Below the pieces are notes generated by a model. That model made no database searches. It saw only the letters and a list, made by a program, of their open reading frames with translations, and had not been told where the DNA came from. From Candidatus Poriferihabitaceae bacterium (GTDB lineage Bacteria; Pseudomonadota; Gammaproteobacteria; Arenicellales; Poriferihabitantaceae), in contig CBDFKV010000006.1 in the NCBI GenBank assembly GCA_965249035.1, forward strand, positions 153,609-217,608: a DNA stretch of 64,000 nt, given 5' to 3'. Shown one piece after another: positions 1 through 64,000 of this stretch; the stretch's first letter is position 1; every line of letters starts with the position of its first letter. Made by a program: the position numbers and the translations under genes.

Positions 1-347
1 GTATCTCCGCTCGCGGCCGCGTGAATGATTGAAGCGAGTGCCGGTGCGGCATCACTGGCATGAGGCTCAGCATTGAGATCAGGCAATGTTTGCGGGTTTT
101 GTATCCCCGCTAATATGGCGCTGACAATCACATTGTCTTCCTCATCCAAACCGGCAAGAACGGTCTCGCCGCTTTTTCCTCCTAAAATTCGCTCGCATGC
201 CGTCGCTAATTGATTCCAACCCTGTTGCTTTAGCACGTTGATTTGCGGCATAAATGCCTGTCGTTCTTCTGCATTTTGAGCTGCTTTCACCATAGCATGG
301 ATAAATGGTGCATGGGCTTGGCGGATTTGTTCAACTTTATCTAGCAT
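1..347 (-). CDS. hypothetical protein, N-terminal part only (gene runs off the window start)
   Basis: Open minus-strand frame from ATG at 347-345 (MLDKVEQIRQAHAPFIHAMVKAAQNAEERQAF...) with no stop before position 1. Absent from the ORF track because no stop lies inside the window. No family recognised. Confidence 0.35.
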   Translation of the reverse strand, partial: MLDKVEQIRQAHAPFIHAMVKAAQNAEERQAFMPQINVLKQQGWNQLATACERILGGKSGETVLAGLDEEDNVIVSAILAGIQNPQTLPDLNAEPHASDAAPALASIIHAAASGD

Positions 348-420
348 GGCTTGAAACGGCGGGCGATTGACGCAATATAGTAGCTAACGGAAGTCTAACA
401 AAATTGAGGACCCAATTGAG

Positions 421-1299
421 ATGCTGAATCGAGTTTTTCTATTTCTAGCAACCAACCTAGCGATTATCGCCGTACTTAACGTATCCATGCGCCTTTTAGG
501 CTTGGATGCCTATTTAGGTGCGACCGGACAAAGCATGACCGGCCTGATGGTTTTTGCAGCAATTATAGGTATGGCCGGTTCGTTTATTTCGCTGGCGCTC
601 TCCAAAACAATGGCAAAACGCTCCACAGGTGCCCAAGTCATTGATTCCCCCCGTAATCGGCAAGAGCGTTGGCTACTAGAAACCGTACAGCAACAAGCCC
701 AGGCAGCTGGAATCGGCATGCCTGAAGTGGCCATTTATGACTCTGAAGACGTGAATGCCTTCGCCACTGGCATGAAGAAGAATAGCTCTTTGGTAGCAGT
801 CAGTACAGGCTTATTGAATACGATGACAGCCGATGAAGCCGAAGCTGTGCTGGCACATGAAGTGAGTCATATTGCCAATGGTGATATGGTGACGCTGGCA
901 TTGATTCAGGGCGTAGTGAATACCTTCGTGGTGTTCTTTGCACGAATTATCGGCCGGATTGTTGACCAGGCATTGTCCGGAAATCGTAATGGCGGCGGCG
1001 TTGGTATTGGCTATTGGGTTTCCACCATGATCGCCGAATTGGTTCTTGGGTTTCTGGCATCGATGATCGTTGCCTATTTTAGCCGCAAACGTGAGTTTAA
1101 AGCTGATATAGGTGGTGGTGAGCTTGCTGGTAACCCTAACATGATCGCAGCACTACAAAAGCTTCAGTCCTTGCACGGCCAGCCCGATCTTCCAGAAGAG
1201 CTTACAGCCTTTGGCATATCAGACCGACGCAAGAAGTTTGGTAGCTTGTTCGCAACTCACCCCCCTATTGAGCACCGTATCGCGGCATTACAACCCTAG
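421..1299 (+). CDS. htpX: membrane zinc metalloprotease HtpX (peptidase M48)
   Basis: 292 aa with N-terminal TM helices, HExxH motif (LAHEVSHIANGDM) and a C-terminal ATHPPIEHRI typical of HtpX. Confidence 0.9.
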   Translation: MLNRVFLFLATNLAIIAVLNVSMRLLGLDAYLGATGQSMTGLMVFAAIIGMAGSFISLALSKTMAKRSTGAQVIDSPRNRQERWLLETVQQQAQAAGIGMPEVAIYDSEDVNAFATGMKKNSSLVAVSTGLLNTMTADEAEAVLAHEVSHIANGDMVTLALIQGVVNTFVVFFARIIGRIVDQALSGNRNGGGVGIGYWVSTMIAELVLGFLASMIVAYFSRKREFKADIGGGELAGNPNMIAALQKLQSLHGQPDLPEELTAFGISDRRKKFGSLFATHPPIEHRIAALQP

Positions 1300-1438
1300 G
1301 GATTTCGGTGAATACTAAGCAACAGCTGTTGAATCTTCACCCAGGATAAACTACTCTTCGCGCTCCAAGAATGAGTGCCTAACGAGCAGCATTTTTGGCA
1401 TAGCCCGAAAGATAGAAAGAGTTGTAAATTTTTAGACG

Positions 1439-1529
<91 letters not shown>

Positions 1530-1583
1530 GACCACGTACGATAATCTCAGACGAGCAATGTTGGACTAGGTAGATCCGTTTTA

Positions 1584-1712
1584 ATCATCGATGTCAGCTC
1601 AATCAGAGATGCTCCTTTGTCGAGTATGAAAACAGGTGCTATTTGGAAACCAAGTCAACTCATACACCTTAGCTCATACAGGACTATCTCCGACAAACCT
1701 GGGAATGTATCT
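1584..1712. repeat. copy 1 of an unclassified ~130-145 bp dispersed repeat (second copy at 35547-35691)
   Basis: Colinear blocks shared by hand alignment: tcatcga, caatcaga, gtcgaNtatgaaa(a)caggtgc, gaaaaccNagtcaactca, tctccNacNaacct, gaat, ctNag. A 1-nt indel destroys any common reading frame, so conservation is at the nucleotide level. Confidence 0.5.
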
Positions 1713-1734
1713 CTGAGTTACCTGGGTAATCAAG
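1713..1734. repeat. 22-bp inverted-repeat arm (partner at 4972-4993)
   Basis: ctgagttacctgggtaatcaag is the exact reverse complement of cttgattacccaggtaactcag at 4972-4993. Confidence 0.85.
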
Positions 1735-3697
1735 AAACCCTATGCAATGCAAACAAACTGACCAGCAAGAACTGTTCACTACCTGTATGACCAAACCGCA
1801 GTACTCTACTGTTTTGAAGTTAGTTATTTGAAAAGCACAAGTGTTTTCAATTATCACGCACTTGGCCTACACTTATTATAATAACAATTTACGGACGGAA
1901 ATTAACTAACTGTGGCACGCTATAGAACCACTAAATGACTAATTCAAAAAAATATCAGAGCCACATTGACGGTTTAAGGGCGGTAGCTGTACTGAGTGTA
2001 ATATTTTATCATTTTGGCCAGGCTTCCTTTAGTGGAGGATATGTAGGTGTTGATGTTTTTTTTGTGATCAGTGGCTTTCTGATAACAAGACTCATATTAG
2101 ATGAGATAAATGACACAGGTGAATTTAATTTCAAGCGATTTTATATTCGACGTATTCGTAGATTATTTCCCGCTTTATTGGTTACTCTCACTATCAGCCT
2201 GGCACTTGCGATAGCCTTGTTTCCTCCAGAACAATTCCAGGGATTTGGGCGATCCTTATCGGCTGCCGTTTTTTCCGTTTCAAATATTTTTTTCTGGACA
2301 GGAAGTGGATATTTTGATGTTAATTCTCACGCAAAACCTCTTCTCCACACTTGGTCTTTAAGCGTGGAGGAGCAATACTATCTATTCTGGCCAGCACTGC
2401 TCTGGTTTGTCACACAAAAGTCGAACCGCAAGTGGTGGATATATATAATAAGTGTAATTGGTATAGCAAGCCTTGTACTGAATCACATATGGGTCGTTGG
2501 GAATTTTGACGCTAAATATTCTTCATCTATATTCTATCTCACACCTTTTCGGATATTTGAATTGGGAATAGGTGCAATGGCCACTTTTGCGGCACCGTTC
2601 TTTTCTTCTAAGCGCTGGTTAAATGAGCTTGGAATGGCCTTGGGTTTGATACTCATTGCATACTCCATTTTTGTCTATACCGATAAAATTGTGTTTCCAT
2701 ATTATTATGCTCTGTTGCCATGCATAAGCGCGGCCCTGGTTATCCTCAGTCCAAATTCACGCTTTTTTGGATCGGTTTTAACAAACCCAATCGCTGTTGG
2801 AACGGGTCTAATTAGCTATTCGATGTACCTCGTGCACTGGCCTGTTCTGGTGTTCTATGAATATTACAAGTTTGAGGAGCTCCATGAGGTTGAATATATT
2901 GGCCTTCTCGCAGTAACGATACTGTTTGCCGTGCTCATGTATTTTTGCGTTGAAAGGCCGTTTCGCAGATACGCCCCATCCCGCCTCAATCCTGCCCCGC
3001 AAAAAGGCTTCGTGCTGTCAAGCATTAGTGTGATGATAATTATTGGACTGGTTGGCCTTCAAATTGGCACTTCGGCTGGTTGGGATTGGAGGCATCCTAA
3101 CTCTTTATCAGCGACCGTAATTGCTGAAGGTAAAAGCAAACGGTATGATCTAACTCGGAAAGGATGTCAGGTAGACCGCCTAGATGATCGACGTTATTGC
3201 AACATGAGTAAGTCTATACAAATTCTTGTTTTCGGGAATTCGCACGAACCCGATGGCTACAACGCTTTCTCAACAGTTTATGGTGACAATCCGGCGATTA
3301 ACCTTATTTCTTTCGGAACGACTAATCACTGTAATATACAACTTGATAGGTCAGGCCCATTCTCTCAGGTGAGCGCCCGTAATTGCGATAAACGCGTTGA
3401 TATGCTGAATAATGTAGAGTTTATTTCCTCTCTCGATGGTTTGGTGTATAGTTCCAACCATCCCTTCGCAGTTAATAAAAAGAACGAATGGCACATCCTT
3501 GCTCATTTAAAAAGTATAAATGAGAATCTCCCTGTTGTGGTGATGGGTGGGTATCTTAATACTCTTCGAGAGTGCTCTGAATTAATTAATCACTTTCATA
3601 CATTCGATGCCTGCAAAGATTCACAATTTGTATCGAATAATCCATTTGACGAACGAGAAAATACCAGGCTCGATGATGCCGTTGATATTGATTATCT

Positions 3698-4735
3698 CGC
3701 TCTGTTCGGAATCAATGTTGAATAGATGGTATAATCAAGCCATAACAACCACTTACAGAATGCTATGAAACGTGACGAATATCAAGCACTTGTTGCCAGT
3801 CTTGAAGGCTTAACGCCGGAGCAGTTCGAATTGCTATCAGGCAGGGTGTCGGCCATGAGTGACGAGCACGGTAGTTTACGACTGACGGAAGAGCGTCTTG
3901 ACGGGGCAGTGATTTGTCCACATTGCCAAGCGGACGACATTTTTCGTCATGGAAGAACTAACGGTCAGCAGCGCTATCGTTGTAAAGCTTGCTTGAAAAC
4001 GTTTACAGCTTTAACCGGCACAGGCTTTTGTCGCTTGAACGATAAAGATAAGTTGCTGGCCTACGCCGAATGCATGGTCGAGGGCTTGAGTATTCGCAAA
4101 GCTGCTGAACGGGTGGGCTTAGCAGTGGATCGCAGTTTTCGATGGCGGCATCGTTTCCTGGATGCCTTGCGTGAGCATAAGGCCGAGAATTTGACTGGCA
4201 TTGTTGAGGCGGATGAAACGATATTCCGGCGTTCTTATAAGGGTCAGCGCCGCTTACCCCGTCAGGCCAGGAAGCGTGGCGGTTCATCGGGTGTAGATGG
4301 CAAAGAGCGTGTGCCGGTGATGATCGTTATGCAGCGCGGCAGCCGAATGGTCAGTGACGCTGTTCTGGATGACTGCACAGCCAAAACATTTACAAAGGTA
4401 CTCAAGCCTGCGCTAGCGAAGGATGCCGTCTTATCGACCGATGGACATCCCAGTTATGGTGTGGCGGCGAAATCCCTCAACCTTGAGGCTGGCTATTTTG
4501 TTGCGGGATATCATGGCCATGGTGGTAAAGGAACTTGGCATGTTCAAAACGTTAATGCTTATGACAGCCGCCTGAAACGTTGGATGGGGCGGTTTAATGG
4601 GGTGGCAACTCGCTGGCTACCCAATTATCTCGGTTGGCGAAGGATGCTTGATAAACATCTTGATGAAATGACTGGGCAACTGTTCTTGCATCAAGCACTC
4701 AGAGCAGCGCCTCAACATGTAATCCAAACATAGCG
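3698..4735 (+). mobile_element. IS1595-family insertion sequence, copy 1 (1038 bp)
   Basis: Imperfect terminal IRs cgctctgttcggaatcaatgttg / cgctatgtttggattacatgttg (18 of 23 match). Flanked by the 8-bp direct repeat GATTATCT (3690-3697 and 4736-4743). Same length and ends as the copy at 14283-15320. Confidence 0.9.
3765..4733 (+). CDS. IS1595-family transposase (N-terminal zinc ribbon + DDE domain)
   Basis: 322 aa with a CPHC...CKAC zinc-ribbon and an ISXO2-like DDE region (VEADETIF ... STDGHPSY ... NVNAYDSRLKRWM). Protein is identical to ORF 14285-15253. Confidence 0.9.
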   Translation: MKRDEYQALVASLEGLTPEQFELLSGRVSAMSDEHGSLRLTEERLDGAVICPHCQADDIFRHGRTNGQQRYRCKACLKTFTALTGTGFCRLNDKDKLLAYAECMVEGLSIRKAAERVGLAVDRSFRWRHRFLDALREHKAENLTGIVEADETIFRRSYKGQRRLPRQARKRGGSSGVDGKERVPVMIVMQRGSRMVSDAVLDDCTAKTFTKVLKPALAKDAVLSTDGHPSYGVAAKSLNLEAGYFVAGYHGHGGKGTWHVQNVNAYDSRLKRWMGRFNGVATRWLPNYLGWRRMLDKHLDEMTGQLFLHQALRAAPQHVIQT

Positions 4736-4971
4736 GATTATCTCTATATCGACAAGACTCACCTACTTTGCTCCAGTGACACGGTCGACTCGTGTGTAGT
4801 TAAAGCAAATGGTGAGCCTGCCTTTTACGACACTCACCACCTTTCCTTGGGTTTTTCCGATTATCTTGGTGAACGCATCGTGGACGTGTATGGAGAAGAG
4901 TTTAATTCGATTGGGTTTCCTCCCCCGCACCGAAAAGAACAGCAAAATAGTACTTTTTGAGTGTTGAACTG

Positions 4972-4993
4972 CTTGATTACCCAGGTAACTCAG
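4972..4993. repeat. 22-bp inverted-repeat arm (partner at 1713-1734)
   Basis: Exact reverse complement of 1713-1734. Lies 12 bp after the restored acyltransferase stop codon and about 40 bp from a transposase C-terminal fragment. Confidence 0.85.
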
Positions 4994-5030
4994 CCATCTT
5001 CAGCACATTATAGGGCATGGGTGAAGTACG

Positions 5031-5231
5031 TTAGGAGAGATAACTCAAGCGTGCGATCATCCCAGCTAAATCGTTACGTCGATTAAACCGATACTGAAAC
5101 TCTGCCAAGTAACGAGAGACATGCTTGGCATCAATAAGTCTGTAGTTTCCGATCAATGCAGACTTTGTATTGCCCAAGGCGGTGTTTTTTGGCGAGAGCT
5201 GGTAGGAACGTGATAGAATTACAGTTCTCAC
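5031..5231 (-). pseudogene. C-terminal fragment of a second, different IS1595-family transposase
   Basis: The 66-aa ORF ...NTALGNTKSALIGNYRLIDAKHVSRYLAEFQYRFNRRN... matches the conserved IS1595 C-terminal pattern (NTIEGFW..LKR...G.YH.VS.KHL.RYL.EF.FR.N.R). No N-terminal or DDE part is present. Its upstream side abuts IS630 copy A. Confidence 0.6.
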
Positions 5232-5283
5232 CGGCCGATTTCATGATTGGGCTTTTTTTACAGGCTTCAGCTTCTTAGTATTA

Positions 5284-6380
5284 TTAACTCACAGCTCAAA
5301 TACCCTAAGAGGCGTACTTGATTGACGTGTGTTGAAAATATGATTTCACTCGCTCTGGCAGGGCCTGAAGCCTACGCATGTGGCTCAGCACTTTCTTCTC
5401 CAGTTGCGTTTGGGTACGAGCCGGGGAAGACGCTCGGATTCCCTGTTTAAGGTCGCAATTTAGATATTCATCCGGATTCATGTCGGGACTATAAGCGGGC
5501 AAGTAGTAAACCTCGATCTTGTCCTGATTTTCGTCCAGCCACTTTTTTACTACCTTGGCGTGATGAACACGCAAGTTGTCGAGTATCAAAAACACTCTAT
5601 CATCACTATCTTTGATCAGCCGCTTCATAAAGCGAATCAATACCTTGGCGGTCATATTTTCCCGGTAAGTCATGAACCGTAGCTTGCCTTGATTGTTGAC
5701 CGCAGATATTAAATTGGTTCGAAAGCGCCGGGCACTCTTCGTCAGTACTGGCGTCTGACCTCGGGGGGCGTAGCCTCGCTCATGTTGGCATTGATTACTG
5801 ATACCAGTTTCATCGCCCCAGTAGATCGTTCCACCCAGCAATGCTGCACGCTTTTGAATAAATGGGTAAGTTTCCTCCAACCAATCTATGGTGGCCTTGT
5901 CTGACCGTTCATAAGCATACTTGGTACCTTTCTGGGGCGTGTAGCCCCAGCGTTTCATGTAGTCGCTGATGACTTGCTGGGAAACCAAAATGCCCCACAT
6001 ATCTTTCAATAGAGCGCGTAGAGCCGCGCTGCTCCACAGCGCAAATGGAAGCTGCAACTGATCCGGACATTTGCCAACAACAATTTCCTGTAAGCATTTT
6101 TCCTGCGCCGCAGTCAGTAGCCGACCATCGCCATTACGTCGACCGCGCTGCCCTATTTTCAGCGCCGACTCTCCGCCCGTCTGATAACGGCTGATCCACT
6201 CACATATCGTCTGATAGTGAACATCTACAATTTCAGCTATCTGTTTCCGGCTCATCCCTTTTTGAAACAACCGAACTGCTTGGTCTCGGTTATGTTGCTG
6301 AACATCGGTACTACGTTTGCGGGCATCATTTTCTCTCATCACCCATTATAACACTTAAGGGTATTTGAGTTGTGAGTTAA
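5284..6380 (-). mobile_element. IS630-family insertion sequence, copy A (1097 bp)
   Basis: Terminal IRs ttaactcacagctcaaataccc / ttaactcacaactcaaataccc (1 mismatch), flanked by TA on both sides (5282-5283, 6381-6382), as expected for IS630/Tc1-mariner TA targeting. Confidence 0.9.
5305..6342 (-). CDS. IS630-family DDE transposase
   Basis: 345 aa with an N-terminal HTH (MSRKQIAEIVDVHYQTICEWISRY) and catalytic regions YWGDETG, LILDNLRVHH and YSPDMNPDEYLN. Identical to the copy B protein except for the first ~8 residues, because of a 1-nt indel. Confidence 0.9.
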   Translation of the reverse strand: MMRENDARKRSTDVQQHNRDQAVRLFQKGMSRKQIAEIVDVHYQTICEWISRYQTGGESALKIGQRGRRNGDGRLLTAAQEKCLQEIVVGKCPDQLQLPFALWSSAALRALLKDMWGILVSQQVISDYMKRWGYTPQKGTKYAYERSDKATIDWLEETYPFIQKRAALLGGTIYWGDETGISNQCQHERGYAPRGQTPVLTKSARRFRTNLISAVNNQGKLRFMTYRENMTAKVLIRFMKRLIKDSDDRVFLILDNLRVHHAKVVKKWLDENQDKIEVYYLPAYSPDMNPDEYLNCDLKQGIRASSPARTQTQLEKKVLSHMRRLQALPERVKSYFQHTSIKYAS

Positions 6381-6382
6381 TA

Positions 6383-6555
6383 CCTAAAGTTTGTTGATTC
6401 AGACCTAAGTCTAACGCAAATTTACGAACCGATTCGCTACTGCGAAGCGCAAGCGCCACTGCTTCATCTTTGAAAGCTTGATTGTATTGTGTTTCTCATG
6501 GAAAACTTTTTTTTGACTAAAGTAAAAAGGTCTCCGTTAAACTAGTGGCAGATCA
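6383..6555 (-). mobile_element. IS3-family fragment: left terminal repeat plus decayed 5' end of orfA
   Basis: The minus strand starts TGATCTGCCACTAGTTTAACGGAGACC (the TG terminus typical of IS3). It continues with the frame ...YNQAFKDEAVALALRSSESVRKFALDLGLNQQTLG (IS3 OrfA helix-turn-helix pattern). That frame is out of register with the only ATG (6499-6497) and is cut at the TA where IS630 copy A sits. Confidence 0.55.
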
Positions 6556-6777
6556 CTTTTCCAGGCTGTCGATAGGTGAGTCATTCACGATGGTATTCAT
6601 TCCTCATCATGAACAGAAGTTAGGTCAGTTCGGTATCATTTCCGATTAGAAATACCTGCCTCGCTCAGTATCATTTCATATTGGAAGAGACTGACAGTTG
6701 TAATATTTATTATTATGTATTACACTATGCACTCCATAGGACGTATTTAATTACTGAAACATTTAATTACTGAAACC

Positions 6778-7104
6778 ATGAAAATTACTTCGCTACTAGC
6801 TATTATTTTGCCACTAATTGTAACCGTTGCTAACGCCGAGCCTCGCACCGCGCTAGTGGATATCACAAAAATGCGTCCCTACACCACTGGTGCCTACTTT
6901 GTTACTGTAAGCTCAAATCTTATGGCTAACGGTGCGCAATGCCACACGGTGTATAAAGTTAATGCCGCCGATGCAGGCGCAAAATCCGTAATCGCCAGTT
7001 TGTTGACTGCCTATTCTTTAGAAAAAAAAATACAAATCGAGGTACCAACCGCAACTGGATGTATTGGTTTTGGTACACCGATAGCAAGCGTTTTCCTAAA
7101 TTAG
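6778..7104 (+). CDS. small secreted hypothetical protein
   Basis: 108 aa with a signal peptide (MKITSLLAIILPLIVTVANA/EP) and two Cys residues. No family recognised. It is the only plus-strand gene inside the IS630-bounded segment. Confidence 0.5.
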   Translation: MKITSLLAIILPLIVTVANAEPRTALVDITKMRPYTTGAYFVTVSSNLMANGAQCHTVYKVNAADAGAKSVIASLLTAYSLEKKIQIEVPTATGCIGFGTPIASVFLN

Positions 7105-7111
7105 TGCAAGT

Positions 7112-7141
7112 AATTTAAACCACTCTCGAGTGGTTTAAATT
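7112..7141. terminator. 30-bp palindrome between convergent genes (probable bidirectional terminator)
   Basis: aatttaaaccactc-tc-gagtggtttaaatt followed by ttctcattt. Lies between the stops of 6778-7104 (+) and 7170-8297 (-). Confidence 0.5.
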
Positions 7142-7169
7142 TTCTCATTTGGTTGCCAAACGGGTTCAG

Positions 7170-8297
7170 CTAGGCAGCGGTTTTCCTTTTAAAATTGGCT
7201 ATCTCGCGAAACCCTAAAGCGATCTTCTGGGCTGCGAAGCCCCACGAATGGCGCTTTCCCGGTTGTGTCTTTTGACTTGGATCGCTAACCTTTTCTATCT
7301 TCAAAAGCCCCGTCCCTATGGATGCTTCTGATTTTGGATCAACAAATACTGGCGACGTCTTAAACTCAAACTCTCTGAACACAGGTATATCTGAAAGAAC
7401 CATCTTTTTGTTAAAACTGGACGCCTCAATTACCGGTAAGCAATACCCTTCTGCCAAAGAGACACACACAAAAGCTGTAGATAATGAATACAACTCTGCA
7501 AGCCTCTGATCATCAACATTGATCTCTACTGAGACTCGCTCGCTATAGCGACAGTCAGATATCAGCTTATGGATATCCACCTTCCACCCTCTCTGGCCTA
7601 CTATCTTGAGTAAGTAACTTCCTCCTTGGTCACAGTACAATTCATACCCATGGATCAATCTTTGATAATTCTTCCTAGGCTCTATGGCACCAACTGCTAG
7701 AAAACAGGGTTCAATATCCTCGGTTTTTTGTAGTGCCTGCCACCTATCACCAAAGACACTCTCTTTCAGCATGGTCCCATTACGAATTACCTGCGTTTTG
7801 CTACTAACGCTTGGAAATAGCCGCAGTAACTCATCTTTCGTTGCTTGGCTAACCGTTATTAGTCTATCTGCTCGTTTTAAAGCAAGAGGGAAAAAGAGCT
7901 TTTCCGATAAAAGGTTAAGATATGGCACGGTATCTGGATGGGTCGCCCATACCAAATCATGCACTGTAACAACTACTTTGATGGCTTTGGGGACTACCAA
8001 CGGTAGATGGTGCCTCGGTGACCAATAGATATGAGGCTGATCATTCTTTAGCCAAAACGGCACAATCAAGTTCCACACCAAAAATCGTCCGTGGCTCAGG
8101 TTGGGTTTTCGTACACGCGCATTGTCCCCTGGGATCGAGATTGTCGATAGCGGTTCACCATCCAAATACAATATCCATTGCACGTTGCTTTGACTTTGCG
8201 AGAATAAGTGAGGTAGCAAGCATTCCAGATACCTTCTTATTCCACTCATCGGTCGACATAGCGGCCTAGCATCCACTGCTATCACCAGATCTTTCAT
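7170..8297 (-). CDS. glycosyltransferase family 4 (GT-B, Glycos_transf_1-type)
   Basis: 375 aa with the C-terminal signature ...FLAVGAIEPRKNY...VSLAEGYCLPVIEASSFNKKMVLSDIPVFREF (E-x7-E region). Confidence 0.8.
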   Translation of the reverse strand: MKDLVIAVDARPLCRPMSGIRRYLECLLPHLFSQSQSNVQWILYLDGEPLSTISIPGDNARVRKPNLSHGRFLVWNLIVPFWLKNDQPHIYWSPRHHLPLVVPKAIKVVVTVHDLVWATHPDTVPYLNLLSEKLFFPLALKRADRLITVSQATKDELLRLFPSVSSKTQVIRNGTMLKESVFGDRWQALQKTEDIEPCFLAVGAIEPRKNYQRLIHGYELYCDQGGSYLLKIVGQRGWKVDIHKLISDCRYSERVSVEINVDDQRLAELYSLSTAFVCVSLAEGYCLPVIEASSFNKKMVLSDIPVFREFEFKTSPVFVDPKSEASIGTGLLKIEKVSDPSQKTQPGKRHSWGFAAQKIALGFREIANFKRKTAA

Positions 8298-9235
8298 CTT
8301 AAATAATAGTCTCGGCTTACTATCTCAGAAAAATTAGTATCTCTGTTTTTACCTATAAAAAAATGTATTAACGCTAAAATAGAAGGCTTAATCTCATCAC
8401 CGCGACCGACCACCAGTAAAAAAATAGGCCTTAAAACTGTTTTTACAACCAACACGGGAAACAAATATGGGAAGTGTTTGCGGTAAATATACAATAAACT
8501 CCAGGTGGCATGATAAGCGGACTTCGTAATGCCTGAACTACTGGAAGAGCTCCCTGCTCGCTCATGAAATATTTTAATATTATTTAGCAACCCATATTTT
8601 AGATTAACTATTTTTATGCGCTCTCTATAATCTATTTCTTCACCGTAAAAAAATAATTCTTGATCAAAGAGTCCAACCTTTTCTACAACATCAATATGTA
8701 AAAAATAGGATGCTCCATCTATATACCAGTCATTTCGAATGCTCACATCAGAGCTGATATCCATTCTTTTAATTCGACCCAGGTATTTATTAAATCGTAT
8801 CGCACCTGACTCGGCATTTCTAGAACTATCAACCAGGTGCCCGCCATAGATACCAGGCTCTTGCCCTTTCAAAGAAATACGCACTTGGTGGAGCATTTCT
8901 ACAGTTAGTTGAGTATCGTTATTTAAAACCCAAAACCAGGTGACCTCATTATTTTTAAGTTCCTTGATGCATTCATTCATTCCTGCACCAAACCCAGAAT
9001 TGTATCGATTTCTTATTAATTGAATATCCCAGGCTTTAGGAAATGACTCATCTCTACCCGATTCAATCATTTTGTTTCCCAGCCATCGCCTTAGACTTTT
9101 GAAGTGATAGTTTTCCGATCCGTTATCACAGATCGCTATCTGCATCCACTCGATTTGGATCAAGTCCTTTAGTAGCCTTTTGGTAAGGTTGGAATGATTC
9201 CACTGCAGAATACATACTCCAACTTTCACAGCCAA
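8294..9235 (-). CDS. glycosyltransferase family 2
   Basis: 313 aa with CDNGS...NSGFGAGMN...VLNNDT... motifs, as in rhamnosyl/GT2 O-antigen transferases. Overlaps the downstream gene by 4 nt. Confidence 0.8.
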   Translation of the reverse strand: MAVKVGVCILQWNHSNLTKRLLKDLIQIEWMQIAICDNGSENYHFKSLRRWLGNKMIESGRDESFPKAWDIQLIRNRYNSGFGAGMNECIKELKNNEVTWFWVLNNDTQLTVEMLHQVRISLKGQEPGIYGGHLVDSSRNAESGAIRFNKYLGRIKRMDISSDVSIRNDWYIDGASYFLHIDVVEKVGLFDQELFFYGEEIDYRERIKIVNLKYGLLNNIKIFHERAGSSSSSSGITKSAYHATWSLLYIYRKHFPYLFPVLVVKTVLRPIFLLVVGRGDEIKPSILALIHFFIGKNRDTNFSEIVSRDYYLR

Positions 9236-9292
9236 GTCCTTAACAGCAAAACGGAAAATATAACAACAACAAAAACTTATGCCTAGTTCTCA

Positions 9293-10084
9293 TTACACGT
9301 GCTTCACGTGGATAATCTCGGTCGACAGCTGATCACTAGCTGTCTGGTACAATGCCATATCAAGACTGTTCCGCCTTTCCACTTCATCATATAACGTATC
9401 GCCAAGCGCACTCATTAACTGCTGTCGTTTTTCTAAAATACTTAACTGTGAGGAAGCAGTGGAATTTTCATGCACATCGGAGATTTCCAGCACTTGACCA
9501 TCTGATAGCAGTTTTTGCTTGAGCACTAATAAAGATTGATTGAACCGATCAACCACCCCAACCATATAGCAGTTGCCAATAAATCTATTTGCCACCTTAA
9601 AACGCTCTTCAATGGGGGTATTACGCGGCAATACGGAAGTACAGTAATGAGTGAAATAATTCGCCACAACAATCGGCCGATGATCGAATCGCCAGCGCAA
9701 GTAGTCTGACAAATTATATTTCTTAGCCGCTTGGGCTCCCGGTGTATCTGCCTGCTGCTGACGCTCAAAGCGATAAACTGAGCCAATACGTTCAACCGGA
9801 TCTCGCAACAATACTATTGTCTTGTAATTAACACCATCACTACTTTCTAACGGTAAAGGCATACAGTGACTTGATATCGCTAACAGACCTGGGTGCGCAA
9901 AAATATATCGATCTAGATAATGCTGGCCTCCTTCGTGCATTAGCTCATCTTTCCGGTGATCACAAAATTTTTCAGCGAAATTATGATGCAATATTTTGTC
10001 TAAGGAAGTTCCAGCATTTTTAAAAATATGCCCATGAACCAGTACTACACGTTGACTAATAATATTCATTATTAACAATTTCAA
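9293..10084 (-). CDS. sulfotransferase-family protein
   Basis: 263 aa with a 5'-PSB-like HIFKNAGTS near the N-terminus and a 3'-PB-like VLLRDPVERIGSVYRF. Confidence 0.7.
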   Translation of the reverse strand: MKLLIMNIISQRVVLVHGHIFKNAGTSLDKILHHNFAEKFCDHRKDELMHEGGQHYLDRYIFAHPGLLAISSHCMPLPLESSDGVNYKTIVLLRDPVERIGSVYRFERQQQADTPGAQAAKKYNLSDYLRWRFDHRPIVVANYFTHYCTSVLPRNTPIEERFKVANRFIGNCYMVGVVDRFNQSLLVLKQKLLSDGQVLEISDVHENSTASSQLSILEKRQQLMSALGDTLYDEVERRNSLDMALYQTASDQLSTEIIHVKHV

Positions 10085-10427
10085 AAAATATATATAATTA
10101 ACTTCAAGGCATTACCCCTGCTGAATCTGTGCTTAATAATGTTGACGGACGACTCACTCACTTCTTTTCGGTAGCACTTACTGTTTTATACTGACATTGA
10201 TTTCCCAGAAAAGGTCTCTGGGCTATTCCCAATCAAACGATAATTCAGCCGTCATTGATGGCCTTTACGGCTTGAATTGCAAGGTTTAAAGAGTGTAATG
10301 CTCATACTTTATCCCATCATTAGCGCGGGGGAATTTCATACTGTAATTATACTGCAAAGTCCCTTGTAATCCCCCCATTTTTAATGGGAGTTTTAAGTAG
10401 AGCCATCTAGGCAGCATTCAGCAAATA

Positions 10428-11523
10428 TTAACTCACAGCTCAAATACCCTAAGAGGCGTACTTGATTGACGTGTGTTGAAAATATGATTTCACTCGCTCT
10501 GGCAGGGCCTGAAGCCTACGCATGTGGCTCAGCACTTTCTTCTCCAGTTGCGTTTGGGTACGAGCCGGGGAAGACGCTCGGATTCCCTGTTTAAGGTCGC
10601 AATTTAGATATTCATCCGGATTCATGTCGGGACTATAAGCGGGCAAGTAGTAAACCTCGATCTTGTCCTGATTTTCGTCCAGCCACTTTTTTACTACCTT
10701 GGCGTGATGAACACGCAAGTTGTCGAGTATCAAAAACACTCTATCATCACTATCTTTGATCAGCCGCTTCATAAAGCGAATCAATACCTTGGCGGTCATA
10801 TTTTCCCGGTAAGTCATGAACCGTAGCTTGCCTTGATTGTTGACCGCAGATATTAAATTGGTTCGAAAGCGCCGGGCACTCTTCGTCAGTACTGGCGTCT
10901 GACCTCGGGGGGCGTAGCCTCGCTCATGTTGGCATTGATTACTGATACCAGTTTCATCGCCCCAGTAGATCGTTCCACCCAGCAATGCTGCACGCTTTTG
11001 AATAAATGGGTAAGTTTCCTCCAACCAATCTATGGTGGCCTTGTCTGACCGTTCATAAGCATACTTGGTACCTTTCTGGGGCGTGTAGCCCCAGCGTTTC
11101 ATGTAGTCGCTGATGACTTGCTGGGAAACCAAAATGCCCCACATATCTTTCAATAGAGCGCGTAGAGCCGCGCTGCTCCACAGCGCAAATGGAAGCTGCA
11201 ACTGATCCGGACATTTGCCAACAACAATTTCCTGTAAGCATTTTTCCTGCGCCGCAGTCAGTAGCCGACCATCGCCATTACGTCGACCGCGCTGCCCTAT
11301 TTTCAGCGCCGACTCTCCGCCCGTCTGATAACGGCTGATCCACTCACATATCGTCTGATAGTGAACATCTACAATTTCAGCTATCTGTTTCCGGCTCATC
11401 CCTTTTTGAAACAACCGAACTGCTTGGTCTCGGTTATGTTGCTGAACATCGGTACTACGTTTGCGGGCATCTTTTCTCTCATCACCCATTATAACACTTA
11501 AGGGTATTTGAGTTGTGAGTTAA
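10428..11523 (-). mobile_element. IS630-family insertion sequence, copy B (1096 bp)
   Basis: Same IRs as copy A, with TA flanks at 10426-10427 and 11524-11525. Differs from copy A by a 1-nt indel near the transposase start (catcttttctc vs catcattttctc). Confidence 0.9.
10449..11489 (-). CDS. IS630-family DDE transposase
   Basis: 346 aa. Identical to ORF 5305-6342 apart from the N-terminus (MGDERKDARKR vs MMRENDARKR). Confidence 0.9.
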   Translation of the reverse strand: MGDERKDARKRSTDVQQHNRDQAVRLFQKGMSRKQIAEIVDVHYQTICEWISRYQTGGESALKIGQRGRRNGDGRLLTAAQEKCLQEIVVGKCPDQLQLPFALWSSAALRALLKDMWGILVSQQVISDYMKRWGYTPQKGTKYAYERSDKATIDWLEETYPFIQKRAALLGGTIYWGDETGISNQCQHERGYAPRGQTPVLTKSARRFRTNLISAVNNQGKLRFMTYRENMTAKVLIRFMKRLIKDSDDRVFLILDNLRVHHAKVVKKWLDENQDKIEVYYLPAYSPDMNPDEYLNCDLKQGIRASSPARTQTQLEKKVLSHMRRLQALPERVKSYFQHTSIKYAS

Positions 11524-11855
11524 TATCTTGGTGGTATACCACCAATTGCTGTATGCGGCCTTTCGTTATTGTACTGCCACATCCACTTTGTAGCCAACCA
11601 TTGTGCTTGCTCAACGGAGTCAAACAGGTGCAAGTCTAGCCACTCGTGACGAGCAGTACGGTTAAATCGTTCAATATAGGCATTCTGTGTCGGCTTGCCT
11701 GGTTGAATGTAGAGCAAAGTGATCTGATGCTTATTTGCCCAGTCAATCAGTTGATGACTTACGTATTCAGGGCCGTTGTCGCAGCGAATGGCACTCGGCT
11801 TACCACGCCACTCAATGACCTGTTCCAGCGCACGAATCACACGGCCGCTGGGTAA
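11524..11855 (-). pseudogene. IS3-family OrfB (rve integrase core) fragment, interrupted by IS630 copy B
   Basis: ...IRCDNGPEYVSHQLIDWANKHQITLLYIQPGKPTQNAYIERFNRTARHEWLD...NNERPHTAIGGIPPRY. Removing IS630-B and one TA continues the frame into 10427-10407 as ...PRY-LLNAA-stop. The N-terminal two-thirds is absent. Confidence 0.7.
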
Positions 11856-11856
11856 T

Positions 11857-11899
11857 GATAGTGTAATCCCCCAACTAATTTACGGGGGATTACACTATC
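11857..11899. repeat. 43-bp perfect hairpin that contains IS3-type termini
   Basis: gatagtgtaatccccc (11857-11872), loop aactaatttac, then gggggattacactatc (11884-11899): 16-bp perfect arms. Both arms contain the TGTAATCCCCC terminus that also occurs at 10365. Confidence 0.7.
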
Positions 11900-11977
11900 A
11901 CCGGTAGAATTTGAAGACCGACACCAAAAACAGCCAGAAGATGTCTAGGATTTTGGTGGCAATTCAAATGGTAATAA

Positions 11978-12667
11978 TTATTTAGAAAAATAACAGTTGG
12001 CAGAATGGTAGTCTTCAGGTAGACCTATGTCGATAAAATATCCATTACTTACATACGAATAAAATCCTGAGATCTTTTTTTCGAGAACTTCTTTTTCAAA
12101 AGAAAATTTTTGATCCAAAGAGAAATTATTTAAAAGCTCTTTTTTTAAATAATATATCCCTGAATTTATAATACCATCGCCTGCTCCTCCTTTTTCCAGC
12201 ACCGAAATAACTTTACTAGTAGCAGACAACTTGATCTGACCATACCTGCTAACATCTGAGACTTGGGCACCAACGATACAAAGACTTGCATCCATTTTTC
12301 TAGAATGATCGACAACCTTCGAACAGGAAACATCGCAGAATGAATCTCCATTAAAAACAAAGAACCTATCAGAAACAACCATCTCCATCGCATTTCTAAT
12401 AGCGCCCCCAGTACCTAATGGTTCAACTTCTTCAGAAAAAAGTATCTCTATATCTATAGGATTGTCTTCGAGCACTTGTGATTGAAAATATTCTGCTCGA
12501 TAACCAGTAGCTAAAATAGCTTTTGAGAATCCTTGCTTCTGTAGCTCTTGAAGTATCCAATAAACAAAAGGTTTACCTCCCACCAAAACCAGCGGTTTAG
12601 GTATATCTCCTGAAATACTTTTTAGCCGGGTTCCCTTTCCACCGACCAAGACTATTGCTTCCAACAC
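11978..12667 (-). CDS. hddC: sugar-1-phosphate nucleotidyltransferase, D-glycero-alpha-D-manno-heptose-1-phosphate guanylyltransferase-like
   Basis: 229 aa with N-terminal VLVGGKGTRLKSISGDIPKPLV (G-x-G-T-R-L pyrophosphorylase motif). Clustered with gmhA and a GHMP heptose kinase. Confidence 0.7.
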   Translation of the reverse strand: MLEAIVLVGGKGTRLKSISGDIPKPLVLVGGKPFVYWILQELQKQGFSKAILATGYRAEYFQSQVLEDNPIDIEILFSEEVEPLGTGGAIRNAMEMVVSDRFFVFNGDSFCDVSCSKVVDHSRKMDASLCIVGAQVSDVSRYGQIKLSATSKVISVLEKGGAGDGIINSGIYYLKKELLNNFSLDQKFSFEKEVLEKKISGFYSYVSNGYFIDIGLPEDYHSANCYFSK

Positions 12668-12672
12668 TAAAA

Positions 12673-13260
12673 TTATCCAAAAATTTGTTGTTCAACAATT
12701 GCACAAATAATGTGGCCTATACATATATGGCATTCTTGAATATTTGGTGTCGATTTCGAAGGCACAGCAAGACTGTAATCACAAAGAGAGCTCAAAACTC
12801 CTGCGTTACCACATAGAGCAACTGTTATTATCGCTTTCTCTTTCGCCACATCTACGGCTCGTACCACATTCTGAGAATTTCCTGAAGTACTAATACCTAT
12901 AAAAACATCCCCTTTAACTCCTTGTGCTTGTAGCTGCCTTGAGAACAAATTTTCATAGCCATAATCATTGCTAATCGCAGTTAACATGGATGTATCAGTG
13001 GTTAACGCCAAGGCTGGCAACCCTGGTCGATCAAAATAAAATCGGCTGACAAACTCTGCCGCTATGTGTTGTGAATCAGCCGCACTCCCGCCATTCCCTG
13101 CAAGAATCACTTTATTTCCACGCTGATAACAATCAATTATTAAATTAGTTACTGTGGAAATGTTTGCCAATAACAAGTCATCATCTAAAATATTTTGTTT
13201 AGTTCTAATGCTTTTTATTAAATACTTACTAATATAATTTAAATTGTCCATGAGGTACAC
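12673..13260 (-). CDS. gmhA: phosphoheptose isomerase (SIS domain)
   Basis: 195 aa with GNGGSAADSQHIAAEF and ISTSGNS motifs typical of GmhA. Overlaps the upstream gene's stop. Confidence 0.8.
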   Translation of the reverse strand: MYLMDNLNYISKYLIKSIRTKQNILDDDLLLANISTVTNLIIDCYQRGNKVILAGNGGSAADSQHIAAEFVSRFYFDRPGLPALALTTDTSMLTAISNDYGYENLFSRQLQAQGVKGDVFIGISTSGNSQNVVRAVDVAKEKAIITVALCGNAGVLSSLCDYSLAVPSKSTPNIQECHICIGHIICAIVEQQIFG

Positions 13261-14270
13261 CCTTCACTTACAAATTGCACGTTATATACTTGACCATCAA
13301 TCTTTCTTAAAGCTACTTGCAGGTTTGGTTTGTCAATCGGATCAACAAAAATCATCATAAACCCTCCACCACCTGCACCAGAAACTTTTAGAGATTTCGC
13401 ACCATTGTCAAAAGCGGTCTTTTCAATACCTTCTAATAACGGGTTAGTTATTGATTTAGAAGTATTTTTTTTGGCTTCCCACGAGTGACGCATTTCATTA
13501 ATCAGACCATCAATATCTCCTTTTAATAATAATTCTTTCATTTTAAAAGCAGCCTCTTTAACTTGATGCATTGCTTCCAACGACTTTCCGTCCTTATGGC
13601 CTATCGATTCCATTTGATCCTTAATAATGGTCGCCGAGTCTCGAGAAGCACCAGTATAAAATAACAACAAAGACGATTCAAGTTCACTAAATATGCGTGC
13701 GTGTATTCGCAATGGGTTAACTATTACTCTATTACCCCCATAAAACTCAATGAAGTTTACACCACCAAAAGTTGCAGCATATTGGTCTTGTTTTCCACCA
13801 GACAAACCGCAATCAGTACGTTCAATTTCGAATGCTAATTGAGCCACATCATATTCGCCTAAAGGAAGGCCTAACAAATATCGAAATGCCTCTATCATAG
13901 CAACGACCATGGTTGATGATGATCCGAGCCCAGATCCAGGAGGCGAATCGGAGTAGGTAATAACCTTGACCGGAAAGTTTTTACCGTCGCAATAGTCATC
14001 CACAATTCTCCTATACACCGCTCTATGTAAGGGCAGGTCTCCAGAAATTTCTAAATTATCATCTAAAGAAAATGACTCCTTTCGAGTCAAATCTTTTGCT
14101 TCAAAACTAATATCTGTTATAGCTTCATCTACCACCAAGGTACAATTTGCGTACATGTTTATAGTAGCATTCAAAACACACCCGCCAAATGTGTCGCTAT
14201 AAGGTGATACATCCGTTCCACCTCCGGCGACACCCAACCTAAGTGGCGCCCTTGTTCTTACTGTTTTCAT
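13239..14270 (-). CDS. hddA: GHMP-family sugar kinase, D-glycero-alpha-D-manno-heptose-7-phosphate kinase-like
   Basis: 343 aa with the GHMP motif PPGSGLGSSSTMVVA and an N-terminal RAPLRLGVAGGGTD. Confidence 0.7.
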   Translation of the reverse strand: MKTVRTRAPLRLGVAGGGTDVSPYSDTFGGCVLNATINMYANCTLVVDEAITDISFEAKDLTRKESFSLDDNLEISGDLPLHRAVYRRIVDDYCDGKNFPVKVITYSDSPPGSGLGSSSTMVVAMIEAFRYLLGLPLGEYDVAQLAFEIERTDCGLSGGKQDQYAATFGGVNFIEFYGGNRVIVNPLRIHARIFSELESSLLLFYTGASRDSATIIKDQMESIGHKDGKSLEAMHQVKEAAFKMKELLLKGDIDGLINEMRHSWEAKKNTSKSITNPLLEGIEKTAFDNGAKSLKVSGAGGGGFMMIFVDPIDKPNLQVALRKIDGQVYNVQFVSEGCTSWTI

Positions 14271-14282
14271 TTTAGTAGTTTG

Positions 14283-15320
14283 CGCTATGTTTGGATTACA
14301 TGTTGAGGCGCTGCTCTGAGTGCTTGATGCAAGAACAGTTGCCCAGTCATTTCATCAAGATGTTTATCAAGCATCCTTCGCCAACCGAGATAATTGGGTA
14401 GCCAGCGAGTTGCCACCCCATTAAACCGCCCCATCCAACGTTTCAGGCGGCTGTCATAAGCATTAACGTTTTGAACATGCCAAGTTCCTTTACCACCATG
14501 GCCATGATATCCCGCAACAAAATAGCCAGCCTCAAGGTTGAGGGATTTCGCCGCCACACCATAACTGGGATGTCCATCGGTCGATAAGACGGCATCCTTC
14601 GCTAGCGCAGGCTTGAGTACCTTTGTAAATGTTTTGGCTGTGCAGTCATCCAGAACAGCGTCACTGACCATTCGGCTGCCGCGCTGCATAACGATCATCA
14701 CCGGCACACGCTCTTTGCCATCTACACCCGATGAACCGCCACGCTTCCTGGCCTGACGGGGTAAGCGGCGCTGACCCTTATAAGAACGCCGGAATATCGT
14801 TTCATCCGCCTCAACAATGCCAGTCAAATTCTCGGCCTTATGCTCACGCAAGGCATCCAGGAAACGATGCCGCCATCGAAAACTGCGATCCACTGCTAAG
14901 CCCACCCGTTCAGCAGCTTTGCGAATACTCAAGCCCTCGACCATGCATTCGGCGTAGGCCAGCAACTTATCTTTATCGTTCAAGCGACAAAAGCCTGTGC
15001 CGGTTAAAGCTGTAAACGTTTTCAAGCAAGCTTTACAACGATAGCGCTGCTGACCGTTAGTTCTTCCATGACGAAAAATGTCGTCCGCTTGGCAATGTGG
15101 ACAAATCACTGCCCCGTCAAGACGCTCTTCCGTCAGTCGTAAACTACCGTGCTCGTCACTCATGGCCGACACCCTGCCTGATAGCAATTCGAACTGCTCC
15201 GGCGTTAAGCCTTCAAGACTGGCAACAAGTGCTTGATATTCGTCACGTTTCATAGCATTCTGTAAGTGGTTGTTATGGCTTGATTATACCATCTATTCAA
15301 CATTGATTCCGAACAGAGCG
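14283..15320 (-). mobile_element. IS1595-family insertion sequence, copy 2 (1038 bp)
   Basis: Same ends as copy 1, flanked by the 8-bp direct repeat GTAGTTTG (14275-14282 and 15321-15328). Sits in the 13-nt spacer between the stop of 15330-16340 and the ATG of hddA. Confidence 0.9.
14285..15253 (-). CDS. IS1595-family transposase
   Basis: 322 aa, identical to ORF 3765-4733. Confidence 0.9.
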   Translation of the reverse strand: MKRDEYQALVASLEGLTPEQFELLSGRVSAMSDEHGSLRLTEERLDGAVICPHCQADDIFRHGRTNGQQRYRCKACLKTFTALTGTGFCRLNDKDKLLAYAECMVEGLSIRKAAERVGLAVDRSFRWRHRFLDALREHKAENLTGIVEADETIFRRSYKGQRRLPRQARKRGGSSGVDGKERVPVMIVMQRGSRMVSDAVLDDCTAKTFTKVLKPALAKDAVLSTDGHPSYGVAAKSLNLEAGYFVAGYHGHGGKGTWHVQNVNAYDSRLKRWMGRFNGVATRWLPNYLGWRRMLDKHLDEMTGQLFLHQALRAAPQHVIQT

Positions 15321-15329
15321 GTAGTTTGC

Positions 15330-16340
15330 TTATCGAGTTAAAAACATGCGTCCAGAGCCAACACGCTCTCGCCAATAATTCAATAAATCTAACATGGTTT
15401 TCTCGAATGTAATTTCAGGCTCCCAACCTGTATGATCTCTAAATTTAGATATGTCAGGAACTTGCAAATCAGCGTCTATAGGTCTAAGCCTAGCTGTTTC
15501 AATTTCAACTTGTATATCTTTCACAGTCGACAATGAAATGAGGTGTTCGAGCATTTCCTTCACAGAGCAGGTAAATGCGCCGCCAATATTGTAGTATTCA
15601 CCAGCTATTGGATTATGAGTAACCAACAAATAATACGCTCTCACTGCATCACGGACATCTGACCAAGTCCTCAGCGAATCTAAATTCCCAGTCTTTACAA
15701 CCGGCGGAATCAGTCCTGCCTCAATCATTGCGATTTGCTTTGCAAACGTTGACTCAGCAAAAACATCACCTCGGCGAGGGCCGGTGTGTGTAAACATTCT
15801 AGTCGTCATAACTTTCATATTGTATGCCTCTCCATAATAACGCCCTATCAAGTCAGTACCACATTTCGATATTGCATAAGGGGAGGCAGGGTGGAATGAA
15901 CACTCTTCATCAATAGGCAACTTTTCCTTTGGAACGCGCCCAAATACTTCAGAAGAAGCACAGACATGAATCACGGGGTTAAATGCTGATTGATAAGTAG
16001 CTTCCAATAAGTTAGAAGTGCCTATTACATTAGTTTGAAGTGTTTCAGCAGGAGAGTCGAAGCTAGTTTTTGGGTAACTTTGCGCTGCTAAGTGAAATAT
16101 GTAGTCAGGCTCTGATTTTGCGATAACGTTCACTAATGAACCGAAATCATTCAAATCTGCATTTACAAAATAAAGCCGTTCTTCATCATTAGCTAGCTCA
16201 AGCAAATGCTCTACGTTATCTAAAGGGCTGCGCCAACGACACATTCCAAAAATATTCCAATCTGTATTTTCTAGTAGATAATCGCATAGGTGCGACCCAA
16301 CCATTCCAGTCACCCCAGTAATTAAAACATTTTCTGGCAC
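15330..16340 (-). CDS. GDP-sugar 4,6-dehydratase (Gmd/DmhA family, extended SDR)
   Basis: 336 aa with ITGVTGMVGSHL (Rossmann), FTHTGPRRGDVF (compare Gmd FNHESPRRG) and a C-terminal GWEPEITFEKTMLDLLNYW. Substrate (GDP-heptose vs GDP-mannose) cannot be resolved from sequence. Confidence 0.7.
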   Translation of the reverse strand: MPENVLITGVTGMVGSHLCDYLLENTDWNIFGMCRWRSPLDNVEHLLELANDEERLYFVNADLNDFGSLVNVIAKSEPDYIFHLAAQSYPKTSFDSPAETLQTNVIGTSNLLEATYQSAFNPVIHVCASSEVFGRVPKEKLPIDEECSFHPASPYAISKCGTDLIGRYYGEAYNMKVMTTRMFTHTGPRRGDVFAESTFAKQIAMIEAGLIPPVVKTGNLDSLRTWSDVRDAVRAYYLLVTHNPIAGEYYNIGGAFTCSVKEMLEHLISLSTVKDIQVEIETARLRPIDADLQVPDISKFRDHTGWEPEITFEKTMLDLLNYWRERVGSGRMFLTR

Positions 16341-16342
16341 AC

Positions 16343-17206
16343 TTACACCTCTATGATTGGGTTATAACTAATTAAAGGACGTTTCAAAACACCCTCGATG
16401 TATTTAGATTTCATTTTAATAATCTTTGGTCTGGCTGACCAAAAGGAGTCACTAGGAGCGCTCAAAGTATAGCTAAACTCAGGGTAACTCGTTCGTATTA
16501 TTTCTGCCATTTTCTTACGCGATAAACATTCAGGACCAGCAAAATTTACCACGGTCATCCAGCTTGGCCACTCTTGTTGACTTAGACAAATAAGGCTATC
16601 GGTAACATCATCGATCGAAATCACACTTCGACTTAGTCCTTCAAAAATATCTAGAGTTTTGCCTTTGATCATACATTCCTGAACAAGAAGAGAAAACCTA
16701 TCAAATGAAGACCAAACATAAGATAAACGAACAGGAAGCACCAGTTGGTTCCCGAAAAAGTAGCGTTCCACCTCCGCTTTCATCTCTGCGTAAACTCCAA
16801 GAGGCGACAGTTCAGATTTTTCATCAACCACCTGGGGACTCTCTCCATAAACTACATCACTTGAAATAAAAATAACCCTAGAACCTTCCGAAATAGCACT
16901 TTCTATAGCCGTAATCGTGTTGCTTACGTTAATTTTATACGCATATGTATACTGCGTGTTGCAAACATCAGGAGATGATTCCGCAGCTAAAAATATAATC
17001 GTGTCGTCTTTACCGACCTTACCAATTAGGTCAAAAGCACTTTCCAAATCAAATAGAAAATGACTACTGTCTAAACTGTCATTCCTTGCACCTACTCTAA
17101 ATGAAAGATTTCGTACTGAGAGTAACTCAGTTAGTTTTTTACCGATAAATCCAGATGCACCAAGCACAGTGATTTTGTTATTTAATTGGTTCGACATAGT
17201 CGCCAT
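16343..17206 (-). CDS. NAD(P)-dependent SDR epimerase/reductase (candidate 4-keto reductase)
   Basis: 287 aa with VLGASGFIGKKL (Rossmann) and a YAEMK catalytic dyad. Lies 2 nt downstream of the dehydratase gene. Confidence 0.6.
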   Translation of the reverse strand: MATMSNQLNNKITVLGASGFIGKKLTELLSVRNLSFRVGARNDSLDSSHFLFDLESAFDLIGKVGKDDTIIFLAAESSPDVCNTQYTYAYKINVSNTITAIESAISEGSRVIFISSDVVYGESPQVVDEKSELSPLGVYAEMKAEVERYFFGNQLVLPVRLSYVWSSFDRFSLLVQECMIKGKTLDIFEGLSRSVISIDDVTDSLICLSQQEWPSWMTVVNFAGPECLSRKKMAEIIRTSYPEFSYTLSAPSDSFWSARPKIIKMKSKYIEGVLKRPLISYNPIIEV

Positions 17207-17228
17207 GGTAATTAAAATAAAAATGTGT

Positions 17229-20200
17229 TTAATCGTTAAAAAATCTATCTATTACTTGATTGGCTGCAGATCGTGAAAAATATTTGGTGAGAATTTCATA
17301 GGACAAAGATGACTTTTCCTTGCAGAGTTCGGTATTTTTTAACAACTCATTCACGGCTTTAGCAAATGATTTCTCTGTATCTCCAATCGCGAGATACTCT
17401 TCAGGAATACTAGGCAAGCCCTCGGCTCCGACCGATGTTGTTACAACAGGAACACCATTACTCATGGACTCAATTACCTTTCCTTTGACACCAGCCCCAT
17501 ATCGAAGGGGAACGACAGCTACCCTAGCGTCAACATAAGCCAACAGCAACTCTGGGTCTGAAACTTCACCAAGAACGCATATATTGTCATTCGTTAACTC
17601 AAAAATTTCATCAGGACACTTTGACCCAATGACAGTTAGCAATGCATGAGGATAAACATTAAGAATGAGAGGAAATATTTTTTGTATAAACCATTCTAAT
17701 CCATCACGATTTGGTGGATGACCAAAACCACCAATAAACAACAAATTAGGACTCGAGTTGACTACTATTTCAGATTCCAAAAAATCAGTTTCATACCAGT
17801 AGATTGGAATAGGGTAAACATTAATCGCTTCATCAATACTTTTCACAGCCTTTACTTCGAATTCCCCAGGATAGAACACAACATCAGATTTTCTCATAAT
17901 GCTCAATTCTTCCTCTCGCCATGCACTGATTGACTTACCGCTCTCATTTGGAATGCCAAACTGCTTTTCTCTCTGGATACGCAGAAAGTGAAGATCAAGA
18001 CCATAGTATGCGATACGAGGTGGTTTCTCTAAGGTATGAATTTTATCAATATATTTACTAGTGATATGAGGCCGATTAAAAAAGATACACTCAATTTGTT
18101 GATGATGCTCTGATAGCCATTCAAACCATTTATCTTTGTAGTGACTCCCGAACAATACTTCAACACCTAACCTTTGTAACTCTTCTGTATATGGTTGATG
18201 AGGATAAAAATTATCGCCCATAAAAATGACGTGGTGCCCCGAATCAATCATGAGCTGGATATACATAAATATCGTCCGAGAACCAGCGTCTTTATCATAC
18301 ATCGGGACATAATGATCTATCACCAAAACAGTCTTCCTACTTTTTCCATGATTACGTGCCCTAAACCAAGCGCTGTCATCTATGTAATGCTCAGTAGATA
18401 AGGTCTTCTTCCATTTATCCAAAAATTTCTTACGATTAACTCTCTGATACCTCTTTATTCCAGCGCCTTCATCACCTCCGTGAGAAACACCTTCAAAATG
18501 AACCACCTTGGATGTAGGAATATATCGAACACGAAGACCTCTCTTGCGAACTTCAAAACAAAAGTCAGAATCTTCATAGTAAGCAGGAATAAACCGTTCA
18601 TCAAACCCACCTATCTCATCCCATAAAGATTTTTTAAAAAGTAAACAAGCGCCTGAAATATAGTCAACATCCCTCGCAAAATTATATTCAGCCTTATCAG
18701 GCCGGTCAAATCTGCCGTAATTCCAACCTGATGCATCTGAAAAGATTATCCCTCCAGCCTCTTGTAAACGGCCATCAGGATAGAGAAACATTGATCCTGT
18801 TATGCCGATAGTACTGTCTTTTTCAATTGGATTTAAGAGCTCTTTTAGCCACTCTCCCTGGACATTTGTATCATTATTCAAAAGAACGATATACTCTCCT
18901 TTAGCTTTTGAGATTGCTTGATTGCAATTCAACAAAAAGCCTTTATTTTCACTTCCTCGAACAACACGAACCCCCTTTACCCATTCATTTATATCAGCAG
19001 TTTGGTCTGTAGAGTGATCGTCAGCAATTACTATTTCGAAACTTATCTCACTAAAATCCGTGTGTTTTCTGATGCTTTTTAGACATGCAAATGTTGTTTC
19101 GTATTTATTATATACAGGAATTACAATCGATACTTTAGGTTTATTGGCTATTTGAAATTGTATTTTTTCATTTATAGTTTCCTCAAAATTTCTGGGCTCA
19201 ATGATTTCAATCTCCTCACTGACCGAAAAATCAGAATTATAATATCGCAATAATCCTTGCTTTACACCACGATCAGTTTCTCCTTTACCAAGCAGTATCC
19301 AAGCACCTTTAAAAATTCTTGTAAAGTTTAGTTCTCTAATAAAAGGCAAGGGGTTTCTTACAAGAGCAGATAGCAAAAGTCGTCTGTTCGAAATTGGTGG
19401 CAATACCTGCATCAATTCATCCGAAGTATGACCGAACTTAGCCATATCAAACGCATGATGCAGAGATCTAGATTCAACCAATTTAAATCTACTTAACGCT
19501 TTCCCTATTACCGATGGAATGATGTATCGCTTAGTCATCATGTACCTTTTTAACTCCCCTGAAATTTTCAACAAGCTTAGCTTTAGCTCGTCCCTGTTTT
19601 CGGTGAGTTTTCGACTATCTTCAATTAACTTCTCATTCTTCTCTCGATAGATCTCGTTTTCTTTTATTATTCTTTTATTTATTAAATCAAACTTCTCACT
19701 TTCAGAATGTATTTTTAAGCGTTCTGCATCAACCTTTTTTGACTCTTCCTTTAATATTTCATTTGCTGCAGATAGATTTCTATTTTCAATTTCAACCCTT
19801 TCTGCACCAATTCTTTTCTCATCGAGCTTCTTAACTAATAACTTAATTTCCCCCTTATGTTCGCGCAGGTCTCGATTTGATTTTTCATAAATATTTACCA
19901 GCCCACCTCTCGACTCTAAATCACCCCATGTAAATATAGATAGCTCAATCTCTGGTAAGTTAGCCAACGTGTCTAGATCACCATTTTTGGCTAGCAGCCA
20001 AGCTTGTTCTATCGCTGGCTCCCAATTACTTAATTCAGTATCAACCTTTTTATGGTGAAGCAATTCCTTTTCAAAGACAGAATTATAATCTCTCGGTGTC
20101 AACTTTTTCAACCCCTTGGTCCTGCCACCAATAGCATTAATCGTAGAAACAATTTCTTGTTCATCATCTAGTTCGAATGGAAACCGTAAATTCGTTACAT

Positions 20201-20708
20201 TATCCTCACCCTTTAGAGCCTTCGCTATCATCCTTGTCTGGTGATACCAAAAGACAAGAGCGTGCTGAAGAGGTATCCCGTTTCGCTGTTGAATCGATTT
20301 TGCCACTGATACTGGATGCCTATGCACTACAATATGATGGGTCGGCTTAAGGTGATTTTTCCACAACGGCCACGTAAGGCTTAGTCTAGGATCTTTTAAG
20401 AACCAATTATCGTGACCGCGATAGCCAGCTGCAATGTCTTTGATTTGTTTGTCGAATTTTTTGCGGAGGCTAGCTATCAACTCACGATCAAACACAGGTA
20501 CTAATGTAAACCAATTCAACCCTACACTACCAAGCATGGTATCATTCAATTCAACGACATCTGTACGCTCCCAAAAACCCTTTGGGTTATCTTCTTGAGC
20601 CGGCATTTTGAATTCATCATCTGCATACCAAAACCCTGCTTTTTCCAACATATTCCCAGTAAGCGAAGTGCCAGAACGGTGTACACCGTGGACAATAATT
20701 TTTTTCAT
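17229..20708 (-). CDS. multidomain polysaccharide assembly protein: sulfotransferase - coiled coil - GT2 - GT4
   Basis: 1159 aa. aa 1-~250: VHGVHRSGTS, KDPRLSLTW, VVHRHPVSVAKS (PAPS-binding-like). aa ~275-400: charged heptad-like region. aa ~525-770: VSIVIPVYNKYETT, ADDHSTD, LLNNDT, YYEDSDFCF (GT2). aa ~790-1159: ...VVPLRYGAGVKGKVIESMSNGVPVVTT (GT4). Good RBS (aggaga) before the ATG. Confidence 0.8.
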   Translation of the reverse strand: MKKIIVHGVHRSGTSLTGNMLEKAGFWYADDEFKMPAQEDNPKGFWERTDVVELNDTMLGSVGLNWFTLVPVFDRELIASLRKKFDKQIKDIAAGYRGHDNWFLKDPRLSLTWPLWKNHLKPTHHIVVHRHPVSVAKSIQQRNGIPLQHALVFWYHQTRMIAKALKGEDNVTNLRFPFELDDEQEIVSTINAIGGRTKGLKKLTPRDYNSVFEKELLHHKKVDTELSNWEPAIEQAWLLAKNGDLDTLANLPEIELSIFTWGDLESRGGLVNIYEKSNRDLREHKGEIKLLVKKLDEKRIGAERVEIENRNLSAANEILKEESKKVDAERLKIHSESEKFDLINKRIIKENEIYREKNEKLIEDSRKLTENRDELKLSLLKISGELKRYMMTKRYIIPSVIGKALSRFKLVESRSLHHAFDMAKFGHTSDELMQVLPPISNRRLLLSALVRNPLPFIRELNFTRIFKGAWILLGKGETDRGVKQGLLRYYNSDFSVSEEIEIIEPRNFEETINEKIQFQIANKPKVSIVIPVYNKYETTFACLKSIRKHTDFSEISFEIVIADDHSTDQTADINEWVKGVRVVRGSENKGFLLNCNQAISKAKGEYIVLLNNDTNVQGEWLKELLNPIEKDSTIGITGSMFLYPDGRLQEAGGIIFSDASGWNYGRFDRPDKAEYNFARDVDYISGACLLFKKSLWDEIGGFDERFIPAYYEDSDFCFEVRKRGLRVRYIPTSKVVHFEGVSHGGDEGAGIKRYQRVNRKKFLDKWKKTLSTEHYIDDSAWFRARNHGKSRKTVLVIDHYVPMYDKDAGSRTIFMYIQLMIDSGHHVIFMGDNFYPHQPYTEELQRLGVEVLFGSHYKDKWFEWLSEHHQQIECIFFNRPHITSKYIDKIHTLEKPPRIAYYGLDLHFLRIQREKQFGIPNESGKSISAWREEELSIMRKSDVVFYPGEFEVKAVKSIDEAINVYPIPIYWYETDFLESEIVVNSSPNLLFIGGFGHPPNRDGLEWFIQKIFPLILNVYPHALLTVIGSKCPDEIFELTNDNICVLGEVSDPELLLAYVDARVAVVPLRYGAGVKGKVIESMSNGVPVVTTSVGAEGLPSIPEEYLAIGDTEKSFAKAVNELLKNTELCKEKSSLSYEILTKYFSRSAANQVIDRFFND

Positions 20709-20755
20709 TTGTTACTCTCCTGAGCGATGCATGCTAAGTAGGGAAATCCCTTTGC

Positions 20756-21508
20756 TCATTTCACTAGCCTCTCTCCTTGATAGGCGTGAATCAATTGCTC
20801 TACGCTATCAAAAGCCTCTGCTCTCCCTTTAGATAAAAGGACGCCTTTATTGCAAAAAGCTTTAAGAACATGCAAAGAATGCGATGCTAAAACTAAGAGG
20901 TTCGCCCTTTCGATATGTTCTTCAAGCCGATTCCTAGCCAACCTCATAAACTCGGCGTCTCCGGTCAATATCGCTTCATCCAATAAAAGGATTTCCGACT
21001 CTGCAGCGGTTGATACGCTAAATGCCAAACGCATTCTCATTCCAGCAGAGTAGGTCCTAATGGGCATATCAAGAAATTCGCCTAAGCCACTAAACTCAAA
21101 GACATCTTGCTTCAAGCCTTCAATTTGATCTGGTCTCAATCCCATTAAAATTCCGCGTGTTTCAATGTTCTCCCAGCCAGACGCATCCATAGATACCCCA
21201 AGATTAGGGTCAAACATTGCTGTTATATCACCCTGACTTCTAATCTCCCCTTCAGTGGGCTCATAAATGCCCGCCATAACACGCAGCAAAGTTGATTTGC
21301 CAGAGCCATTGTGTCCTAGGAGTGCAACTCGATCTCCTGACCTCACATTTAGTGAAACCCCCTCCAGAGCATGGACGCTTAATACCCCGCTCTCCCTCGT
21401 AACACCGCCACCAACCAGGCTCGATGCAATCACACCTTTCAGTGATCGTCCCTTGGCATTGTAAACCGGAAACGACACGGAGACTGAATGCATTTCAATA
21501 TACGGCAT
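20756..21508 (-). CDS. wzt: polysaccharide ABC exporter ATP-binding protein (Wzt-type, nucleotide-binding domain only)
   Basis: Walker A GHNGSGKST, signature YSAGMRMRLAF, Walker B ILLLDE. Start taken at ATG 21508 (MPYIEMH...), 3 nt after the wzm stop; the ORF-track start at 21520 is a TTG. About 250 aa, so there is no extra C-terminal domain. Confidence 0.85.
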   Translation of the reverse strand: MPYIEMHSVSVSFPVYNAKGRSLKGVIASSLVGGGVTRESGVLSVHALEGVSLNVRSGDRVALLGHNGSGKSTLLRVMAGIYEPTEGEIRSQGDITAMFDPNLGVSMDASGWENIETRGILMGLRPDQIEGLKQDVFEFSGLGEFLDMPIRTYSAGMRMRLAFSVSTAAESEILLLDEAILTGDAEFMRLARNRLEEHIERANLLVLASHSLHVLKAFCNKGVLLSKGRAEAFDSVEQLIHAYQGERLVK

Positions 21509-21510
21509 GT

Positions 21511-22308
21511 CTAAACCCAATACGCAATTCGATGCCTATACCTGGCAAATAGATAAAATGCTGCAATCAGCAAGAATACATTCATGCTGATCACATAAAC
21601 CCAGCTCAACGCGGCTGGAAAATGTCCAAGCATAGGTGCTCGAAATAATTCCACAATATGATAAAACGGATTTGCTTCAACGAAAAAGGCACGATCTGGG
21701 AATCGTTCAGCATTCCAAATTACTGGCGTCAAAAACATCATCGGTCGCATCATCGCGGCTACAATCTGTGGAAAGTCTCGATAACGCATCGATATAATTC
21801 CAAAAATAACTACCAAACATAGTACGTTCATCATAATAAGCAATAAACCAAATACAGCGACCAAGGCTGTCAACTCTATACCTAACCAAAGGTAAATATA
21901 GATTACAAAAATTATTATAATATTATGCAGAAATCCGATCACCGCTTCAGTCATTAACCGATAAACGTATAAAGAAGCTGGCAATCGTATTTGCTGAATC
22001 ATACGTCCATTAGCTATAAATACATGACAACCTCGGACGATGCTTTCAGAATAAAACAACCAGATCACAAAACCAACAGAGACATAGGGCAGATGCTTGG
22101 AAATCTTTTCATTTAGTAAACTGCCATACAATACACCGAACACTAGTACCATTACGAAAGTACTGATCGTAATCCAGAAAGGTCCTAATAGACTGCGCTT
22201 GTATTTTTCCTTGACATCCAAAATCGCCAGCCTGGCCCAAATACGCCAAAGCTTAAGGCCACTCAACAAATCAGATACAGCACTACCAACTCGATTCTTA
22301 CTGGGCAT
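21511..22308 (-). CDS. wzm: polysaccharide ABC exporter permease (ABC-2 type, Wzm)
   Basis: 265 aa, six predicted TM segments, directly upstream of wzt. Confidence 0.85.
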   Translation of the reverse strand: MPSKNRVGSAVSDLLSGLKLWRIWARLAILDVKEKYKRSLLGPFWITISTFVMVLVFGVLYGSLLNEKISKHLPYVSVGFVIWLFYSESIVRGCHVFIANGRMIQQIRLPASLYVYRLMTEAVIGFLHNIIIIFVIYIYLWLGIELTALVAVFGLLLIMMNVLCLVVIFGIISMRYRDFPQIVAAMMRPMMFLTPVIWNAERFPDRAFFVEANPFYHIVELFRAPMLGHFPAALSWVYVISMNVFLLIAAFYLFARYRHRIAYWV

Positions 22309-22359
22309 AGGGTTGTCCGGCGTCCTTCTAACTCACAAAAACATATTCACGGTAGGCTA

Positions 22360-23841
22360 TCAAGATACCTTCGAGCGTCCGTACCTATCATCAAAACGCT
22401 CTATATCATCTTCTCCAAGGTACTCTCCAACTTGTACTTCAATCAGCTGCAAAGGAATTTTGCCCTTATTTTCCAAACGATGTGTACTACCAACAGGTAT
22501 ATATACCGATTGGTTCTTCATGACAGTTTGAACCTTGCCATCGCACTCAACTGTTGCAGTGCCGGAGACAATTACCCAGTGTTCCGAACGATGTTGGTGG
22601 CTTTGCAATGACAAAGATCCGCCTGAATCAACGGTAATCCGTTTGATCTTAAACCCATCGTATTCCTCTAAAATGGTATAGCTTCCCCACGGCCGTGAAT
22701 CGGTAAGGTGATGCGTGACTTCCTTAGCGTTCTTGATTTTAAGCTTATCAACAATTGTCTTAACCCGCTGCGTGTCACCTATCGTGGTTAGTAAAATCGC
22801 ATCTCGAGTCTCGACCAAACAGACGTTACTAACACCAATCGCAGCAACAAGCCGGTGCTCGCTTTTAAAGTAACTATTACTACAGTCTTCAGTACATACA
22901 TCTCCATGAGCTACCACTCCATCACCATCTGGGGTTGACACATTGTACAAAGCATCCCAGCTGCCTATATCAGACCAGCCAATATCACAAGGAACAACAG
23001 CTAAATGTGCCCCACTCTTGCTGGCTGGTTCAAGCACACCATAGTCAATAGAAACAGAATCCATTTTGGAGAAATTCGCATCGATTACGTTTTGGAAGCT
23101 AGCGCCTTCATTATACTGATCGATCATTTGCCCAATTATCTCGGATACTATCGGGAGATGTGCCTCTACCAACGCTAATATAGTCGATGCTTTCCAAACA
23201 AAAATACCCGAGTTCCAGTAGTAGTTTCCAGCCTTAAGATATGCTTCTGCAGTCCCTAAGGCTGGCTTTTCAACAAATCGTTTGACCCTGTTCGCTTGCT
23301 GGCAACCTTCAATTGTCATGCCTGCTTCAATATAACCATATCCTGTATTCGGGCTACTGGGTTCAATCCCTAGCAACACAACCTCTCCATTTTGGGCAAG
23401 GTCGATTGCGCTAGCTAATGCCTGTTGAAAAGCTTCATCATCCTGCACCAAATGATCCGCTGGTGATACGACCATAATAGGATCTGCTTCATCATTCATT
23501 AGTTGAAGATGACAAGCAGCAATGGCTATTGCCGGAGCGGTGTTTCTTGCGACAGGCTCGGTTAAGATCTCATGTGCGTGTTGATGCCCGGTGGTGTTTT
23601 TGAATACTTCGTTGGTGACAATTAGTGTATTCCCTTGTGCAACTGGCTCAAGACGACTGATCGTTTGCTCTAAAAGCGATTGATCAGAATCAGAAAATTT
23701 AATGAACTGTTTCGGAAACGATTGACGTGAAAGTGGCCAAAGTCGAGTCCCGCTACCACCCGCCAGAATCACTGACCATACTGAGTCGGGCAATTTGCTA
23801 GCCACCTTGCGAAGGTTATCTGTATTGTGATTAGTAGACAT
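22360..23841 (-). CDS. manC: bifunctional mannose-1-phosphate guanylyltransferase / mannose-6-phosphate isomerase (type II PMI-GMP)
   Basis: 493 aa with N-terminal ILAGGSGTRLWPLSR and a C-terminal cupin with SLQSHQHRSEHWVIVSG. Confidence 0.9.
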   Translation of the reverse strand: MSTNHNTDNLRKVASKLPDSVWSVILAGGSGTRLWPLSRQSFPKQFIKFSDSDQSLLEQTISRLEPVAQGNTLIVTNEVFKNTTGHQHAHEILTEPVARNTAPAIAIAACHLQLMNDEADPIMVVSPADHLVQDDEAFQQALASAIDLAQNGEVVLLGIEPSSPNTGYGYIEAGMTIEGCQQANRVKRFVEKPALGTAEAYLKAGNYYWNSGIFVWKASTILALVEAHLPIVSEIIGQMIDQYNEGASFQNVIDANFSKMDSVSIDYGVLEPASKSGAHLAVVPCDIGWSDIGSWDALYNVSTPDGDGVVAHGDVCTEDCSNSYFKSEHRLVAAIGVSNVCLVETRDAILLTTIGDTQRVKTIVDKLKIKNAKEVTHHLTDSRPWGSYTILEEYDGFKIKRITVDSGGSLSLQSHQHRSEHWVIVSGTATVECDGKVQTVMKNQSVYIPVGSTHRLENKGKIPLQLIEVQVGEYLGEDDIERFDDRYGRSKVS

Positions 23842-23847
23842 TAGGAC

Positions 23848-24972
23848 TCATCGCTGACTTTCAAATAGTGCTTCATAAAGATGTTGATACTTCGCACCCA
23901 TGGTGGTGCCGTTGTAGTGTGCCAGGTAATGCTTGCGGGCACCATTGCCTAAACGCCGCCTCAAATCAGAATCACTCAAAAGCTTCAACAGCGCACTGCT
24001 TAGATCATCAGATGAACAGGCGGAAAATACCAACCCTGTCTCACCATCGATATTAATTTCTTTCATCCCCGATTCTATATCAGAACAAACCAAGGGTTTG
24101 GAAAACCTCGCCCCTTCCAAGAGTACAACACCAAATGCCTCAGTGCGGAGATGAGATGGCAAGACTACCAAACCCGATAACACCATCAATGCTGCTTTAT
24201 CCTCATCTGATACGCTCCCTAGAAAATTGACATTATTGATCCCCCGGCTAACTGCATATCCCCTCAAAGCTCCCCCATCCCCTCCATCACCAGCAATTAC
24301 TATCTGATAGTCGTCACCCAGCTTGCCTGCAGCATCGATCAAGCACCGCAACCCCTTGTAATAACGCAAACCCCCAACAAACAACACAAAATTGCTGCCC
24401 ACCTTCTGGCTCCAATACGATAACATTTGATCGCTTGGGCCAGGCAGGCTCGATTCACTCAAGCCGATCGGAATAATACTTGTTTTCCCGGAGTATTGGC
24501 TTAGTACTGAGCTACTATCTGCATAGGTTTGAGAAGTTGCCACTATTGAGTCGACCGAATCAAGAAATCTCTTTTCAAGCGGGCGATAAAAATTCAGTAA
24601 AGTGGATTGCTTAATAATATCGGAGTGATAGGTAAGCAGTGTAGGTTTGTTCCGTGGCGAACAAAAATGCAAATAGTCCGCAAACGGCCAAGGGAAGTGA
24701 TAATGAATAATATCAGCAAGTGCGTAGCGCTCAAGAAACAAGGACTTAGCAGAAAACGACAAAGGGCAGGAGGCAATCTCTACATTACTTTTTGCACGGT
24801 AGACACTCATCCCCCTCTGTTTGATAACAGCGGCTTTACCCGCGTGTTCGCTTAGGGTAAATACTTCTGCCTCAATTGACCCACTCGTATTTCCATTAAT
24901 TTGGCAAACTACTTCCTCAACCCCACCACGAGTATCTGGATAGAACGTTTTATTGACGTGCAGTATTCGCAT
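23848..24972 (-). CDS. glycosyltransferase family 4
   Basis: Start moved to ATG 24972 (MRILHVNKTFYPDTRGGVEEVV...), the usual GT4 N-terminus. C-terminal ...PSHLRTEAFGVVLLEGARFSKPLVCSDI. It is the first gene of the minus-strand locus. Confidence 0.8.
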   Translation of the reverse strand: MRILHVNKTFYPDTRGGVEEVVCQINGNTSGSIEAEVFTLSEHAGKAAVIKQRGMSVYRAKSNVEIASCPLSFSAKSLFLERYALADIIHYHFPWPFADYLHFCSPRNKPTLLTYHSDIIKQSTLLNFYRPLEKRFLDSVDSIVATSQTYADSSSVLSQYSGKTSIIPIGLSESSLPGPSDQMLSYWSQKVGSNFVLFVGGLRYYKGLRCLIDAAGKLGDDYQIVIAGDGGDGGALRGYAVSRGINNVNFLGSVSDEDKAALMVLSGLVVLPSHLRTEAFGVVLLEGARFSKPLVCSDIESGMKEINIDGETGLVFSACSSDDLSSALLKLLSDSDLRRRLGNGARKHYLAHYNGTTMGAKYQHLYEALFESQR

Positions 24973-25120
24973 TGGGAAGCAGATGAATTCTAGAAACTGA
25001 AGGTTGAATTCCCAAAAATTCCATGCCATACAACCCCATAGCGAGCAATCTATGAAATAACCTTAATTAATAGGTTAGCCTATCTCCCTGATGATTTTGA
25101 TATAGCATCCCTTAGATTGA

Positions 25121-25711
25121 CTAGAAGAAGTCACCCGCGGCCCCACTCGCCATCACTGCCTGAATAATCTCCTTAACCTCAAGTGCCTCTTGCTTGAGTG
25201 CATCAGGCAGTGGCTTACCACCGTATATCATCAGATCCATATTCAAGGAATAAAGTGCAAAAGTCCCGTCTTGGCCTTCAACTAAGGCAATTCGACAAGG
25301 GAGGTAGGCTGAGAATGAGTCACTGTAGTCAACCATGCGCATTGCGGTTTGGGGATTACAGTACTGATAAATCTTCAAAAATCGCTGCTTCTCGCCAGTT
25401 TCAAGCTCAACCTGCTGTGACAGCGGTAATTCACCAACAGACCGAATATTAAGGTCATTGGCTTTGATTTTCATCGCTTCTTCAGCGTCTTCCGGGCTAA
25501 CCCCTTCCTCTAGGGGGACTCGCCAAACCGTTGCGTCAGCAGAATTGCCAGTTTCTTTCAACTTCTGCCACATCTGCGTGTATACACCGCGAGCTTCAGG
25601 GTCCATAGAATTCAGTGCAGCCAAACTGCCACCAAATTTCTGATAGCCGAATATTGCTGTGATGATCGCTAACAGGCCGACGATAGCCAGTAAGTTTCTA
25701 ATAAAACTCAT
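25121..25711 (-). CDS. DUF302-domain protein with N-terminal membrane anchor
   Basis: 196 aa with an N-terminal TM segment (LLAIVGLLAIITAIFGY). The C-terminal region ...YQYCNPQTAMRMV...LPCRIALVEGQDGTFALYSLN resembles DUF302. Confidence 0.55.
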   Translation of the reverse strand: MSFIRNLLAIVGLLAIITAIFGYQKFGGSLAALNSMDPEARGVYTQMWQKLKETGNSADATVWRVPLEEGVSPEDAEEAMKIKANDLNIRSVGELPLSQQVELETGEKQRFLKIYQYCNPQTAMRMVDYSDSFSAYLPCRIALVEGQDGTFALYSLNMDLMIYGGKPLPDALKQEALEVKEIIQAVMASGAAGDFF

Positions 25712-25869
25712 TGTATCTTCCTAATGGTGATTTTCTTTTGTCGCTGGTTGCGTGCCAAACCTGAAACTATCAACGCGATTGCAGACAATTTTGTAAGCCC
25801 CTGATTATCGAATGCTTCGCCTTAATCATCAAGGGTTAATCTGGCTTTATGTGGCAACTTGGCTCGTCG

Positions 25870-26676
25870 CTAACGGTAACGATTAACTAAATCATTGAGA
25901 TCACGGGCTGCTACGCCAGCTCGCTGGGCAAAATCTTGATCTTGACCAGCATAAATAATACCGCGTGATGAATTGATTGCGATACCGTGACCGGCTGTGG
26001 TCAAACCAAATTTAAGCACGGACTCGACATCACCCCCTTGCGCGCCCACACCTGGCACCAACAAAGGCATATCCCCCACTATACGGCGTATTTCGCCCAA
26101 CTCTTCGGGATAAGTCGCACCCACCACCAACATCAGCCCACCGTTATCCCACGCCACCGATTGTTCAGCAACATGGAGCGCTAAAGATTTCCGATCACTC
26201 TTTAGCGCCTGGAATTCGGAACTACCCGCGTTTGAAGTGCGGCATAACACCACGACACCTTTATCCGTATAGCTTAAAAATGGCGCTAACGTATCGCCCC
26301 CCATATAGGGGTTAACCGTCACCGCATCGGCACCATATCGATCAAACGCCTCACTTGCATACATCTCGGCTGTATCGCCGATATCGCCGCGCTTCGCGTC
26401 CAAAATTACAGGATGATCTGGGTAATTGCCTTTGATATAGCGTATGGTTTTTTCCAGTGACGCTTCGGCCGCGATCGCCGCATAATAGGCAATCTGCGGC
26501 TTATACACCGAGCAAAATGGTGCAGTTGCATCAATGATCTGCCGATTAAACTCAAAGATAGGGTCATCCAACATCAGCAAATGCTTGGGTAGCTTGTTGA
26601 TATCCGGATCCAGCCCCACGCAGACTAAGGATTGATGCTGCTCCCACGCGTTAATAAGTTGCTGCTGAAAAGTCAT
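25870..26676 (-). CDS. pyrF: orotidine-5'-phosphate decarboxylase (type 2)
   Basis: 268 aa with VCVGLDPD, DAKRGDIGDT and a GVGAQGG-type C-terminal motif. Confidence 0.9.
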   Translation of the reverse strand: MTFQQQLINAWEQHQSLVCVGLDPDINKLPKHLLMLDDPIFEFNRQIIDATAPFCSVYKPQIAYYAAIAAEASLEKTIRYIKGNYPDHPVILDAKRGDIGDTAEMYASEAFDRYGADAVTVNPYMGGDTLAPFLSYTDKGVVVLCRTSNAGSSEFQALKSDRKSLALHVAEQSVAWDNGGLMLVVGATYPEELGEIRRIVGDMPLLVPGVGAQGGDVESVLKFGLTTAGHGIAINSSRGIIYAGQDQDFAQRAGVAARDLNDLVNRYR

Positions 26677-26728
26677 TGGTGATTATTTTAATTCGATAGG
26701 CTGCGCGGATTGTATGATATCTGCCCAT

Positions 26729-27802
26729 TCAGCACCGGGCAATTTCGCGCAAAACGGAAGTCGCAAAGGCACCCGATTGTAAAATAAATCGTAGCTCCAG
26801 TGCACCATCCAGCCACTGCCAAGATAAATCTCCCACCATCAATCGAAATGCACGCCGCATCGGCTTCATGCCAACACTGCATAAGCCAGCAACTAATTCT
26901 GGCTCTTGCTCCAAAATCTTAGTTTCTATCGCCAACGCATCGGACTGAGTAACCGGCTCACCTTTACCTACCAAAGGCCCCGCTGGGTGGACATCGAACT
27001 CCCTCACCCGCCTTTCTAACTCACTATCCACTTGATCTGCGATAAAGAAACTTTGGCTGCCAACCAACTGCATTGCATCACCAATCAGCGCCCTATTCCA
27101 ATTTCCTGCCTTAATTCGTTCAGATAACACCTGATTAAACAACCAGGAACGGGCAGCCGACAAAACCATCCCGCGTGAATCACGCCTCAACTTCAGATCA
27201 CCTGCAAACATCCGGCGCGCATTGGAAAGGTTCTTGCCCGCGCGACCAAATCGTTGCGGCCCGAAATAATTGGGGACGCCTTCGGCGCCAATTCGCCGCA
27301 AAGTCCTTTCGATGATTGCTTCATCTCCGCTGATCTCACGTAATACAATAGTGAACTGATTACTTCGATGCGTACCTCGACGTAGCTTTCGTTCATGTTT
27401 CATCGCTCGTATAACTCGACATTGGCTATTGCCAATCTTCGTCCCATCAAGCTTCGTCCAATCGATCGGCACTTTAGCTGCCACACTAAACCACTGCGTA
27501 GTAACTGCACGCTTGTCTTTCATGCCACTAAAGCCGATATCCGCCACTCGCACACCGGAGTGCTTAGCTATTTCACGCGCAACATCTTGGGTGTTGGTAT
27601 CGACCTTCTCTATATACAGCCAGTCGTGCTCGCCTTCACCGCTGGGCTCAAAACCCATTATTTCTTGCACACGAAAGTCTTCACAGACGGTGCGGATAAC
27701 TCCACTAGCAACAGGCTCATCAACAAACGCTAGCGTTTGCCACGCTGCATCGAAGCACGTAACCTTACAATCAGCATCAAGTTGTTGCTTGGAATTAGCC
27801 AT
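26729..27802 (-). CDS. truD: tRNA pseudouridine(13) synthase
   Basis: 357 aa with GMKDKRAVTTQWFS (catalytic Asp motif) and NYFGPQRFG. Confidence 0.9.
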   Translation of the reverse strand: MANSKQQLDADCKVTCFDAAWQTLAFVDEPVASGVIRTVCEDFRVQEIMGFEPSGEGEHDWLYIEKVDTNTQDVAREIAKHSGVRVADIGFSGMKDKRAVTTQWFSVAAKVPIDWTKLDGTKIGNSQCRVIRAMKHERKLRRGTHRSNQFTIVLREISGDEAIIERTLRRIGAEGVPNYFGPQRFGRAGKNLSNARRMFAGDLKLRRDSRGMVLSAARSWLFNQVLSERIKAGNWNRALIGDAMQLVGSQSFFIADQVDSELERRVREFDVHPAGPLVGKGEPVTQSDALAIETKILEQEPELVAGLCSVGMKPMRRAFRLMVGDLSWQWLDGALELRFILQSGAFATSVLREIARC

Positions 27803-27875
27803 TCACTCTATTAGTCAGTAGAATCCGCCGCGAAGATACCACAATCAACTCTAGATAGAGCCTCGACCAAGCAAT

Positions 27876-28688
27876 ATGAGCAACACCTTTCTGATTGAGC
27901 CTGAAGCATTGCAAAAGATGCTTGCCAGTGACCAAAACAACCGCATCATCATTGATCTGGGAAAAGCCGAAAGCTACCAACAACACCACATAACTGGCGC
28001 AATCAATCTCGACTACGCGCACATCGTATCGGGTACGTTTCCGGCGCCAGGTTTATTACCGCCGCTGGACAGGTTAAATGCACTGATGAGCGCACTGGGC
28101 ATCAGCCCTGAGACCGAGGTCATTGTTTACGACGACGAAGGCAATGGCAAAGCTGCACGGTTTTTGTGGACCCTCGATGCGATCAACCATAGTAATTATC
28201 GCTTATTGAATGGTGGCATTCACAGCTGGTTGAACCAAGGCTACCCAACTGAAACCACCGCCCACCGCCCCCAAGCCAAAGACGTGATGGTAGCTATTAA
28301 TCGAGATGTTGCGGTAGATAAGACCGAAGTACTGAGTCAGATTGATAACCCAAACACGGTCATTTTGGATACCCGCAGCAAAGCAGAATACTTGGGGCAG
28401 CGCGGCGGCGGCTTGCGCAAAGGCCATATCCCCGGTGCGATTCACTTTGACTGGCTGGATGCGATTGATCGCAGTAATCAGCTACGGTTTGTCGCAGACG
28501 ACCCGCTGCGCCAATGGTTTACTGACCTGGGAGTGACGCCCGATAAAACCATCATCACCTATTGCTACACCCATCATCGTGCTTCACATACCTATATGGT
28601 GTTGAAGCACTTGGGTTATCAAAACCTTAAGGGCTACGCTGGCTCGTGGTCAGAATGGGGAAATGATCCAGATATGCCAGTTGAGTAG
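27876..28688 (+). CDS. tandem-rhodanese sulfurtransferase (thiosulfate/3-mercaptopyruvate type)
   Basis: 270 aa with two rhodanese repeats and the active-site loop CYTHHRAS in the C-terminal repeat. Confidence 0.75.
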   Translation: MSNTFLIEPEALQKMLASDQNNRIIIDLGKAESYQQHHITGAINLDYAHIVSGTFPAPGLLPPLDRLNALMSALGISPETEVIVYDDEGNGKAARFLWTLDAINHSNYRLLNGGIHSWLNQGYPTETTAHRPQAKDVMVAINRDVAVDKTEVLSQIDNPNTVILDTRSKAEYLGQRGGGLRKGHIPGAIHFDWLDAIDRSNQLRFVADDPLRQWFTDLGVTPDKTIITYCYTHHRASHTYMVLKHLGYQNLKGYAGSWSEWGNDPDMPVE

Positions 28689-28720
28689 ACGCTTTCGATA
28701 GCGTCTGCGAATAAGCCAAT

Positions 28721-29371
28721 CTACCCCGATAGCAGACCACTATTGGCAATCCCATCAAAAATAAATTGAACCGCCAATGCAGCTAGCACTACACCCATAA
28801 TGCGGTTAATCACATTTAACCCCGTCGCACCTAACACCTTCTGAATAGGTGTTGCCAGCAGCATGCAAATCAATGTCAGCAACATAATCGCTAGCAATGC
28901 AGCCACCAAAGCACCTTCAGCTATCACATCGCCCCGTGAATTAGCATGCAGCAGAATAACCAAGCCAATCGCACCCGGCCCGGCCATCAACGGCATGGCC
29001 AACGGAAAAACCGATAAATCATCGCGCTCCAGTGCTTCTTCCTGTTCTTCATCGGTGGTCGACACACTGCCCGAATGGCGCGCAGTGACTAAATCAATAC
29101 TCATAATCAATAATAAAATGCCCCCTGCGGTCCGCAAGGCAGGCAGGGATATCCCCATGTATTTAAAGAAAAACTCGCCACCAAATAGAGAAACCAATAA
29201 TAAGCAGGTCGCAATGAGGGTCGATTTAAACGCCAGCGCCCGCTTTTCTTTGGCTGAATAGTGCGGCGTAATACTGGAATAAATCATCCCCACACCAATC
29301 GGACCAACCACCGTGAATAAAGACGCAAACGCAATCGCTCCGGCACTTAAGAACTCTGCAAATAACTCCAT
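28721..29371 (-). CDS. MarC-family (UPF0056) integral membrane protein
   Basis: 216 aa, six TM segments, characteristic acidic central loop (STTDEEQEEALERDDLSVFPLAMPLMAGPG). Confidence 0.75.
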   Translation of the reverse strand: MELFAEFLSAGAIAFASLFTVVGPIGVGMIYSSITPHYSAKEKRALAFKSTLIATCLLLVSLFGGEFFFKYMGISLPALRTAGGILLLIMSIDLVTARHSGSVSTTDEEQEEALERDDLSVFPLAMPLMAGPGAIGLVILLHANSRGDVIAEGALVAALLAIMLLTLICMLLATPIQKVLGATGLNVINRIMGVVLAALAVQFIFDGIANSGLLSG

Positions 29372-29399
29372 TAATCAGCCCCTAAATCAATCCTTAACA

Positions 29400-31589
29400 T
29401 CAATGCGCTTTGTGGCGGCGCCGAGTAGGCGGCTTGCGGTCATGGGCTTCAGCGCGAGCGTGTTGGGTGCGAGCCGATGTATAACCATTGTCTCGCTCTG
29501 TATCTAAATGCCTTTTTGCCCGATGCTGATTACGCGTCGCCGCAGGAATCAAGGCTTCGGCACCACGACCGATTAAATCTTCACGCCCCATATTACGTAA
29601 GGCTTGTCGTAAAATCGGCCAGTTTCTGGGGTCATGGAATCGCAAAAATGCCTTATGCAAGCGGCGTCGGGTCAGCCCTTTAACCGTTTCGATTTGTTCC
29701 GTGTCACGCCGAACTCGACCTAGCGGGTTATAGCCGGTGTGGTACATCGCCGTTGCTATCGCCAGCGGAGTGGGTAAAAACGCTTGCACTTGATCTGGTC
29801 GGAACTTGTTTTTCTTTAGCCACAACGCCAAATTCAGCATGTCTTCGTCGGTAGTTCCGGGATGTGCTGCAATAAAATAAGGAATCAGATACTGCTCTTT
29901 ACCGGCTTGTTTGGAGTAGCGATCAAACAAGGTTTTAAAACGATCATACGCCCCAATGCCCGGTTTCATCATTTTATCCAGCGGCCCTGATTCAGTGTGC
30001 TCGGGTGCGATTTTTAAGTAGCCGCCGACATGATGCGTCACCAGCTCTTTCACATATTCTGGCGACAACACCGCCAAGTCATAGCGCAAGCCAGACGCAA
30101 CCACGACCTTTTTCACCCCTTCAATGGCACGCACCTTACGATACAAATCGATTAAGGGCTGATGGTTAGTATTTAGATTTTTACAGATTTTTGGGTAGAC
30201 GCAAGACAGCCGGCGACAGGTCGCTTCAATCTGCTCACTTTTACAAGCGAGCCGATACATATTGGCGGTTGGCCCACCTAAATCAGAGATAAAGCCAGTA
30301 AACCCGGGCACGTCATCGCGAATCGCCTTCACCTCTTTGACCACCGACTCAGACGAGCGGCTTTGAATAATTCGTCCTTCATGCTCGGTAATTGAACAGA
30401 ACGTGCAGCCACCAAAACAGCCACGCATAATGTTCACTGAAAAACGAATCATCTCCCACGCTGGCACTTTGGCATCACCATAGTCTGGGTGTGGCTGACG
30501 GGTATAAGGAAATTCAAATAAAGGGTCGAATTCAGCCGTTTCAAGTGGGATCGGCGGCGGGTTCAGCCAAACGTCACGATTACCGTGGCGCTGCGCCAAC
30601 GCGCGGGCATTACCAGGATTCGTTTCCAGATGAAATACCCGGGAGGTGTGTGCATACATTACCGGATCGCTCAAAACCTGATCGTAACTCGGCAATCTGA
30701 CAAAAATATTGGGTTTCGGCTTGGTTTCGCCCAAGCTCGGAACGGCAACCGCTTGAGTGTTGTTGGCGCCGGGGTCAACACTGGGATCCGCATTAGCGGA
30801 CTCACTATCATCACTATCGGTGCTGCAACCGGCTGGCTCCGCATAGGGGTCGGGCCGTGGCTCAATCTTGCCCGCCTTATCAATCAAGCTAGAGTCAATC
30901 GACTCCCAGCCTGCGGGTGTCGTGGTACGCATCATGCCGGTCCCGCGCACGTCGGTAATGTCTTTGATTTTCTCGCCCCGAGCAAGGCGGTGCGCTATCT
31001 CTACAATCGCGCGTTCGCCATTGCCAAAAACCAACATATCAGCTTTAGAATCAGGCAATACCGAACGTCTGACCGTTTCTGACCAATAATCAAAGTGTGC
31101 AATTCGCCGCAGGCTGGCTTCGATCCCGCCTATGATGACAGGGACACCTTTATAGGCTTCGCGCACACGCTGTGCGTATACCACCACCGAACGATCCGGC
31201 CGCTTGCCGCCCGCACCATCAGCCGTATAGGCATCATCAGAGCGTATCTTGCGATCCGCGGTATAGCGATTCACCATCGAATCCATATTGCCTGCCGTCA
31301 CCCCAAAAAACAGATTGGGCTTGCCGAGCTTTTGGAAGTCGCTGACATTGCGCCAATCGGGCTGCGAGATAATCCCAACACGAAAACCTTGTGCCTCCAA
31401 CAAGCGACCAATCAAGGCCATGCCGAAGCTAGGATGATCAATATAAGCATCACCCGTCACCAAAATGACATCACAAGAATCCCAGCCAAGTGCGTGCATT
31501 TCTTCCAACGACATCGGCAACACTGGCGCAGTGCCCAGTTTTTTTGCCCAAAACGGCCGATAGGAAAATAAGGGGGTAGCTACAGACAT
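29400..31589 (-). CDS. ygiQ: YgiQ-family radical SAM protein (UPF0313)
   Basis: 729 aa with the CxxxCxxC cluster motif [18 protein letters not shown] and an N-terminal [16 protein letters not shown]. Basic C-terminal tail. Confidence 0.9.
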
Positions 31590-31603
31590 GTATCCTTAGG
31601 CGC

Positions 31604-32626
31604 TCAGCCTTTGAGTAGAACCGCATAACGGCGTGTACTTTCATTGCTCTCTAGCGCGATTAACAGCAGCATGGTGAGCGGAATCGACAAAAACATGCCG
31701 ACTGGGCCAAGAATCCAACCCCAGAATGCCAACGAGACAAAGACTACAAATGACGACAAATTAAGCTTGTCGCCGATGATTCGCGTTTCAACAATTTGCC
31801 CAACGATAATATTGATGGTCACATAACCCGCTAAGGCCCACAAGGCTGAGACCCAGCCGTGATCAATCAAGCCCATTACCACCGGCGCAACCGCAGCTAG
31901 CGCGGAACCGATGTAAGGAATAAAGTTCAGCAAGAATGCAAGAATAGCCCACAACACAATAAAGTCATAGTCCAGCGTCCACAATAAGAGTGCGACACAA
32001 CCAGCAGTGATCGCGCTGGTAACACTTTTAAGCGCCAAATAGTGGATCACGGTATCCACAAAAGTAGTCAGGCGCGGCATATGTTTGTCGGGATCGACAA
32101 ACACCGAACGCAGCTTTTTGGGGAAATGCACCACATCGATCAATAAAAAAAGCACCGCCAGGAAAACAATCAGCGCATTACCGATGACACCGCTTAAGCC
32201 ATTCAGCAGGTGGTTAAACATTTTCATTAAACGATCGGGGCTGAGCACGTTCAGCATATTGATCTCGGGCAAATGCAAATTACGCGTGGCCAGCCACTGA
32301 CTAAAATCCGCGTACATAATGATCAGCTTGGCTTTGTACGACGGCAAGATTTGACTGATTTGGGCTAATGAATCACTCACCCAGCCGATGACCAAAGCAC
32401 CGATCAGGCCGATCACTCCCAGTACAATGATCAGCGCCAACCAATCCGGAACGCGGCGTCGCTGCAGCCAAAACAATGCGGGTGCGCAAATAATCGCCAC
32501 GAAAATTGCCATCAAAAATGGGGCGATCAAACCACTCGCTGCTTTCATACCCCACAAGACGATCACTACCGCCGCTGAAACGATCAGCATGCGGGCGAAG
32601 CCGGTTGATTGATTAAGATCAAACAT
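31604..32626 (-). CDS. AI-2E family transporter (UPF0118/PerM-like)
   Basis: 340 aa, polytopic, with the conserved ...FLLNFIPYIGSALA... segment. Confidence 0.8.
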   Translation of the reverse strand: MFDLNQSTGFARMLIVSAAVVIVLWGMKAASGLIAPFLMAIFVAIICAPALFWLQRRRVPDWLALIIVLGVIGLIGALVIGWVSDSLAQISQILPSYKAKLIIMYADFSQWLATRNLHLPEINMLNVLSPDRLMKMFNHLLNGLSGVIGNALIVFLAVLFLLIDVVHFPKKLRSVFVDPDKHMPRLTTFVDTVIHYLALKSVTSAITAGCVALLLWTLDYDFIVLWAILAFLLNFIPYIGSALAAVAPVVMGLIDHGWVSALWALAGYVTINIIVGQIVETRIIGDKLNLSSFVVFVSLAFWGWILGPVGMFLSIPLTMLLLIALESNESTRRYAVLLKG

Positions 32627-32635
32627 GAAGAGGCC

Positions 32636-33436
32636 TTAAGCGTGCTTTGAGTCTGGCTGGGTATATTCTTCAGCCATCAGCTTGCGGGTATATCTTGACT
32701 GCACCACGTCAACCAATACCAGCACGACGATGACAAAGTAAAACGTAGCTTTACTCATCGGCGTGATGTGATGGCCGAAAAATGATAACTGAGCCAAATG
32801 CCCGCCCTCAGATAGCAGCATTACCCCAACAATCAACAAGATAAACAAACCCAGAACTTCGTATAGCCGATTCTTCTGTAAGAAATCCGCCACCCGATCG
32901 GCCAGCCACACCATCAAAATACCGCCAATAATAATCGCTGTCGCCATTACCGGGAATACGTCAGTCAGGGCAATCGCACTCAAAATGGAATCAAAAGAAA
33001 ATACCGATGTCATCACTGCAATGCTGACCAAGGTCATCGTGAAAGACGATTTGCTGTGCTGCGCATGCGATATATCATCGACCGCCAGCATGTGCATGAT
33101 TTCCTTGACTGCGGTGTACATGATGAATACTCCACCCAGCAGCACGATCACCGCGTGCAGATTAAAGTCCCCTTCCACTACGCCCGTCCAGTTGAGCGAA
33201 AACAAAGAGTTACTGAATAGATCAATCATGCTCATCACTAGGAAAAGCAGAACAATCCTAAAAATCACCGCCAAGGCAATACCCAAGCGACGGAGTTTGA
33301 CTTGCTGGTGCTTGGGCACCCGCTTTGACTCTAAGGTAATGTAGAGCAGATTATCGAAGCCCAGCACTGCCTGCAGCATCGTTAGCATTGCTAGCGTGAA
33401 CAAATTTTCCAGGGTAAATAAAGATTCCATTTTCAA
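32636..33436 (-). CDS. TerC-family integral membrane protein
   Basis: 266 aa with LGFDNLLYI and repeated TerC-type TM pairs. Confidence 0.8.
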   Translation of the reverse strand: MKMESLFTLENLFTLAMLTMLQAVLGFDNLLYITLESKRVPKHQQVKLRRLGIALAVIFRIVLLFLVMSMIDLFSNSLFSLNWTGVVEGDFNLHAVIVLLGGVFIMYTAVKEIMHMLAVDDISHAQHSKSSFTMTLVSIAVMTSVFSFDSILSAIALTDVFPVMATAIIIGGILMVWLADRVADFLQKNRLYEVLGLFILLIVGVMLLSEGGHLAQLSFFGHHITPMSKATFYFVIVVLVLVDVVQSRYTRKLMAEEYTQPDSKHA

Positions 33437-33561
33437 ACGTATACAATGATCAACAGGCGCTGATTATACCGAAACCACGAGACGCAGTTCTTTGATTGAT
33501 TTGTGCGCATAAAGGGTTACAATTTGGGGTTCATTTCAACCATCAGAGTAGGAAGCACAAC

Positions 33562-34032
33562 ATGGGATTATTTGATTTTGCATCTAAAATCGGTAACAAA
33601 CTATTTGGCAAGGATGACGACCCTGCTGAAGCCATTCAAAAACACATAGAGGAAGACAACCCCGGCGTTGATAATCTGGAAATCGTCGTCGATGGTGACG
33701 TCGCCACCGTCAAAGGTAAGGCCAAAGATAAATCGGCGTATGAAAAAGCCATTTTAATGGCTGGCAACGTACTCGGAATTGGCGAAGTTAAAGCTGCTGA
33801 ATTGGAAGTTGAAGCTGCCACACAAACAGAAACTCCCGCAGCTGTAGTAGTCGACGAGACGGTTTACTATACCATCGAAAAAGGTGACACTCTTTGGGCA
33901 ATCTCTAAAAAGTACCTAGGAAATGGCGCAAAATATACTGAGATTTTTGAAGCCAACCGTGAAGTCATCAAAGACCCAGACTTGATCTTCCCAGGGCAGA
34001 AAATTCGCATCCCGAACAGCATTAAACAGTAA
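33562..34032 (+). CDS. BON + LysM domain protein (YgaU/Kbp-like)
   Basis: Start moved to ATG 33562 (MGLFDFASKIGNKLFGK...), preceded by gagtaggaag. BON-like middle region and a C-terminal LysM (YYTIEKGDTLWAISKKYLGNGAKYTEIFEANREVIKDPDLIFPGQKIRIP). Confidence 0.85.
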   Translation: MGLFDFASKIGNKLFGKDDDPAEAIQKHIEEDNPGVDNLEIVVDGDVATVKGKAKDKSAYEKAILMAGNVLGIGEVKAAELEVEAATQTETPAAVVVDETVYYTIEKGDTLWAISKKYLGNGAKYTEIFEANREVIKDPDLIFPGQKIRIPNSIKQ

Positions 34033-34050
34033 TCACCTGATTGATACTTG

Positions 34051-34092
34051 CCAGCGCGCTTGTTTTTTACAATAACGCGCTGGCTGTTTTTT
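34051..34092. terminator. rho-independent terminator between convergent genes
   Basis: Stem ccagcgcg / cgcgctgg (8 bp) with a 17-nt loop, followed by ctgtttttt. Confidence 0.55.
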
Positions 34093-34119
34093 AGAGTATT
34101 CCTTTTTCCCCTGCTCAGA

Positions 34120-34791
34120 CTATTTCAGGAGTTCTCGTAACAGCGGGATCGTCACCTTACGCTTTTCCTTCAAGGATGCAGCATCCAGCCGATTCAAAAT
34201 TTCAAACAAACTGCTGATCTCACGAGTTTCATGAGTCATCAGCCATGAGATCACTTTGGGTGACAATTCAAACCCGCGCATTGCAGCGCGTTGCGCTAAC
34301 GCCTGTGCTTTGCCGTTATCGTCTAAAAGAACCAGCTCAAAAACCTGCGACATATTCAAACGTGACACAAGGTCTGGCAGTTTAATGCCCATGGCAGATG
34401 GTGGGCGCAAGGTAGTCAGTAGCAATACGCCTCGTAGCTGGCGTACCGCCTCAAACCAAGCCAACAATGATTGTTCGGCCTGCTGATCACCAGCGAACCG
34501 ATCGGCATCATCAATTGCAATGACCCCTTTTGCGGCGCTGGATGGTAACGTATCAATGGGATCTTGATAGCAGGTTAAGCCACCGACTCGTGCTGCCTGG
34601 CAAAACGCATTAAGTAAATGGCTCTTTCCCACCCCCTTCGGCCCCCAAAGCACAATGACTTGGCCTCGCTCCGGCGGGAAACCAATGAGTGCCTCTTTCA
34701 GCCAGCTAACAATGGGTGCATTGCCAGCGTCTAAGTAATTATCAAAGCTTGCCTCCACTTCCATTTGTATCGGCAAGACTAACTGACTCAT
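34120..34791 (-). CDS. hda: DnaA regulatory inactivator Hda
   Basis: 223 aa with QLVLPIQ...FDNY at the N-terminus and Walker A GPKGVGKSHLL. Size and layout match Hda. Confidence 0.85.
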   Translation of the reverse strand: MSQLVLPIQMEVEASFDNYLDAGNAPIVSWLKEALIGFPPERGQVIVLWGPKGVGKSHLLNAFCQAARVGGLTCYQDPIDTLPSSAAKGVIAIDDADRFAGDQQAEQSLLAWFEAVRQLRGVLLLTTLRPPSAMGIKLPDLVSRLNMSQVFELVLLDDNGKAQALAQRAAMRGFELSPKVISWLMTHETREISSLFEILNRLDAASLKEKRKVTIPLLRELLK

Positions 34792-34793
34792 AT

Positions 34794-35333
34794 CTAGCTT
34801 TCCTCGTGATGCATGCTGCCTTGCCAGACATACAAAACACCACTGATCAAGCTGGTTGCCGCCACACCATACACCAACCCATCAATCATCCAAGCGACAT
34901 TTAGCCAACCTGCAAGCGCGATTAACACCACCACGACCAAAACGATTTGTAGCAGCGTGTTGAGCTTACTGACTAACATGGGTTTCACAGACGGTTCGTC
35001 GCCCAATGCGACCAACATCCAATACCCACCAACGATGATCAAGTCACGAAAAATAACTATCATCAGCAGCCAAAAAGGCACGAAGCCACCCAGACTGAGC
35101 ATGGTATAAGTACTAATAATCAATAGCTTGTCAGCGATAGGATCTAACATCGCGCCCAACTCACTTTGCAACTGAAAGCGCTTGGCGATGTAACCATCAA
35201 GCCCGTCCGATACGCCAGCAGCGAAAAATACTATCAAGGCAGTCTGATAGTCTGAATTTCTGAGTAGCACCACAATGACTGGCACCATAAGGATACGCAG
35301 CAAAGATAAAATGTTTGGTATTTGTGCAATCAT
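34794..35333 (-). CDS. CDP-alcohol phosphatidyltransferase family protein
   Basis: 179 aa with the motif DGLDGYIAKR...GAMLDPIADK (D-G-x2-A-R...G-x3-D-x3-D). Confidence 0.75.
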   Translation of the reverse strand: MIAQIPNILSLLRILMVPVIVVLLRNSDYQTALIVFFAAGVSDGLDGYIAKRFQLQSELGAMLDPIADKLLIISTYTMLSLGGFVPFWLLMIVIFRDLIIVGGYWMLVALGDEPSVKPMLVSKLNTLLQIVLVVVVLIALAGWLNVAWMIDGLVYGVAATSLISGVLYVWQGSMHHEES

Positions 35334-35546
35334 TACCTAGAAATTCTCATCAAGAGTCGTTCAGCCAGTCGTTACATAACAGCATCGATCAAGAGCTACA
35401 CTTCACTCGCTTAGATTATAGTCGTTCGCAACGCGCTAGCTGCAACGATACCGGCCCGTAACAACCGAACTGATTCATATAGATATCGGTCGGGGTAAGG
35501 TGTTGATGATGTCAAGTGAGCAACATAGAACGAGCTAGATTGATTG

Positions 35547-35691
35547 ATTCATCGACGCCTATTCAACCCAATCAGAGGTGTTCCGCCCGTCGAATATGAA
35601 ACAGGTGCCAACTGAAAACCGAGTCAACTCACGTGGCGTCATTCAAATAAAATTGTCTCCAACCAACCTAGGGTGAATCAGGATTCCTCAG
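35547..35691. repeat. copy 2 of the unclassified dispersed repeat (copy 1 at 1584-1712)
   Basis: See the 1584-1712 feature for the shared colinear blocks. Lies in the 370-bp gap between the phosphatidyltransferase gene and the lipoprotein gene. Confidence 0.5.
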
Positions 35692-35703
35692 CAACGTCAC
35701 TAT

Positions 35704-36297
35704 TTATGAGCCTTTAGCTAATCGGGCAGAATTGATCAAGGCGTTGAATTCATCCTCATAGGTAGAAAAATAGTGTTCTTTGGGCGCATTGCACCGCACC
35801 ATTGATACCCCCTTTTTACCTCTCACCAGCAACACCTTAGATTGATAGGTTAACCCAAAATCAGTATCGTACACAAGACCAAACTTGGCTGCTTCAGTGG
35901 CTCCATCCAGGGCAAATAGTTCGGGAGACACCAGTGCTACGTTAAGCGCTCCTGCCCCTTTGATTGCATCGACGTACAGTTCCAGCAGTGACTCTACACT
36001 TTGCCCTTCTTCAATCATAAAAGACTCGGCCGATTTCTGTGGTAGTACAGCTAGTCCTTTCAAAATTGACTGGCCTTTATTTATCGTGGTTAAAGCAATC
36101 GAATTCAGATGGAAGCCGTCCCTTGTCCAGTAGGTTATGTCTCCCTTAGTAGTTTTCGACCAGCTTCCCGGTGACTCCAACACGATTTGCCCGGACACCA
36201 CCTCGCCTTGCTCGACCAGCTGCATAGTTTCGCAGCCAACCATTAATAAGCTAATACCTAACAGTGCGAGTACTTTATACCATTTATTCACTAACAT
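35704..36297 (-). CDS. hypothetical lipoprotein
   Basis: 197 aa with a lipobox (LLMVG-C). No family recognised. Its start overlaps the upstream M48 gene by 14 nt. Confidence 0.5.
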   Translation of the reverse strand: MLVNKWYKVLALLGISLLMVGCETMQLVEQGEVVSGQIVLESPGSWSKTTKGDITYWTRDGFHLNSIALTTINKGQSILKGLAVLPQKSAESFMIEEGQSVESLLELYVDAIKGAGALNVALVSPELFALDGATEAAKFGLVYDTDFGLTYQSKVLLVRGKKGVSMVRCNAPKEHYFSTYEDEFNALINSARLAKGS

Positions 36298-37462
36298 TTT
36301 CCATCTCCAACAATCGGATTTTTGACTGAACTAAGCTTGAGTCAAAGGCATCCGGAACCTCCGCCAGATAGCGCCTATAAGCGTGAATTGCATCATTTTT
36401 TTTGGATAAATCGCCATACAGTTCTCCCAGGCGTTTATAAGCCACGTAGTTTGGCTTGTCAGCCTTATTTTGCAGATATCCTTGATAATGCTGAATCGCT
36501 TTTTCAGGGTCTGAGTCATCCCCTCGTTTTCGATATAACTCGGCCAAGGCGAAGTCCAGCTGAGATTGTTCATAGCCAGACCGTTTATTGAAATGTATTA
36601 ACAGACGTTCGGTTTCTTCAAATTGTCGTTTAGCCACCTCATCTTTTAGCCACTTGTCGTGATGAGGCTGCACAATGTGATGATAAAGTTGATTGTCACG
36701 TGCGATGGGTGGATTCAAAGACTGTTGCTTAATCGTTTCCACTCGGGTTTCTATGCCTGGATGAGTGGCCAAAAATAACCCTTTATTTTTATCTGGTCCT
36801 TCTTCTATCAATACCGTGGCAAACAGCTGCGCGCCACTAGCCGGGTCACGCTGCATTTGGGTTAAGACTTGGACCGCATACGTATCCGACTCCTCTTCGT
36901 GTTGACGACTGTTCTTAGCCAAAATACCCAAAGTAGCTAAATTACTAAACACGCCATACGGTCCGACTGCAATATTAATAACCGACAAAAGGCCCGCCGC
37001 ATTTTTAGTTTTACGGTACCGTTTCAACGAGTGTTGCTTGACATAATGACCAATTTCGTGAGCTAAAACAAAAGCCAGTTGATTCTCTGAGTTTGCTCGC
37101 AGGAGCAGACCACTCCATACCACCATCGCGCCGTTAGGCATCATATAGGCATTAAAGTGGGGAACTTCATGAACATATACACGAATATCCTTGCAATAGG
37201 ACCCCGCTAACTCACACACCATCTCCTCCAAATATTGAACCAGTTCAGGATCATAAATACGATTAGGTGCTGTTTTTAGCGATTTTTCATGGCGGTCAGA
37301 CACCAATATAAGTCCAGCTGCATCTGTATTATTGGCATGCGTTCCACCCGGTTTAATATCGGCAACAGGAACCGTTTGGCAGCTGCCAAGCAACAGAAAA
37401 CAAAGCAATAAAACAGTACGGCATCCCACACTTGGCGACCAAAGTGAAAGAACTGCTCGCAT
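36284..37462 (-). CDS. M48-family zinc metallopeptidase lipoprotein with C-terminal TPR-like region
   Basis: 392 aa with a lipobox (LLLGS-C), HExxH (LAHEIGHY) and a helical-repeat C-terminal third (...AELYRKRGDDSDPEKAIQHYQGYL...). Confidence 0.8.
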   Translation of the reverse strand: MRAVLSLWSPSVGCRTVLLLCFLLLGSCQTVPVADIKPGGTHANNTDAAGLILVSDRHEKSLKTAPNRIYDPELVQYLEEMVCELAGSYCKDIRVYVHEVPHFNAYMMPNGAMVVWSGLLLRANSENQLAFVLAHEIGHYVKQHSLKRYRKTKNAAGLLSVINIAVGPYGVFSNLATLGILAKNSRQHEEESDTYAVQVLTQMQRDPASGAQLFATVLIEEGPDKNKGLFLATHPGIETRVETIKQQSLNPPIARDNQLYHHIVQPHHDKWLKDEVAKRQFEETERLLIHFNKRSGYEQSQLDFALAELYRKRGDDSDPEKAIQHYQGYLQNKADKPNYVAYKRLGELYGDLSKKNDAIHAYRRYLAEVPDAFDSSLVQSKIRLLEMENVSE

Positions 37463-37464
37463 CT

Positions 37465-38241
37465 CTACTCCTCGCTGCTATTTTTGGGTAGCTCGGAAAA
37501 CTCTATTCCGGGAAAGTTAGCCAATAATGCAGAGACTGCAGGAAGTGATTTGTCAAGCTGTCTTAAATCGCCCCGTGGCAGTGTTAATTGATTAAACCAG
37601 ACAACTTTCCCCGTCTGTAAATCCACCAGACTGGCAAACCCAAACTGATAATGTGTGACTACTGCGACGCCCGTTAAAGCCGCGGCAAGAAGTGAGACAG
37701 CAACCCGCCCACCTGATGTGTATCCTCGGCGCATGTGAACGAACAACGCATAATCTGCACCACTTAATTCTTGGATTAGCTGGGCACCTGAACCAACTGT
37801 CCAAGTGGGATTTTCCTTCTTTGTAGGCAATTTAAGCGTGTCATTTTGAATGATGCTAATCCCAACCACTTGATTCAACTTCTCAACTTGCCGGTGGCGG
37901 ACGTAATCTAGCTCGTCAGGAATATCCAATAAATTAAACTCTATCCCTGACCCTTGAGTATATTGGCTTAAGGTAGTGAGAAAGTTTTTTTCGCTATTTT
38001 CGGTCCAATCAGCCCGAACTTCTGTGCTACCAGCCAGCACCCGCTCCATCTGAAAGTCCAATTCAAACAGCGCTATCTTGGTAATACCATCAGCACGGCT
38101 TAATTCACTGTCTACAAGGTGATTAAACTCAGCTGCTAACACACTTTTGGAAAAAAACAGATGCACCGTAAACACAAGCACCCAGAGGGTTAAGTAAGCA
38201 GCTCGAATAAACCATGATTTGACACTCCTAAAGGTATTCAT
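37465..38241 (-). CDS. hypothetical exported/membrane-anchored protein
   Basis: 258 aa with an N-terminal hydrophobic segment ending VLA/AE. No family recognised. Its stop lies 2 nt before the M48 gene start. Confidence 0.5.
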   Translation of the reverse strand: MNTFRSVKSWFIRAAYLTLWVLVFTVHLFFSKSVLAAEFNHLVDSELSRADGITKIALFELDFQMERVLAGSTEVRADWTENSEKNFLTTLSQYTQGSGIEFNLLDIPDELDYVRHRQVEKLNQVVGISIIQNDTLKLPTKKENPTWTVGSGAQLIQELSGADYALFVHMRRGYTSGGRVAVSLLAAALTGVAVVTHYQFGFASLVDLQTGKVVWFNQLTLPRGDLRQLDKSLPAVSALLANFPGIEFSELPKNSSEE

Positions 38242-38644
38242 CTTACCTCCTAATTATTATTCGAATCCTGTACCCAACCACATTATAACCAAACTGACGA
38301 ACCCCAGATTGGATTTTTTACGCCCGGCTCAAGCGAGCTTAGAATACGGGGCACCCTGAAAGTCCCTTAGTGTAACCAAATCAAACAGGCAGAAACCTCG
38401 ACAGCTTGACTGCTCGACAGCCAAATTTTGATTGTCTCAGAGAAACTCGGAATGATCACTGAGTCTCCCAACAACGCTTGATGGTAAATTTTGTTTCTTA
38501 AAAATTGAAATCGTGCTAGGAAGTCGGCTATACTGCCGTTAAGTAGCCGAGTAGAAGGATTTGTAGTTAAGGGTACTGCGAGAGCGAAATAGAGGGCAGC
38601 AAGTGCATCGGCTAATCGACAATCAAGGATATTAGGGGGAAAGT

Positions 38645-40156
38645 ATGGCTTGTTCTTTGTGCAAATACGGCGCTGGTATGCGGGCTTCACGTTGGTGGCT
38701 GTGGCTACTTTTGGGTTTGCTCGCGATTTATCTCCTGATGTTATTTTCCAAATGGCGCTCCATCGAAGACGACGTTCAAACGCGAACCAACACGGCACTC
38801 TCTGATGCAGGCTATGCCTGGGCGACTACAAACCAACATGACCGTGGTCGTGACGTCCTTTTGACCGGTTCAGCACCTTCTCCAGAGGCCTTGGACCAAG
38901 CGATAAAAGTTGCTGAGGATGTTAACGGCGTTCGTATTGTCGAGCACCAACTTAGTATCGTGCCATTGGAAAAAGCCAGTTTCGGATTCAGAAACTTGAA
39001 CGACGGTGGGATAGAATTATCTGGCTTATTGCCCAGTAAAGCAGCAGCTGACATCGGATTGAACTCAGCCAAACAAAGCTACGGTGAGATGGTCGTAGAT
39101 AAGCAGCTGCAAATAGGTGAGTCGGTAGAACCCGCCAATTGGATGGATCAAAGCACTCCTCTTATCTCTTTACTCAAAGGCGTGAAAGAGGGGGGTTGGA
39201 GCTTCGATGGAGAACATGCAAAAGTAACTGGCATTGTGCGTAATCAGAGCGACAAAGACCAGCTATTACAGGGCATTCGCGAGCATTTTGATGGCCCATT
39301 TGAAGACACACTCCAAGTAATACCTTATCAAGCGCCGCAGCTAGATATTGTCTCACAAACCAACAACGGCCAAACGGTGATAACCGTACGGGGTCGGGTC
39401 GCCAGTCAGGCCATCTCGGACCAAATACTTCAGGGTGTTGCCGAGCGCGTTGGAGCTGGCAACGTTGTCAATCAGTTAGTCATAGATACGGAAGTCGAAC
39501 CAGTCAGTGAATTTGGTCAGCTAACGTCTGGGTGGCTCGGGCAACTTAAAAACGGTGCTCTAACACTTGCAGATAAGGTAGCTACCTTGCGAGGAGAGTT
39601 TCCAGACCAAGCAACTCAAACCAGTGTGGTTCACCGGTCACAAGAGTTGCTGGCAACGGATGGCTATACACTTGAAGATCTGTCTACGGTACGGCAGTCA
39701 CCTGCACCAGCGCCTACTGTGGTAACCGCTCAGCCGGAAGTGCCTAGCCTGGCACCGTTAACACCCATCCAGCTTGAACAAATTGTGTCCTGTCAGACAC
39801 AAATTGATACCGTGATGCAGGGTAAGAAAATTCTATTTGCCACTGACAGCACCGAGATCAGCTCTGAAAGTTACGAATTGCTGAAGGGTATCGCTGACAT
39901 AGCAAGTAATTGTCAATCCTCGTTGTACGGGCGGATTATTGAAGTAAACGGCCACACGGATAACGTCGGCGATCCAGAGTATAACCGGACGCTCAGCGAG
40001 CAGCGAGCCAGTGCAGTGCGCACCTACCTAGTTGGACTGGGTATCCCAGAACATATCTTACGCGCCATTGGATACGGTGAAACTCAGCCGATTGCAGACA
40101 ACGACAGTGAAAACGGACGGGCCATAAACCGCCGCATTCAATTTAACATTCGATAA
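38645..40156 (+). CDS. OmpA-family peptidoglycan-binding protein with N-terminal anchor and BON-like repeats
   Basis: 503 aa with the C-terminal OmpA_C motif NGHTDNVGDPEYNRTLSEQRASAVRTYL...GYGETQPIADNDSENGRAINRRIQF. Strong RBS (ggggga) upstream of the ATG. Confidence 0.8.
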   Translation: MACSLCKYGAGMRASRWWLWLLLGLLAIYLLMLFSKWRSIEDDVQTRTNTALSDAGYAWATTNQHDRGRDVLLTGSAPSPEALDQAIKVAEDVNGVRIVEHQLSIVPLEKASFGFRNLNDGGIELSGLLPSKAAADIGLNSAKQSYGEMVVDKQLQIGESVEPANWMDQSTPLISLLKGVKEGGWSFDGEHAKVTGIVRNQSDKDQLLQGIREHFDGPFEDTLQVIPYQAPQLDIVSQTNNGQTVITVRGRVASQAISDQILQGVAERVGAGNVVNQLVIDTEVEPVSEFGQLTSGWLGQLKNGALTLADKVATLRGEFPDQATQTSVVHRSQELLATDGYTLEDLSTVRQSPAPAPTVVTAQPEVPSLAPLTPIQLEQIVSCQTQIDTVMQGKKILFATDSTEISSESYELLKGIADIASNCQSSLYGRIIEVNGHTDNVGDPEYNRTLSEQRASAVRTYLVGLGIPEHILRAIGYGETQPIADNDSENGRAINRRIQFNIR

Positions 40157-40173
40157 AAAGGAGACCATCTATC

Positions 40174-40779
40174 ATGACCTATTTATTTATGCAGACACTA
40201 TTTTGGATCGCATTGGCTTTCCTATTGGGGCTGTTACTCGGCTGGCTGTTATGCAGCAGATGCTGTCGGAAAACAGGGGTGGATGAAACCTTGGCTGCTA
40301 CCGGTAGTATGGGTGCTGGCATAGCTGCTGCGGATACCGATACCGATACAGAGACCGAATTTGAGGCGGCGATCGACAGAGGATCATTAGCTGATTCAGA
40401 GTCATTTGATTCAGGGGCAATAGCTGATTCAGAGTCATTTGATTCAGGGGCAATAGCTGATTCAGAGTTAATTACCGATAGCATGCAGCCGCAGGGGATT
40501 AATGCCCCTGAGGGTGAAGCGGATGATTTAAAACGTATTTCCGGTGTTGGCCCGGTAATTGAGAGGACGTTAAATGAACTAGGTATTTGGCACTTTTATC
40601 AAATTGCTGATTTCAGTGCTGACAACATTCGCTGGGTTGATAGATACATAGACTTCCCAGGGCGAATCGATAGAGAAGATTGGGTTAACCAAGCTTATCG
40701 TTTAGCTGAGGGCAAAAGAACAGAGTTTGCAAAACGCTATGATCGTGGTGAAGTCGGCGACGATAATCCAAACAGCTAA
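40174..40779 (+). CDS. membrane-anchored acidic repeat protein with C-terminal helix-hairpin-helix (H3TH/COG3743-like) domain
   Basis: 201 aa with an N-terminal TM segment, a DTDTDTETE tract, ADSESFDSGAI repeats and a C-terminal DDLKRISGVGPVIERTLNELGIWHFYQIADF... Confidence 0.6.
   Translation: MTYLFMQTLFWIALAFLLGLLLGWLLCSRCCRKTGVDETLAATGSMGAGIAAADTDTDTETEFEAAIDRGSLADSESFDSGAIADSESFDSGAIADSELITDSMQPQGINAPEGEADDLKRISGVGPVIERTLNELGIWHFYQIADFSADNIRWVDRYIDFPGRIDREDWVNQAYRLAEGKRTEFAKRYDRGEVGDDNPNS
40388..40472 (+). repeat. 33-bp tandem repeat, about 2.6 copies, inside a CDS
   Basis: tagctgattcagagtcatttgattcaggggcaa occurs twice exactly (40388-40420 and 40421-40453), followed by a partial third copy. 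It encodes the ADSESFDSGAI units. Confidence 0.85.
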
Positions 40780-40802
40780 ATTCGAGAGTTGATTAGGATA
40801 AG

Positions 40803-40836
40803 AGCCGCTGTTTGATTGTCAGGCAGCGGCTTTTCT
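40803..40836 (+). terminator. rho-independent terminator
   Basis: Stem agccgctg / cagcggct with a 13-nt loop, followed by tttt, 24 nt after the stop of 40174-40779. Confidence 0.6.
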
Positions 40837-41395
40837 GATCATTTCTCTCGCATAAAGCGCCATTTATCAGCATCAACGTAATGAGAAACTAATGCGCGAC
40901 CGCATTTAGTCGCGCCTTCGGAAACCGGATAAGGCCCATAAGTGTTGGCGCATGTGCTACTTCTGCTTGCATCTTTAGCATCAATTCAACGTATCCTGGC
41001 TCTGAGGACGATCTCTGAGCACACTGCCTAATCCTGCCGCCGGATAATCCGGTTAGCTTAACCCAGCAAACATACGGTTCGACAACCACGTTACAACCTA
41101 CTCGTCCAGCCTCAGCAGGTCATTACGCGTGGCAACAACTGACTTTCCCCTGATAATCTCATCATTTCTCGATCAACTAGTGTGAACAATTGACTTAATG
41201 CTAGCATTCAGGCGAAACAACACATTCAATCAGTCACATAATTCTCAACTAACTTAGAATGCCGACTGTAGCCTAACTGGAGAATCAGCTCATGCTTGAG
41301 TTTTATCGCTTTGTGATAAGCCGTATAGTTGATCTGACCTCTAGCCGCGCGTAAAAACACACTCACCAATTGCCTCACCACTTGAGATAAACACA

Positions 41396-42424
41396 ATGAA
41401 CCGAATTGTCGTCGTTGGCGCAGGGGCAATGGGCACGATAATTGGTGCTTTATTGTCGCGTGCTGATTACGACGTCGAGTTATTGGATACTTATGTAGCG
41501 CATGTCGATGCATTAAATACAGACGGCGCGCAAATCGTCGGTGAGCTAGAAGAGACCATTGCCGTCAAAGCAATTACCTCGATACAATTATCCGGCCGCT
41601 ATGATTTGGTGATTTCTACCACCAAACAAACCACGCTACAGCAATCGCTACAGCAGATAATGCCCTATCTACACCGAAAAAGCATTGTGCTGACTTTACA
41701 AAACGGCATACCGGAAGACATCGCAGCGCAAGTCGTAGGCGCATCCAGAGTCATCGGTGGCGGCATGGAGTTTAGTGCCACTTTTGTGGCTCCGGGCATT
41801 ACTCGTTTAGCGTCATCGCCTGAAATTATGGGATTCACCATTGGCGACCCTCGGGGCGAAATCACTGAGCAGTTAATACTAGTGCAAGCCCTGCTGGCGT
41901 CGATTGGGTATTGCCACACCACCACCAATCTGCGCGCTGCCAGATACACCAAGTTAACCGATAACTGTGTCTGTAGTGGCATTGCTACCGCGCTGGGTTG
42001 CCAGCTTGGCAAGGTGTTAGACAACGACAAAGCCATGCAATGCATCGCTGAATTGGGACGAGAATGTTCACGAGTGATGCAAGCGCTTAAGATTGATGCA
42101 GCGACCTTGTTCGGCTTTACGCCTTCGCCCAGAAATATCGACTTCAACAATAATACTGAACGACAAAAAGTAATCGCCTACTGGCGGCACGGTTACGCGC
42201 CTTATCGCCAACAAACAGCTAGCATGTTACAAGACATTCAAAACGGCCGTGCCTGTGAGGTTGACTATATCAACGGCAAGATGCTGGCAGACGCAAGCCA
42301 GTTGGACATACCAATGCCCTATAATCAACGCGTTATTCAGTCTATTAAAGCACTCGAGGCGGGTACGACCTCGCTTGAGCGGGCTTGGGAAAATCTTGAC
42401 TATATTTATGGGGGGCCGAGCTGA
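41396..42424 (+). CDS. 2-dehydropantoate 2-reductase family oxidoreductase (PanE/ApbA-like)
   Basis: 342 aa with an N-terminal IVVVGAGAMGTIIGALL Rossmann motif and the size/layout of the ketopantoate reductase family. Confidence 0.7.
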   Translation: MNRIVVVGAGAMGTIIGALLSRADYDVELLDTYVAHVDALNTDGAQIVGELEETIAVKAITSIQLSGRYDLVISTTKQTTLQQSLQQIMPYLHRKSIVLTLQNGIPEDIAAQVVGASRVIGGGMEFSATFVAPGITRLASSPEIMGFTIGDPRGEITEQLILVQALLASIGYCHTTTNLRAARYTKLTDNCVCSGIATALGCQLGKVLDNDKAMQCIAELGRECSRVMQALKIDAATLFGFTPSPRNIDFNNNTERQKVIAYWRHGYAPYRQQTASMLQDIQNGRACEVDYINGKMLADASQLDIPMPYNQRVIQSIKALEAGTTSLERAWENLDYIYGGPS

Positions 42425-42505
42425 ACGACCGGCAAGACCAACAGGTACCGCCACTTATTATTATCAAATAAAGTCGTGACACAAAGTTACCCTCGTTGTT
42501 AACGT

Positions 42506-43513
42506 ATGCCGACTAAAACAAAACACTACACTATGAAAGCAGCATTCTATAAGTCATTTGGCGCCGCCGCCGAGGTACTCGAATTTGGCGATATCAAACT
42601 GGGCAAGCCGCACGCGGATGAAGTCCAACTACAACTATATAGTTCGGGAATTAACCCCTCTGACGTAAAAAAAAGAATGGGTCAACGCGGTGAATTTACC
42701 GATGAATTTGTGGTTCCTCATAGTGACGGCGCTGGCATCATCACTGCGGTAGGCTCGAATGTTGATCCTGATCGAATCGGTGAACGAGTGTGGGTACACA
42801 GCGCCCAGCATGAACGACATTGGGGTACCGCTGCTACCGCAGCTAATCTACCCGCGCAGTTAGCCAGTCGATTACCCGATGCTTGCAGCTTTGCTGAAGG
42901 TGCCTGCATTGGCATTCCGATGATGACCGCACATCGCTGTTTGACTATTGGCAATGATATTGCCGGAAAAAATGTACTCGTAACTGGCGCACAGGGCCGC
43001 GTCGGCTACTACGCGATACAAATAGCCAAGCACTATGGTGCCCATGTAATAGCTACCGTTGGCGCGAAATCAGGCCAAGAAGCCGCCCGAGCTATTGGTG
43101 CTGACTATGTTGTTAGCCATCGAGATGACGCCTTTCCAGAGCAAATCATGGAACACCTTGGCGGCGCACATTTACACCACGTGGTCGATGTGGAATTTGG
43201 CATTAACCTCACCAAATACCTGCCAGCACTCAGCGATCATGCCATTGTTTCGTCTTATGCTTCCGGGGTAAGTCCTACCCCTGAACTGCCCTTTTACCCA
43301 CTGATGTTTAAGAATGTATCCATCCATCCGGTATTGGTCTATTCGATGCCAGAACAGGCGATTGCACGTGCCATCGAGGATATTAATCAGATGCTTGAGC
43401 AGAAAGTTATCCGTTTTCAGCAAATAACGGAATTCACACTTGAAGACATCGTCAAAGCCCATGAATCCATTGAGCGAGGCGGCCGCGGACATACCGTGTT
43501 GAACATCGTCTAG
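42506..43513 (+). CDS. zinc-independent MDR-family NADPH:quinone oxidoreductase-like protein
   Basis: 335 aa with GINPSDV and VLVTGAQGRVGYYAIQIAK motifs. The start is uncertain: ATG 42506, or the in-frame ATG 9 codons downstream (MKAAFYK...). Confidence 0.7.
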   Translation: MPTKTKHYTMKAAFYKSFGAAAEVLEFGDIKLGKPHADEVQLQLYSSGINPSDVKKRMGQRGEFTDEFVVPHSDGAGIITAVGSNVDPDRIGERVWVHSAQHERHWGTAATAANLPAQLASRLPDACSFAEGACIGIPMMTAHRCLTIGNDIAGKNVLVTGAQGRVGYYAIQIAKHYGAHVIATVGAKSGQEAARAIGADYVVSHRDDAFPEQIMEHLGGAHLHHVVDVEFGINLTKYLPALSDHAIVSSYASGVSPTPELPFYPLMFKNVSIHPVLVYSMPEQAIARAIEDINQMLEQKVIRFQQITEFTLEDIVKAHESIERGGRGHTVLNIV

Positions 43514-43535
43514 CCTCTAGATAACACTTATCGTC

Positions 43536-44321
43536 CTACCGTCCCTTCCAAACTGGATCGCGTTTTTCTGCAAAGGCTTTAAAGCCTTCTAAGCCATCTT
43601 CGCTGCCGTACAAGCAATCTACGGTCGCGAATTGGCGTTTTGTCACCGCGTTCATGGCCGTTTGGAATTTCATCCCTTCTGCTTCACGCGCCACTTCCTT
43701 AATCGCTGCAAACACCAAAGGCGGGCCAGAGGCGAGTTGTTTTGCAACGTCCCAAACACGGTTCATTAAGGCGTCGCCATCAGCCAATACTTCATTCACT
43801 AAGCCCCATCGATGCGCCTCTTCTACGTCCATCCAGCGCCCGGTATACAGCAGATCCATCGCCACGTGGTAAGGAATGCGCTTAGGCAGTTTGAGGGTCG
43901 CCGCATCTGCCAGCGTGCCCGCGTAAATTTCGGGTAAGGCAAAACTGGATGTCGAACTGGCATAGATCAAGTCTGCAGACAGCGCCAACTCAAAACCACC
44001 ACCAACCGCCATTCCGTGCACCGCACAGATCACGGGTTTATTTAAATCTCTTAACTCTTGTAAGCCTGCAAACCCACCCACACCATAATCACCATCCACT
44101 GCATCCCCACCTGCTGCGGCCTTTAAATCCCAGCCAGCAGAAAAAAAACGATCCCCGGCACTATTGACTATCGCGACCCGCAGCGTGGGGTCATCCCGAA
44201 AATCTCGGAACACTTCGCCCAGCGCACGGCTAGTGATCAAATCAATGGCATTGGCTTTAGGGCGATCCAAAGTCACTTGTAGTATTGCGCCTTTGCGGCT
44301 CAGTTTGATGGCATCAGACAT
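43536..44321 (-). CDS. caiD: carnitinyl-CoA dehydratase / crotonobetainyl-CoA hydratase (crotonase family)
   Basis: 261 aa, colinear with my recollection of E. coli CaiD across the whole length (LDRPKANAID, FFSAGWDLKAAA, GGGFELALSAD, C-terminal AFAEKRDPVWKGR). Confidence 0.85.
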   Translation of the reverse strand: MSDAIKLSRKGAILQVTLDRPKANAIDLITSRALGEVFRDFRDDPTLRVAIVNSAGDRFFSAGWDLKAAAGGDAVDGDYGVGGFAGLQELRDLNKPVICAVHGMAVGGGFELALSADLIYASSTSSFALPEIYAGTLADAATLKLPKRIPYHVAMDLLYTGRWMDVEEAHRWGLVNEVLADGDALMNRVWDVAKQLASGPPLVFAAIKEVAREAEGMKFQTAMNAVTKRQFATVDCLYGSEDGLEGFKAFAEKRDPVWKGR

Positions 44322-44324
44322 GGT

Positions 44325-46442
44325 TCAGTTTATCTCCGAGTTGAATAAGGCTAAGGCGTCAACAGCAACAGCACCAGAACCCTTAGTGCAAACCAATAGC
44401 GGGTTAATATCGAGTTCGAGCAAAGTATCGTGGTGTTTTAATGCAAAGCGTTGTGCGCCTAGTACGGCATCAATAACTGCCTCAAGATCCCATGCCGCCT
44501 GGCCACGATACGAGTCGAACAAGGGCGCAATTTTTAAGGATAATAAGGCAGCACGTATAGCAGGCTCATCCGCTGGCAATAGCAGAGTAACACTTTCTTT
44601 AAGCAATTCAACCAGCGTCCCACCCATGCCCAGGGTTAAACAAAATCCATACTGAGGGTCACGTGTGATCCCAATAATAAGTTCTCCCACGGCGTTAGTA
44701 ATCATGCTTTCGAGCAGGATATTATCTGAAATCAGGAATAGCTCATCAACCGCTTTCAGTAAACTGGCCTCAGAGTCGATCCCCAGCTTAACTGCTCCCT
44801 GCTCTGTTTTGTGTGCAATTCCAAGTGCCTTGGCGACCAAGGGGAAAGTATTATTCTTTATAAAATCAATAGCCTGATTTCGTTTATTAATGTGTTTTCC
44901 AGTGGGAATGCTGACCCCGCAGGCACTCAGCGCCAGCTTGGCGCGGTCTTCGTCCATCATCCAAGGCGTTTCTGTCGATGCTTCTGTCGGCGCTGACGGC
45001 ATGCTTAGTAAAGCCGCCGGTAAACCATTAGTATCCCACTGCTGCCAGCAAGCGCCGACCTTAGCGGAGGCTTCAGCAGCGAGTAAGATTTCGGCAAACC
45101 CACCAAAACAAAGCAGACCATTGTCCCTATAGTGGTCGTATAGCTTTTGTTCCGGCACAGTTTCGCTCAAGGAAGCCACCATCACTGTATTAATCGTCTT
45201 GCCCAAGCGTTGACTAACCGCTTCTCTGGCATCAATAAAAGCCTCAGCGGTTATTCGCCAACCATGGTCACCCAAAGGGGGTATCGGGAAATCCTGAATT
45301 AGGATATTGAGATCAAAATCACTCATTAACATACCGGTAAAAGCCTTGCTGGTCTGTGCCTTATCAGCCCAGATATAGGTATGAAAATCCAGTGGATTTG
45401 CCACCGTTACCAGCGGCCCAAGCGCGGCTTCCGTTTCCTTTTGGGCCGCCGGTGACAATGGCGGAAATTCGATCTGTTTGGCAACCGCGAGATCCGCAAT
45501 CAGGCTGGCTTCGCCACCCGAGCACACCATCGCCGAAAGACGGGAGCCCGGCAGCGCACCAAAGGTATGTAGCAATTTAAGCGTATCCAACAATGTCGGC
45601 AAGCTAGTGACTTCAGCCATCCCCAGACGATTAATAAATGCCTGTGATGCCGCATGTGAGCCGGCCAGTGAAGCGGTGTGCGACAATGTCCCTTGTTGCG
45701 CTTGCTTACTTTTGCCGACTTTCAATAGGGCGATGGGCTTGCCGAGGTGAAAGGCCTTATGGGCCAACTGCTCGAACCCTGTGATGGAATCAAAACCTTC
45801 AACGTGCATGCCCAGGCAAGTGACCCTAGGGTCCTCCAGCAACTCGAGGCCGAGTTGTGCTAAACCTACTTTAGCTTGGTTACCCACCGTCATCAAATAC
45901 CCGATCGGCAAGCCGCGGCGCTGCATGCTGATATTAATCGCAATATTGGACGACTGAGTAATAATGGCAACGCCTTTGGTGCCCTGCTCTAGAACCCCTC
46001 CACCGTGTTGATCTGGCCATAGTAAGGCAGCATCAAAGTAATTGATAAAACCGTAACAATTTGGCCCCAGTATCGGCATATCTCCGCTGGCTTGGACTAA
46101 GGCGGTTTGGAGTTCTTTGCCGTAGCTGTCGTCATCAGTGAGGGTTTCGGCGAACCCCGACGAAAAACACACCGCCCCACCCGCTCCCCGCCGGGCAAGC
46201 TCGCTAACAATCTCGACTGTGATTTTTCGATTAACGCCGATAAAAGCCGCATCGGGGGGTGCAGGTAAAGCGGCAACTGACGGATATACTTGCAAGCCTT
46301 CGATGGTTTTAAGCTGCGGATGTACTGGCCATAAATCACCGTCAAAACCCATTTTTCGACACTGCCGAATAGCTTCGGCAGCCCACCCACCGCCGAAAAC
46401 TGCGATACTTTCCGGGCTGATCAAGCGCCGCAATTTGTTCAT
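44325..46442 (-). CDS. NDP-forming acyl-CoA synthetase (CoA-binding + succinyl-CoA-ligase-like + ATP-grasp domains)
   Basis: Start moved to ATG 46442 (MNKLRRLISPESIAVFGGG...), 16 nt after the upstream stop. 705 aa with the layout of acetate-CoA ligase (ADP-forming) family proteins. Confidence 0.8.
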   Translation of the reverse strand: MNKLRRLISPESIAVFGGGWAAEAIRQCRKMGFDGDLWPVHPQLKTIEGLQVYPSVAALPAPPDAAFIGVNRKITVEIVSELARRGAGGAVCFSSGFAETLTDDDSYGKELQTALVQASGDMPILGPNCYGFINYFDAALLWPDQHGGGVLEQGTKGVAIITQSSNIAINISMQRRGLPIGYLMTVGNQAKVGLAQLGLELLEDPRVTCLGMHVEGFDSITGFEQLAHKAFHLGKPIALLKVGKSKQAQQGTLSHTASLAGSHAASQAFINRLGMAEVTSLPTLLDTLKLLHTFGALPGSRLSAMVCSGGEASLIADLAVAKQIEFPPLSPAAQKETEAALGPLVTVANPLDFHTYIWADKAQTSKAFTGMLMSDFDLNILIQDFPIPPLGDHGWRITAEAFIDAREAVSQRLGKTINTVMVASLSETVPEQKLYDHYRDNGLLCFGGFAEILLAAEASAKVGACWQQWDTNGLPAALLSMPSAPTEASTETPWMMDEDRAKLALSACGVSIPTGKHINKRNQAIDFIKNNTFPLVAKALGIAHKTEQGAVKLGIDSEASLLKAVDELFLISDNILLESMITNAVGELIIGITRDPQYGFCLTLGMGGTLVELLKESVTLLLPADEPAIRAALLSLKIAPLFDSYRGQAAWDLEAVIDAVLGAQRFALKHHDTLLELDINPLLVCTKGSGAVAVDALALFNSEIN

Positions 46443-46458
46443 AGTCCTGCCTGTTTCA

Positions 46459-47619
46459 TCAGCTACCCAGAGGGCGCAACAACTCACGAGAAATGATATG
46501 CCGTTGAATTTCTGAGGTGCCATCCCAAATGCGCTCAACCCGCGCATCTCGCCAAAAACGCGCCAGCGGCAAATCACTCATCAAACCCATACCACCAAAA
46601 ATCTGAATGGCTTCGTCGGTTACTTTGGCCAACATCTCGGTCGCATACACCTTTGCCGAGGAAATTTCTCGGTTAGCTGGCAAGCCCTGATCAAGTCGCC
46701 AGGCAGCAGATAAGGTTAACCAATCAGCCGCATCGACTTCGGTAATCATGTCTGCCAATTTGAAGGAAACACCCTGGAACCGGCCAATGGCTTGACCAAA
46801 CTGCTGGCGCTCTGCTGCATGCGACAAAGCGAGAGCAAATGCGCGTCGCGCCCGCCCAACAGCAGATGCTGCTACGGTCAACCGGGTTGCATACAGCCAA
46901 TCGTTGGCGATGTCGAAGCCGTGATGCACTTCACCTAGTATTTGTGCGTCAGAAACACGGCAATCATCAAAATCAAGAATGCAATTGTTATAGCCCCGAT
47001 GGCTTACCGACTCGTAGCCCGGGCGAATCTTAAATCCGGGCGTATCGCGATCAACCAAAAAGCAGGTGATCAGTTTTTTCGTGCCTCGCGACGTTTGTTC
47101 TTCTCCGGTGGCAACCCACACAATTACAAAATCGGCGATATCCGCGTGGCTGATGAAGTGTTTGCTACCGTTGATTAACCAGTCACCACCATCACGCCGG
47201 GCATTACAGCGCATGCCCCGCACATCAGAGCCCGCCCCCGGCTCGGTCATCGCAATGGCATCCAATTTTTCACCCTTCACCGCTGGGGTGAGATAGCGTT
47301 CTTTTTGGTCTTCATTGCACGCCAACAAAATCCCGGAAGGTCGTCCAAAATAGACGCTTAGCCCCATCGACGCACGGCCCAATTCGCGTTCAAGCAGGGT
47401 GAAATCAAGATGCCCCAATCCTCCTCCACCCACTGATTCGGGCAGGTTGGCTGCGTAAAAGCCAAGATTAATCACCTTTTGTTTAATCTCATCACCCAAC
47501 TCAGGAGGCACCACGCCGCTACGTTCAATCTCATCTTCGTGCGGGTACATTTCTTTTTCTACGAAACTGCGGACGGTATCCACAATCATCTGTTGTTCTT
47601 CACTTAAGCCAAAATGCAT
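46459..47619 (-). CDS. acyl-CoA dehydrogenase
   Basis: 386 aa with an ACAD N-terminus (LSEEQQMIVDTVRSFVEKEM) and C-terminal ...QIFGGMGLMSDLPLARFWRDARVERIWDGTSEIQRHIISRELL. Confidence 0.85.
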   Translation of the reverse strand: MHFGLSEEQQMIVDTVRSFVEKEMYPHEDEIERSGVVPPELGDEIKQKVINLGFYAANLPESVGGGGLGHLDFTLLERELGRASMGLSVYFGRPSGILLACNEDQKERYLTPAVKGEKLDAIAMTEPGAGSDVRGMRCNARRDGGDWLINGSKHFISHADIADFVIVWVATGEEQTSRGTKKLITCFLVDRDTPGFKIRPGYESVSHRGYNNCILDFDDCRVSDAQILGEVHHGFDIANDWLYATRLTVAASAVGRARRAFALALSHAAERQQFGQAIGRFQGVSFKLADMITEVDAADWLTLSAAWRLDQGLPANREISSAKVYATEMLAKVTDEAIQIFGGMGLMSDLPLARFWRDARVERIWDGTSEIQRHIISRELLRPLGS

Positions 47620-47633
47620 GAGAGTTTCCTGTG

Positions 47634-49121
47634 TTAGCGGCGGGCCTGACCAATAAAACGACCAACACCATCGGGTCGTGGTAACGCAGCGTGGTCTGCA
47701 GCGATTTGCAAAGCGACCTCTGATACGCTCGCTTCGGGTTCTGTAGCTTGACGAGTCTCCAGGCTCACATGAATCAGCATATGCTCTCCCGTCGCCAGCA
47801 AGCGCCCATCTTCATGATGCAGACTGTGAACCACATGTAGCTTTTTGCCTTTTGCATCTAAAACTAATGTTTTAACGGTAACCCGCTCATCTGCCGTGGT
47901 TTCGTCCACGTGCTGAATGTGAGTCTCAGCGGTAAAGTAAGAGCCCGTGGTTTTAATGTACTCAGCTCCCACGCCAATTATGCGCATTAGTGCATCGGAT
48001 GCGTCGCTAAAGCATTGTAAATATCGGCTTTCATTCATATGGCCGTTATAGTCGGTCCACTCGGGTGGAACACGCCGATTAACCGTTTCGATCGCCTGAT
48101 TTGTGTCAATTTTCCGTGTTTGGATTTGCTGATCCATATCCGCAAACAATTGCTTTTCATACGCATCCAAGCTTAATCCAGCACCCCAGGAGTTGTGTTG
48201 CAAAGCCTGCATGATAGCGACTAGATTGTCATCACGTATCTGCTCAAGTTCACGAATACTATAAGCGCCAGATTGGGCATCGGACTGACTGCTGATCTTG
48301 TCAACTAGTTCCTCATCCAGCTCTGGCACATTCATTAGTCGGGTCCAAGGCCATTGTAACGTCGGACCAAATTGTGCCAAAAAATGGCTCATGCCCGCTT
48401 CACCACCGGCAATCCGGTAGGTTTCAAATAAACCCATTTGGGCCCAGCGCAAACCAAAACCAAAACGGATGACATCATCTATATCTTCTGTCGTGGCGAC
48501 ACCATCTTTAACCAGCCATAGCGACTCGCGCCAAACCGACTCCAACAAGCGATCGGCAACAAATGCTTCAATTTCTTTTTTGACCCGTAGTGGCCGCATA
48601 CCGAGATATTGAGTGATCTGCTCGACTCGGTCGAGTGAGCTGCTGTCGGTTTGTTTACCCGCGACCAACTCAACCATTGGCAGTAGATAAACCGGGTTAA
48701 ATGGATGGGCAACCAAAAGCCGCCCCGGAACACGCATATTGGCTTGCAAGTCACTCGGCATAATGCCTGAAGTAGATGAGGTGATCAGTGCATCATCGGC
48801 GACGGCTGATTCAATCTCAGCATAAACCGCTTGCTTGATGCCCAAATGCTCGGGCACGGATTCGACAATCAGCTCGGCATCACGCACCGCATCAGCCAGT
48901 GTTGTTTCAAAGGTTAAGGTGCCAGGGGTACGGCGCGGCGCGGCGGTCAGCTTGTTGAGTGCCCGCTCTGCATTGGCGAGCACCTCATTGATTTTTCGTT
49001 GTGCGTCGACGTCCGGATCGAATACGGCCACATCGATGCCGTTCAATAACAAGCGTGCGGCCCAGCCGGCACCGATAACACCACCGCCAATAATAGCCGC
49101 TTTTGAGATAGGTTGACTCAT
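47634..49121 (-). CDS. L-carnitine dehydrogenase (3-hydroxyacyl-CoA dehydrogenase fold) fused to a C-terminal hotdog-type thioesterase domain
   Basis: Start taken at ATG 49121 (MSQPISKAAIIGGGVIGAGWA...), preceded by gaggt. The N-terminal ~320 aa is HAD-family; the C-terminal ~160 aa (...PPEWTDYNGHMNESRYLQCFSDASD...) looks like a 4HBT-type thioesterase. Confidence 0.75.
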   Translation of the reverse strand: MSQPISKAAIIGGGVIGAGWAARLLLNGIDVAVFDPDVDAQRKINEVLANAERALNKLTAAPRRTPGTLTFETTLADAVRDAELIVESVPEHLGIKQAVYAEIESAVADDALITSSTSGIMPSDLQANMRVPGRLLVAHPFNPVYLLPMVELVAGKQTDSSSLDRVEQITQYLGMRPLRVKKEIEAFVADRLLESVWRESLWLVKDGVATTEDIDDVIRFGFGLRWAQMGLFETYRIAGGEAGMSHFLAQFGPTLQWPWTRLMNVPELDEELVDKISSQSDAQSGAYSIRELEQIRDDNLVAIMQALQHNSWGAGLSLDAYEKQLFADMDQQIQTRKIDTNQAIETVNRRVPPEWTDYNGHMNESRYLQCFSDASDALMRIIGVGAEYIKTTGSYFTAETHIQHVDETTADERVTVKTLVLDAKGKKLHVVHSLHHEDGRLLATGEHMLIHVSLETRQATEPEASVSEVALQIAADHAALPRPDGVGRFIGQARR

Positions 49122-49125
49122 AGGC

Positions 49126-50043
49126 TTACCTCGCACTCGGCGCGCGTTTTCGCAGCTTCAATAGATCGCGAACTTCTTGTGGCCCCATAATCTGTGCGCC
49201 CATCTGACTAACGACGGTTGCCGCTTTTTCAACCAGCTGCGCATTACTGGCCAGCTCACCTTTGCCAAGCCACAAATTATCCTCCAAACCCACCCGCACA
49301 TTACCGCCCGCGAGCATTGCTGCGGCAGCATAGGGCATTTGATTGCGACCGATAGAAAAGGCTGAGAAAGTCCAGCTTGGCGGCATGTTGTTCACCATCG
49401 CCATCAACGTATTCAGATCGTCTGGCGCACCCCAAGGAATTCCCATGCAGAGTTGAATCATAACCGGATCTTCGATAATGCCCTCTTCTGCCAATTGTTT
49501 CGCAAACCAAAGGTGGCCGGTATCAAACGCCTCAATTTCCGGACGAACCCCCAAGTCGGTCATCATCTGGCCCATTGCCCGCAGCATTGATGGTGTATTA
49601 ACCATCACATAATCGGCTTCGGCAAAATTCATGGTACCGCAATCAAGTGTTGCGATTTCCGGCAAGCAGTCGATGATAGGTGCCATACGCTCGCTTGCAC
49701 CCACCATATCGGTATTCACTTGATTCAACGGCAATGGTGCTTCAGCAGAGCCAACCACCAGATCACCACCCATTCCCGCCGTCAGGTTTAGCACTACGTC
49801 GGTGTCGCTATCACGTATTCTTTCGGTGACTTCACGGTACAAATCAAGCCTTCGGCTGGGCACTCCCGTGTCCGGATCACGCACGTGGCAATGAACCACG
49901 GCCGCACCCGCGCGCGCTGCGTCAATGGCAGCATTGGCTATTTGCTCCGGACTCCGTGGCACGTGGGGCGAGCGGTCCTGGGTTGAACCGCTACCGGTAA
50001 CAGCGCAGGTGATAAATAACTGTTTACTGGCGTGTAGTGGCAT
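49126..50043 (-). CDS. beta-keto acid cleavage enzyme (BKACE/DUF849), dehydrocarnitine cleavage enzyme-like
   Basis: 305 aa with LFITCAVTGSGS...PRSPEQIANAAIDAARAGAAVVHCHVRD, typical of BKACE TIM-barrel enzymes. Confidence 0.8.
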   Translation of the reverse strand: MPLHASKQLFITCAVTGSGSTQDRSPHVPRSPEQIANAAIDAARAGAAVVHCHVRDPDTGVPSRRLDLYREVTERIRDSDTDVVLNLTAGMGGDLVVGSAEAPLPLNQVNTDMVGASERMAPIIDCLPEIATLDCGTMNFAEADYVMVNTPSMLRAMGQMMTDLGVRPEIEAFDTGHLWFAKQLAEEGIIEDPVMIQLCMGIPWGAPDDLNTLMAMVNNMPPSWTFSAFSIGRNQMPYAAAAMLAGGNVRVGLEDNLWLGKGELASNAQLVEKAATVVSQMGAQIMGPQEVRDLLKLRKRAPSAR

Positions 50044-50135
50044 AAGAGCATTCCGAAATTATTAGCAGGGTGTATTGATAGTAGTCTCGACTTCAACGCA
50101 CATATTAACGATAATAGCCAAATGCTTAACAATTC

Positions 50136-51185
50136 ATGCCAAATCTAACGTTGTCTAACCCCTCGTTACCCCCTCGCTCTCCTCAGCCTATCAGGTCGAT
50201 TCAAGTCGGATTTTTCGTGGTCAATGGATTTTCTATGATGTGCTTTGCCAATGCAGTCGAGCCACTCAGAGCGGCCAATATGATTTTAGGTGAGCATTTG
50301 TTTCAGCGCACCATCATTACGCCAGATGGCAAGCCGGTCAGTTCTTCCAGCAACCTACACCTACTGGCCGACCAAACACCCACTCCTCACCTCCCATTAG
50401 ATTGGCTATTTGTCATCGCCAGCTACGATTATCAACGGCAGGCAGACAAACTAACGGTGTCTGCCATTCGTCAATTGAGCCGCAACGTAAAAGTGCTCGG
50501 AAGCTTAGACTGTGGCAGTTGGTTATTGGCCGAAGCGGGACTGCTGAACCATCACAGTGCAACCATCCACTGGCAGGAACTCGCGCTATTTGAAGAGCGC
50601 TTTCAGCAAATCAAGGTGAGCGATCAACGCTATGTGATTAGCAAAGCTAGAGTGAGTGCGGGTGGTGCGGTCGCCACACTCGACCTAATGCTTGAGCTGA
50701 TCCGTGAACAGTGTGGTAAGCGTTTGTTTTTCGATGTGAGAAATTTATTTCTGCATGACGTCTCACAACCCGGCAACCGTCGCCAGCAGCGCCATAGTTT
50801 GCTTGAAGACTCACCACCTAGTTTGGTTAAGGCGATCAATCTAATGGAAGCAACAATAGAAAACCCATTGCCGCTGGCCGAAATAAGCACCCAAGTTTCG
50901 ATATCATTGCGCACACTCAATCGCCTATTTAAACAACAAGTTGGCTCAAGCCCCGGACAATACTATTTGCATTTGCGCCTAAAAGCCGCACGTCGCTTAA
51001 TTGCTGAAACGCGCCTTGGAATAACCGATATTTCGATCCGCTGCGGTTTTAATTCCCTACAGGCATTTAGCCGCGCCTTCAAACTGAAATTCGGAACCTC
51101 ACCTAAAAGTGCACGCCGAGGGCGGATGATTTTGCAGAAGACAAAGCAGTTAACTCATGGGGCAACTAAAATGAGACCCTATTAG
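50136..51185 (+). CDS. GlxA-family transcriptional regulator (DJ-1/PfpI-like N-domain + AraC HTH), CdhR-like
   Basis: 349 aa with a C-terminal AraC-type HTH (ISIRCGFNSLQAFSRAFKLKFGTSP). Divergent from the carnitine operon. Confidence 0.8.
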   Translation: MPNLTLSNPSLPPRSPQPIRSIQVGFFVVNGFSMMCFANAVEPLRAANMILGEHLFQRTIITPDGKPVSSSSNLHLLADQTPTPHLPLDWLFVIASYDYQRQADKLTVSAIRQLSRNVKVLGSLDCGSWLLAEAGLLNHHSATIHWQELALFEERFQQIKVSDQRYVISKARVSAGGAVATLDLMLELIREQCGKRLFFDVRNLFLHDVSQPGNRRQQRHSLLEDSPPSLVKAINLMEATIENPLPLAEISTQVSISLRTLNRLFKQQVGSSPGQYYLHLRLKAARRLIAETRLGITDISIRCGFNSLQAFSRAFKLKFGTSPKSARRGRMILQKTKQLTHGATKMRPY

Positions 51186-51197
51186 TTATCGATGCAC

Positions 51198-52715
51198 TCA
51201 GGGTTCGCTTCTGGGAAAGCGCTGGCTCTCTTCCAGCACATTTAAATCCATATGGTTGCGCATATAGCGTTCCGATGCGTGCTGAACGGGTTCAAATTCC
51301 CACGGAGTATATTTGCCTTGCGTAAGCGCTTCATACACTAACCAGCGCCGCGCTTGTGACTCACGCACCTCGGCATCAAAAGTGCCCAAATCCCAATAGG
51401 CTAATGATTTCTGTTTCAAGTCAGCCCTGACTTTGGCATGATTGGGATACTCAGCCAAGTTGGTTTTTTCTTGTGGGTCCGTTTGCAGATCAAACAGTTG
51501 ATCAGGATCCAGCTGGCAGCGATTATATTTCCAACGGCCCTCGCGCAGCGATACCATGGGGGCATAAGATGCCTCAGCGGCGTATTCCATGCGCACGGGC
51601 GCTGTCCTCTTGCCACCCTGCCCTAAAGGCAGCAAGCTTTCCCCTTCACTCCACGGTGCGATTTCATCCGCGGGTATATCGGCCAGATCAGCCAGTGTTG
51701 GCACGACGTCAATCGTTGAGACTGGGTCGGTAACCAATCCCGGCGCCATTTGTGGCGCGGAGATCATCAATGGCACCCGTGCAGAACCCTCAAAAAAGCT
51801 CATCTTAAACCACAACCCTTTTTCACCCAGCATGTCACCGTGATCAGCCACAAAGACAATACTGGTGTTTTGTGTTTGACGCGTCTCTTCCAAAACCTTA
51901 AGTATTTTCCCTATCTTTTCATCAAGATACGAGATGTTTGCAAAATAAGCCTGACGTGCGCGGCGTACCTGCTTAGCAGTAATTTTAAAACGACTATAAT
52001 CATTGGCAAGCATGATACGCTGCGAATGAGGATCATAGTCTTTGAAGTCGTAAGCACCTTCTTGTGGTTTCAAAAAAGCACAATCATCATACAACCCCCA
52101 AAACTGACGACGCGCGACATAAGGATCATGTGGATGCGTAAAGCTAACCGTCAGCGACCACGGTCGCTCATCTAAACCGCGGCTCAGCTGGTAAATCTTC
52201 TGGACCGCAGAAGCAGCTACCTCATCGTCAAATTCCAGCTGGTTAGTAATCTCCGCAACACCTGCGTCCGTCACCGAAGCCATGTTGTGATACCACCAAT
52301 CGATTCGTTCTCCGGGTTTACGATAATCGGGAGTCCAACCAAAATCAGCGGGATAAATATCGGTGGTTAAGCGCTCTTCAAAGCCGTGTAACTGATCGGG
52401 GCCAACGAAATGCATCTTACCGGCTAGACAGGTGTAATACCCAGCGCGACGTAGATGATGCGCGTAAGTCGGCAAGTCGGCAGAAAACTCGGCAGCGTTG
52501 TCATAGACTTTGGTGCGTGAAGGCAACTGCCCAGTCATGAAACTCGCCCGTGATGGCGTGCACAACGGCGAGGCGGTATAGGCATTCTGAAAGCGCGTAG
52601 ACTTGGCTGCCAGGGCCTTGAGATGGGGTGTATGTAACCATTCAGCCGGGCCGTCAGGAAACAAGGTGCCGTTCAACTGGTCAACCATAATAACCAGGAT
52701 GTTAGGCTTGCGCAT
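51198..52715 (-). CDS. betC: choline-O-sulfate sulfatase
   Basis: Sulfatase signature SPLCTPSRASFMTG (Cys-type formylglycine motif), N-terminal KPNILVIMVDQL, about 505 aa, resembling BetC. Start taken at ATG 52715; the ORF-track start at 52730 is a TTG. Confidence 0.8.
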   Translation of the reverse strand: MRKPNILVIMVDQLNGTLFPDGPAEWLHTPHLKALAAKSTRFQNAYTASPLCTPSRASFMTGQLPSRTKVYDNAAEFSADLPTYAHHLRRAGYYTCLAGKMHFVGPDQLHGFEERLTTDIYPADFGWTPDYRKPGERIDWWYHNMASVTDAGVAEITNQLEFDDEVAASAVQKIYQLSRGLDERPWSLTVSFTHPHDPYVARRQFWGLYDDCAFLKPQEGAYDFKDYDPHSQRIMLANDYSRFKITAKQVRRARQAYFANISYLDEKIGKILKVLEETRQTQNTSIVFVADHGDMLGEKGLWFKMSFFEGSARVPLMISAPQMAPGLVTDPVSTIDVVPTLADLADIPADEIAPWSEGESLLPLGQGGKRTAPVRMEYAAEASYAPMVSLREGRWKYNRCQLDPDQLFDLQTDPQEKTNLAEYPNHAKVRADLKQKSLAYWDLGTFDAEVRESQARRWLVYEALTQGKYTPWEFEPVQHASERYMRNHMDLNVLEESQRFPRSEP

Positions 52716-52953
52716 GGTCAAATCATCCAATCTAAGTGTTGGTCGCAGTCAGCCTTTCAGTTGATCAACCAATTGCTTCAATGCGGCGATTTCAGAACTC
52801 ATTTCCGGTTGAACGGGATCAAGTTCAGATAAAATTTGCTGCCCAAGCTCTTTTCTGGAAAACATATTCATAACCGACTGGATCCGGTGAGTCTATAGCT
52901 CCGGAGGCCGTCGAAAACATACGTTGCGGTGAATGATTGTAAAATATTTACCC

Positions 52954-54612
52954 TTATATATCTGTTGCACCCTCACCGTTATCTACCCCGCGCTCTTCAA
53001 GCAAGGTAGTCAGCCATTCTGGATCCATTTCGGGCACAGACGAGAGCAATAAATCGGTATAGGGCTTATGAGGTGGTGTAAACATATCGTCTTTAGGTCC
53101 TTGCTCAATGATTTTTCCTTGTTGCATCACGACCACGTAATCCGCGATTGAGCGCACAGTTGCAAGATCATGCGTAATAAACATGTAGGCCAGATCCAGA
53201 TCATCCTGCAAATCGCTCAGCAAGCGCAAGATGCCTTCTGCGACAAGTTGATCCAGAGCGCTGGTGACCTCATCGCAGACGATAAAAGTGGGTTCCGCAG
53301 CGAGCGTGCGCGCGATGCCGATTCTCTGCTTCTGACCACCTGACAACTCGCCAGGATAGCGGTGGTAGTATTTCTTGGGTTCAAGCTCGATCAAATCAAG
53401 CAATTCATCAACGCGTTTTTTGAGCGCTGTGCCTTTAAGCCCACTATAAAAAGCAGCGGGCCTGCCAATGATTTCACCAATACGTGTTTTTGGGTTCAGG
53501 GCGGTATCTGCCATTTGGTAAATCATTTGCGCCTGTCGCAATTGATCTTTTGTTCGATCCTGATAACGCGGCGGTAACTCTTTGCCATTAAATGATACGG
53601 TGCCTTTCATTTGCGGCAGTAAACCTGTTATGACACGTGCCGCTGTCGATTTACCCGAACCGGATTCGCCCACCACTGCAACTGTGCGCCCGGCATAGAT
53701 ATCAAATGAAATATCTTTGAGGATTAATATTTCGCCATCATAGGATGCATCCACATTCTTCATTGAGACAACGGGTACAGCATCCGCGGGTGGCGGTGGC
53801 TTTTGTTCGCGTCTGAAATCGCGAACGGCCCAGAGTGATTTGGTGTAGTCTTTTTTGGGTGAATCGAGCATGGTTTTAGTATCCGCTGTCTCCACTTCAT
53901 CACCACGCAACAGCACTTTTATCCGATCGGCCATTTGCGCTACCACCGCAAGATCGTGCGTAATATAAATCGCCGCCGTATTAAATTGATCAACAATATC
54001 ACGGATTGCAGCTAACACTTCAATCTGTGTCGTTACATCCAGTGCGGTAGTCGGCTCGTCAAATATGATTAAATCTGGTCGACAGCTCATTGCCATCGCA
54101 GTCATCGCGCGTTGTAATTGCCCGCCTGAGACCTGATGTGGATATCGAAAACCTATTTCCTCGGGGTTGGGTAATCGTAAGCGACGATACAGATCAATCG
54201 CATCTTCTTGGCTTTCCGTCCGTTTACGTATTCGATACTGAACGGGTGCCTCGGTGTGCTGGTCGATCAGGCGATGCGAGGGATTGAAAGAAGCCGCTGC
54301 AGATTGTGCGACGTAGGCAATACGTGAGCTTCGGAGCGCCCTTAAATCTGCTCGTGGTGTTGAGGTTAACTCAAGGCCATCGAACTCCACACTACCGCCT
54401 GATATCTTACAGCCGTCACGTGCAAAACCCATTGCCGCCAGTCCAATGGTTGATTTGCCAGCACCCGACTCACCAATCAAGCCGAGCACTTCTCCTCGGT
54501 GTAGGTCTAAATCAATACCGTGAACGATTTCAAACCACTTATCATCAGCGAAGGCTTCCAGACGTAAGCCTCTAATTTTCAGTAAAATGTCTTTGTCGTC
54601 TTTTATTGCCAT
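52954..54612 (-). CDS. ABC transporter ATP-binding protein with duplicated ATPase domains (peptide/opine/nickel family)
   Basis: 552 aa with two Walker A motifs (GESGAGKST, GESGSGKST) and two signature motifs (VSGGQLQR, LSGGQKQR). Confidence 0.85.
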   Translation of the reverse strand: MAIKDDKDILLKIRGLRLEAFADDKWFEIVHGIDLDLHRGEVLGLIGESGAGKSTIGLAAMGFARDGCKISGGSVEFDGLELTSTPRADLRALRSSRIAYVAQSAAASFNPSHRLIDQHTEAPVQYRIRKRTESQEDAIDLYRRLRLPNPEEIGFRYPHQVSGGQLQRAMTAMAMSCRPDLIIFDEPTTALDVTTQIEVLAAIRDIVDQFNTAAIYITHDLAVVAQMADRIKVLLRGDEVETADTKTMLDSPKKDYTKSLWAVRDFRREQKPPPPADAVPVVSMKNVDASYDGEILILKDISFDIYAGRTVAVVGESGSGKSTAARVITGLLPQMKGTVSFNGKELPPRYQDRTKDQLRQAQMIYQMADTALNPKTRIGEIIGRPAAFYSGLKGTALKKRVDELLDLIELEPKKYYHRYPGELSGGQKQRIGIARTLAAEPTFIVCDEVTSALDQLVAEGILRLLSDLQDDLDLAYMFITHDLATVRSIADYVVVMQQGKIIEQGPKDDMFTPPHKPYTDLLLSSVPEMDPEWLTTLLEERGVDNGEGATDI

Positions 54613-54631
54613 TGCGAATTCCTCTCCTAAA

Positions 54632-55693
54632 TTAGTTTTTCAATCCAGAGGATCGATAAAGCATCCAGTCAACCACAAAGTTAACTGAAACAGTTAGCAA
54701 TGCGATTGCGCCCGCGGGAATGAGGGGAACGATCTCGCCAAATGAAATAAGGGTTGAGTTTTCTCTCACCATCGACCCCCAATCAGCGGTTGGCGGTTGC
54801 AGACCAAGGCCCAGAAATGACAGGCCGGATATGAGTAGAAATACGAAACAAAACCGCAAGCCAAATTCTGCGATTAAAGGCGCTGCGGCGTTGGGCAATA
54901 TTTCACGTAGAATTAAATGCCAGGTTTTTTCGCCACGCAATTTTGCCGCTTCAATATAGTCCATTACGACAATATTTCCCGCTACCGCCCGAGCTAACCT
55001 GAATACAGGTGGCACGTATAAAAATGCAATCACCAATGTTAGCACGATAATATTTGTGCCAAAAATACTCAACAATAACAGCGAGAAAATCAGGCTCGGA
55101 ATTGACATGAACACGTCTACCGTGCGCGACAATGCCTGATCCATAAATCCACCTTTAGTCGCTGCCATCAATCCCAGACTGGTGCCTGCGAAAAAGGCTA
55201 GAATAGTCGTTACCAATGCTAAGCCAACTGTATTGCGCGCGCCGTAAACCAAGCGGCTAAACATATCCCGCCCGAGTTGGTCACCTCCAAGCAACATAAC
55301 ATCATCTGCGGGTGCAAAAGCAGAGCCAACCACTTCAGCCTGCCCAAACGGTGCGATGATCGGCGCAAAAACGGCTGCGATCATATAAATCATGATCATA
55401 AACAAGCCAAACGTCGCGGTCAGCGGTGCATTTCTAACCGCTTTGGAGCCTCCTCTCGGCAACACAATGGTCAGAAACTCTCTAAAACTATACGCGATTC
55501 CCGCTGCAGCGGCGATAATGCCCGCTGCAATAGTGATGCGCCACAAGGCAGCCTCACCGCCAATAATCCCCACGATAAAGGAGACTAGTGTCAGTGAAAA
55601 CAGCAGTAAAAATGCGGAGCGGTTTTGGTAATAAGCTGCTACGCACGATGCGCCAATAATTAAAGCGAAATATCCAATAACAAAATAACTCAT
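54632..55693 (-). CDS. ABC transporter permease (DppC/OppC-like) with N-terminal extension
   Basis: 353 aa, polytopic, with an EAA-type loop (...YIEAAKLRGEKTWHLILREILPNAAAPLI). Confidence 0.8.
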   Translation of the reverse strand: MSYFVIGYFALIIGASCVAAYYQNRSAFLLLFSLTLVSFIVGIIGGEAALWRITIAAGIIAAAAGIAYSFREFLTIVLPRGGSKAVRNAPLTATFGLFMIMIYMIAAVFAPIIAPFGQAEVVGSAFAPADDVMLLGGDQLGRDMFSRLVYGARNTVGLALVTTILAFFAGTSLGLMAATKGGFMDQALSRTVDVFMSIPSLIFSLLLLSIFGTNIIVLTLVIAFLYVPPVFRLARAVAGNIVVMDYIEAAKLRGEKTWHLILREILPNAAAPLIAEFGLRFCFVFLLISGLSFLGLGLQPPTADWGSMVRENSTLISFGEIVPLIPAGAIALLTVSVNFVVDWMLYRSSGLKN

Positions 55694-55703
55694 GATTCGC
55701 TCC

Positions 55704-56660
55704 TTATTTGGGGTGACGTAGACGTGGATTGGTCAGTATCGATCCAATATCTGCGATCAGATTCAGAACGATAAAAGTGGCGGCAAAAATCAAACAGCAG
55801 GCTGTCACCACCGCAAAATCGCGCTTTGATACGCTGTCCACTAATAGCTGCCCAATACCCGGGTAGACAAAAACCACTTCCACCAGTACCACGCCGGTGA
55901 TCAAATATGCGAGATTCAATGCCACCACATTAATGACGGGGGCTAGAGCGTTTGGTAGGGCATGATGGGTAATAATTTTTCCTTGCGGAACACCTTTTAA
56001 TCTCGCCATTTCAATATACGGAGAAGCAAGTAAACTGATGATGGCCGCTCGTGTCATGCGCATCATATGTGCTGTCACCACCAAAACCAGCGTTAAAGCT
56101 GGCAGGAACATTCGGTGCAGTTTCTCGGTGAGTCCCATGTCATCTGAGATACTGGCAATGGCTGGGAACCAAGGGTTCTTGACCGCCAAAAATAATACCA
56201 GGATATAGCCGACGAAAAACTCTGGCGAGGAAATTGAAGTTAATGTGACGACGTTCGCCACTCTGTCAAAAATTGAGTTTCGAAACAAGGCCGCCAAGAT
56301 CCCGAGGCCGATTGCAATGGGTACGGCTATTATTGCAGCATAAATAGCCAGGAACAGCGTATTCGCGAACCTTTTGCTGATGAGTTCAACCACCGGTTTA
56401 CCACTGATCAGAGAGGTTCCAAAATTACCTGTGACTGCATTCCCCAGCCATTCAAAATAGCGCACTGGCGCAGATCGATCTAAGCCCAGCTCGTTTCGAA
56501 GCGCTGCGACCGATTCTTCTGTGGCCGATTGACCGAGCACGGCTTGTGCCAAATCCCCTGGTAGCAGTTCAACTGCACCGAAGATGATAATCGACACCAC
56601 CAGCAGCGTAACTAGGCCTAATCCAAGCCGCTTAATAATAATTTGCAGAATATCGTTCAT
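55704..56660 (-). CDS. ABC transporter permease (DppB/OppB-like)
   Basis: 318 aa with ...YIEMARLKGVPQGKIITHHALPNALAPVI. Confidence 0.85.
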   Translation of the reverse strand: MNDILQIIIKRLGLGLVTLLVVSIIIFGAVELLPGDLAQAVLGQSATEESVAALRNELGLDRSAPVRYFEWLGNAVTGNFGTSLISGKPVVELISKRFANTLFLAIYAAIIAVPIAIGLGILAALFRNSIFDRVANVVTLTSISSPEFFVGYILVLFLAVKNPWFPAIASISDDMGLTEKLHRMFLPALTLVLVVTAHMMRMTRAAIISLLASPYIEMARLKGVPQGKIITHHALPNALAPVINVVALNLAYLITGVVLVEVVFVYPGIGQLLVDSVSKRDFAVVTACCLIFAATFIVLNLIADIGSILTNPRLRHPK

Positions 56661-56809
56661 GTTGTTCCTCTCGTGACAAGCGGTGCGGTTCGAGGTCCGC
56701 TTGATTTGGCAGGCTCAAAATACACCATCGCAATATTGAATATAGTGCGACGGTGTAGTGTGGCAGAGCGACTATATTTCATGCGCTCGACGAACTTACT
56801 ATTTGACTA

Positions 56810-58420
56810 TTAAGACGTCATCCACCAACGGTGATAGGCGCGCCCGCCATCATTTTCCCAGGAAGATGCAACGCTATCGCCGTGTGCAATTTTACTGTTA
56901 CGTGCATATACGTAATTTCTAAACAGCGGAATAATTGTGCCGCCATCATCGTGTGACAACTGGCACATTTCGTTATACATTTCAGCACGCACCCCTTCAT
57001 CGAGTTCGGCTTTTGCTTGTATCAGAAGCTCATTAAAGCGCTCGTTTTCCCAATGCGATTCATTCCATTCTGCGCCTTTTTTGTACGCCAACGTGAACAT
57101 ATTATCGGGAGTTGGGCGTGCGCCCCAGGTTACAGTCACAAATGGTTTCTTAAGCCAAACATCTGACCAGTAACCGTCATTTGGCTCACGTACTGCCTTC
57201 AAATCAATTCCCGCTGCTTTAGCGTGCTCAGAATACAAAACGCACATGTCTACAGCACCAGACATCAGTGAATCCGCGGTCGACAACTTGACGCTAAGCT
57301 TTTCCATTCCAGCCTGTTTCAGATGAAATTTTGCTTTGTCCGGGTCATAGGAACGCTGCGCTATGTCCGGCGCATAGGGCATGTTAGGCGAAACATGGTA
57401 ATCATTACCAATGGTTGCCGCGCCAAATCTGATTTTTTCAATAATATCTTCACGATTGATCGCATACTTCAGCGCGAGGCGCACATCGACATTATCATAC
57501 GGCGCAGTATCACAAAACATCGGCATAGTGATCGCCGCACCACTCGGTACATTGTCTATCAAGATATCTGGCTTACGTTCTAATAGTGACATGGTTTTTA
57601 AATCAACCGTTGTAATGCCATCTACATCACCGGTTATTAAGGCGGCTTGCATTGCATTTGGATCATTCAAAATTTTCAACTGGACCGCGTCAAAATAGGC
57701 GCCTTCACGATGCCAACCATCGTGGCGGACCAAATCGGTTTGAACGCCAGGCTCACGATTTTCAATTTTATAGGGGCCTGCGCCAATACCGCTTTCCCAC
57801 TCAATTCCGCCATCTTCTTTAGCGGGCAGCATCACCAGATGATAATCAGTCATGATCCAGGGCAGATCAGCCGTACCCTGAGAGAGTTCGATAATAATTG
57901 TGTGGTCGCCATCGGCTTTGATATCGGTGATATCCGCGACCAATGGTGCAGCGGCTGACCCTACTGATTCTTCTCGATGATAGTTCAAGGAGGCGATCGC
58001 ATCTTTGGCGGTAAACTTCCTGCCATCGTGGAAGGTTGCATTTTTATTCAGATGAAAGGTCCACATTTTGGCATCTGGTGACGCTTCCCAGGAATCTGCC
58101 ATATCCGGGCCCAGGCCATTTTCAGCGGTAATCTCAGTCAGAAAGCTGCGTATTGCATGCGATTCCTGGATCTCTTGTGTGCTTTGGAACTTGGCCGGAT
58201 CAAGTGTATCGCTGGTATTTCCATCATGTATACCCGCGCGAAAGGTTCCGCCTCTTTGTGGTGTTGCTGCAGCGACGTCAGTCGTCCATAGGGTTGATGC
58301 AGATGTCGCCGTTATGCCCGCCGCGACGGCATAATTCATAAATTGCCGGCGGCTCATTTTGCCACATTTTGCCTCGCTTGCAATTTTATCGATGATGGGG
58401 GAATGGCTTTTACTCGTCAT
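56810..58420 (-). CDS. ABC transporter substrate-binding protein, family 5, with Tat-type signal
   Basis: 536 aa with the twin-arginine leader MSRRQFMNYAVAAGITATSAS. Size and layout match peptide/opine-binding proteins. Confidence 0.85.
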   Translation of the reverse strand: MTSKSHSPIIDKIASEAKCGKMSRRQFMNYAVAAGITATSASTLWTTDVAAATPQRGGTFRAGIHDGNTSDTLDPAKFQSTQEIQESHAIRSFLTEITAENGLGPDMADSWEASPDAKMWTFHLNKNATFHDGRKFTAKDAIASLNYHREESVGSAAAPLVADITDIKADGDHTIIIELSQGTADLPWIMTDYHLVMLPAKEDGGIEWESGIGAGPYKIENREPGVQTDLVRHDGWHREGAYFDAVQLKILNDPNAMQAALITGDVDGITTVDLKTMSLLERKPDILIDNVPSGAAITMPMFCDTAPYDNVDVRLALKYAINREDIIEKIRFGAATIGNDYHVSPNMPYAPDIAQRSYDPDKAKFHLKQAGMEKLSVKLSTADSLMSGAVDMCVLYSEHAKAAGIDLKAVREPNDGYWSDVWLKKPFVTVTWGARPTPDNMFTLAYKKGAEWNESHWENERFNELLIQAKAELDEGVRAEMYNEMCQLSHDDGGTIIPLFRNYVYARNSKIAHGDSVASSWENDGGRAYHRWWMTS

Positions 58421-58642
58421 GCTGATCTCCTTGAATGAATGATTGTGTGAATATTATTGTTATGTCGCTAACGAAAACTTACTCTTCAGCGGCACATAAT
58501 TATAAATTTAGAGTACCAGTACCGCTAATGATAAGCAAATTTCCTCTTTTTTCGCCTAAACACCCTAATATTTGACGCTAAGGTGCAGTCTTATGTCGTA
58601 ATGAGGTTAACTACTTCGAATGCTAGGTTAAGCTATTCTTGA

Positions 58643-59323
58643 TTACGCAACCTCCAAGTCTATTTCAAGCGGGTTTGGTCTAACAAACATTTCGTGATCG
58701 CTTGACAGATTCCAGTGATCTAGCGCGAGCTGTTTTGCTCTCTCGGGATCCTGTTGTTCAATCGCGTCAATAAACTGGTCGTGATGATCACTCGCTGTAT
58801 ATAAGCGCTCTTGCATCTCAGAGTTATTTGCACGAAAAAAGGTGTGCGCAATTCTCGCGTGGTCTATTGAAAGGCGTTGCAGGCTGGGCCACAGATACTG
58901 ATTATCCGCCATTTCACCCATGATCAGGTGGAAGTTACTATTGTGATAGACCATCGAATCAGGATCACGGGCCAATACCGCCTTACAAAATTGGCGTTGT
59001 GATGCCTTTAGGGCAGTAAGCTGTTCCGAGCTACGGTTTTCAGCTGCCAGTACAGCGATCGATGCGTAGACAGGAGGTGCCGTACGGAAAAAATCACGCA
59101 GCATTTTGTAGTCCATTGATGACACATGCGCACCGCGGTTTTGCGCTATTTCCACATAACCTTCACCCGCCATGCGGCGCAAGACTTCTCTGACGGGTGT
59201 GCGTGAAAGGTTGTATCGTTTACCAAGTCTGGTCTCATCCAGTTTCTCTCCCGGCTGCAACTCCATGGTAAGAATCTGGCGCTTTAGCGCACGATATAAA
59301 TCGTCTTTGTTTTGTTTGCTCAT
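58643..59323 (-). CDS. GntR-family transcriptional regulator (FadR/FCD subfamily)
   Basis: 226 aa with an N-terminal winged HTH (LGKRYNLSRTPVREVLRRMAGEGYVEI) and an all-helical C-terminal domain. Confidence 0.85.
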   Translation of the reverse strand: MSKQNKDDLYRALKRQILTMELQPGEKLDETRLGKRYNLSRTPVREVLRRMAGEGYVEIAQNRGAHVSSMDYKMLRDFFRTAPPVYASIAVLAAENRSSEQLTALKASQRQFCKAVLARDPDSMVYHNSNFHLIMGEMADNQYLWPSLQRLSIDHARIAHTFFRANNSEMQERLYTASDHHDQFIDAIEQQDPERAKQLALDHWNLSSDHEMFVRPNPLEIDLEVA

Positions 59324-59399
59324 GGTTCATTTCCGCACACCATAAAAGAGATTTATGTACGGGGATATGTTTTGATTACGCTATTGTTGCACAGCGCAA

Positions 59400-59413
59400 A
59401 ATTGTATACAATT
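59400..59413. promoter_or_regulatory. candidate GntR operator (14-bp perfect palindrome)
   Basis: aattgtatacaatt, with core TTGTATACAA fitting the GntR/FadR-type GT-N-AC half-site arrangement. Lies in the divergent gap between the GntR gene and the DapA-like gene, 46 nt upstream of ATG 59459. Confidence 0.5.
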
Positions 59414-59458
59414 ATTATACATAATGCAAATCAAGCATCTTATCCAAATTATACCGAC

Positions 59459-60373
59459 ATGCAATTTGAAGGAATTTACACCCCAGTAATCACGCCGTTT
59501 AAAGATGATTTCTCGATCAATCGTGATCGCCTGGCAGAGGTAATTGAACATCTCATCAATGCAGGGGTTCACGGCATCATCCTGGCAGGTACAACTGGCG
59601 AGTACTACGCACAAACAAGCAAAGAACGTATTGAACTGATGTCGTTCTGCCATTCTTTAACTAAGGGCCATTTGCCGCTGATTATCGGTACAGGTGCGAT
59701 TCGCACGGAAGACAGTATCGAATTTGCTTTAGCCGCGAAAAAAGTCGGCGCAGATGCTTTGTTAATAGCCACCCCACCCTATGCCTACCCTACTGCTCGC
59801 GAGATTGCCCTGCATGCACTAGCGATTGATCGTGCCGTTAATCTACCCGTGATGTTGTATAACTATCCGGGCAGGATGAGTGTCAATATGGACGAAGAAA
59901 CACTTGATCGATTGGGACGTAGCCCTAATTTTTGCGCGATCAAAGAAAGCTCAGGTGATATAAACCGTTTGCATATGCTAGCGCGTGATTATCCGCATAT
60001 ACAACTGGCGTGTGGCATGGACGATCAGGCCCTGGAATTTTTTGCCTGGGGCGCACGGTCCTGGGTGTGCGCAGGTTCAAACTTCGCGCCGCAAGCACAT
60101 CTCGCACTGTATCAATCCTGCGTGGTAGAGGGAGACTTTATTAAGGGTCGACGCATCATGTCGGCCATGATGCCACTTATGCGGGTACTGGAACAGGGGG
60201 GCAAATTTATCCAATGCATAAAACACGGCATGACGCTGCGTGGTTTTGAAGCTGGGCCACCAAGAAAACCTCTGCAACCACTGAATAAAGATGATAAACG
60301 TCAGCTGGCGGAAGTGATTCGTACGCTAGATTCAGCAATAGAGAAGATCACCAGCGAGGAAGAACATGCCTGA
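59459..60373 (+). CDS. DapA/DHDPS-family lyase (pyrroline-hydroxy-carboxylate deaminase or keto-deoxy-acid dehydratase/aldolase type)
   Basis: Start moved to ATG 59459 (MQFEGIYTPVITPF...). Motifs GTTGEY and the Schiff-base lysine context CAIKESSG. 304 aa. Confidence 0.8.
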   Translation: MQFEGIYTPVITPFKDDFSINRDRLAEVIEHLINAGVHGIILAGTTGEYYAQTSKERIELMSFCHSLTKGHLPLIIGTGAIRTEDSIEFALAAKKVGADALLIATPPYAYPTAREIALHALAIDRAVNLPVMLYNYPGRMSVNMDEETLDRLGRSPNFCAIKESSGDINRLHMLARDYPHIQLACGMDDQALEFFAWGARSWVCAGSNFAPQAHLALYQSCVVEGDFIKGRRIMSAMMPLMRVLEQGGKFIQCIKHGMTLRGFEAGPPRKPLQPLNKDDKRQLAEVIRTLDSAIEKITSEEEHA

Positions 60374-61874
60374 TTTACTAAGCCTTGACGAATACCGAGC
60401 AATCGCGAATCAGATTGACTTTCCTCGTACTGCCTTTATCGATGGAAAATTCTGTGCCGGACAGGGCGGAAAAATACCCAGTATCAATCCGGCAACGGGA
60501 GAAACTATTTGCGAGATTTCAGCATGTAATGCAAAAGATGTTGACAAAGCTGTCTTAAAAGCACGCACAGCATTTGATCAAGGGCATTGGTCACAAAAAC
60601 ATCCCAGCGAGCGAAAAGCAGTACTGATTCGCCTCTGTAAATTGATCACCCGCAACCGCCGGGAACTCGCCGTCATGGAAAGTCTCGATAGCGGTAAGCC
60701 AATACGCGATTGTGAATTGATTGACATCCCCGAGACAATTCACACGATCAAATGGCATGCCGAATTGATTGATAAAATTTACGATCAAACCGCACCTGGC
60801 GGCCAGGATTCAATTGCCATGATTGTGCGTGAACCTATTGGTGTGGTTGGCGCGGTGTTGCCGTGGAACTTTCCATTGTTAATGCTGGCTTGGAAAATCG
60901 GGCCAGCGTTGGCAGCGGGCAATTCCGTCATCGTCAAACCTGCTGAGCAAACCTCATTAACCGCCCTCAAAATAGCCGAGTTGGCAATGGAAGCAGGTTT
61001 GCCACGCAGCATTTTACAGATATTGCCGGGAGATGGGCCTTCGGTCGGCGAGCCATTGGGATTACACCCTGATGTAGACATGGTGAGCTTTACCGGCTCG
61101 ACTGAAACCGGCAGACGTTTCTTGCGTTATGCGGCCGACAGCAACTTGAAGAGAATCGTCCTTGAATGCGGAGGTAAAAACCCTGCGGTGGTGTTGGATG
61201 ATGCAGAAGAATTAGATTTAGTGGCAAAACACATTGTGAACGCGGCATTCTGGAATATGGGTGAGAACTGTTCTGCCAATTCGCGTTTGATCGTCCATGA
61301 AGCGATCAAGGCGCCTTTACTTGAGCGTATTCTGGCGCGCATGCGTGACTGGAAAACCGGCGACCCACTCGACCCTGCTAATCATCTTGGTGCGCTGATT
61401 GACGGTCAACATTGCAGTAAAGTAGCCAGCTTTCTGGAAAACAAGAGTAAAGAAATAAAAACACTCGCTGGCGGAACAGTACAAGGGAATTTTGTTGAGC
61501 CAACCGTGCTTGACGAAGTTCCAAGAGACAGTAAACTGGCCACAGAAGAGATTTTCGGCCCGGTTCTGTCGGTGATTAGCGTGTCCTCATTAGAGCAGGC
61601 GATTGAAATTGCCAATGATTCAAAATACGGCTTAAATGCCAGCGTATTCAGCGCTAATATCAAATGCGCATTGAATGCTGCACGCGCCATTCGTGCAGGC
61701 ACGATAACGATTAATTGTTATGGCGAAGGGGATATTTCCACCCCATTTGGTGGCTATAAACAATCGGGCTTTGGTGGGCGCGACAACGGCATTTATGCGC
61801 ATGATCAATACACAGAATTAAAAACTATTTGGGTTGACCTAACTGATCCAGCCAGTGAAGACAAGGTTCTATGA
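60366..61874 (+). CDS. NAD(P)+ aldehyde dehydrogenase
   Basis: 502 aa with ALDH motifs VLECGGKNP (catalytic Cys region) and EEIFGPVLSV. Overlaps the upstream gene by 8 nt. Confidence 0.85.
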   Translation: MPDLLSLDEYRAIANQIDFPRTAFIDGKFCAGQGGKIPSINPATGETICEISACNAKDVDKAVLKARTAFDQGHWSQKHPSERKAVLIRLCKLITRNRRELAVMESLDSGKPIRDCELIDIPETIHTIKWHAELIDKIYDQTAPGGQDSIAMIVREPIGVVGAVLPWNFPLLMLAWKIGPALAAGNSVIVKPAEQTSLTALKIAELAMEAGLPRSILQILPGDGPSVGEPLGLHPDVDMVSFTGSTETGRRFLRYAADSNLKRIVLECGGKNPAVVLDDAEELDLVAKHIVNAAFWNMGENCSANSRLIVHEAIKAPLLERILARMRDWKTGDPLDPANHLGALIDGQHCSKVASFLENKSKEIKTLAGGTVQGNFVEPTVLDEVPRDSKLATEEIFGPVLSVISVSSLEQAIEIANDSKYGLNASVFSANIKCALNAARAIRAGTITINCYGEGDISTPFGGYKQSGFGGRDNGIYAHDQYTELKTIWVDLTDPASEDKVL

Positions 61875-63439
61875 GCTCAGCCATCACATCACAAGCTGAA
61901 GCGCCCAATGGGCGTCGAGGTGGTCGTAGTAGCCGTCGCAAAGCCCGATCAGGCCTCCAACAAAAGATGTTGCCCGCACTAAAACGAAACCTGCCGCTGA
62001 TCGAACCCATGACGCCTGATCAAATTGAGCGCATCGACAATGCCTCAATGGATATTCTTGAAAATGTTGGGATCGTATTCCGCGATGAAATTGCACTGGC
62101 AGATTGGAAAAAAGTGGGCGCCAAAATAAAGGGAGATCGCGTGTATCTCGATCGCGGCTTAGTAAAAACGCTGATTACCAGCCTGCCTTCTGAATTCACC
62201 TTTCACGCGCGCAACCCCGAGAATAACTTGCCCTTTGGTGGCCCGCATTCAATTTTCGTACCGATGACAGGTGCACCTTTTCTGCGTGATCTTGAGGATA
62301 AACGGCGTAATCCAACGCTGGATGATCTGGCCATGTTTCATAAGCTCGCGCATATGTCACCGGCCTTACACTCCTCAGCGCATCACATTGTTGAACCCAT
62401 GGATCACGTAATATCACACCGACATTTGCGCATCACCTATTCGTCGATGAAGTATTCTGACAAGACCTTTATGGGTATGACGACTACGCCCAAGAATGCC
62501 GAAGATGTGATTGATATGTGCCGTATTTTATTTGGTGCTGAGTACATCCAAAATCACCCGGTTGTGACCGGTAATTGTAATTGTAACTCACCGTTAATCT
62601 GGGATGAAACCATGCTCGGCGCGATGCGTGCTTTTTGCAAGGCTAATCAACCAGTTTTGTGCTCACCATTCGTACTCGGAGGCGCGAACACGCCAGCATC
62701 TGTCCCGGCTGCGGTTGCCCAGCTTAATGCCGAAGCACTTTCAGCGCTGGCTTACACACAGCTCATTAACAAAGGCTGCCCAGCGATTTATGGGCATTAC
62801 CTTTCCACTGTGTCAATGGCGAGTGGCGCTCCGATGGCCGGCACTCCTGAAATCAGTTTGATGAATTTTATGATTGGCCAGATGGCACGCCATTATGCCA
62901 TTCCCTGGAGAACATCAAACACGCTGGGTGGCGCCAAAACTTTTGATGCACAAGCAGGTTATGAAAGTGCTAGCACTATGATGGCAGTGATGATGTCCGG
63001 GGCGAATTATATCTGGCATTCTGCTGGCTGGAACGAAGCGGGGATGCATTGTTCGGTGGCAAAATTTGTAGTCGATGCAGAACAATGCGCGATGGCGTAT
63101 CGAATGACTGAAGGTATTCGCTGGGATGATTTTGATGAGTGTATTGCCGCCGTTGGGGACATTGGTCCAGGCGGTCATTTCTTGGGGCATGCACATACGC
63201 TCGCTAATTTCCAGGAAGCTTTTTTTATGCCCAAGTTGTTTGATAATAACTCGATCGAGCAGTGGGTTGCTGACGGCTCTCAAGATATCACTGAGCGTGC
63301 TTTAAAGCACGCAAAGCGCTTATTAGAAGAATACGAGGAACCCAAATTGGATGAAGCCGTGGACGAGGAATTGTTGGCTTATATCGCCAAACGCGAGCAC
63401 GAGATTCCAGCCGTTGAAGCGCTAAATGACAAGCACTGA
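61871..63439 (+). CDS. MttB-superfamily (trimethylamine methyltransferase-like) protein, non-pyrrolysine type
   Basis: 522 aa in one uninterrupted frame with no in-frame TAG. Family-typical stretches: ...IERIDNASMDILENVGIVF..., ...PGGHFLGHAHTL... ATGA overlap with the ALDH stop. Confidence 0.8.
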   Translation: MSSAITSQAEAPNGRRGGRSSRRKARSGLQQKMLPALKRNLPLIEPMTPDQIERIDNASMDILENVGIVFRDEIALADWKKVGAKIKGDRVYLDRGLVKTLITSLPSEFTFHARNPENNLPFGGPHSIFVPMTGAPFLRDLEDKRRNPTLDDLAMFHKLAHMSPALHSSAHHIVEPMDHVISHRHLRITYSSMKYSDKTFMGMTTTPKNAEDVIDMCRILFGAEYIQNHPVVTGNCNCNSPLIWDETMLGAMRAFCKANQPVLCSPFVLGGANTPASVPAAVAQLNAEALSALAYTQLINKGCPAIYGHYLSTVSMASGAPMAGTPEISLMNFMIGQMARHYAIPWRTSNTLGGAKTFDAQAGYESASTMMAVMMSGANYIWHSAGWNEAGMHCSVAKFVVDAEQCAMAYRMTEGIRWDDFDECIAAVGDIGPGGHFLGHAHTLANFQEAFFMPKLFDNNSIEQWVADGSQDITERALKHAKRLLEEYEEPKLDEAVDEELLAYIAKREHEIPAVEALNDKH

Positions 63440-63471
63440 GGCGCACGAGTAAAGCGCTGTTGCCACCCACC

Positions 63472-64000
63472 GTGAAAGTAAAAAAGTTACCCAAAGATCC
63501 CGGCGACACGGGCTGGAACGGGATTTTATCCCCCCAAAGGTACTACCCTGAACTTGATACATCGCAAACTTGCGATAACTTAATTATCGGCGCAGGTTTT
63601 GCGGGTCTGGCTGCTGCGCGTCGAATATCACAACTTGGCCCTTTTGATAAAACCATCATTGTTGAGGCTAAACGCATCGCTCAAGGCCCGGCTGGACGCA
63701 ATACTGGTTTTATGATTGATTTGCCGCATGATCTCGCGTCCGATGATTATCGTGGCGAAACTCAACGTGATCTAAATCATATTAAATTTAACCGGGCAGG
63801 CATCTCTTTCGCCATCGAGGCGGCAAAAGAATATGGTATGTCTGGCGAAGCTTTTGCTATGAGCGGAAAAATTAACGCCGCAGCCAGCGGAAAGGGCATA
63901 CAAAACAATAAGGACTATGCAGCACACTTAAAGGCCATGAACGAAGCACACAATTTTCTAGATGAAAAAGAAATGCAGGCCATCACTGGATCGACATATT
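63472..64000 (+). CDS. FAD-dependent oxidoreductase (DAO family), N-terminal part (runs off the window end)
   Basis: Open frame to the window end from GTG 63472 (an in-frame TTG at 63460 is also possible). Dinucleotide-binding motif DNLIIGAGFAGLAAARR. Absent from the ORF track because there is no stop in the window. Confidence 0.65.
   Translation, partial: MKVKKLPKDPGDTGWNGILSPQRYYPELDTSQTCDNLIIGAGFAGLAAARRISQLGPFDKTIIVEAKRIAQGPAGRNTGFMIDLPHDLASDDYRGETQRDLNHIKFNRAGISFAIEAAKEYGMSGEAFAMSGKINAAASGKGIQNNKDYAAHLKAMNEAHNFLDEKEMQAITGSTY

Follow-up and report, generated by a model that had tools for sequence, protein, structure and literature searches.

In Sinorhizobium meliloti, a gene cluster reportedly characterised biochemically by Bazire et al. 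in 2019 is said to take gamma-butyrobetaine to glycine betaine in seven steps with five enzymes, and its arrangement is one that we take to be shared by the locus described here. In the patent literature, the gene names bcoA/B, bcoC, bcoD, bcoE and bcoT belong to the Lonza L-carnitine production strains HK4, HK13 and HK1349, which are Agrobacterium- or Rhizobium-like. Strain HK4, closely related to R. meliloti, turns butyrobetaine into carnitine along a route resembling beta-oxidation, and it can break carnitine down via carnitine dehydrogenase as well (PMC2131755). The bcoAB of S. meliloti is one gene; supplied with gamma-butyrobetaine, ATP, Mg and CoA, its product forms gamma-butyrobetainyl-CoA (PMC8364193). 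Citations in PMC12482172 and PMC8364193 partly corroborate this account of the S. meliloti pathway; PMC12482172 cites Bazire et al. 2019 (J Bacteriol 201:e00772-18) for a BKACE that turns dehydrocarnitine into betainyl-CoA. As a rule, carnitine operons have an AraC-family regulator lying divergent to them; CdhR of Pseudomonas aeruginosa, a GATase1-like AraC activator, binds direct repeats (PMC5806209).

The window analysed here is a 64 kb stretch of DNA from an uncultured gammaproteobacterium. The ORF listing and domain scans define six genes in all, five on the minus strand and one divergent regulator on the plus strand:

43536 to 44321, minus strand: CaiD-like crotonobetainyl-CoA hydratase (ECH, BcoD-like), 261 aa, last gene of the probable operon
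44325 to 46442, minus strand: NDP-forming (ATP-grasp) acyl-CoA synthetase with fused alpha and beta parts (BcoA/B-like), 705 aa
46459 to 47619, minus strand: acyl-CoA dehydrogenase (BcoC-like), 386 aa
47634 to 49121, minus strand: carnitine 3-dehydrogenase fused to a C-terminal 4HBT (hotdog) thioesterase, 495 aa
49126 to 50043, minus strand: BKACE, 305 aa, first gene of the probable operon
50105 to 50144, no strand assigned: candidate operator, two direct repeats TTAAC-N7-GCCAAAT, 21 bp from start to start
50136 to 51185, plus strand: DJ-1/PfpI and AraC-HTH regulator (GlxA, GbdR/CdhR-type), divergent from the BKACE gene

Transcription runs from BKACE through the dehydrogenase-thioesterase, the acyl-CoA dehydrogenase and the synthetase to the hydratase, with intergenic gaps of 4, 14, 16 and 3 nt. 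A sequence-only reading of this DNA had counted six minus-strand genes with gaps of 2-16 nt; the gaps nearly match, and the gene count divides into five on the minus strand and the regulator on the plus strand. Its gene-by-gene functional assignments were all recovered by domain and family searches, as was the GlxA/AraC regulator that it had placed divergently facing the block. Because the gaps are only 3-16 nt, the five genes are probably co-transcribed. The block is very probably an S. meliloti-type catabolic operon for L-carnitine and gamma-butyrobetaine, which would lead from gamma-butyrobetaine through L-carnitine to glycine betaine.

A synteny survey, of the kind that the sequence-only reading had proposed, covered 83 related loci; they come from MAGs of Gammaproteobacteria and from Rhizobiales, with Rhizobium etli and Sinorhizobium among the latter. 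Identical five-gene content and order was found in 67 of them, among which are R. etli p42c and Sinorhizobium sp. K101, and in 66 the BKACE gene faces a divergently oriented homologue of the regulator. The defining-domain E-values of the block genes lie between 1e-13 and 1e-99, the exception being DJ-1/PfpI of the regulator (5e-6), and these values together with the conserved order indicate that the five-gene arrangement is not due to chance. The earlier claim that carnitine-degrading (cdh) and butyrobetaine-converting (bco) halves are joined in one block thus gains support from strict synteny across two proteobacterial classes, whereas the label "hybrid" overstates how special the set is: the five-gene block is the standard and commonest arrangement of the butyrobetaine/carnitine pathway. 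The finding is real but ordinary, the arrangement being common in Proteobacteria and of a known type.

The S. meliloti cluster and the block comprise the same five enzyme types, namely an NDP-forming BcoA/B-like synthetase, an acyl-CoA dehydrogenase, a CaiD-like hydratase, a carnitine dehydrogenase-thioesterase fusion and a BKACE, with the difference that the window host is a gammaproteobacterium. What ties the block to the characterised S. meliloti enzymes is synteny with Sinorhizobium sp. K101 and R. etli, which share both the gene order and the divergent GlxA-type regulator with the window, together with what Bazire et al. reportedly described. The Rhizobiaceae counterparts share 48% identity with the window synthetase, 49-51% with the dehydrogenase-thioesterase, 71% with the hydratase, 74-80% with the acyl-CoA dehydrogenase and 75-76% with BKACE. 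Opp-type ABC genes directly follow the hydratase in Rhizobiaceae, whereas in the window they are found past the regulator and betC. The bco genes of HK4, HK13 and HK1349 are set beside the window genes by description only.

In the carnitine-degrading half, the dehydrogenase matches NCBIfam NF005716 carnitine 3-dehydrogenase at 731 bits, above the cut-off of 592; the fusion starts at an ATG at 49121 with GAGG upstream and contains Pfam 3HCDH_N, 3HCDH and 4HBT_2 (residues 356-472). The nearest gammaproteobacterial loci, R. etli and Sinorhizobium sp. K101 have the two fused as well. BKACE is covered over its full length by Pfam PF05853 (334 bits, E 1e-99), shares 61-81% identity with its positional counterparts in 67 loci, and is predicted to convert 3-dehydrocarnitine and acetyl-CoA to betainyl-CoA and acetoacetate. 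Identity as the lysine-fermentation enzyme Kce was rejected, the match of 248 bits falling under the NCBIfam equivalog cut-off of 382. RefSeq names the R. etli BKACE a 3-keto-5-aminohexanoate cleavage protein and its dehydrogenase a carnitine 3-dehydrogenase; the trio that follows is named an acyl-CoA dehydrogenase family protein, an acetate--CoA ligase family protein and a carnitinyl-CoA dehydratase, the last being the hydratase orthologue.

Within the window trio, the synthetase starts at an ATG at 46442; a GTG at 46577, the mechanical ORF start, was rejected. The protein carries Pfam CoA_binding_2, Succ_CoA_lig and ATP-grasp_5, keeps the catalytic His motif SHTASLAG, which is invariant or nearly so among homologues, and is 47-65% identical to its syntenic homologues, although like BKACE it stays below NCBIfam equivalog cut-offs. 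Its predicted role is to form acyl-CoA from gamma-butyrobetaine (and crotonobetaine), ATP and CoA. Activation by such an enzyme rather than by CaiB/CaiC had been proposed from the letters alone, correctly, as the window has no CaiB or CaiC homologue. The acyl-CoA dehydrogenase, predicted to oxidise gamma-butyrobetainyl-CoA to crotonobetainyl-CoA, carries all three Pfam domains of its family; its syntenic counterparts in R. etli, Sinorhizobium and two loci from Gammaproteobacteria (L001 and L002) match it at 74-89% identity. At the position of the catalytic Glu of the YEGT motif, present in 54 of 78 orthologues and in most acyl-CoA dehydrogenases, the window protein has Asp. Across all 261 residues the hydratase shares 53% identity with CaiD of E. 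coli K-12, and it retains both crotonase Glu residues in that alignment; the C-terminus AFAEKRDPVWKGR, given earlier as that of CaiD, is indeed identical in E. coli K-12 CaiD and the window protein. Its top NCBIfam model is NF002936 crotonobetainyl-CoA hydratase, at 312 bits against a cut-off of 500, with the runner-up at 210.

Set beside other carnitine systems, the block shares with the P. aeruginosa caiX-cdhCAB-hocS operon a carnitine dehydrogenase, a BKACE for dehydrocarnitine and thioesterase function (PMC5806209; PMC12482172). The window, however, has neither a CaiX-type binding protein nor an acylcarnitine hydrolase (hocS), and the block has its thioesterase fused rather than separate and adds the bco trio. 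The E. coli caiTABCDE/fixABCX/caiF system also applies CoA-thioester chemistry to the same betaines and shares the CaiD-homologous hydratase; in contrast to that anaerobic pathway, the window has an NDP-forming synthetase, a predicted oxidative direction and no homologue of CaiT, CaiB, CaiC, CaiE, CaiF or FixA. The cdh-only operons of Agrobacterium fabrum C58 pAt and Paracoccus denitrificans PD1222 plasmid 1, known by annotation only, resemble the window in a GlxA-type regulator divergent from BKACE and in a fused carnitine 3-dehydrogenase. They encode an SBP_bac_5 protein, two permeases and a double ATPase inside the operon, with an alpha/beta hydrolase next, whereas the window transporter lies outside; unlike the window, they have no synthetase, acyl-CoA dehydrogenase or hydratase genes. 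We found no experimental work on these two operons in the searchable literature.

The regulator contains Pfam DJ-1_PfpI, HTH_18 and HTH_AraC, and its top NCBIfam match is GbdR, at 257 bits against a cut-off of 480; its likeness to P. aeruginosa CdhR, which is also divergent and GATase1-like/AraC, is by description. The two TTAAC-N7-GCCAAAT copies lie in the intergenic region between regulator and BKACE, the second overlapping the annotated regulator start codon. They are the only exact matches in the 64 kb, looser matches occurring at chance level, and they are conserved in L083, L001 and L002 but not in distant loci. We infer from this that the repeats are a candidate operator, and likewise infer an inducer for the regulator.

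Taken together, these assignments suggest a complete route. The synthetase would spend ATP to convert gamma-butyrobetaine, and probably also crotonobetaine, to the CoA thioester; the acyl-CoA dehydrogenase would then yield crotonobetainyl-CoA, to which the CaiD-like hydratase would add water to give L-carnitinyl-CoA. The thioesterase domain fused to carnitine dehydrogenase would free L-carnitine, which the dehydrogenase domain would oxidise with NAD+ to 3-dehydrocarnitine. BKACE would condense this with acetyl-CoA and cleave the product to betainyl-CoA and acetoacetate, and thioesterase hydrolysis, in a putative second role, would release glycine betaine. The divergent GbdR/CdhR-type activator would control the operon promoter, probably by binding the repeats at 50105-50144. 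No electron-transfer flavoprotein or glycine-betaine demethylation genes were identified among the scanned window ORFs, and the downstream steps must therefore be encoded elsewhere.

The regulator is followed by a second set of genes:

51198 to 52730, minus strand: betC choline-O-sulfatase (TIGR03417 choline-sulfatase, 856 bits against a cut-off of 433)
52954 to 58420, minus strand: Opp/Dpp-type ABC importer (Pfam and NCBIfam), 1.8 kb beyond the regulator, after betC
52954 to 54612, minus strand: fused double ATPase of the importer (Pfam and NCBIfam)
54632 to 55693 and 55704 to 56660, minus strand: importer permeases (Pfam and NCBIfam)
56810 to 58420, minus strand: SBP_bac_5 binding protein with Tat signal, part of the importer

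The betC gene is convergent with the regulator and is regarded here as a neighbour of the operon, with no claim to membership. The earlier statement that the block has no dedicated betaine transporter is literally true but overlooks this importer, which is a plausible candidate uptake system for carnitine and gamma-butyrobetaine, at about even odds.

Two other readings of the enzymes have to be weighed. That only BKACE and the dehydrogenase-thioesterase handle carnitine, the trio being generic short-chain acyl-CoA beta-oxidation for an unrelated acid, is the least probable: in the 67 loci the trio directly adjoins the cdh genes with its order unchanged, and it is closely spaced here; its hydratase, 53% identical to E. 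coli CaiD, has the crotonobetainyl-CoA hydratase model as its best match by a wide margin; and the bcoAB product of S. meliloti has served in experiments as a gamma-butyrobetaine:CoA ligase (PMC8364193). In favour of this reading are the failure of all three proteins to reach an NCBIfam equivalog cut-off, the best-scoring model of the acyl-CoA dehydrogenase (acryloyl-CoA reductase), its identity of only 29% to E. coli CaiA, and the separability of the modules implied by L005, L011 and L046, where bco-type genes occur without cdh genes within 8-10 kb. Very improbable, too, is a trio that is reductive as in E. coli cai (carnitine to crotonobetaine to gamma-butyrobetaine, the synthetase conserving ATP), or a set reversible as a whole from glycine betaine to carnitine and butyrobetaine, even though the hydratase is a CaiD homologue and sulfur-oxidiser-type Gammaproteobacteria are relatives of the host. 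NDP-forming synthetases are reversible in principle. Moreover, isotope tracing in marine communities followed label from glycine betaine to carnitine and then gamma-butyrobetaine, with CDH/BKACE reversal suggested as one route (PMC9321204). Against reversal, the window lacks the CaiB transferase, CaiT antiporter, CaiE and FixABCX-type electron supply, the acyl-CoA dehydrogenase is not CaiA-like, the thioesterase steps are effectively irreversible, and a catabolic-type GbdR/CdhR-like activator probably controls the cluster. The S. meliloti pathway reportedly runs from butyrobetaine to carnitine. So does the homologous HK4 pathway (PMC2131755).

For the importer, there is somewhat short of an even chance that it stands outside the carnitine system, with carnitine and butyrobetaine entering by a transporter encoded elsewhere; its substrates might then be peptides, hydroxyproline/proline-betaine-type compounds (for a GntR/DHDPS-like/ALDH/MttB unit on its far side) or choline-O-sulfate for betC. 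The closest homologues of its binding protein (68-87% identity) occur in other contexts, one in L088 with a second binding protein, a PhzF-like protein, an M19 dipeptidase and an MR/MLE enzyme, and others as orphan genes or in a bare ABC operon, while behind a Leisingera homologue (59%) come genes for a proline racemase, a DHDPS-family protein and an aldehyde dehydrogenase, resembling the window genes at 59312-61874. Directly upstream of the binding protein lies a GntR gene rather than the GlxA regulator, no operator-like repeat was found upstream of the ABC operon, and L001 and L002 have no such transporter beside the cluster. Carnitine uptake is favoured, on the other hand, by binding-protein homologues that adjoin the carnitine cluster in 29 of the 83 loci. 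In A. fabrum and P. denitrificans such homologues (50% identity) sit between the BKACE and CDH genes, and in R. etli (41%) and Sinorhizobium sp. K101 (43%) they come straight after the hydratase gene. The family is likewise embedded in or adjacent to the carnitine clusters of many Mesorhizobium-type loci, and in an unrooted-style NJ tree the clade that holds the window protein has carnitine-linked binding proteins to either side. No BCCT homologue is present in the window, and none of the 83 loci has MttB/ALDH homologues or close DHDPS/GntR homologues beside the ABC genes. Finally, a 92%-identical relative contig keeps the ABC-betC-regulator-carnitine linkage, betC in its position, with the GntR/DHDPS/ALDH/MttB flank replaced by other genes.

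The tight row of minus-strand genes at 43536-50043 was defined from an ORF table combined with Pfam and NCBIfam scans, after two mechanical ORF starts (those of the dehydrogenase-thioesterase fusion and the synthetase) had been corrected. The sequence-only reading had counted six minus-strand genes here; the ORF table and domain scans place five on the minus strand, facing a divergent regulator on the plus strand. In transcription order, from BKACE to the hydratase, the intergenic gaps are 4, 14, 16 and 3 nt.

Genes of the block and its divergent regulator
49126-50043, minus strand: BKACE, first in transcription order (ORF table, Pfam)
47634-49121, minus strand: carnitine 3-dehydrogenase (CDH) fused to a 4HBT thioesterase, second; start ATG at 49121, preceded by GAGG
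46459-47619, minus strand: acyl-CoA dehydrogenase (ACAD), third
44325-46442, minus strand: NDP-forming acyl-CoA synthetase, fourth; start ATG at 46442
43536-44321, minus strand: crotonase-family hydratase, fifth
50136-51185, plus strand: GlxA/AraC-type regulator with DJ-1/PfpI and HTH_18 domains, divergent

The clearest family assignment is that of the fusion protein, which contains all three of the 3HCDH_N, 3HCDH and 4HBT_2 domains (Pfam) and scores 731 bits against the NCBIfam carnitine 3-dehydrogenase model NF005716 (equivalog cut-off 592). BKACE, whose gene adjoins that of CDH across the 4-nt gap, matches PF05853 over its full length with 334 bits and reaches 248 bits against the model for Kce of lysine fermentation (NF052387), below the equivalog cut-off of 382, as expected for an enzyme with another substrate; "3-keto-5-aminohexanoate cleavage protein", its RefSeq-style name, denotes the family and not what this enzyme does. 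The synthetase combines CoA_binding_2, Succ_CoA_lig and ATP-grasp_5 domains in a single polypeptide, by its sequence the domain set of relatives of ADP-forming acetyl-CoA synthetases, and keeps the SHTASLAG motif with the catalytic His, which is invariant or nearly so among homologues. The hydratase shares 53% identity with E. coli K-12 CaiD across all 261 residues and keeps the two crotonase glutamates, and its top NCBIfam model, crotonobetainyl-CoA hydratase (NF002936), leads by about 100 bits with a score of 312 against a cut-off of 500; it is a CaiD homologue with the same probable chemistry, but not an equivalog by the NCBI threshold. The C-terminus of the hydratase, which the sequence-only reading had likened to that of E. 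coli CaiD, is identical in the E. coli K-12 protein. For the regulator the top NCBIfam model is GbdR, at 257 bits and below the cut-off of 480. In the ACAD (46459-47619, minus strand), Asp365 within IWDGTSE aligns to the catalytic Glu of the YEGT motif, a position held by Asp in 24 orthologues besides that of the window and by Glu in 54.

Exactly this gene set was reportedly characterised in S. meliloti by Bazire et al. in J Bacteriol in 2019; there, gamma-butyrobetaine is said to be turned into glycine betaine in seven steps by five enzymes, with both carnitinyl-CoA and betainyl-CoA as substrates of the CDH thioesterase domain. The proposal that the block leads from butyrobetaine through carnitine to glycine betaine is supported by the predicted enzyme set: butyrobetaine would be activated by the NDP-forming synthetase, dehydrogenated, hydrated and released by thioester hydrolysis as L-carnitine, which would then undergo NAD-dependent oxidation, cleavage by BKACE with acetyl-CoA to betainyl-CoA and acetoacetate, and a final hydrolysis of betainyl-CoA to glycine betaine. 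We infer the substrates, the direction of the pathway and the dual role of the thioesterase from homology and the literature.

The likeness to the S. meliloti-type cluster, in which genes for the butyrobetaine-to-carnitine half (bco) and the carnitine-to-glycine-betaine half (cdh) stand together, extends to several features. The gene order BKACE-CDH-ACAD-synthetase-hydratase with a divergent GlxA/AraC regulator and the adjoining BKACE and CDH genes recur in the window, the CDH-thioesterase fusion is common to the window, R. etli and Sinorhizobium sp. K101, and the synthetase shares 48% identity with its syntenic counterparts in Sinorhizobium and R. etli. The product of the single S. meliloti gene bcoAB has been used to synthesise gamma-butyrobetainyl-CoA, starting from butyrobetaine with ATP, Mg and CoA (PMC8364193), and synteny suggests that BcoA/B is of the single-polypeptide NDP-forming type. 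Bazire et al. are cited, in a passage of PMC12482172, for the conversion of 3-dehydrocarnitine to betainyl-CoA by BKACE. In the Lonza strain HK4, which is close to R. meliloti, a beta-oxidation-like route leads from butyrobetaine to carnitine, and carnitine is also broken down there through carnitine dehydrogenase (PMC2131755). In contrast, the E. coli cai operon is matched in the window only by CaiD (53%) and, as a generic ACAD match at only 29% identity, by CaiA. A tblastn search with E. coli K-12 proteins found no homologue of CaiB, CaiC, CaiT, CaiE, CaiF or FixA in the 64-kb window, and the block is therefore not a cai-type system; the earlier suggestion that activation proceeds without CaiB or CaiC holds, since the NDP-forming synthetase is present and both of these are missing from the window. 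The Pseudomonas cdh operon (caiX-cdhCAB-hocS, with CdhR) shares with the window CDH, BKACE, a thioesterase function and a divergent GATase1-like AraC regulator, but its CaiX-type binding protein of the glycine-betaine family and its HocS acylcarnitine hydrolase are absent from the five-gene operon. The "CAR/CAI modules" of Psychrobacter plasmids were set aside as not relevant, as they comprise the CntAB route, which runs through a monooxygenase, and a fragment of CaiAB. The block is a further member of a known and widespread system whose pathway is already understood in Rhizobia.

Gene content, architecture and conservation were observed directly, the last of these in 83 loci, 80 of them from a genome scan with the synthetase as anchor and three further ones: R. 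etli CFN42 p42c, a Sinorhizobium sp. K101 replicon (a stand-in for S. meliloti) and a metagenomic contig with a 92%-identical synthetase. The five genes keep their order and orientation in 67 of the 83 loci, including Sinorhizobium sp. K101 and R. etli, and in 66 the divergent regulator is present as well; contig ends account for most of the exceptions. Hosts are gammaproteobacterial MAGs, Thiothrix and Thiolinea among them, and many Rhizobiales (Mesorhizobium, Aminobacter, Phyllobacterium, Nitratireductor, Rhizobium and Sinorhizobium), and synthetase homologues occur on 178 plasmid or chromid records, for the most part from Rhizobium. The joined bco and cdh form is the commonest arrangement, so that the "hybrid" that had seemed special is the norm and not an oddity. 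Both halves also occur singly. Three loci with ample flanking sequence (L005, L011 and L046) carry bco-type genes, the synthetase with an ACAD or a hydratase, and no BKACE or CDH within 8-10 kb, which indicates that the butyrobetaine-to-carnitine half can stand without the other; taken with Agrobacterium and Paracoccus plasmids that have cdh genes without bco genes, they mark the two halves as separable modules. Such cdh-only operons, with interleaved Opp-type ABC genes, lie at 6920-16223 of L092 (A. fabrum C58 pAt) and at 6912-16201 of L094 (P. denitrificans PD1222 plasmid 1), and no experimental work on them was found in the searchable literature.

The thioesterase is the variable element of the set. 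It is fused to CDH in only nine of 71 loci, namely the window, its close relatives, some Thiothrix-type loci, R. etli and Sinorhizobium, and in six Phyllobacterium-type loci (L036, L041, L045, L060, L064 and L068, at about 5200-5640) it has a gene of its own beyond the regulator; in the remainder of the 71, a search within 22 kb turned up no thioesterase homologue. Mesorhizobium-type loci instead carry an additional 209-aa ORF, with no Pfam hit, between BKACE and CDH, as at 7039-7668 of L028.

AraC-family regulators divergent from carnitine-to-glycine-betaine operons are the rule, and the binding sites of CdhR are direct repeats (PMC5806209). The 92-bp spacer between regulator and BKACE is overlapped by two direct repeats of TTAAC-N7-GCCAAAT, 21 bp apart at 50105-50144, which are the only exact copies in the whole window. 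They are kept in the three closest loci and absent from distant loci, whose regulators are only 35-40% identical. We consider these repeats a likely, putative operator. The motif was found upstream of neither betC nor the ABC operon, promoter and terminator scans gave matches at or below chance expectation, and Rfam returned tRNA only.

Beyond the regulator lie further genes that may bear on quaternary amines.

Features beyond the regulator
51198-52730, minus strand: betC choline-O-sulfatase (TIGR03417, 856 bits against a cut-off of 433), between the ABC operon and the carnitine regulator
52954-58420: Opp/Dpp-type ABC operon, beyond regulator and betC; Tat-signal SBP_bac_5 binding protein (SBP), two permeases, double ATPase
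58643-59323, minus strand: GntR regulator, far flank
59312-60373, plus strand: DHDPS-family protein, far flank
60366-61874, plus strand: aldehyde dehydrogenase (ALDH), far flank
61871-63439, plus strand: non-pyrrolysine MttB-superfamily methyltransferase (Pfam MTTB, 707 bits; below the TMA-methyltransferase cut-off), far flank

No betA or betB equivalog was found in the window, and no corrinoid-protein gene is visible from the MttB gene to the window end. The MttB unit may serve as a demethylation route for another quaternary amine, such as a proline- or hydroxyproline-type betaine. In the 92%-identical relative contig (L096), a DAO/FAO_M/GCV_T gene resembling dimethylglycine/sarcosine dehydrogenases (fragmented by low coverage) and an M24 peptidase gene, at 1220-6210, flank the ABC operon in place of the GntR/DHDPS/ALDH/MttB unit, and both versions of the flank relate to methylated-amine catabolism. 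Through the far-flank genes and betC, the region resembles a quaternary-amine utilisation island. A TetR gene is inserted between ATPase and betC in the relative contig. The proximity of betC to the cluster in another locus, L034, was dismissed as coincidental because unrelated genes lie between them.

The position of the ABC operon bears on the earlier statement that a dedicated transporter is lacking, which stands for the block itself and for BCCT homologues, of which the window contains none, but overlooks the Opp/Dpp-type operon nearby. We tentatively propose, at somewhat less than an even chance, that the five-gene block forms just the enzyme core of a wider quaternary-amine island, with this importer as its uptake component. 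SBP_bac_5 transporters of the Opp/Dpp family are usually annotated as peptide or nickel importers, and a literature search returned no report of one carrying L-carnitine or gamma-butyrobetaine. Whether the importer serves the carnitine/butyrobetaine pathway is, on the genomic evidence, about evenly poised. In A. fabrum C58 pAt and P. denitrificans PD1222 plasmid 1, the genes run GlxA / BKACE-SBP-CDH-permease-permease-ATPase-alpha/beta hydrolase with an SBP 50% identical to that of the window, and the four ABC genes come directly after the hydratase in R. etli and Sinorhizobium (SBP 41-43% identical). However, the closest SBP homologues (68-87%) are found beside dipeptidase and epimerase genes, as orphans or in bare ABC operons; these unrelated contexts weaken the view that the Rhizobiales cluster-linked system is orthologous to that of the window, and a family-level association only is retained. 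In a midpoint-rooted NJ tree, carnitine-linked SBPs fall on both sides of the window's clade.

Across the comparison set, such permeases (>45% identity, against 33% for an unrelated Opp paralogue) occur within 10 kb in 29 of the 83 loci, although the nearest gammaproteobacterial loci are without the transporter. Locally, the linkage of ABC operon, betC, regulator and carnitine genes is preserved in the 92% relative while the far flank differs, and in none of the loci do MttB/ALDH homologues or close DHDPS/GntR homologues stand beside the ABC genes; against this, the gene preceding the window SBP is the GntR and not the GlxA regulator, the operator motif is missing upstream of the ABC operon, and a Leisingera SBP homologue (59%) is followed by proline-racemase, DHDPS and ALDH genes similar to the window's far flank. 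One of the close SBP homologues (72% identity), in L091, belongs to an ABC operon that has a GBBH-like dioxygenase (PF06155 and TauD; 6141-7301) some 3 kb upstream of it, which is a second and independent hint of a link between this SBP clade and gamma-butyrobetaine. Comparison with PDB sequences gives no hint of the ligand, as the matches of the SBP there are confined to distant binders of peptides, nickel and opines (E ~1e-23). Less likely than uptake by this importer, and in our estimate very improbable, is that the enzyme set runs in reverse in marine bacteria, from glycine betaine to carnitine and butyrobetaine, a direction hinted at by seawater isotope data (PMC9321204).

Gamma-butyrobetaine and carnitine are abundant quaternary amines of animal and algal origin. 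The predicted enzymes suggest that the host could draw carbon and nitrogen from both, or obtain the osmolyte glycine betaine from them. The block adds a gammaproteobacterial example, from an uncultured host with relatives among sulfur-oxidiser-type lineages, to a pathway known from Rhizobia. The practical value lies chiefly in annotation, as the usual labels "acetate--CoA ligase family protein" and "3-keto-5-aminohexanoate cleavage protein" hide the pathway. The most useful lead, and the only somewhat novel one, is that the recurrent Opp-type ABC family may serve as importer for the pathway; if it does, it would be the missing dedicated importer of the pathway in many Proteobacteria.

The remaining window holds chromosomal housekeeping genes and a polysaccharide cluster. 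The best named relatives are Arenicellales, Sedimenticola and Thiodiazotropha MAGs (72-74% identity), and the host accordingly belongs with uncultured Gammaproteobacteria. Two essentially identical direct copies of an IS630-like element with a DDE_3 transposase (5282-6385 and 10426-11528, 5144 bp apart) flank glycosyltransferase genes within the polysaccharide-biosynthesis cluster, and the pair may form a composite transposon.

Follow-up and report, generated by a model that had tools for sequence, protein, structure and literature searches.

The hpb clusters for hydroxyproline-betaine and proline-betaine catabolism were reportedly described by Zhao et al. in 2013. In Pelagibaca bermudensis, Paracoccus denitrificans and Rhodobacter/Cereibacter sphaeroides they share with the locus analysed here a trio of enzymes (a DAO-family oxidoreductase, a DHDPS-like enzyme and an aldehyde dehydrogenase, ALDH) and a GntR regulator, and they share the HpbD epimerase and the ProX-type HpbHIJ transporter with loci orthologous to it. 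The published hpb pathway demethylates its substrates by Rieske oxygenases (HpbB1C1/B2C2) and the flavoenzyme HpbA. Kumar et al. (2014) ascribed the demethylation of proline betaine (Pro-B) and hydroxyproline betaine (Hyp-B) wholly to Rieske enzymes; a double Rieske mutant of P. denitrificans did not grow on Pro-B, and an MttB-family gene is nowhere mentioned (PMC3950512).

Full-length non-pyrrolysine PF06253 proteins, such as the one encoded by our locus, are known from the MtgBCD system of Ruegeria pomeroyi and from the anaerobic enzymes MtgB, MtpB (proline betaine), MtcB and MtyB. The first-pass annotation of this DNA had placed those characterised so far in anaerobes. Aerobic marine bacteria also use pfam06253 proteins, with at most seven MttB paralogues per genome and a shared MtgC corrinoid protein, MtgC and the THF methyltransferase MtgD being encoded away from the methyltransferase gene (Mausz et al. 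2025, PMC12478193). The MttB gene described here lies in an amino-acid-type lower pathway and not among DMG/sarcosine or C1 genes.

Two further systems resemble this lower pathway. The canonical hydroxyproline (Hyp) pathway (hypR-hypD-hypS-hypH-hypMNPQ-hypO-hypRE in S. meliloti, lhp in P. aeruginosa) uses the same three enzyme families and a GntR regulator, but its Hyp epimerase, Ldh_2 reductase and family-3 binding protein have no counterpart in our locus. P. aeruginosa PA4184-PA4189 (souR; GntR-DAO-MFS-DHDPS-like-ALDH) consists of one operon with a GlxA-type regulator alongside, and has an MFS instead of an ABC transporter and neither an MttB nor an HpbD gene. By gene count, the GlxA-type gene adjoining PA4185-PA4189 is PA4184, that is SouR, a sarcosine-responsive regulator (PMC8151288).

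Gene identities in the window (the whole 64-kb stretch of DNA analysed) were established from the list of open reading frames and from Pfam and NCBIfam scans (Table 1). All nine genes proposed by the first-pass annotation were recovered at the positions and in the families that it had given them.

Table 1. Genes and candidate regulatory element of the cassette, in window coordinates
Feature	Coordinates	Strand	Evidence
Fused double-NBD ABC ATPase, Dpp/Opp-type importer, 552 aa	52954..54612	-	two ABC_tran stretches + oligo_HPY (Pfam)
ABC permease, DppC/NikC-like, 353 aa	54632..55693	-	BPD_transp_1, 107 bits
ABC permease, DppB/NikB-like, 318 aa	55704..56660	-	BPD_transp_1 + BPD_transp_1_N
Family-5 periplasmic solute-binding protein	56810..58420	-	SBP_bac_5, 240 bits
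GntR/FCD regulator	58643..59323	-	GntR + FCD domains (Pfam)
Perfect palindrome TTGTATACAA	59402..59411	.	gntR/DHDPS divergent promoter region
DHDPS/NAL-family class I Schiff-base enzyme, PA4188-like, 304 aa	59459..60373	+	PF00701, 202.6 bits
Aldehyde dehydrogenase, PA4189 type, 502 aa	60366..61874	+	Aldedh, 546 bits
Non-pyrrolysine MttB-superfamily methyltransferase, 522 aa	61871..63439	+	PF06253 MTTB, 706.6 bits, full length
DAO-family FAD amine oxidoreductase, N-terminal 180 codons	63460..64000	+	PF01266, 42.8 bits on fragment

The regulator gene had been placed between two divergent units; it is indeed divergent from the DHDPS operon, but co-directional with the ABC genes. The plus-strand genes had been presented as a run of overlapping frames. 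This holds for DHDPS/ALDH (8 nt) and ALDH/MttB (4 nt, ATGA), but not for MttB/DAO, where the DAO gene starts at TTG 63460 or GTG 63472, 20–32 nt past the MttB stop. The DAO gene is cut by the window end after 540 bp (full length in relatives, about 444 aa). For the DHDPS-like gene, whose mechanical reading frame begins further out at TTG 59312, the likely start is the ATG of the table, giving a length that fits homologues of 301–303 aa. The MttB reading frame is uninterrupted and therefore has no in-frame TAG, as had been noted.

The best NCBIfam matches of the ATPase are of GsiA/DppD/F type, every one under cut-off. Its orthologues (78%) adjoin the cassette in two other loci (L038 and L060). 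The DppC-like permease has orthologues (68–73%) in L038, L047 and L060, and the DppB-like permease (75–77%) in L047 and L060. The binding protein carries in its N-terminus GKMSRRQFMNYAVAAGITATSA, in which the SRRQF twin-arginine-type motif of the proposed leader can be read directly. It reaches no NCBIfam equivalog and its top homologue among solved structures scores just 85 bits; homologues of 56–68% identity flank the cassette in L004, L047 and L060, and three Anderseniella loci have homologues of about 38% in this position. Searches of the full 64 kb by tblastn and Pfam gave no B12-binding protein, pterin-binding methyltransferase, enolase-type epimerase or Rieske oxygenase, in agreement with the earlier remark that no corrinoid-protein or epimerase gene was visible. 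HpbD, SDR pair, ProX and HpbA genes are likewise absent from the window by tblastn, so that, relative to the hpb clusters, the locus lacks HpbD, Rieske enzymes, HpbA and ProX and uses a family-5 ABC importer. A betaine-catabolic island that comprises carnitine/gamma-butyrobetaine genes and one for a choline sulfatase lies at 43.5–52.7 kb of the window.

Conservation was analysed in 80 loci carrying MttB orthologues (75–80% identical), 47 of which are well flanked (at least 6 kb on each side). Among these 47, the DHDPS-like and DAO genes both lie beside the MttB orthologue in 39, ALDH in 38 and GntR in 38. Two loci, L064 and L084, have no ALDH. The arrangement is far beyond chance: some 60 of the 80 independent genome loci carry this cassette. 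Accessory genes inside the cassette link it, by homology, to proline-type betaines. An HpbD-like enolase (hydroxyproline-betaine 2-epimerase) is present in 13 of the 80 loci, scoring 583–671 bits against the HpbD structures of P. denitrificans (4E8G/4IZG/4J1O); the SDR pair is found in 25, ProX in six (440 bits versus a cut-off of 215), an HpbA/StcD-like FMN enzyme in four and a P5C-reductase-like gene in some. Rieske enzymes had been said to be used instead of an MttB-type protein in the aerobic route; the published route is indeed a Rieske one, but HpbB1C1-like genes directly adjoin the MttB orthologue in three loci. No orthologue of the window MttB clade was found on the Paracoccus plasmids.

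The C. sphaeroides 2.4.1 plasmid pB encodes, in order, MttB (76.5% identical to that of the window), an enolase and two SDRs, and divergently DAO, ALDH, DHDPS and GntR, followed by proV, proW, proX and GlxA. By gene count, this cluster is RSP_4008 to RSP_3998, the enolase beside MttB would be the characterised rsHpbD (RSP_4007) and the transporter would be hpbHIJ (RSP_4000-3998). In biochemical terms rsHpbD epimerises tHyp-B and racemises Pro-B; hpbHIJ is induced 7.5–9-fold by Pro-B (PMC3950512). The C. sphaeroides enolase retains the pdHpbD residues K164, D194, E219, D242, K266 and D293. These assignments, together with the HpbD and ProX-type transporters of orthologous cassettes, favour the original proposal, in which a betaine of the proline or hydroxyproline type is demethylated by MttB and then passed to the DAO/DHDPS-like/ALDH trio.

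The window MttB shares 43% identity with S. meliloti MtgB (4YYC), scores 360 bits against D. hafniense MtgB and falls under the NCBIfam cut-off for the pyrrolysine trimethylamine enzyme (282 versus 525). Its R347 and H383 align with R312 and H348 of MtgB, the substrate-carboxylate Arg and His common to MtgB, MtpB, MtcB and MtyB, whereas T133 and G391, invariant in 74 orthologues, replace the MtgB cation-pi residues Y97 and F356. MtpB, MtcB and MtyB similarly keep the Arg and His and lack the glycine-betaine cation-pi pair of MtgB (PMC13080624). The window protein is predicted to be a (hydroxy)proline betaine:corrinoid methyltransferase. No MtgC homologue lies in the window or near any MttB-orthologue locus searched, and cobalamin dependence is therefore assumed from the family. 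The first-pass annotation had called the methyl acceptor unknown, but the missing corrinoid gene is no puzzle, because aerobic marine bacteria use shared MtgC and MtgD encoded elsewhere (PMC12478193). As in R. pomeroyi, where these components are unlinked to the methyltransferase gene, a corrinoid partner would act in trans.

The cluster had been called hydroxyproline-catabolism-like. The families do match, but in sequence comparisons the trio is not orthologous to the canonical Hyp enzymes (25% to S. meliloti HypD, 23% to HypH, no match to HypO; the regulator is 34% identical to HypR). On the same basis, the three enzymes are orthologues of the orphan P. aeruginosa PA4188, PA4189 and PA4186, and the orthology extends to the PA4185 regulator. 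The DHDPS-like enzyme is below every NCBIfam cut-off (DapA, 198 versus 206; KdgD, 121 versus 374) and is 57% identical to PA4188 and 67% to its C. sphaeroides counterpart. ALDH scores 705.6 bits against PDB 7UYY, which is 100% identical to P. aeruginosa ALDH P0121, and at most 487 against all other structures; it is 62% identical to PA4189 (7UYY). The DAO fragment is 53% identical to a full-length orthologue (L082). That orthologue shares 37% identity with PA4186, lacks solved homologues below 1e-10 and only weakly resembles models of the AmaA pipecolate oxidase and a Phn oxidoreductase. From this orthology pattern, the lower enzymes may perform a retro-aldol cleavage that gives pyruvate and sarcosine or glycine, and not follow the route to 2-ketoglutarate; this reading rests on the ALDH identity to a single enzyme, PA4189, reported as an aminoacetaldehyde dehydrogenase (Biochem J 2023).

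GntR is 45–46% identical to its counterparts in the cassettes of C. sphaeroides and P. aeruginosa (PA4185, 45%). The palindrome TTGTATACAA occurs once in the whole window. L005, L060 and L084 have TTGT-N2-ACAA at about -61 to -66 relative to the DHDPS start, and 16 of 59 loci have it upstream of gntR, where about 0.04 is expected per 205 bp. This palindrome is a candidate GntR operator, through which the regulator would probably repress both units.

On balance, we think it probable that the cassette breaks down a hydroxylated cyclic betaine, most likely 4-hydroxyproline betaine (betonicine/turicine) and possibly proline betaine, and that the window holds a minimal form of a widespread catabolic cassette. 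We infer the substrate and each catalytic step as follows. The Dpp-like ABC system with its Tat-exported binding protein would import the substrate, a role taken in other genomes by a ProVWX/HpbHIJ betaine transporter. MttB would move one of the N-methyl groups of the quaternary amine onto corrinoid Co(I), yielding N-methyl-4-hydroxyproline, with the corrinoid protein, a methylcobalamin:THF methyltransferase and a reactivase drawn from a common pool encoded elsewhere (MtgC/MtgD/RamA type). DAO would oxidise the C2-N bond, either of the N-methyl compound itself or once a second methyl group has been removed elsewhere, and so produce a 4-hydroxy-2-oxo acid or the corresponding cyclic iminium. 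The DHDPS-family enzyme would process this acid through a Schiff base at its 2-oxo group, and ALDH would oxidise the resulting aldehyde. We favour a retro-aldol reaction to pyruvate and (N-methyl)aminoacetaldehyde, then sarcosine or glycine; the classical alternative would be deamination to 2-ketoglutarate semialdehyde and then 2-ketoglutarate. The window lacks HpbD, the SDR pair, ProX, Rieske and HpbA genes and its DAO gene is cut, and the substrate assignment therefore rests on the 75–80% identical orthologues. The family-5 binding protein, which is not of the betaine type ProX, weighs against this reading, as do the lack of a linked corrinoid gene, the Rieske-based account of Kumar et al. 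and the two loci without ALDH.

The same MttB-dependent upper pathway could instead lead to 2-ketoglutarate, as Zhao and Kumar assumed for the hpb clusters; we regard this as rather unlikely, at something over one chance in five. DAO would then be a cis-4-hydroxy-D-proline oxidase acting once an HpbA-type enzyme, encoded elsewhere, has removed a second methyl group, the DHDPS-like protein a pyrroline-4-hydroxy-2-carboxylate deaminase and ALDH a 2-ketoglutarate-semialdehyde dehydrogenase. The trio matches the known bacterial Hyp route exactly at the family level, the cassette is accompanied by HpbD, which yields the D-configured cis isomer, and R. sphaeroides hpbA is unlinked yet induced (PMC3950512), HpbA/StcD-like genes being present in four loci. 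Set against this are the non-orthology to HypO, HypD and HypH, the ALDH scores (330 bits on GucD-type KGSADH versus 507 on PuuC and 436 on BADH), the likeness of ALDH to the reported aminoacetaldehyde dehydrogenase, and a single flavin oxidase with no second demethylase in most loci. It is more doubtful that the HpbD linkage of some genomes reflects a related, non-identical substrate range, the cassette acting, for example, on 3-hydroxyproline betaine, 4-hydroxypipecolate betaine, N-methyl-hydroxyproline or an acyclic gamma-hydroxy betaine. The restriction of HpbD to 13 of 80 loci and its absence from the window, an importer whose binding protein has no informative solved relative, the weak resemblance of DAO to a pipecolate oxidase model, and the SDR pair and P5C-reductase-like gene, which hint at added stereo- or redox chemistry, would suit such a substrate; but MttB proteins with and without HpbD are 75–80% identical with invariant pocket positions, and the sole characterised enzymes of these clusters act on Hyp-B and Pro-B.

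That MttB is a plain glycine betaine methyltransferase (MtgB), merely co-located with the other genes and supplied with glycine betaine by import or by the adjacent carnitine and choline-sulfate genes, seems very unlikely. MtgB is the only aerobic MttB-family function so far demonstrated (PMC12478193), the genes at 43.5–52.7 kb yield glycine betaine precursors and the carboxylate-binding Arg and His are kept. However, the Tyr97 equivalent is an invariant Thr in the window clade and Tyr in 4YYC and in a 41% identical paralogue (L051). S. meliloti AK57 has its MtgB (100% match to 4YYC) in a separate mtgBCDE cluster (mtgC/mtgD/metF2/DUF1638/ASKHA/bmt), and a 77% orthologue of the window MttB in a proXWV-GntR-DHDPS-ALDH-DAO-MttB-HpbD cluster; the 4-nt overlap with ALDH and the 83% co-occurrence with DHDPS-like and DAO genes across classes also argue for one pathway. 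Least credible is that the cluster serves an unrelated breakdown of sugar acids by way of a KdgD-type DHDPS homologue, the scenario that the first-pass annotation had named as refuting its own: DHDPS-family and ALDH pairs are known from glucarate and pentonate routes and GntR/FCD regulators are typical of such operons, but KdgD models give 121–132 bits versus cut-offs of 278–374, there is no sugar-acid dehydratase or transporter, and the accompanying genes encode betaine transporters, HpbD, an MttB-family protein and an amine oxidase.

Degradation of the osmolyte hydroxyproline betaine, with a B12-type MttB-family demethylase acting first, thus appears the most likely function of this marine and soil-bacterial cassette. 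It would represent a plausible, so far undescribed variant of a pathway known with an oxygen-dependent demethylase.

The cassette and the genes directly upstream of it are listed in the table. Every gene named by the first-pass annotation, which had been made from the sequence alone, was recovered in the ORF list and in the Pfam and NCBIfam scans. That annotation had placed the GntR regulator between two divergent units; this holds for the DHDPS operon, but the transporter genes are co-directional with gntR. It had also described the plus-strand genes as overlapping, which is correct for DHDPS/ALDH (8 nt) and ALDH/MttB (4 nt) but not for the DAO gene, which follows after a short gap. The importer has the composition of the Dpp/Opp family 5 (an SBP_bac_5 protein, two BPD_transp_1 permeases and an oligo_HPY ATPase in Pfam), with both ATPases fused into a single protein. 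The N-terminus of the binding protein reads MSRRQFM and continues with a hydrophobic stretch; MSRRQFMNYAVAAGITATSASTLW was read in translation against the S/T-R-R-x-F-L-K Tat motif. No informative solved relative of this SBP5 protein was found. Rfam and ARAGORN scans of the window detected no cobalamin riboswitch near the cassette, the sole RNA being a tRNA-Ser(GGA) at 1439-1528, and promoter and terminator consensus scans gave scores that were not above those of shuffled sequence.

Predicted genes of the cassette and of the segment directly upstream of it (window coordinates)
Gene product	Coordinates	Strand	Basis
Enoyl-CoA hydratase	43536-44321		
ADP-forming CoA ligase	44325-46577		
Acyl-CoA dehydrogenase	46459-47619		
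3-hydroxyacyl-CoA dehydrogenase fused to thioesterase, carnitine-dehydrogenase-like	47634-49136		
BKACE enzyme	49126-50043		
GlxA/AraC regulator	50136-51185		
Choline sulfatase	51198-52730		
Fused double-NBD ABC ATPase	52954-54612	-	ORF list and Pfam/NCBIfam; 552 aa
ABC permease	54632-55693	-	ORF list and Pfam/NCBIfam
ABC permease	55704-56660	-	ORF list and Pfam/NCBIfam
SBP_bac_5 binding protein	56810-58420	-	ORF list and Pfam/NCBIfam
GntR/FCD regulator	58643-59323	-	ORF list and Pfam/NCBIfam
DHDPS-family protein	59459 (ATG, most plausible start)-60373	+	ORF list and Pfam/NCBIfam
Aldehyde dehydrogenase (ALDH)	60366-61874	+	ORF list and Pfam/NCBIfam
PF06253 MttB-family protein, full length	61871-63439	+	522 aa, no internal stops
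DAO-family flavoprotein, first 180 codons	TTG 63460 or GTG 63472 onward, past the window end	+	

Judging from the gene families present, the segment at 43536-52730 looks like a set of genes for the use of gamma-butyrobetaine/carnitine and choline-O-sulfate, so that the cassette would form part of a betaine-catabolic island. Elsewhere, the window contains housekeeping genes and genes for glycan biosynthesis, the latter accompanied by IS elements. Two inverted, 100% identical IS1595-like copies (3698-4735 and 14283-15320) are located there about 9.5 kb apart, and enclose two identical direct IS630-like (DDE_3) copies (5282 to ~6400 and 10426 to ~11540) as well as glycosyltransferase/sulfotransferase genes. 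This layout resembles a composite transposon within the glycan-biosynthesis region.

The MttB-family protein aligns with the whole PF06253 TIM-barrel profile (706.6 bits, residues 15-513 against positions 1-500 of 500), and its reading frame is uninterrupted, with no in-frame UAG. The pyrrolysine-containing trimethylamine enzyme was rejected as a candidate, the protein scoring 282 bits with TIGR02369 (cut-off 525) and only 101 bits against 7XCL, a Pyl MttB. Higher scores were obtained with the glycine betaine methyltransferase MtgB of D. hafniense (2QNE/9YCE, 360 bits) and with 4YYC (482 bits, 43% identity). An S. meliloti gene matches the 4YYC sequence at 100%, and its neighbours encode a cobalamin-binding protein, a DUF1638 protein, methylenetetrahydrofolate reductase, a methyl-THF:cobalamin methyltransferase, a RamA-like ASKHA protein and bmt; these surroundings match the S. 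meliloti mtgBCDE region described by Mausz et al. (PMC12478193). S. meliloti AK57 also possesses a 77% identical orthologue of the window MttB, located in a proXWV-GntR-DHDPS-ALDH-DAO-MttB-HpbD cluster. Because S. meliloti thus has MtgB plus this separate orthologue, the clade of the window protein represents a distinct paralogue of MtgB. The PLSDB replicon labels of AK57 (CP090106.1 and CP130046.1) appear to be displaced: the mtgBCDE region lies on a record named pSymB that is of chromosomal size (3.72 Mb), and the record named pSymA measures 1.72 Mb. The cassette genes in CP130046.1 are split into several frameshifted pieces, probably as a result of assembly errors.

In MtgB, glycine betaine is held by R312 and H348, which contact the carboxylate, and by Y97 and F356, which bind the quaternary nitrogen through cation-pi interactions (Picking et al. 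2026, PMC13080624). The arginine is kept in all characterised betaine-specific members, but the aromatic pair is not (PMC13080624). The window protein has R347 and H383 at the positions of R312 and H348, and T133 and G391 in place of Y97 and F356; all four residues are invariant in 74 orthologues. At the two aromatic positions 4YYC has Tyr and Gly, and a 41% identical paralogue also keeps the Tyr. MtgB identity was rejected because the aromatic pair is missing and a separate MtgB is kept in the mtgBCDE region of S. meliloti. The residue pattern of the window protein would fit a substrate that is an acidic quaternary amine but not glycine betaine.

This clade is abundant: thousands of homologues with 75-90% identity to the window MttB were found in Alpha- and Gammaproteobacteria from marine and soil habitats, including Roseobacters, Hyphomicrobiales, Granulosicoccaceae and related groups. 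We collected 80 genome loci around MttB orthologues from GTDB representatives, and determined conservation on the 47 that extend at least 6 kb on each side of MttB. DHDPS-like and DAO genes were present in 39 of these 47 loci, and ALDH and GntR genes in 38 each. The commonest order is GntR-DHDPS-ALDH-MttB-DAO, Roseobacters showing a DAO-ALDH-DHDPS-GntR arrangement with a divergent MttB gene. The minimal form of the cassette also occurs elsewhere (e.g. locus L082), and two loci (L064 and L084) have GntR, DHDPS-like, MttB and DAO genes without ALDH. Among the relatives of the window MttB whose contig could be located, the closest (91%) is that of L084, which belongs to a MAG carrying the label Methylococcales. 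A Dpp-like transporter of the window type adjoins the cassette in L004, L038, L047 and L060. Other genes were observed more rarely: a pyrroline-5-carboxylate-reductase-like gene (F420_oxidored/NAD_binding_2, ~253 aa) lies between ALDH and MttB in L059, L068 and L071 (Tateyamaria, Roseovarius), and an MmgE/PrpD-family gene is found near the cassette in L081 (968-2347), L083 (5275-6645) and L078, in L081 directly downstream of a second MttB-family gene.

The divergent gntR/DHDPS promoter of the window contains a perfect palindrome, TTGTATACAA, at 59402-59411. Its general form, TTGT-N2-ACAA, is found at an equal distance from the DHDPS-like gene in three further loci with this divergent layout (L005, L060 and L084), and 16 of 59 loci have it upstream of gntR. 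The palindrome is a plausible candidate operator for the cassette GntR protein.

Variable genes inserted in the cassette of orthologous loci point to hydroxyproline betaine (Hyp-B) and proline betaine (Pro-B). In 13 of the 80 loci, MttB and DAO are separated by an enolase-superfamily gene resembling that of HpbD, the Hyp-B 2-epimerase. Scores of the encoded proteins against 4E8G/4IZG/4J1O range from 583 bits (L081) to 671 bits (C. sphaeroides), and those against 2PMQ/4H2H lie at 476-525 bits; Kumar et al. (PMC3950512) assign these structures to HpbD of P. denitrificans and to the proline betaine racemase of P. bermudensis. An SDR pair was observed in 25 loci, an HpbA/StcD-type FMN/Pyr_redox enzyme in four (L015, L033, L046 and L080), and a betaine-binding protein of the ProX type, together with its ABC partners, in six of the 80 loci (440 bits for a cut-off of 215) and also in C. 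sphaeroides. In three loci (L031, L042 and L078), Rieske oxygenase and ferredoxin-reductase genes of the HpbB1C1/Stc2 type are located immediately upstream of MttB, so that oxygen-dependent and cobalamin-type demethylases are encoded within one cluster. This co-occurrence suggests either that the two kinds of demethylase prefer different isomers or substrates, or that O2-dependent and O2-independent enzymes are redundant.

The deciding case for the tie to proline-type betaines is plasmid pB of C. sphaeroides 2.4.1. Its MttB, which shares 76.5% identity with that of the window, is encoded at the head of an MttB-enolase-SDR-SDR series; divergently transcribed genes encode an FAD oxidoreductase, ALDH, a DHDPS-like protein and GntR, followed by proV, proW, proX and a GlxA regulator. 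The DHDPS-like protein, ALDH and DAO fragment of the window are 67%, 64% and 42% identical to their counterparts in this cluster. In the published description, hpbD is RSP_4007 and hpbH/I/J are RSP_4000/3999/3998 (Kumar et al., PMC3950512). Locus tags were assigned by gene counting on pB, where the positions of hpbD and hpbH/I/J all match exactly and MttB is RSP_4008. The C. sphaeroides enzyme rsHpbD epimerises tHyp-B and racemises Pro-B in biochemical assays, and Pro-B induces hpbD and hpbHIJ 7.5-11-fold (PMC3950512). The residues K164, D194, E219, D242, K266 and D293 of P. denitrificans HpbD are kept in the C. sphaeroides enolase. The words methyltransferase, MttB and corrinoid are absent from the text of Kumar et al. 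(PMC3950512), and the literature searched, that paper included, yielded no report of an MttB-family demethylase within an hpb-type cluster. The linkage of MttB with HpbD, ProX and hpb clusters in orthologous loci considerably strengthens the initial proposal that the cassette serves demethylation of an N-methylated proline or hydroxyproline.

The window itself, which ends inside DAO, contains no HpbD, found in both C. sphaeroides and S. meliloti AK57, and neither the HpbB1C1 Rieske demethylase nor the HpbA flavin N-methylproline demethylase. More generally, no corrinoid protein, pterin methyltransferase, enolase-type epimerase or Rieske oxygenase is encoded in the entire 64 kb. The importers also differ, the hpb clusters encoding the ProX/OpuAC-type HpbJ whereas the window has an SBP_bac_5 protein.

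The absence of a corrinoid protein gene had led the first-pass annotation to consider the methyl acceptor unknown, but a published answer exists. In the aerobe R. pomeroyi, pfam06253 proteins act with the corrinoid protein MtgC and the bidirectional THF methyltransferase MtgD, which are shared with a split methionine synthase and are encoded at unlinked loci (PMC12478193). The pfam06253 paralogues, up to seven per genome, probably act on other methylated substrates (PMC12478193). Using tblastn on the window and the comparison loci examined, we detected no homologue of S. meliloti MtgC; MtgD was matched in L002 alone and MetF2 in L078 alone. By analogy, the parsimonious reading would be that shared MtgC and MtgD are used in trans, which we assume for the window genome.

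We then compared the lower enzymes with those of hydroxyproline catabolism. The S. meliloti 1021 pSymB cluster, which we take from its gene order to be the hyp cluster, contains genes for GntR, a DHDPS-like HypD, Ldh_2, the ALDH HypH, a family-3 ABC system and the DAO HypO. The window DHDPS-like protein and ALDH are only 25% and 23% identical to S. meliloti HypD and HypH, respectively, and DAO gave no detectable match to HypO. The hydroxyproline-like lower pathway proposed initially is thus right at the level of families but not of orthology, the true orthologues being those of an orphan module, PA4185-PA4189, of P. aeruginosa. KdgD and true DapA were also considered for the DHDPS-like protein and rejected, its scores being under all NCBIfam cut-offs.

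Among solved structures, the window ALDH matches 7UYY with 705.6 bits and any other with at most 487. A P. aeruginosa ALDH, which we take to be PA4189, has exactly the sequence of 7UYY (100% identity). The NCBIfam scores of the window enzyme (PuuC 507, BADH 436 and GucD-type KGSADH 330 bits) are all under cut-off and agree in tendency with a PA4189-type assignment. No solved relative of DAO was found. The P. aeruginosa locus (L087, CP152075.1, 2097-9491) comprises a GlxA/AraC regulator gene and, divergently, GntR, DAO, MFS, DHDPS-like and ALDH genes, followed by a FAD_binding_3 gene, presumably PA4190 (pqsL); the tags PA4184-PA4188 were obtained by gene counting from PA4189. With GntR, DAO, DHDPS-like and PA4189-type ALDH genes adjoining, the cassette carries a module of the same type, and its proteins are 57% (DHDPS-like), 62% (ALDH) and 45% (GntR) identical to those of P. 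aeruginosa; the value for DAO is 37%, obtained via the full-length L082 orthologue. PA4189 is reportedly active as an aminoacetaldehyde dehydrogenase. PA4184 is SouR, a sarcosine-responsive activator (PMC8151288). The position of souR beside the operon hints that the end product of the module is sarcosine or glycine. No literature linking aminoacetaldehyde, hydroxyproline and aldolase was found.

We infer the following order of steps as the most likely one. The Dpp-like system would import the substrate, and MttB would demethylate hydroxyproline betaine to N-methyl-4-hydroxyproline, with a corrinoid protein taking up the methyl group. DAO would then oxidise the C2-N bond, producing a 4-hydroxy-2-oxo acid or the corresponding iminium, the DHDPS-family enzyme would form a Schiff base at C2, and ALDH would oxidise the aldehyde set free. 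Where present, HpbD (at C2) and the SDR pair (at C4, via a 4-oxo intermediate) would allow further stereoisomers to enter the pathway. The last two steps can be written in two ways. Deamination to 2-ketoglutarate semialdehyde, then oxidised to 2-ketoglutarate, would agree with the historical assignment of the hpb clusters. Alternatively, retro-aldol cleavage would yield pyruvate and (N-methyl)aminoacetaldehyde, the latter being oxidised to sarcosine or glycine. We favour the cleavage because of the activity reported for the ALDH orthologue and the adjacency of souR in P. aeruginosa, and because one methyltransferase and one oxidase would then suffice.

Taken to its full extent, retro-aldol cleavage leads to a hitherto undescribed four-enzyme route that we put forward as a tentative and still rather doubtful scheme: a cobalamin-dependent MttB taking a single methyl group off hydroxyproline betaine, a flavoprotein, a DHDPS-family retro-aldolase releasing pyruvate and N-methylaminoacetaldehyde, and a PA4189-type ALDH forming sarcosine. 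The PuuB/AmaA-like flavoprotein would oxidise the C2-N bond of N-methyl-4-hydroxyproline, like nicotine-type oxidases acting on N-methylpyrrolidines, and the ring would open. If true, this route would make a second demethylase, an epimerase and a deaminase all unnecessary, would achieve demethylation without oxygen, and would account for the orphan PA4185-PA4189 operon located beside souR in P. aeruginosa.

Proline-type betaines are common osmolytes of algae, plants and invertebrates, and bacteria of the sea and the rhizosphere obtain carbon, nitrogen and methyl groups from their turnover. If the clade described here corresponds to a hydroxyproline/proline-betaine methyltransferase, it would be the first of the aerobic pfam06253 paralogues to be assigned a substrate other than glycine betaine, and would widen the B12 dependence of osmolyte cycling proposed by Mausz et al. 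(PMC12478193). It would also place an O2-independent demethylase beside the Rieske enzymes, which would be relevant to C. sphaeroides and other facultative anaerobes and phototrophs. The hpb pathway, the aerobic MtgBCD system and the orphan PA4189 operon, which belong to three separate literatures, would thereby be joined in one testable scheme, for which C. sphaeroides 2.4.1, the Phaeobacter and Leisingera plasmids and P. aeruginosa offer tractable hosts.
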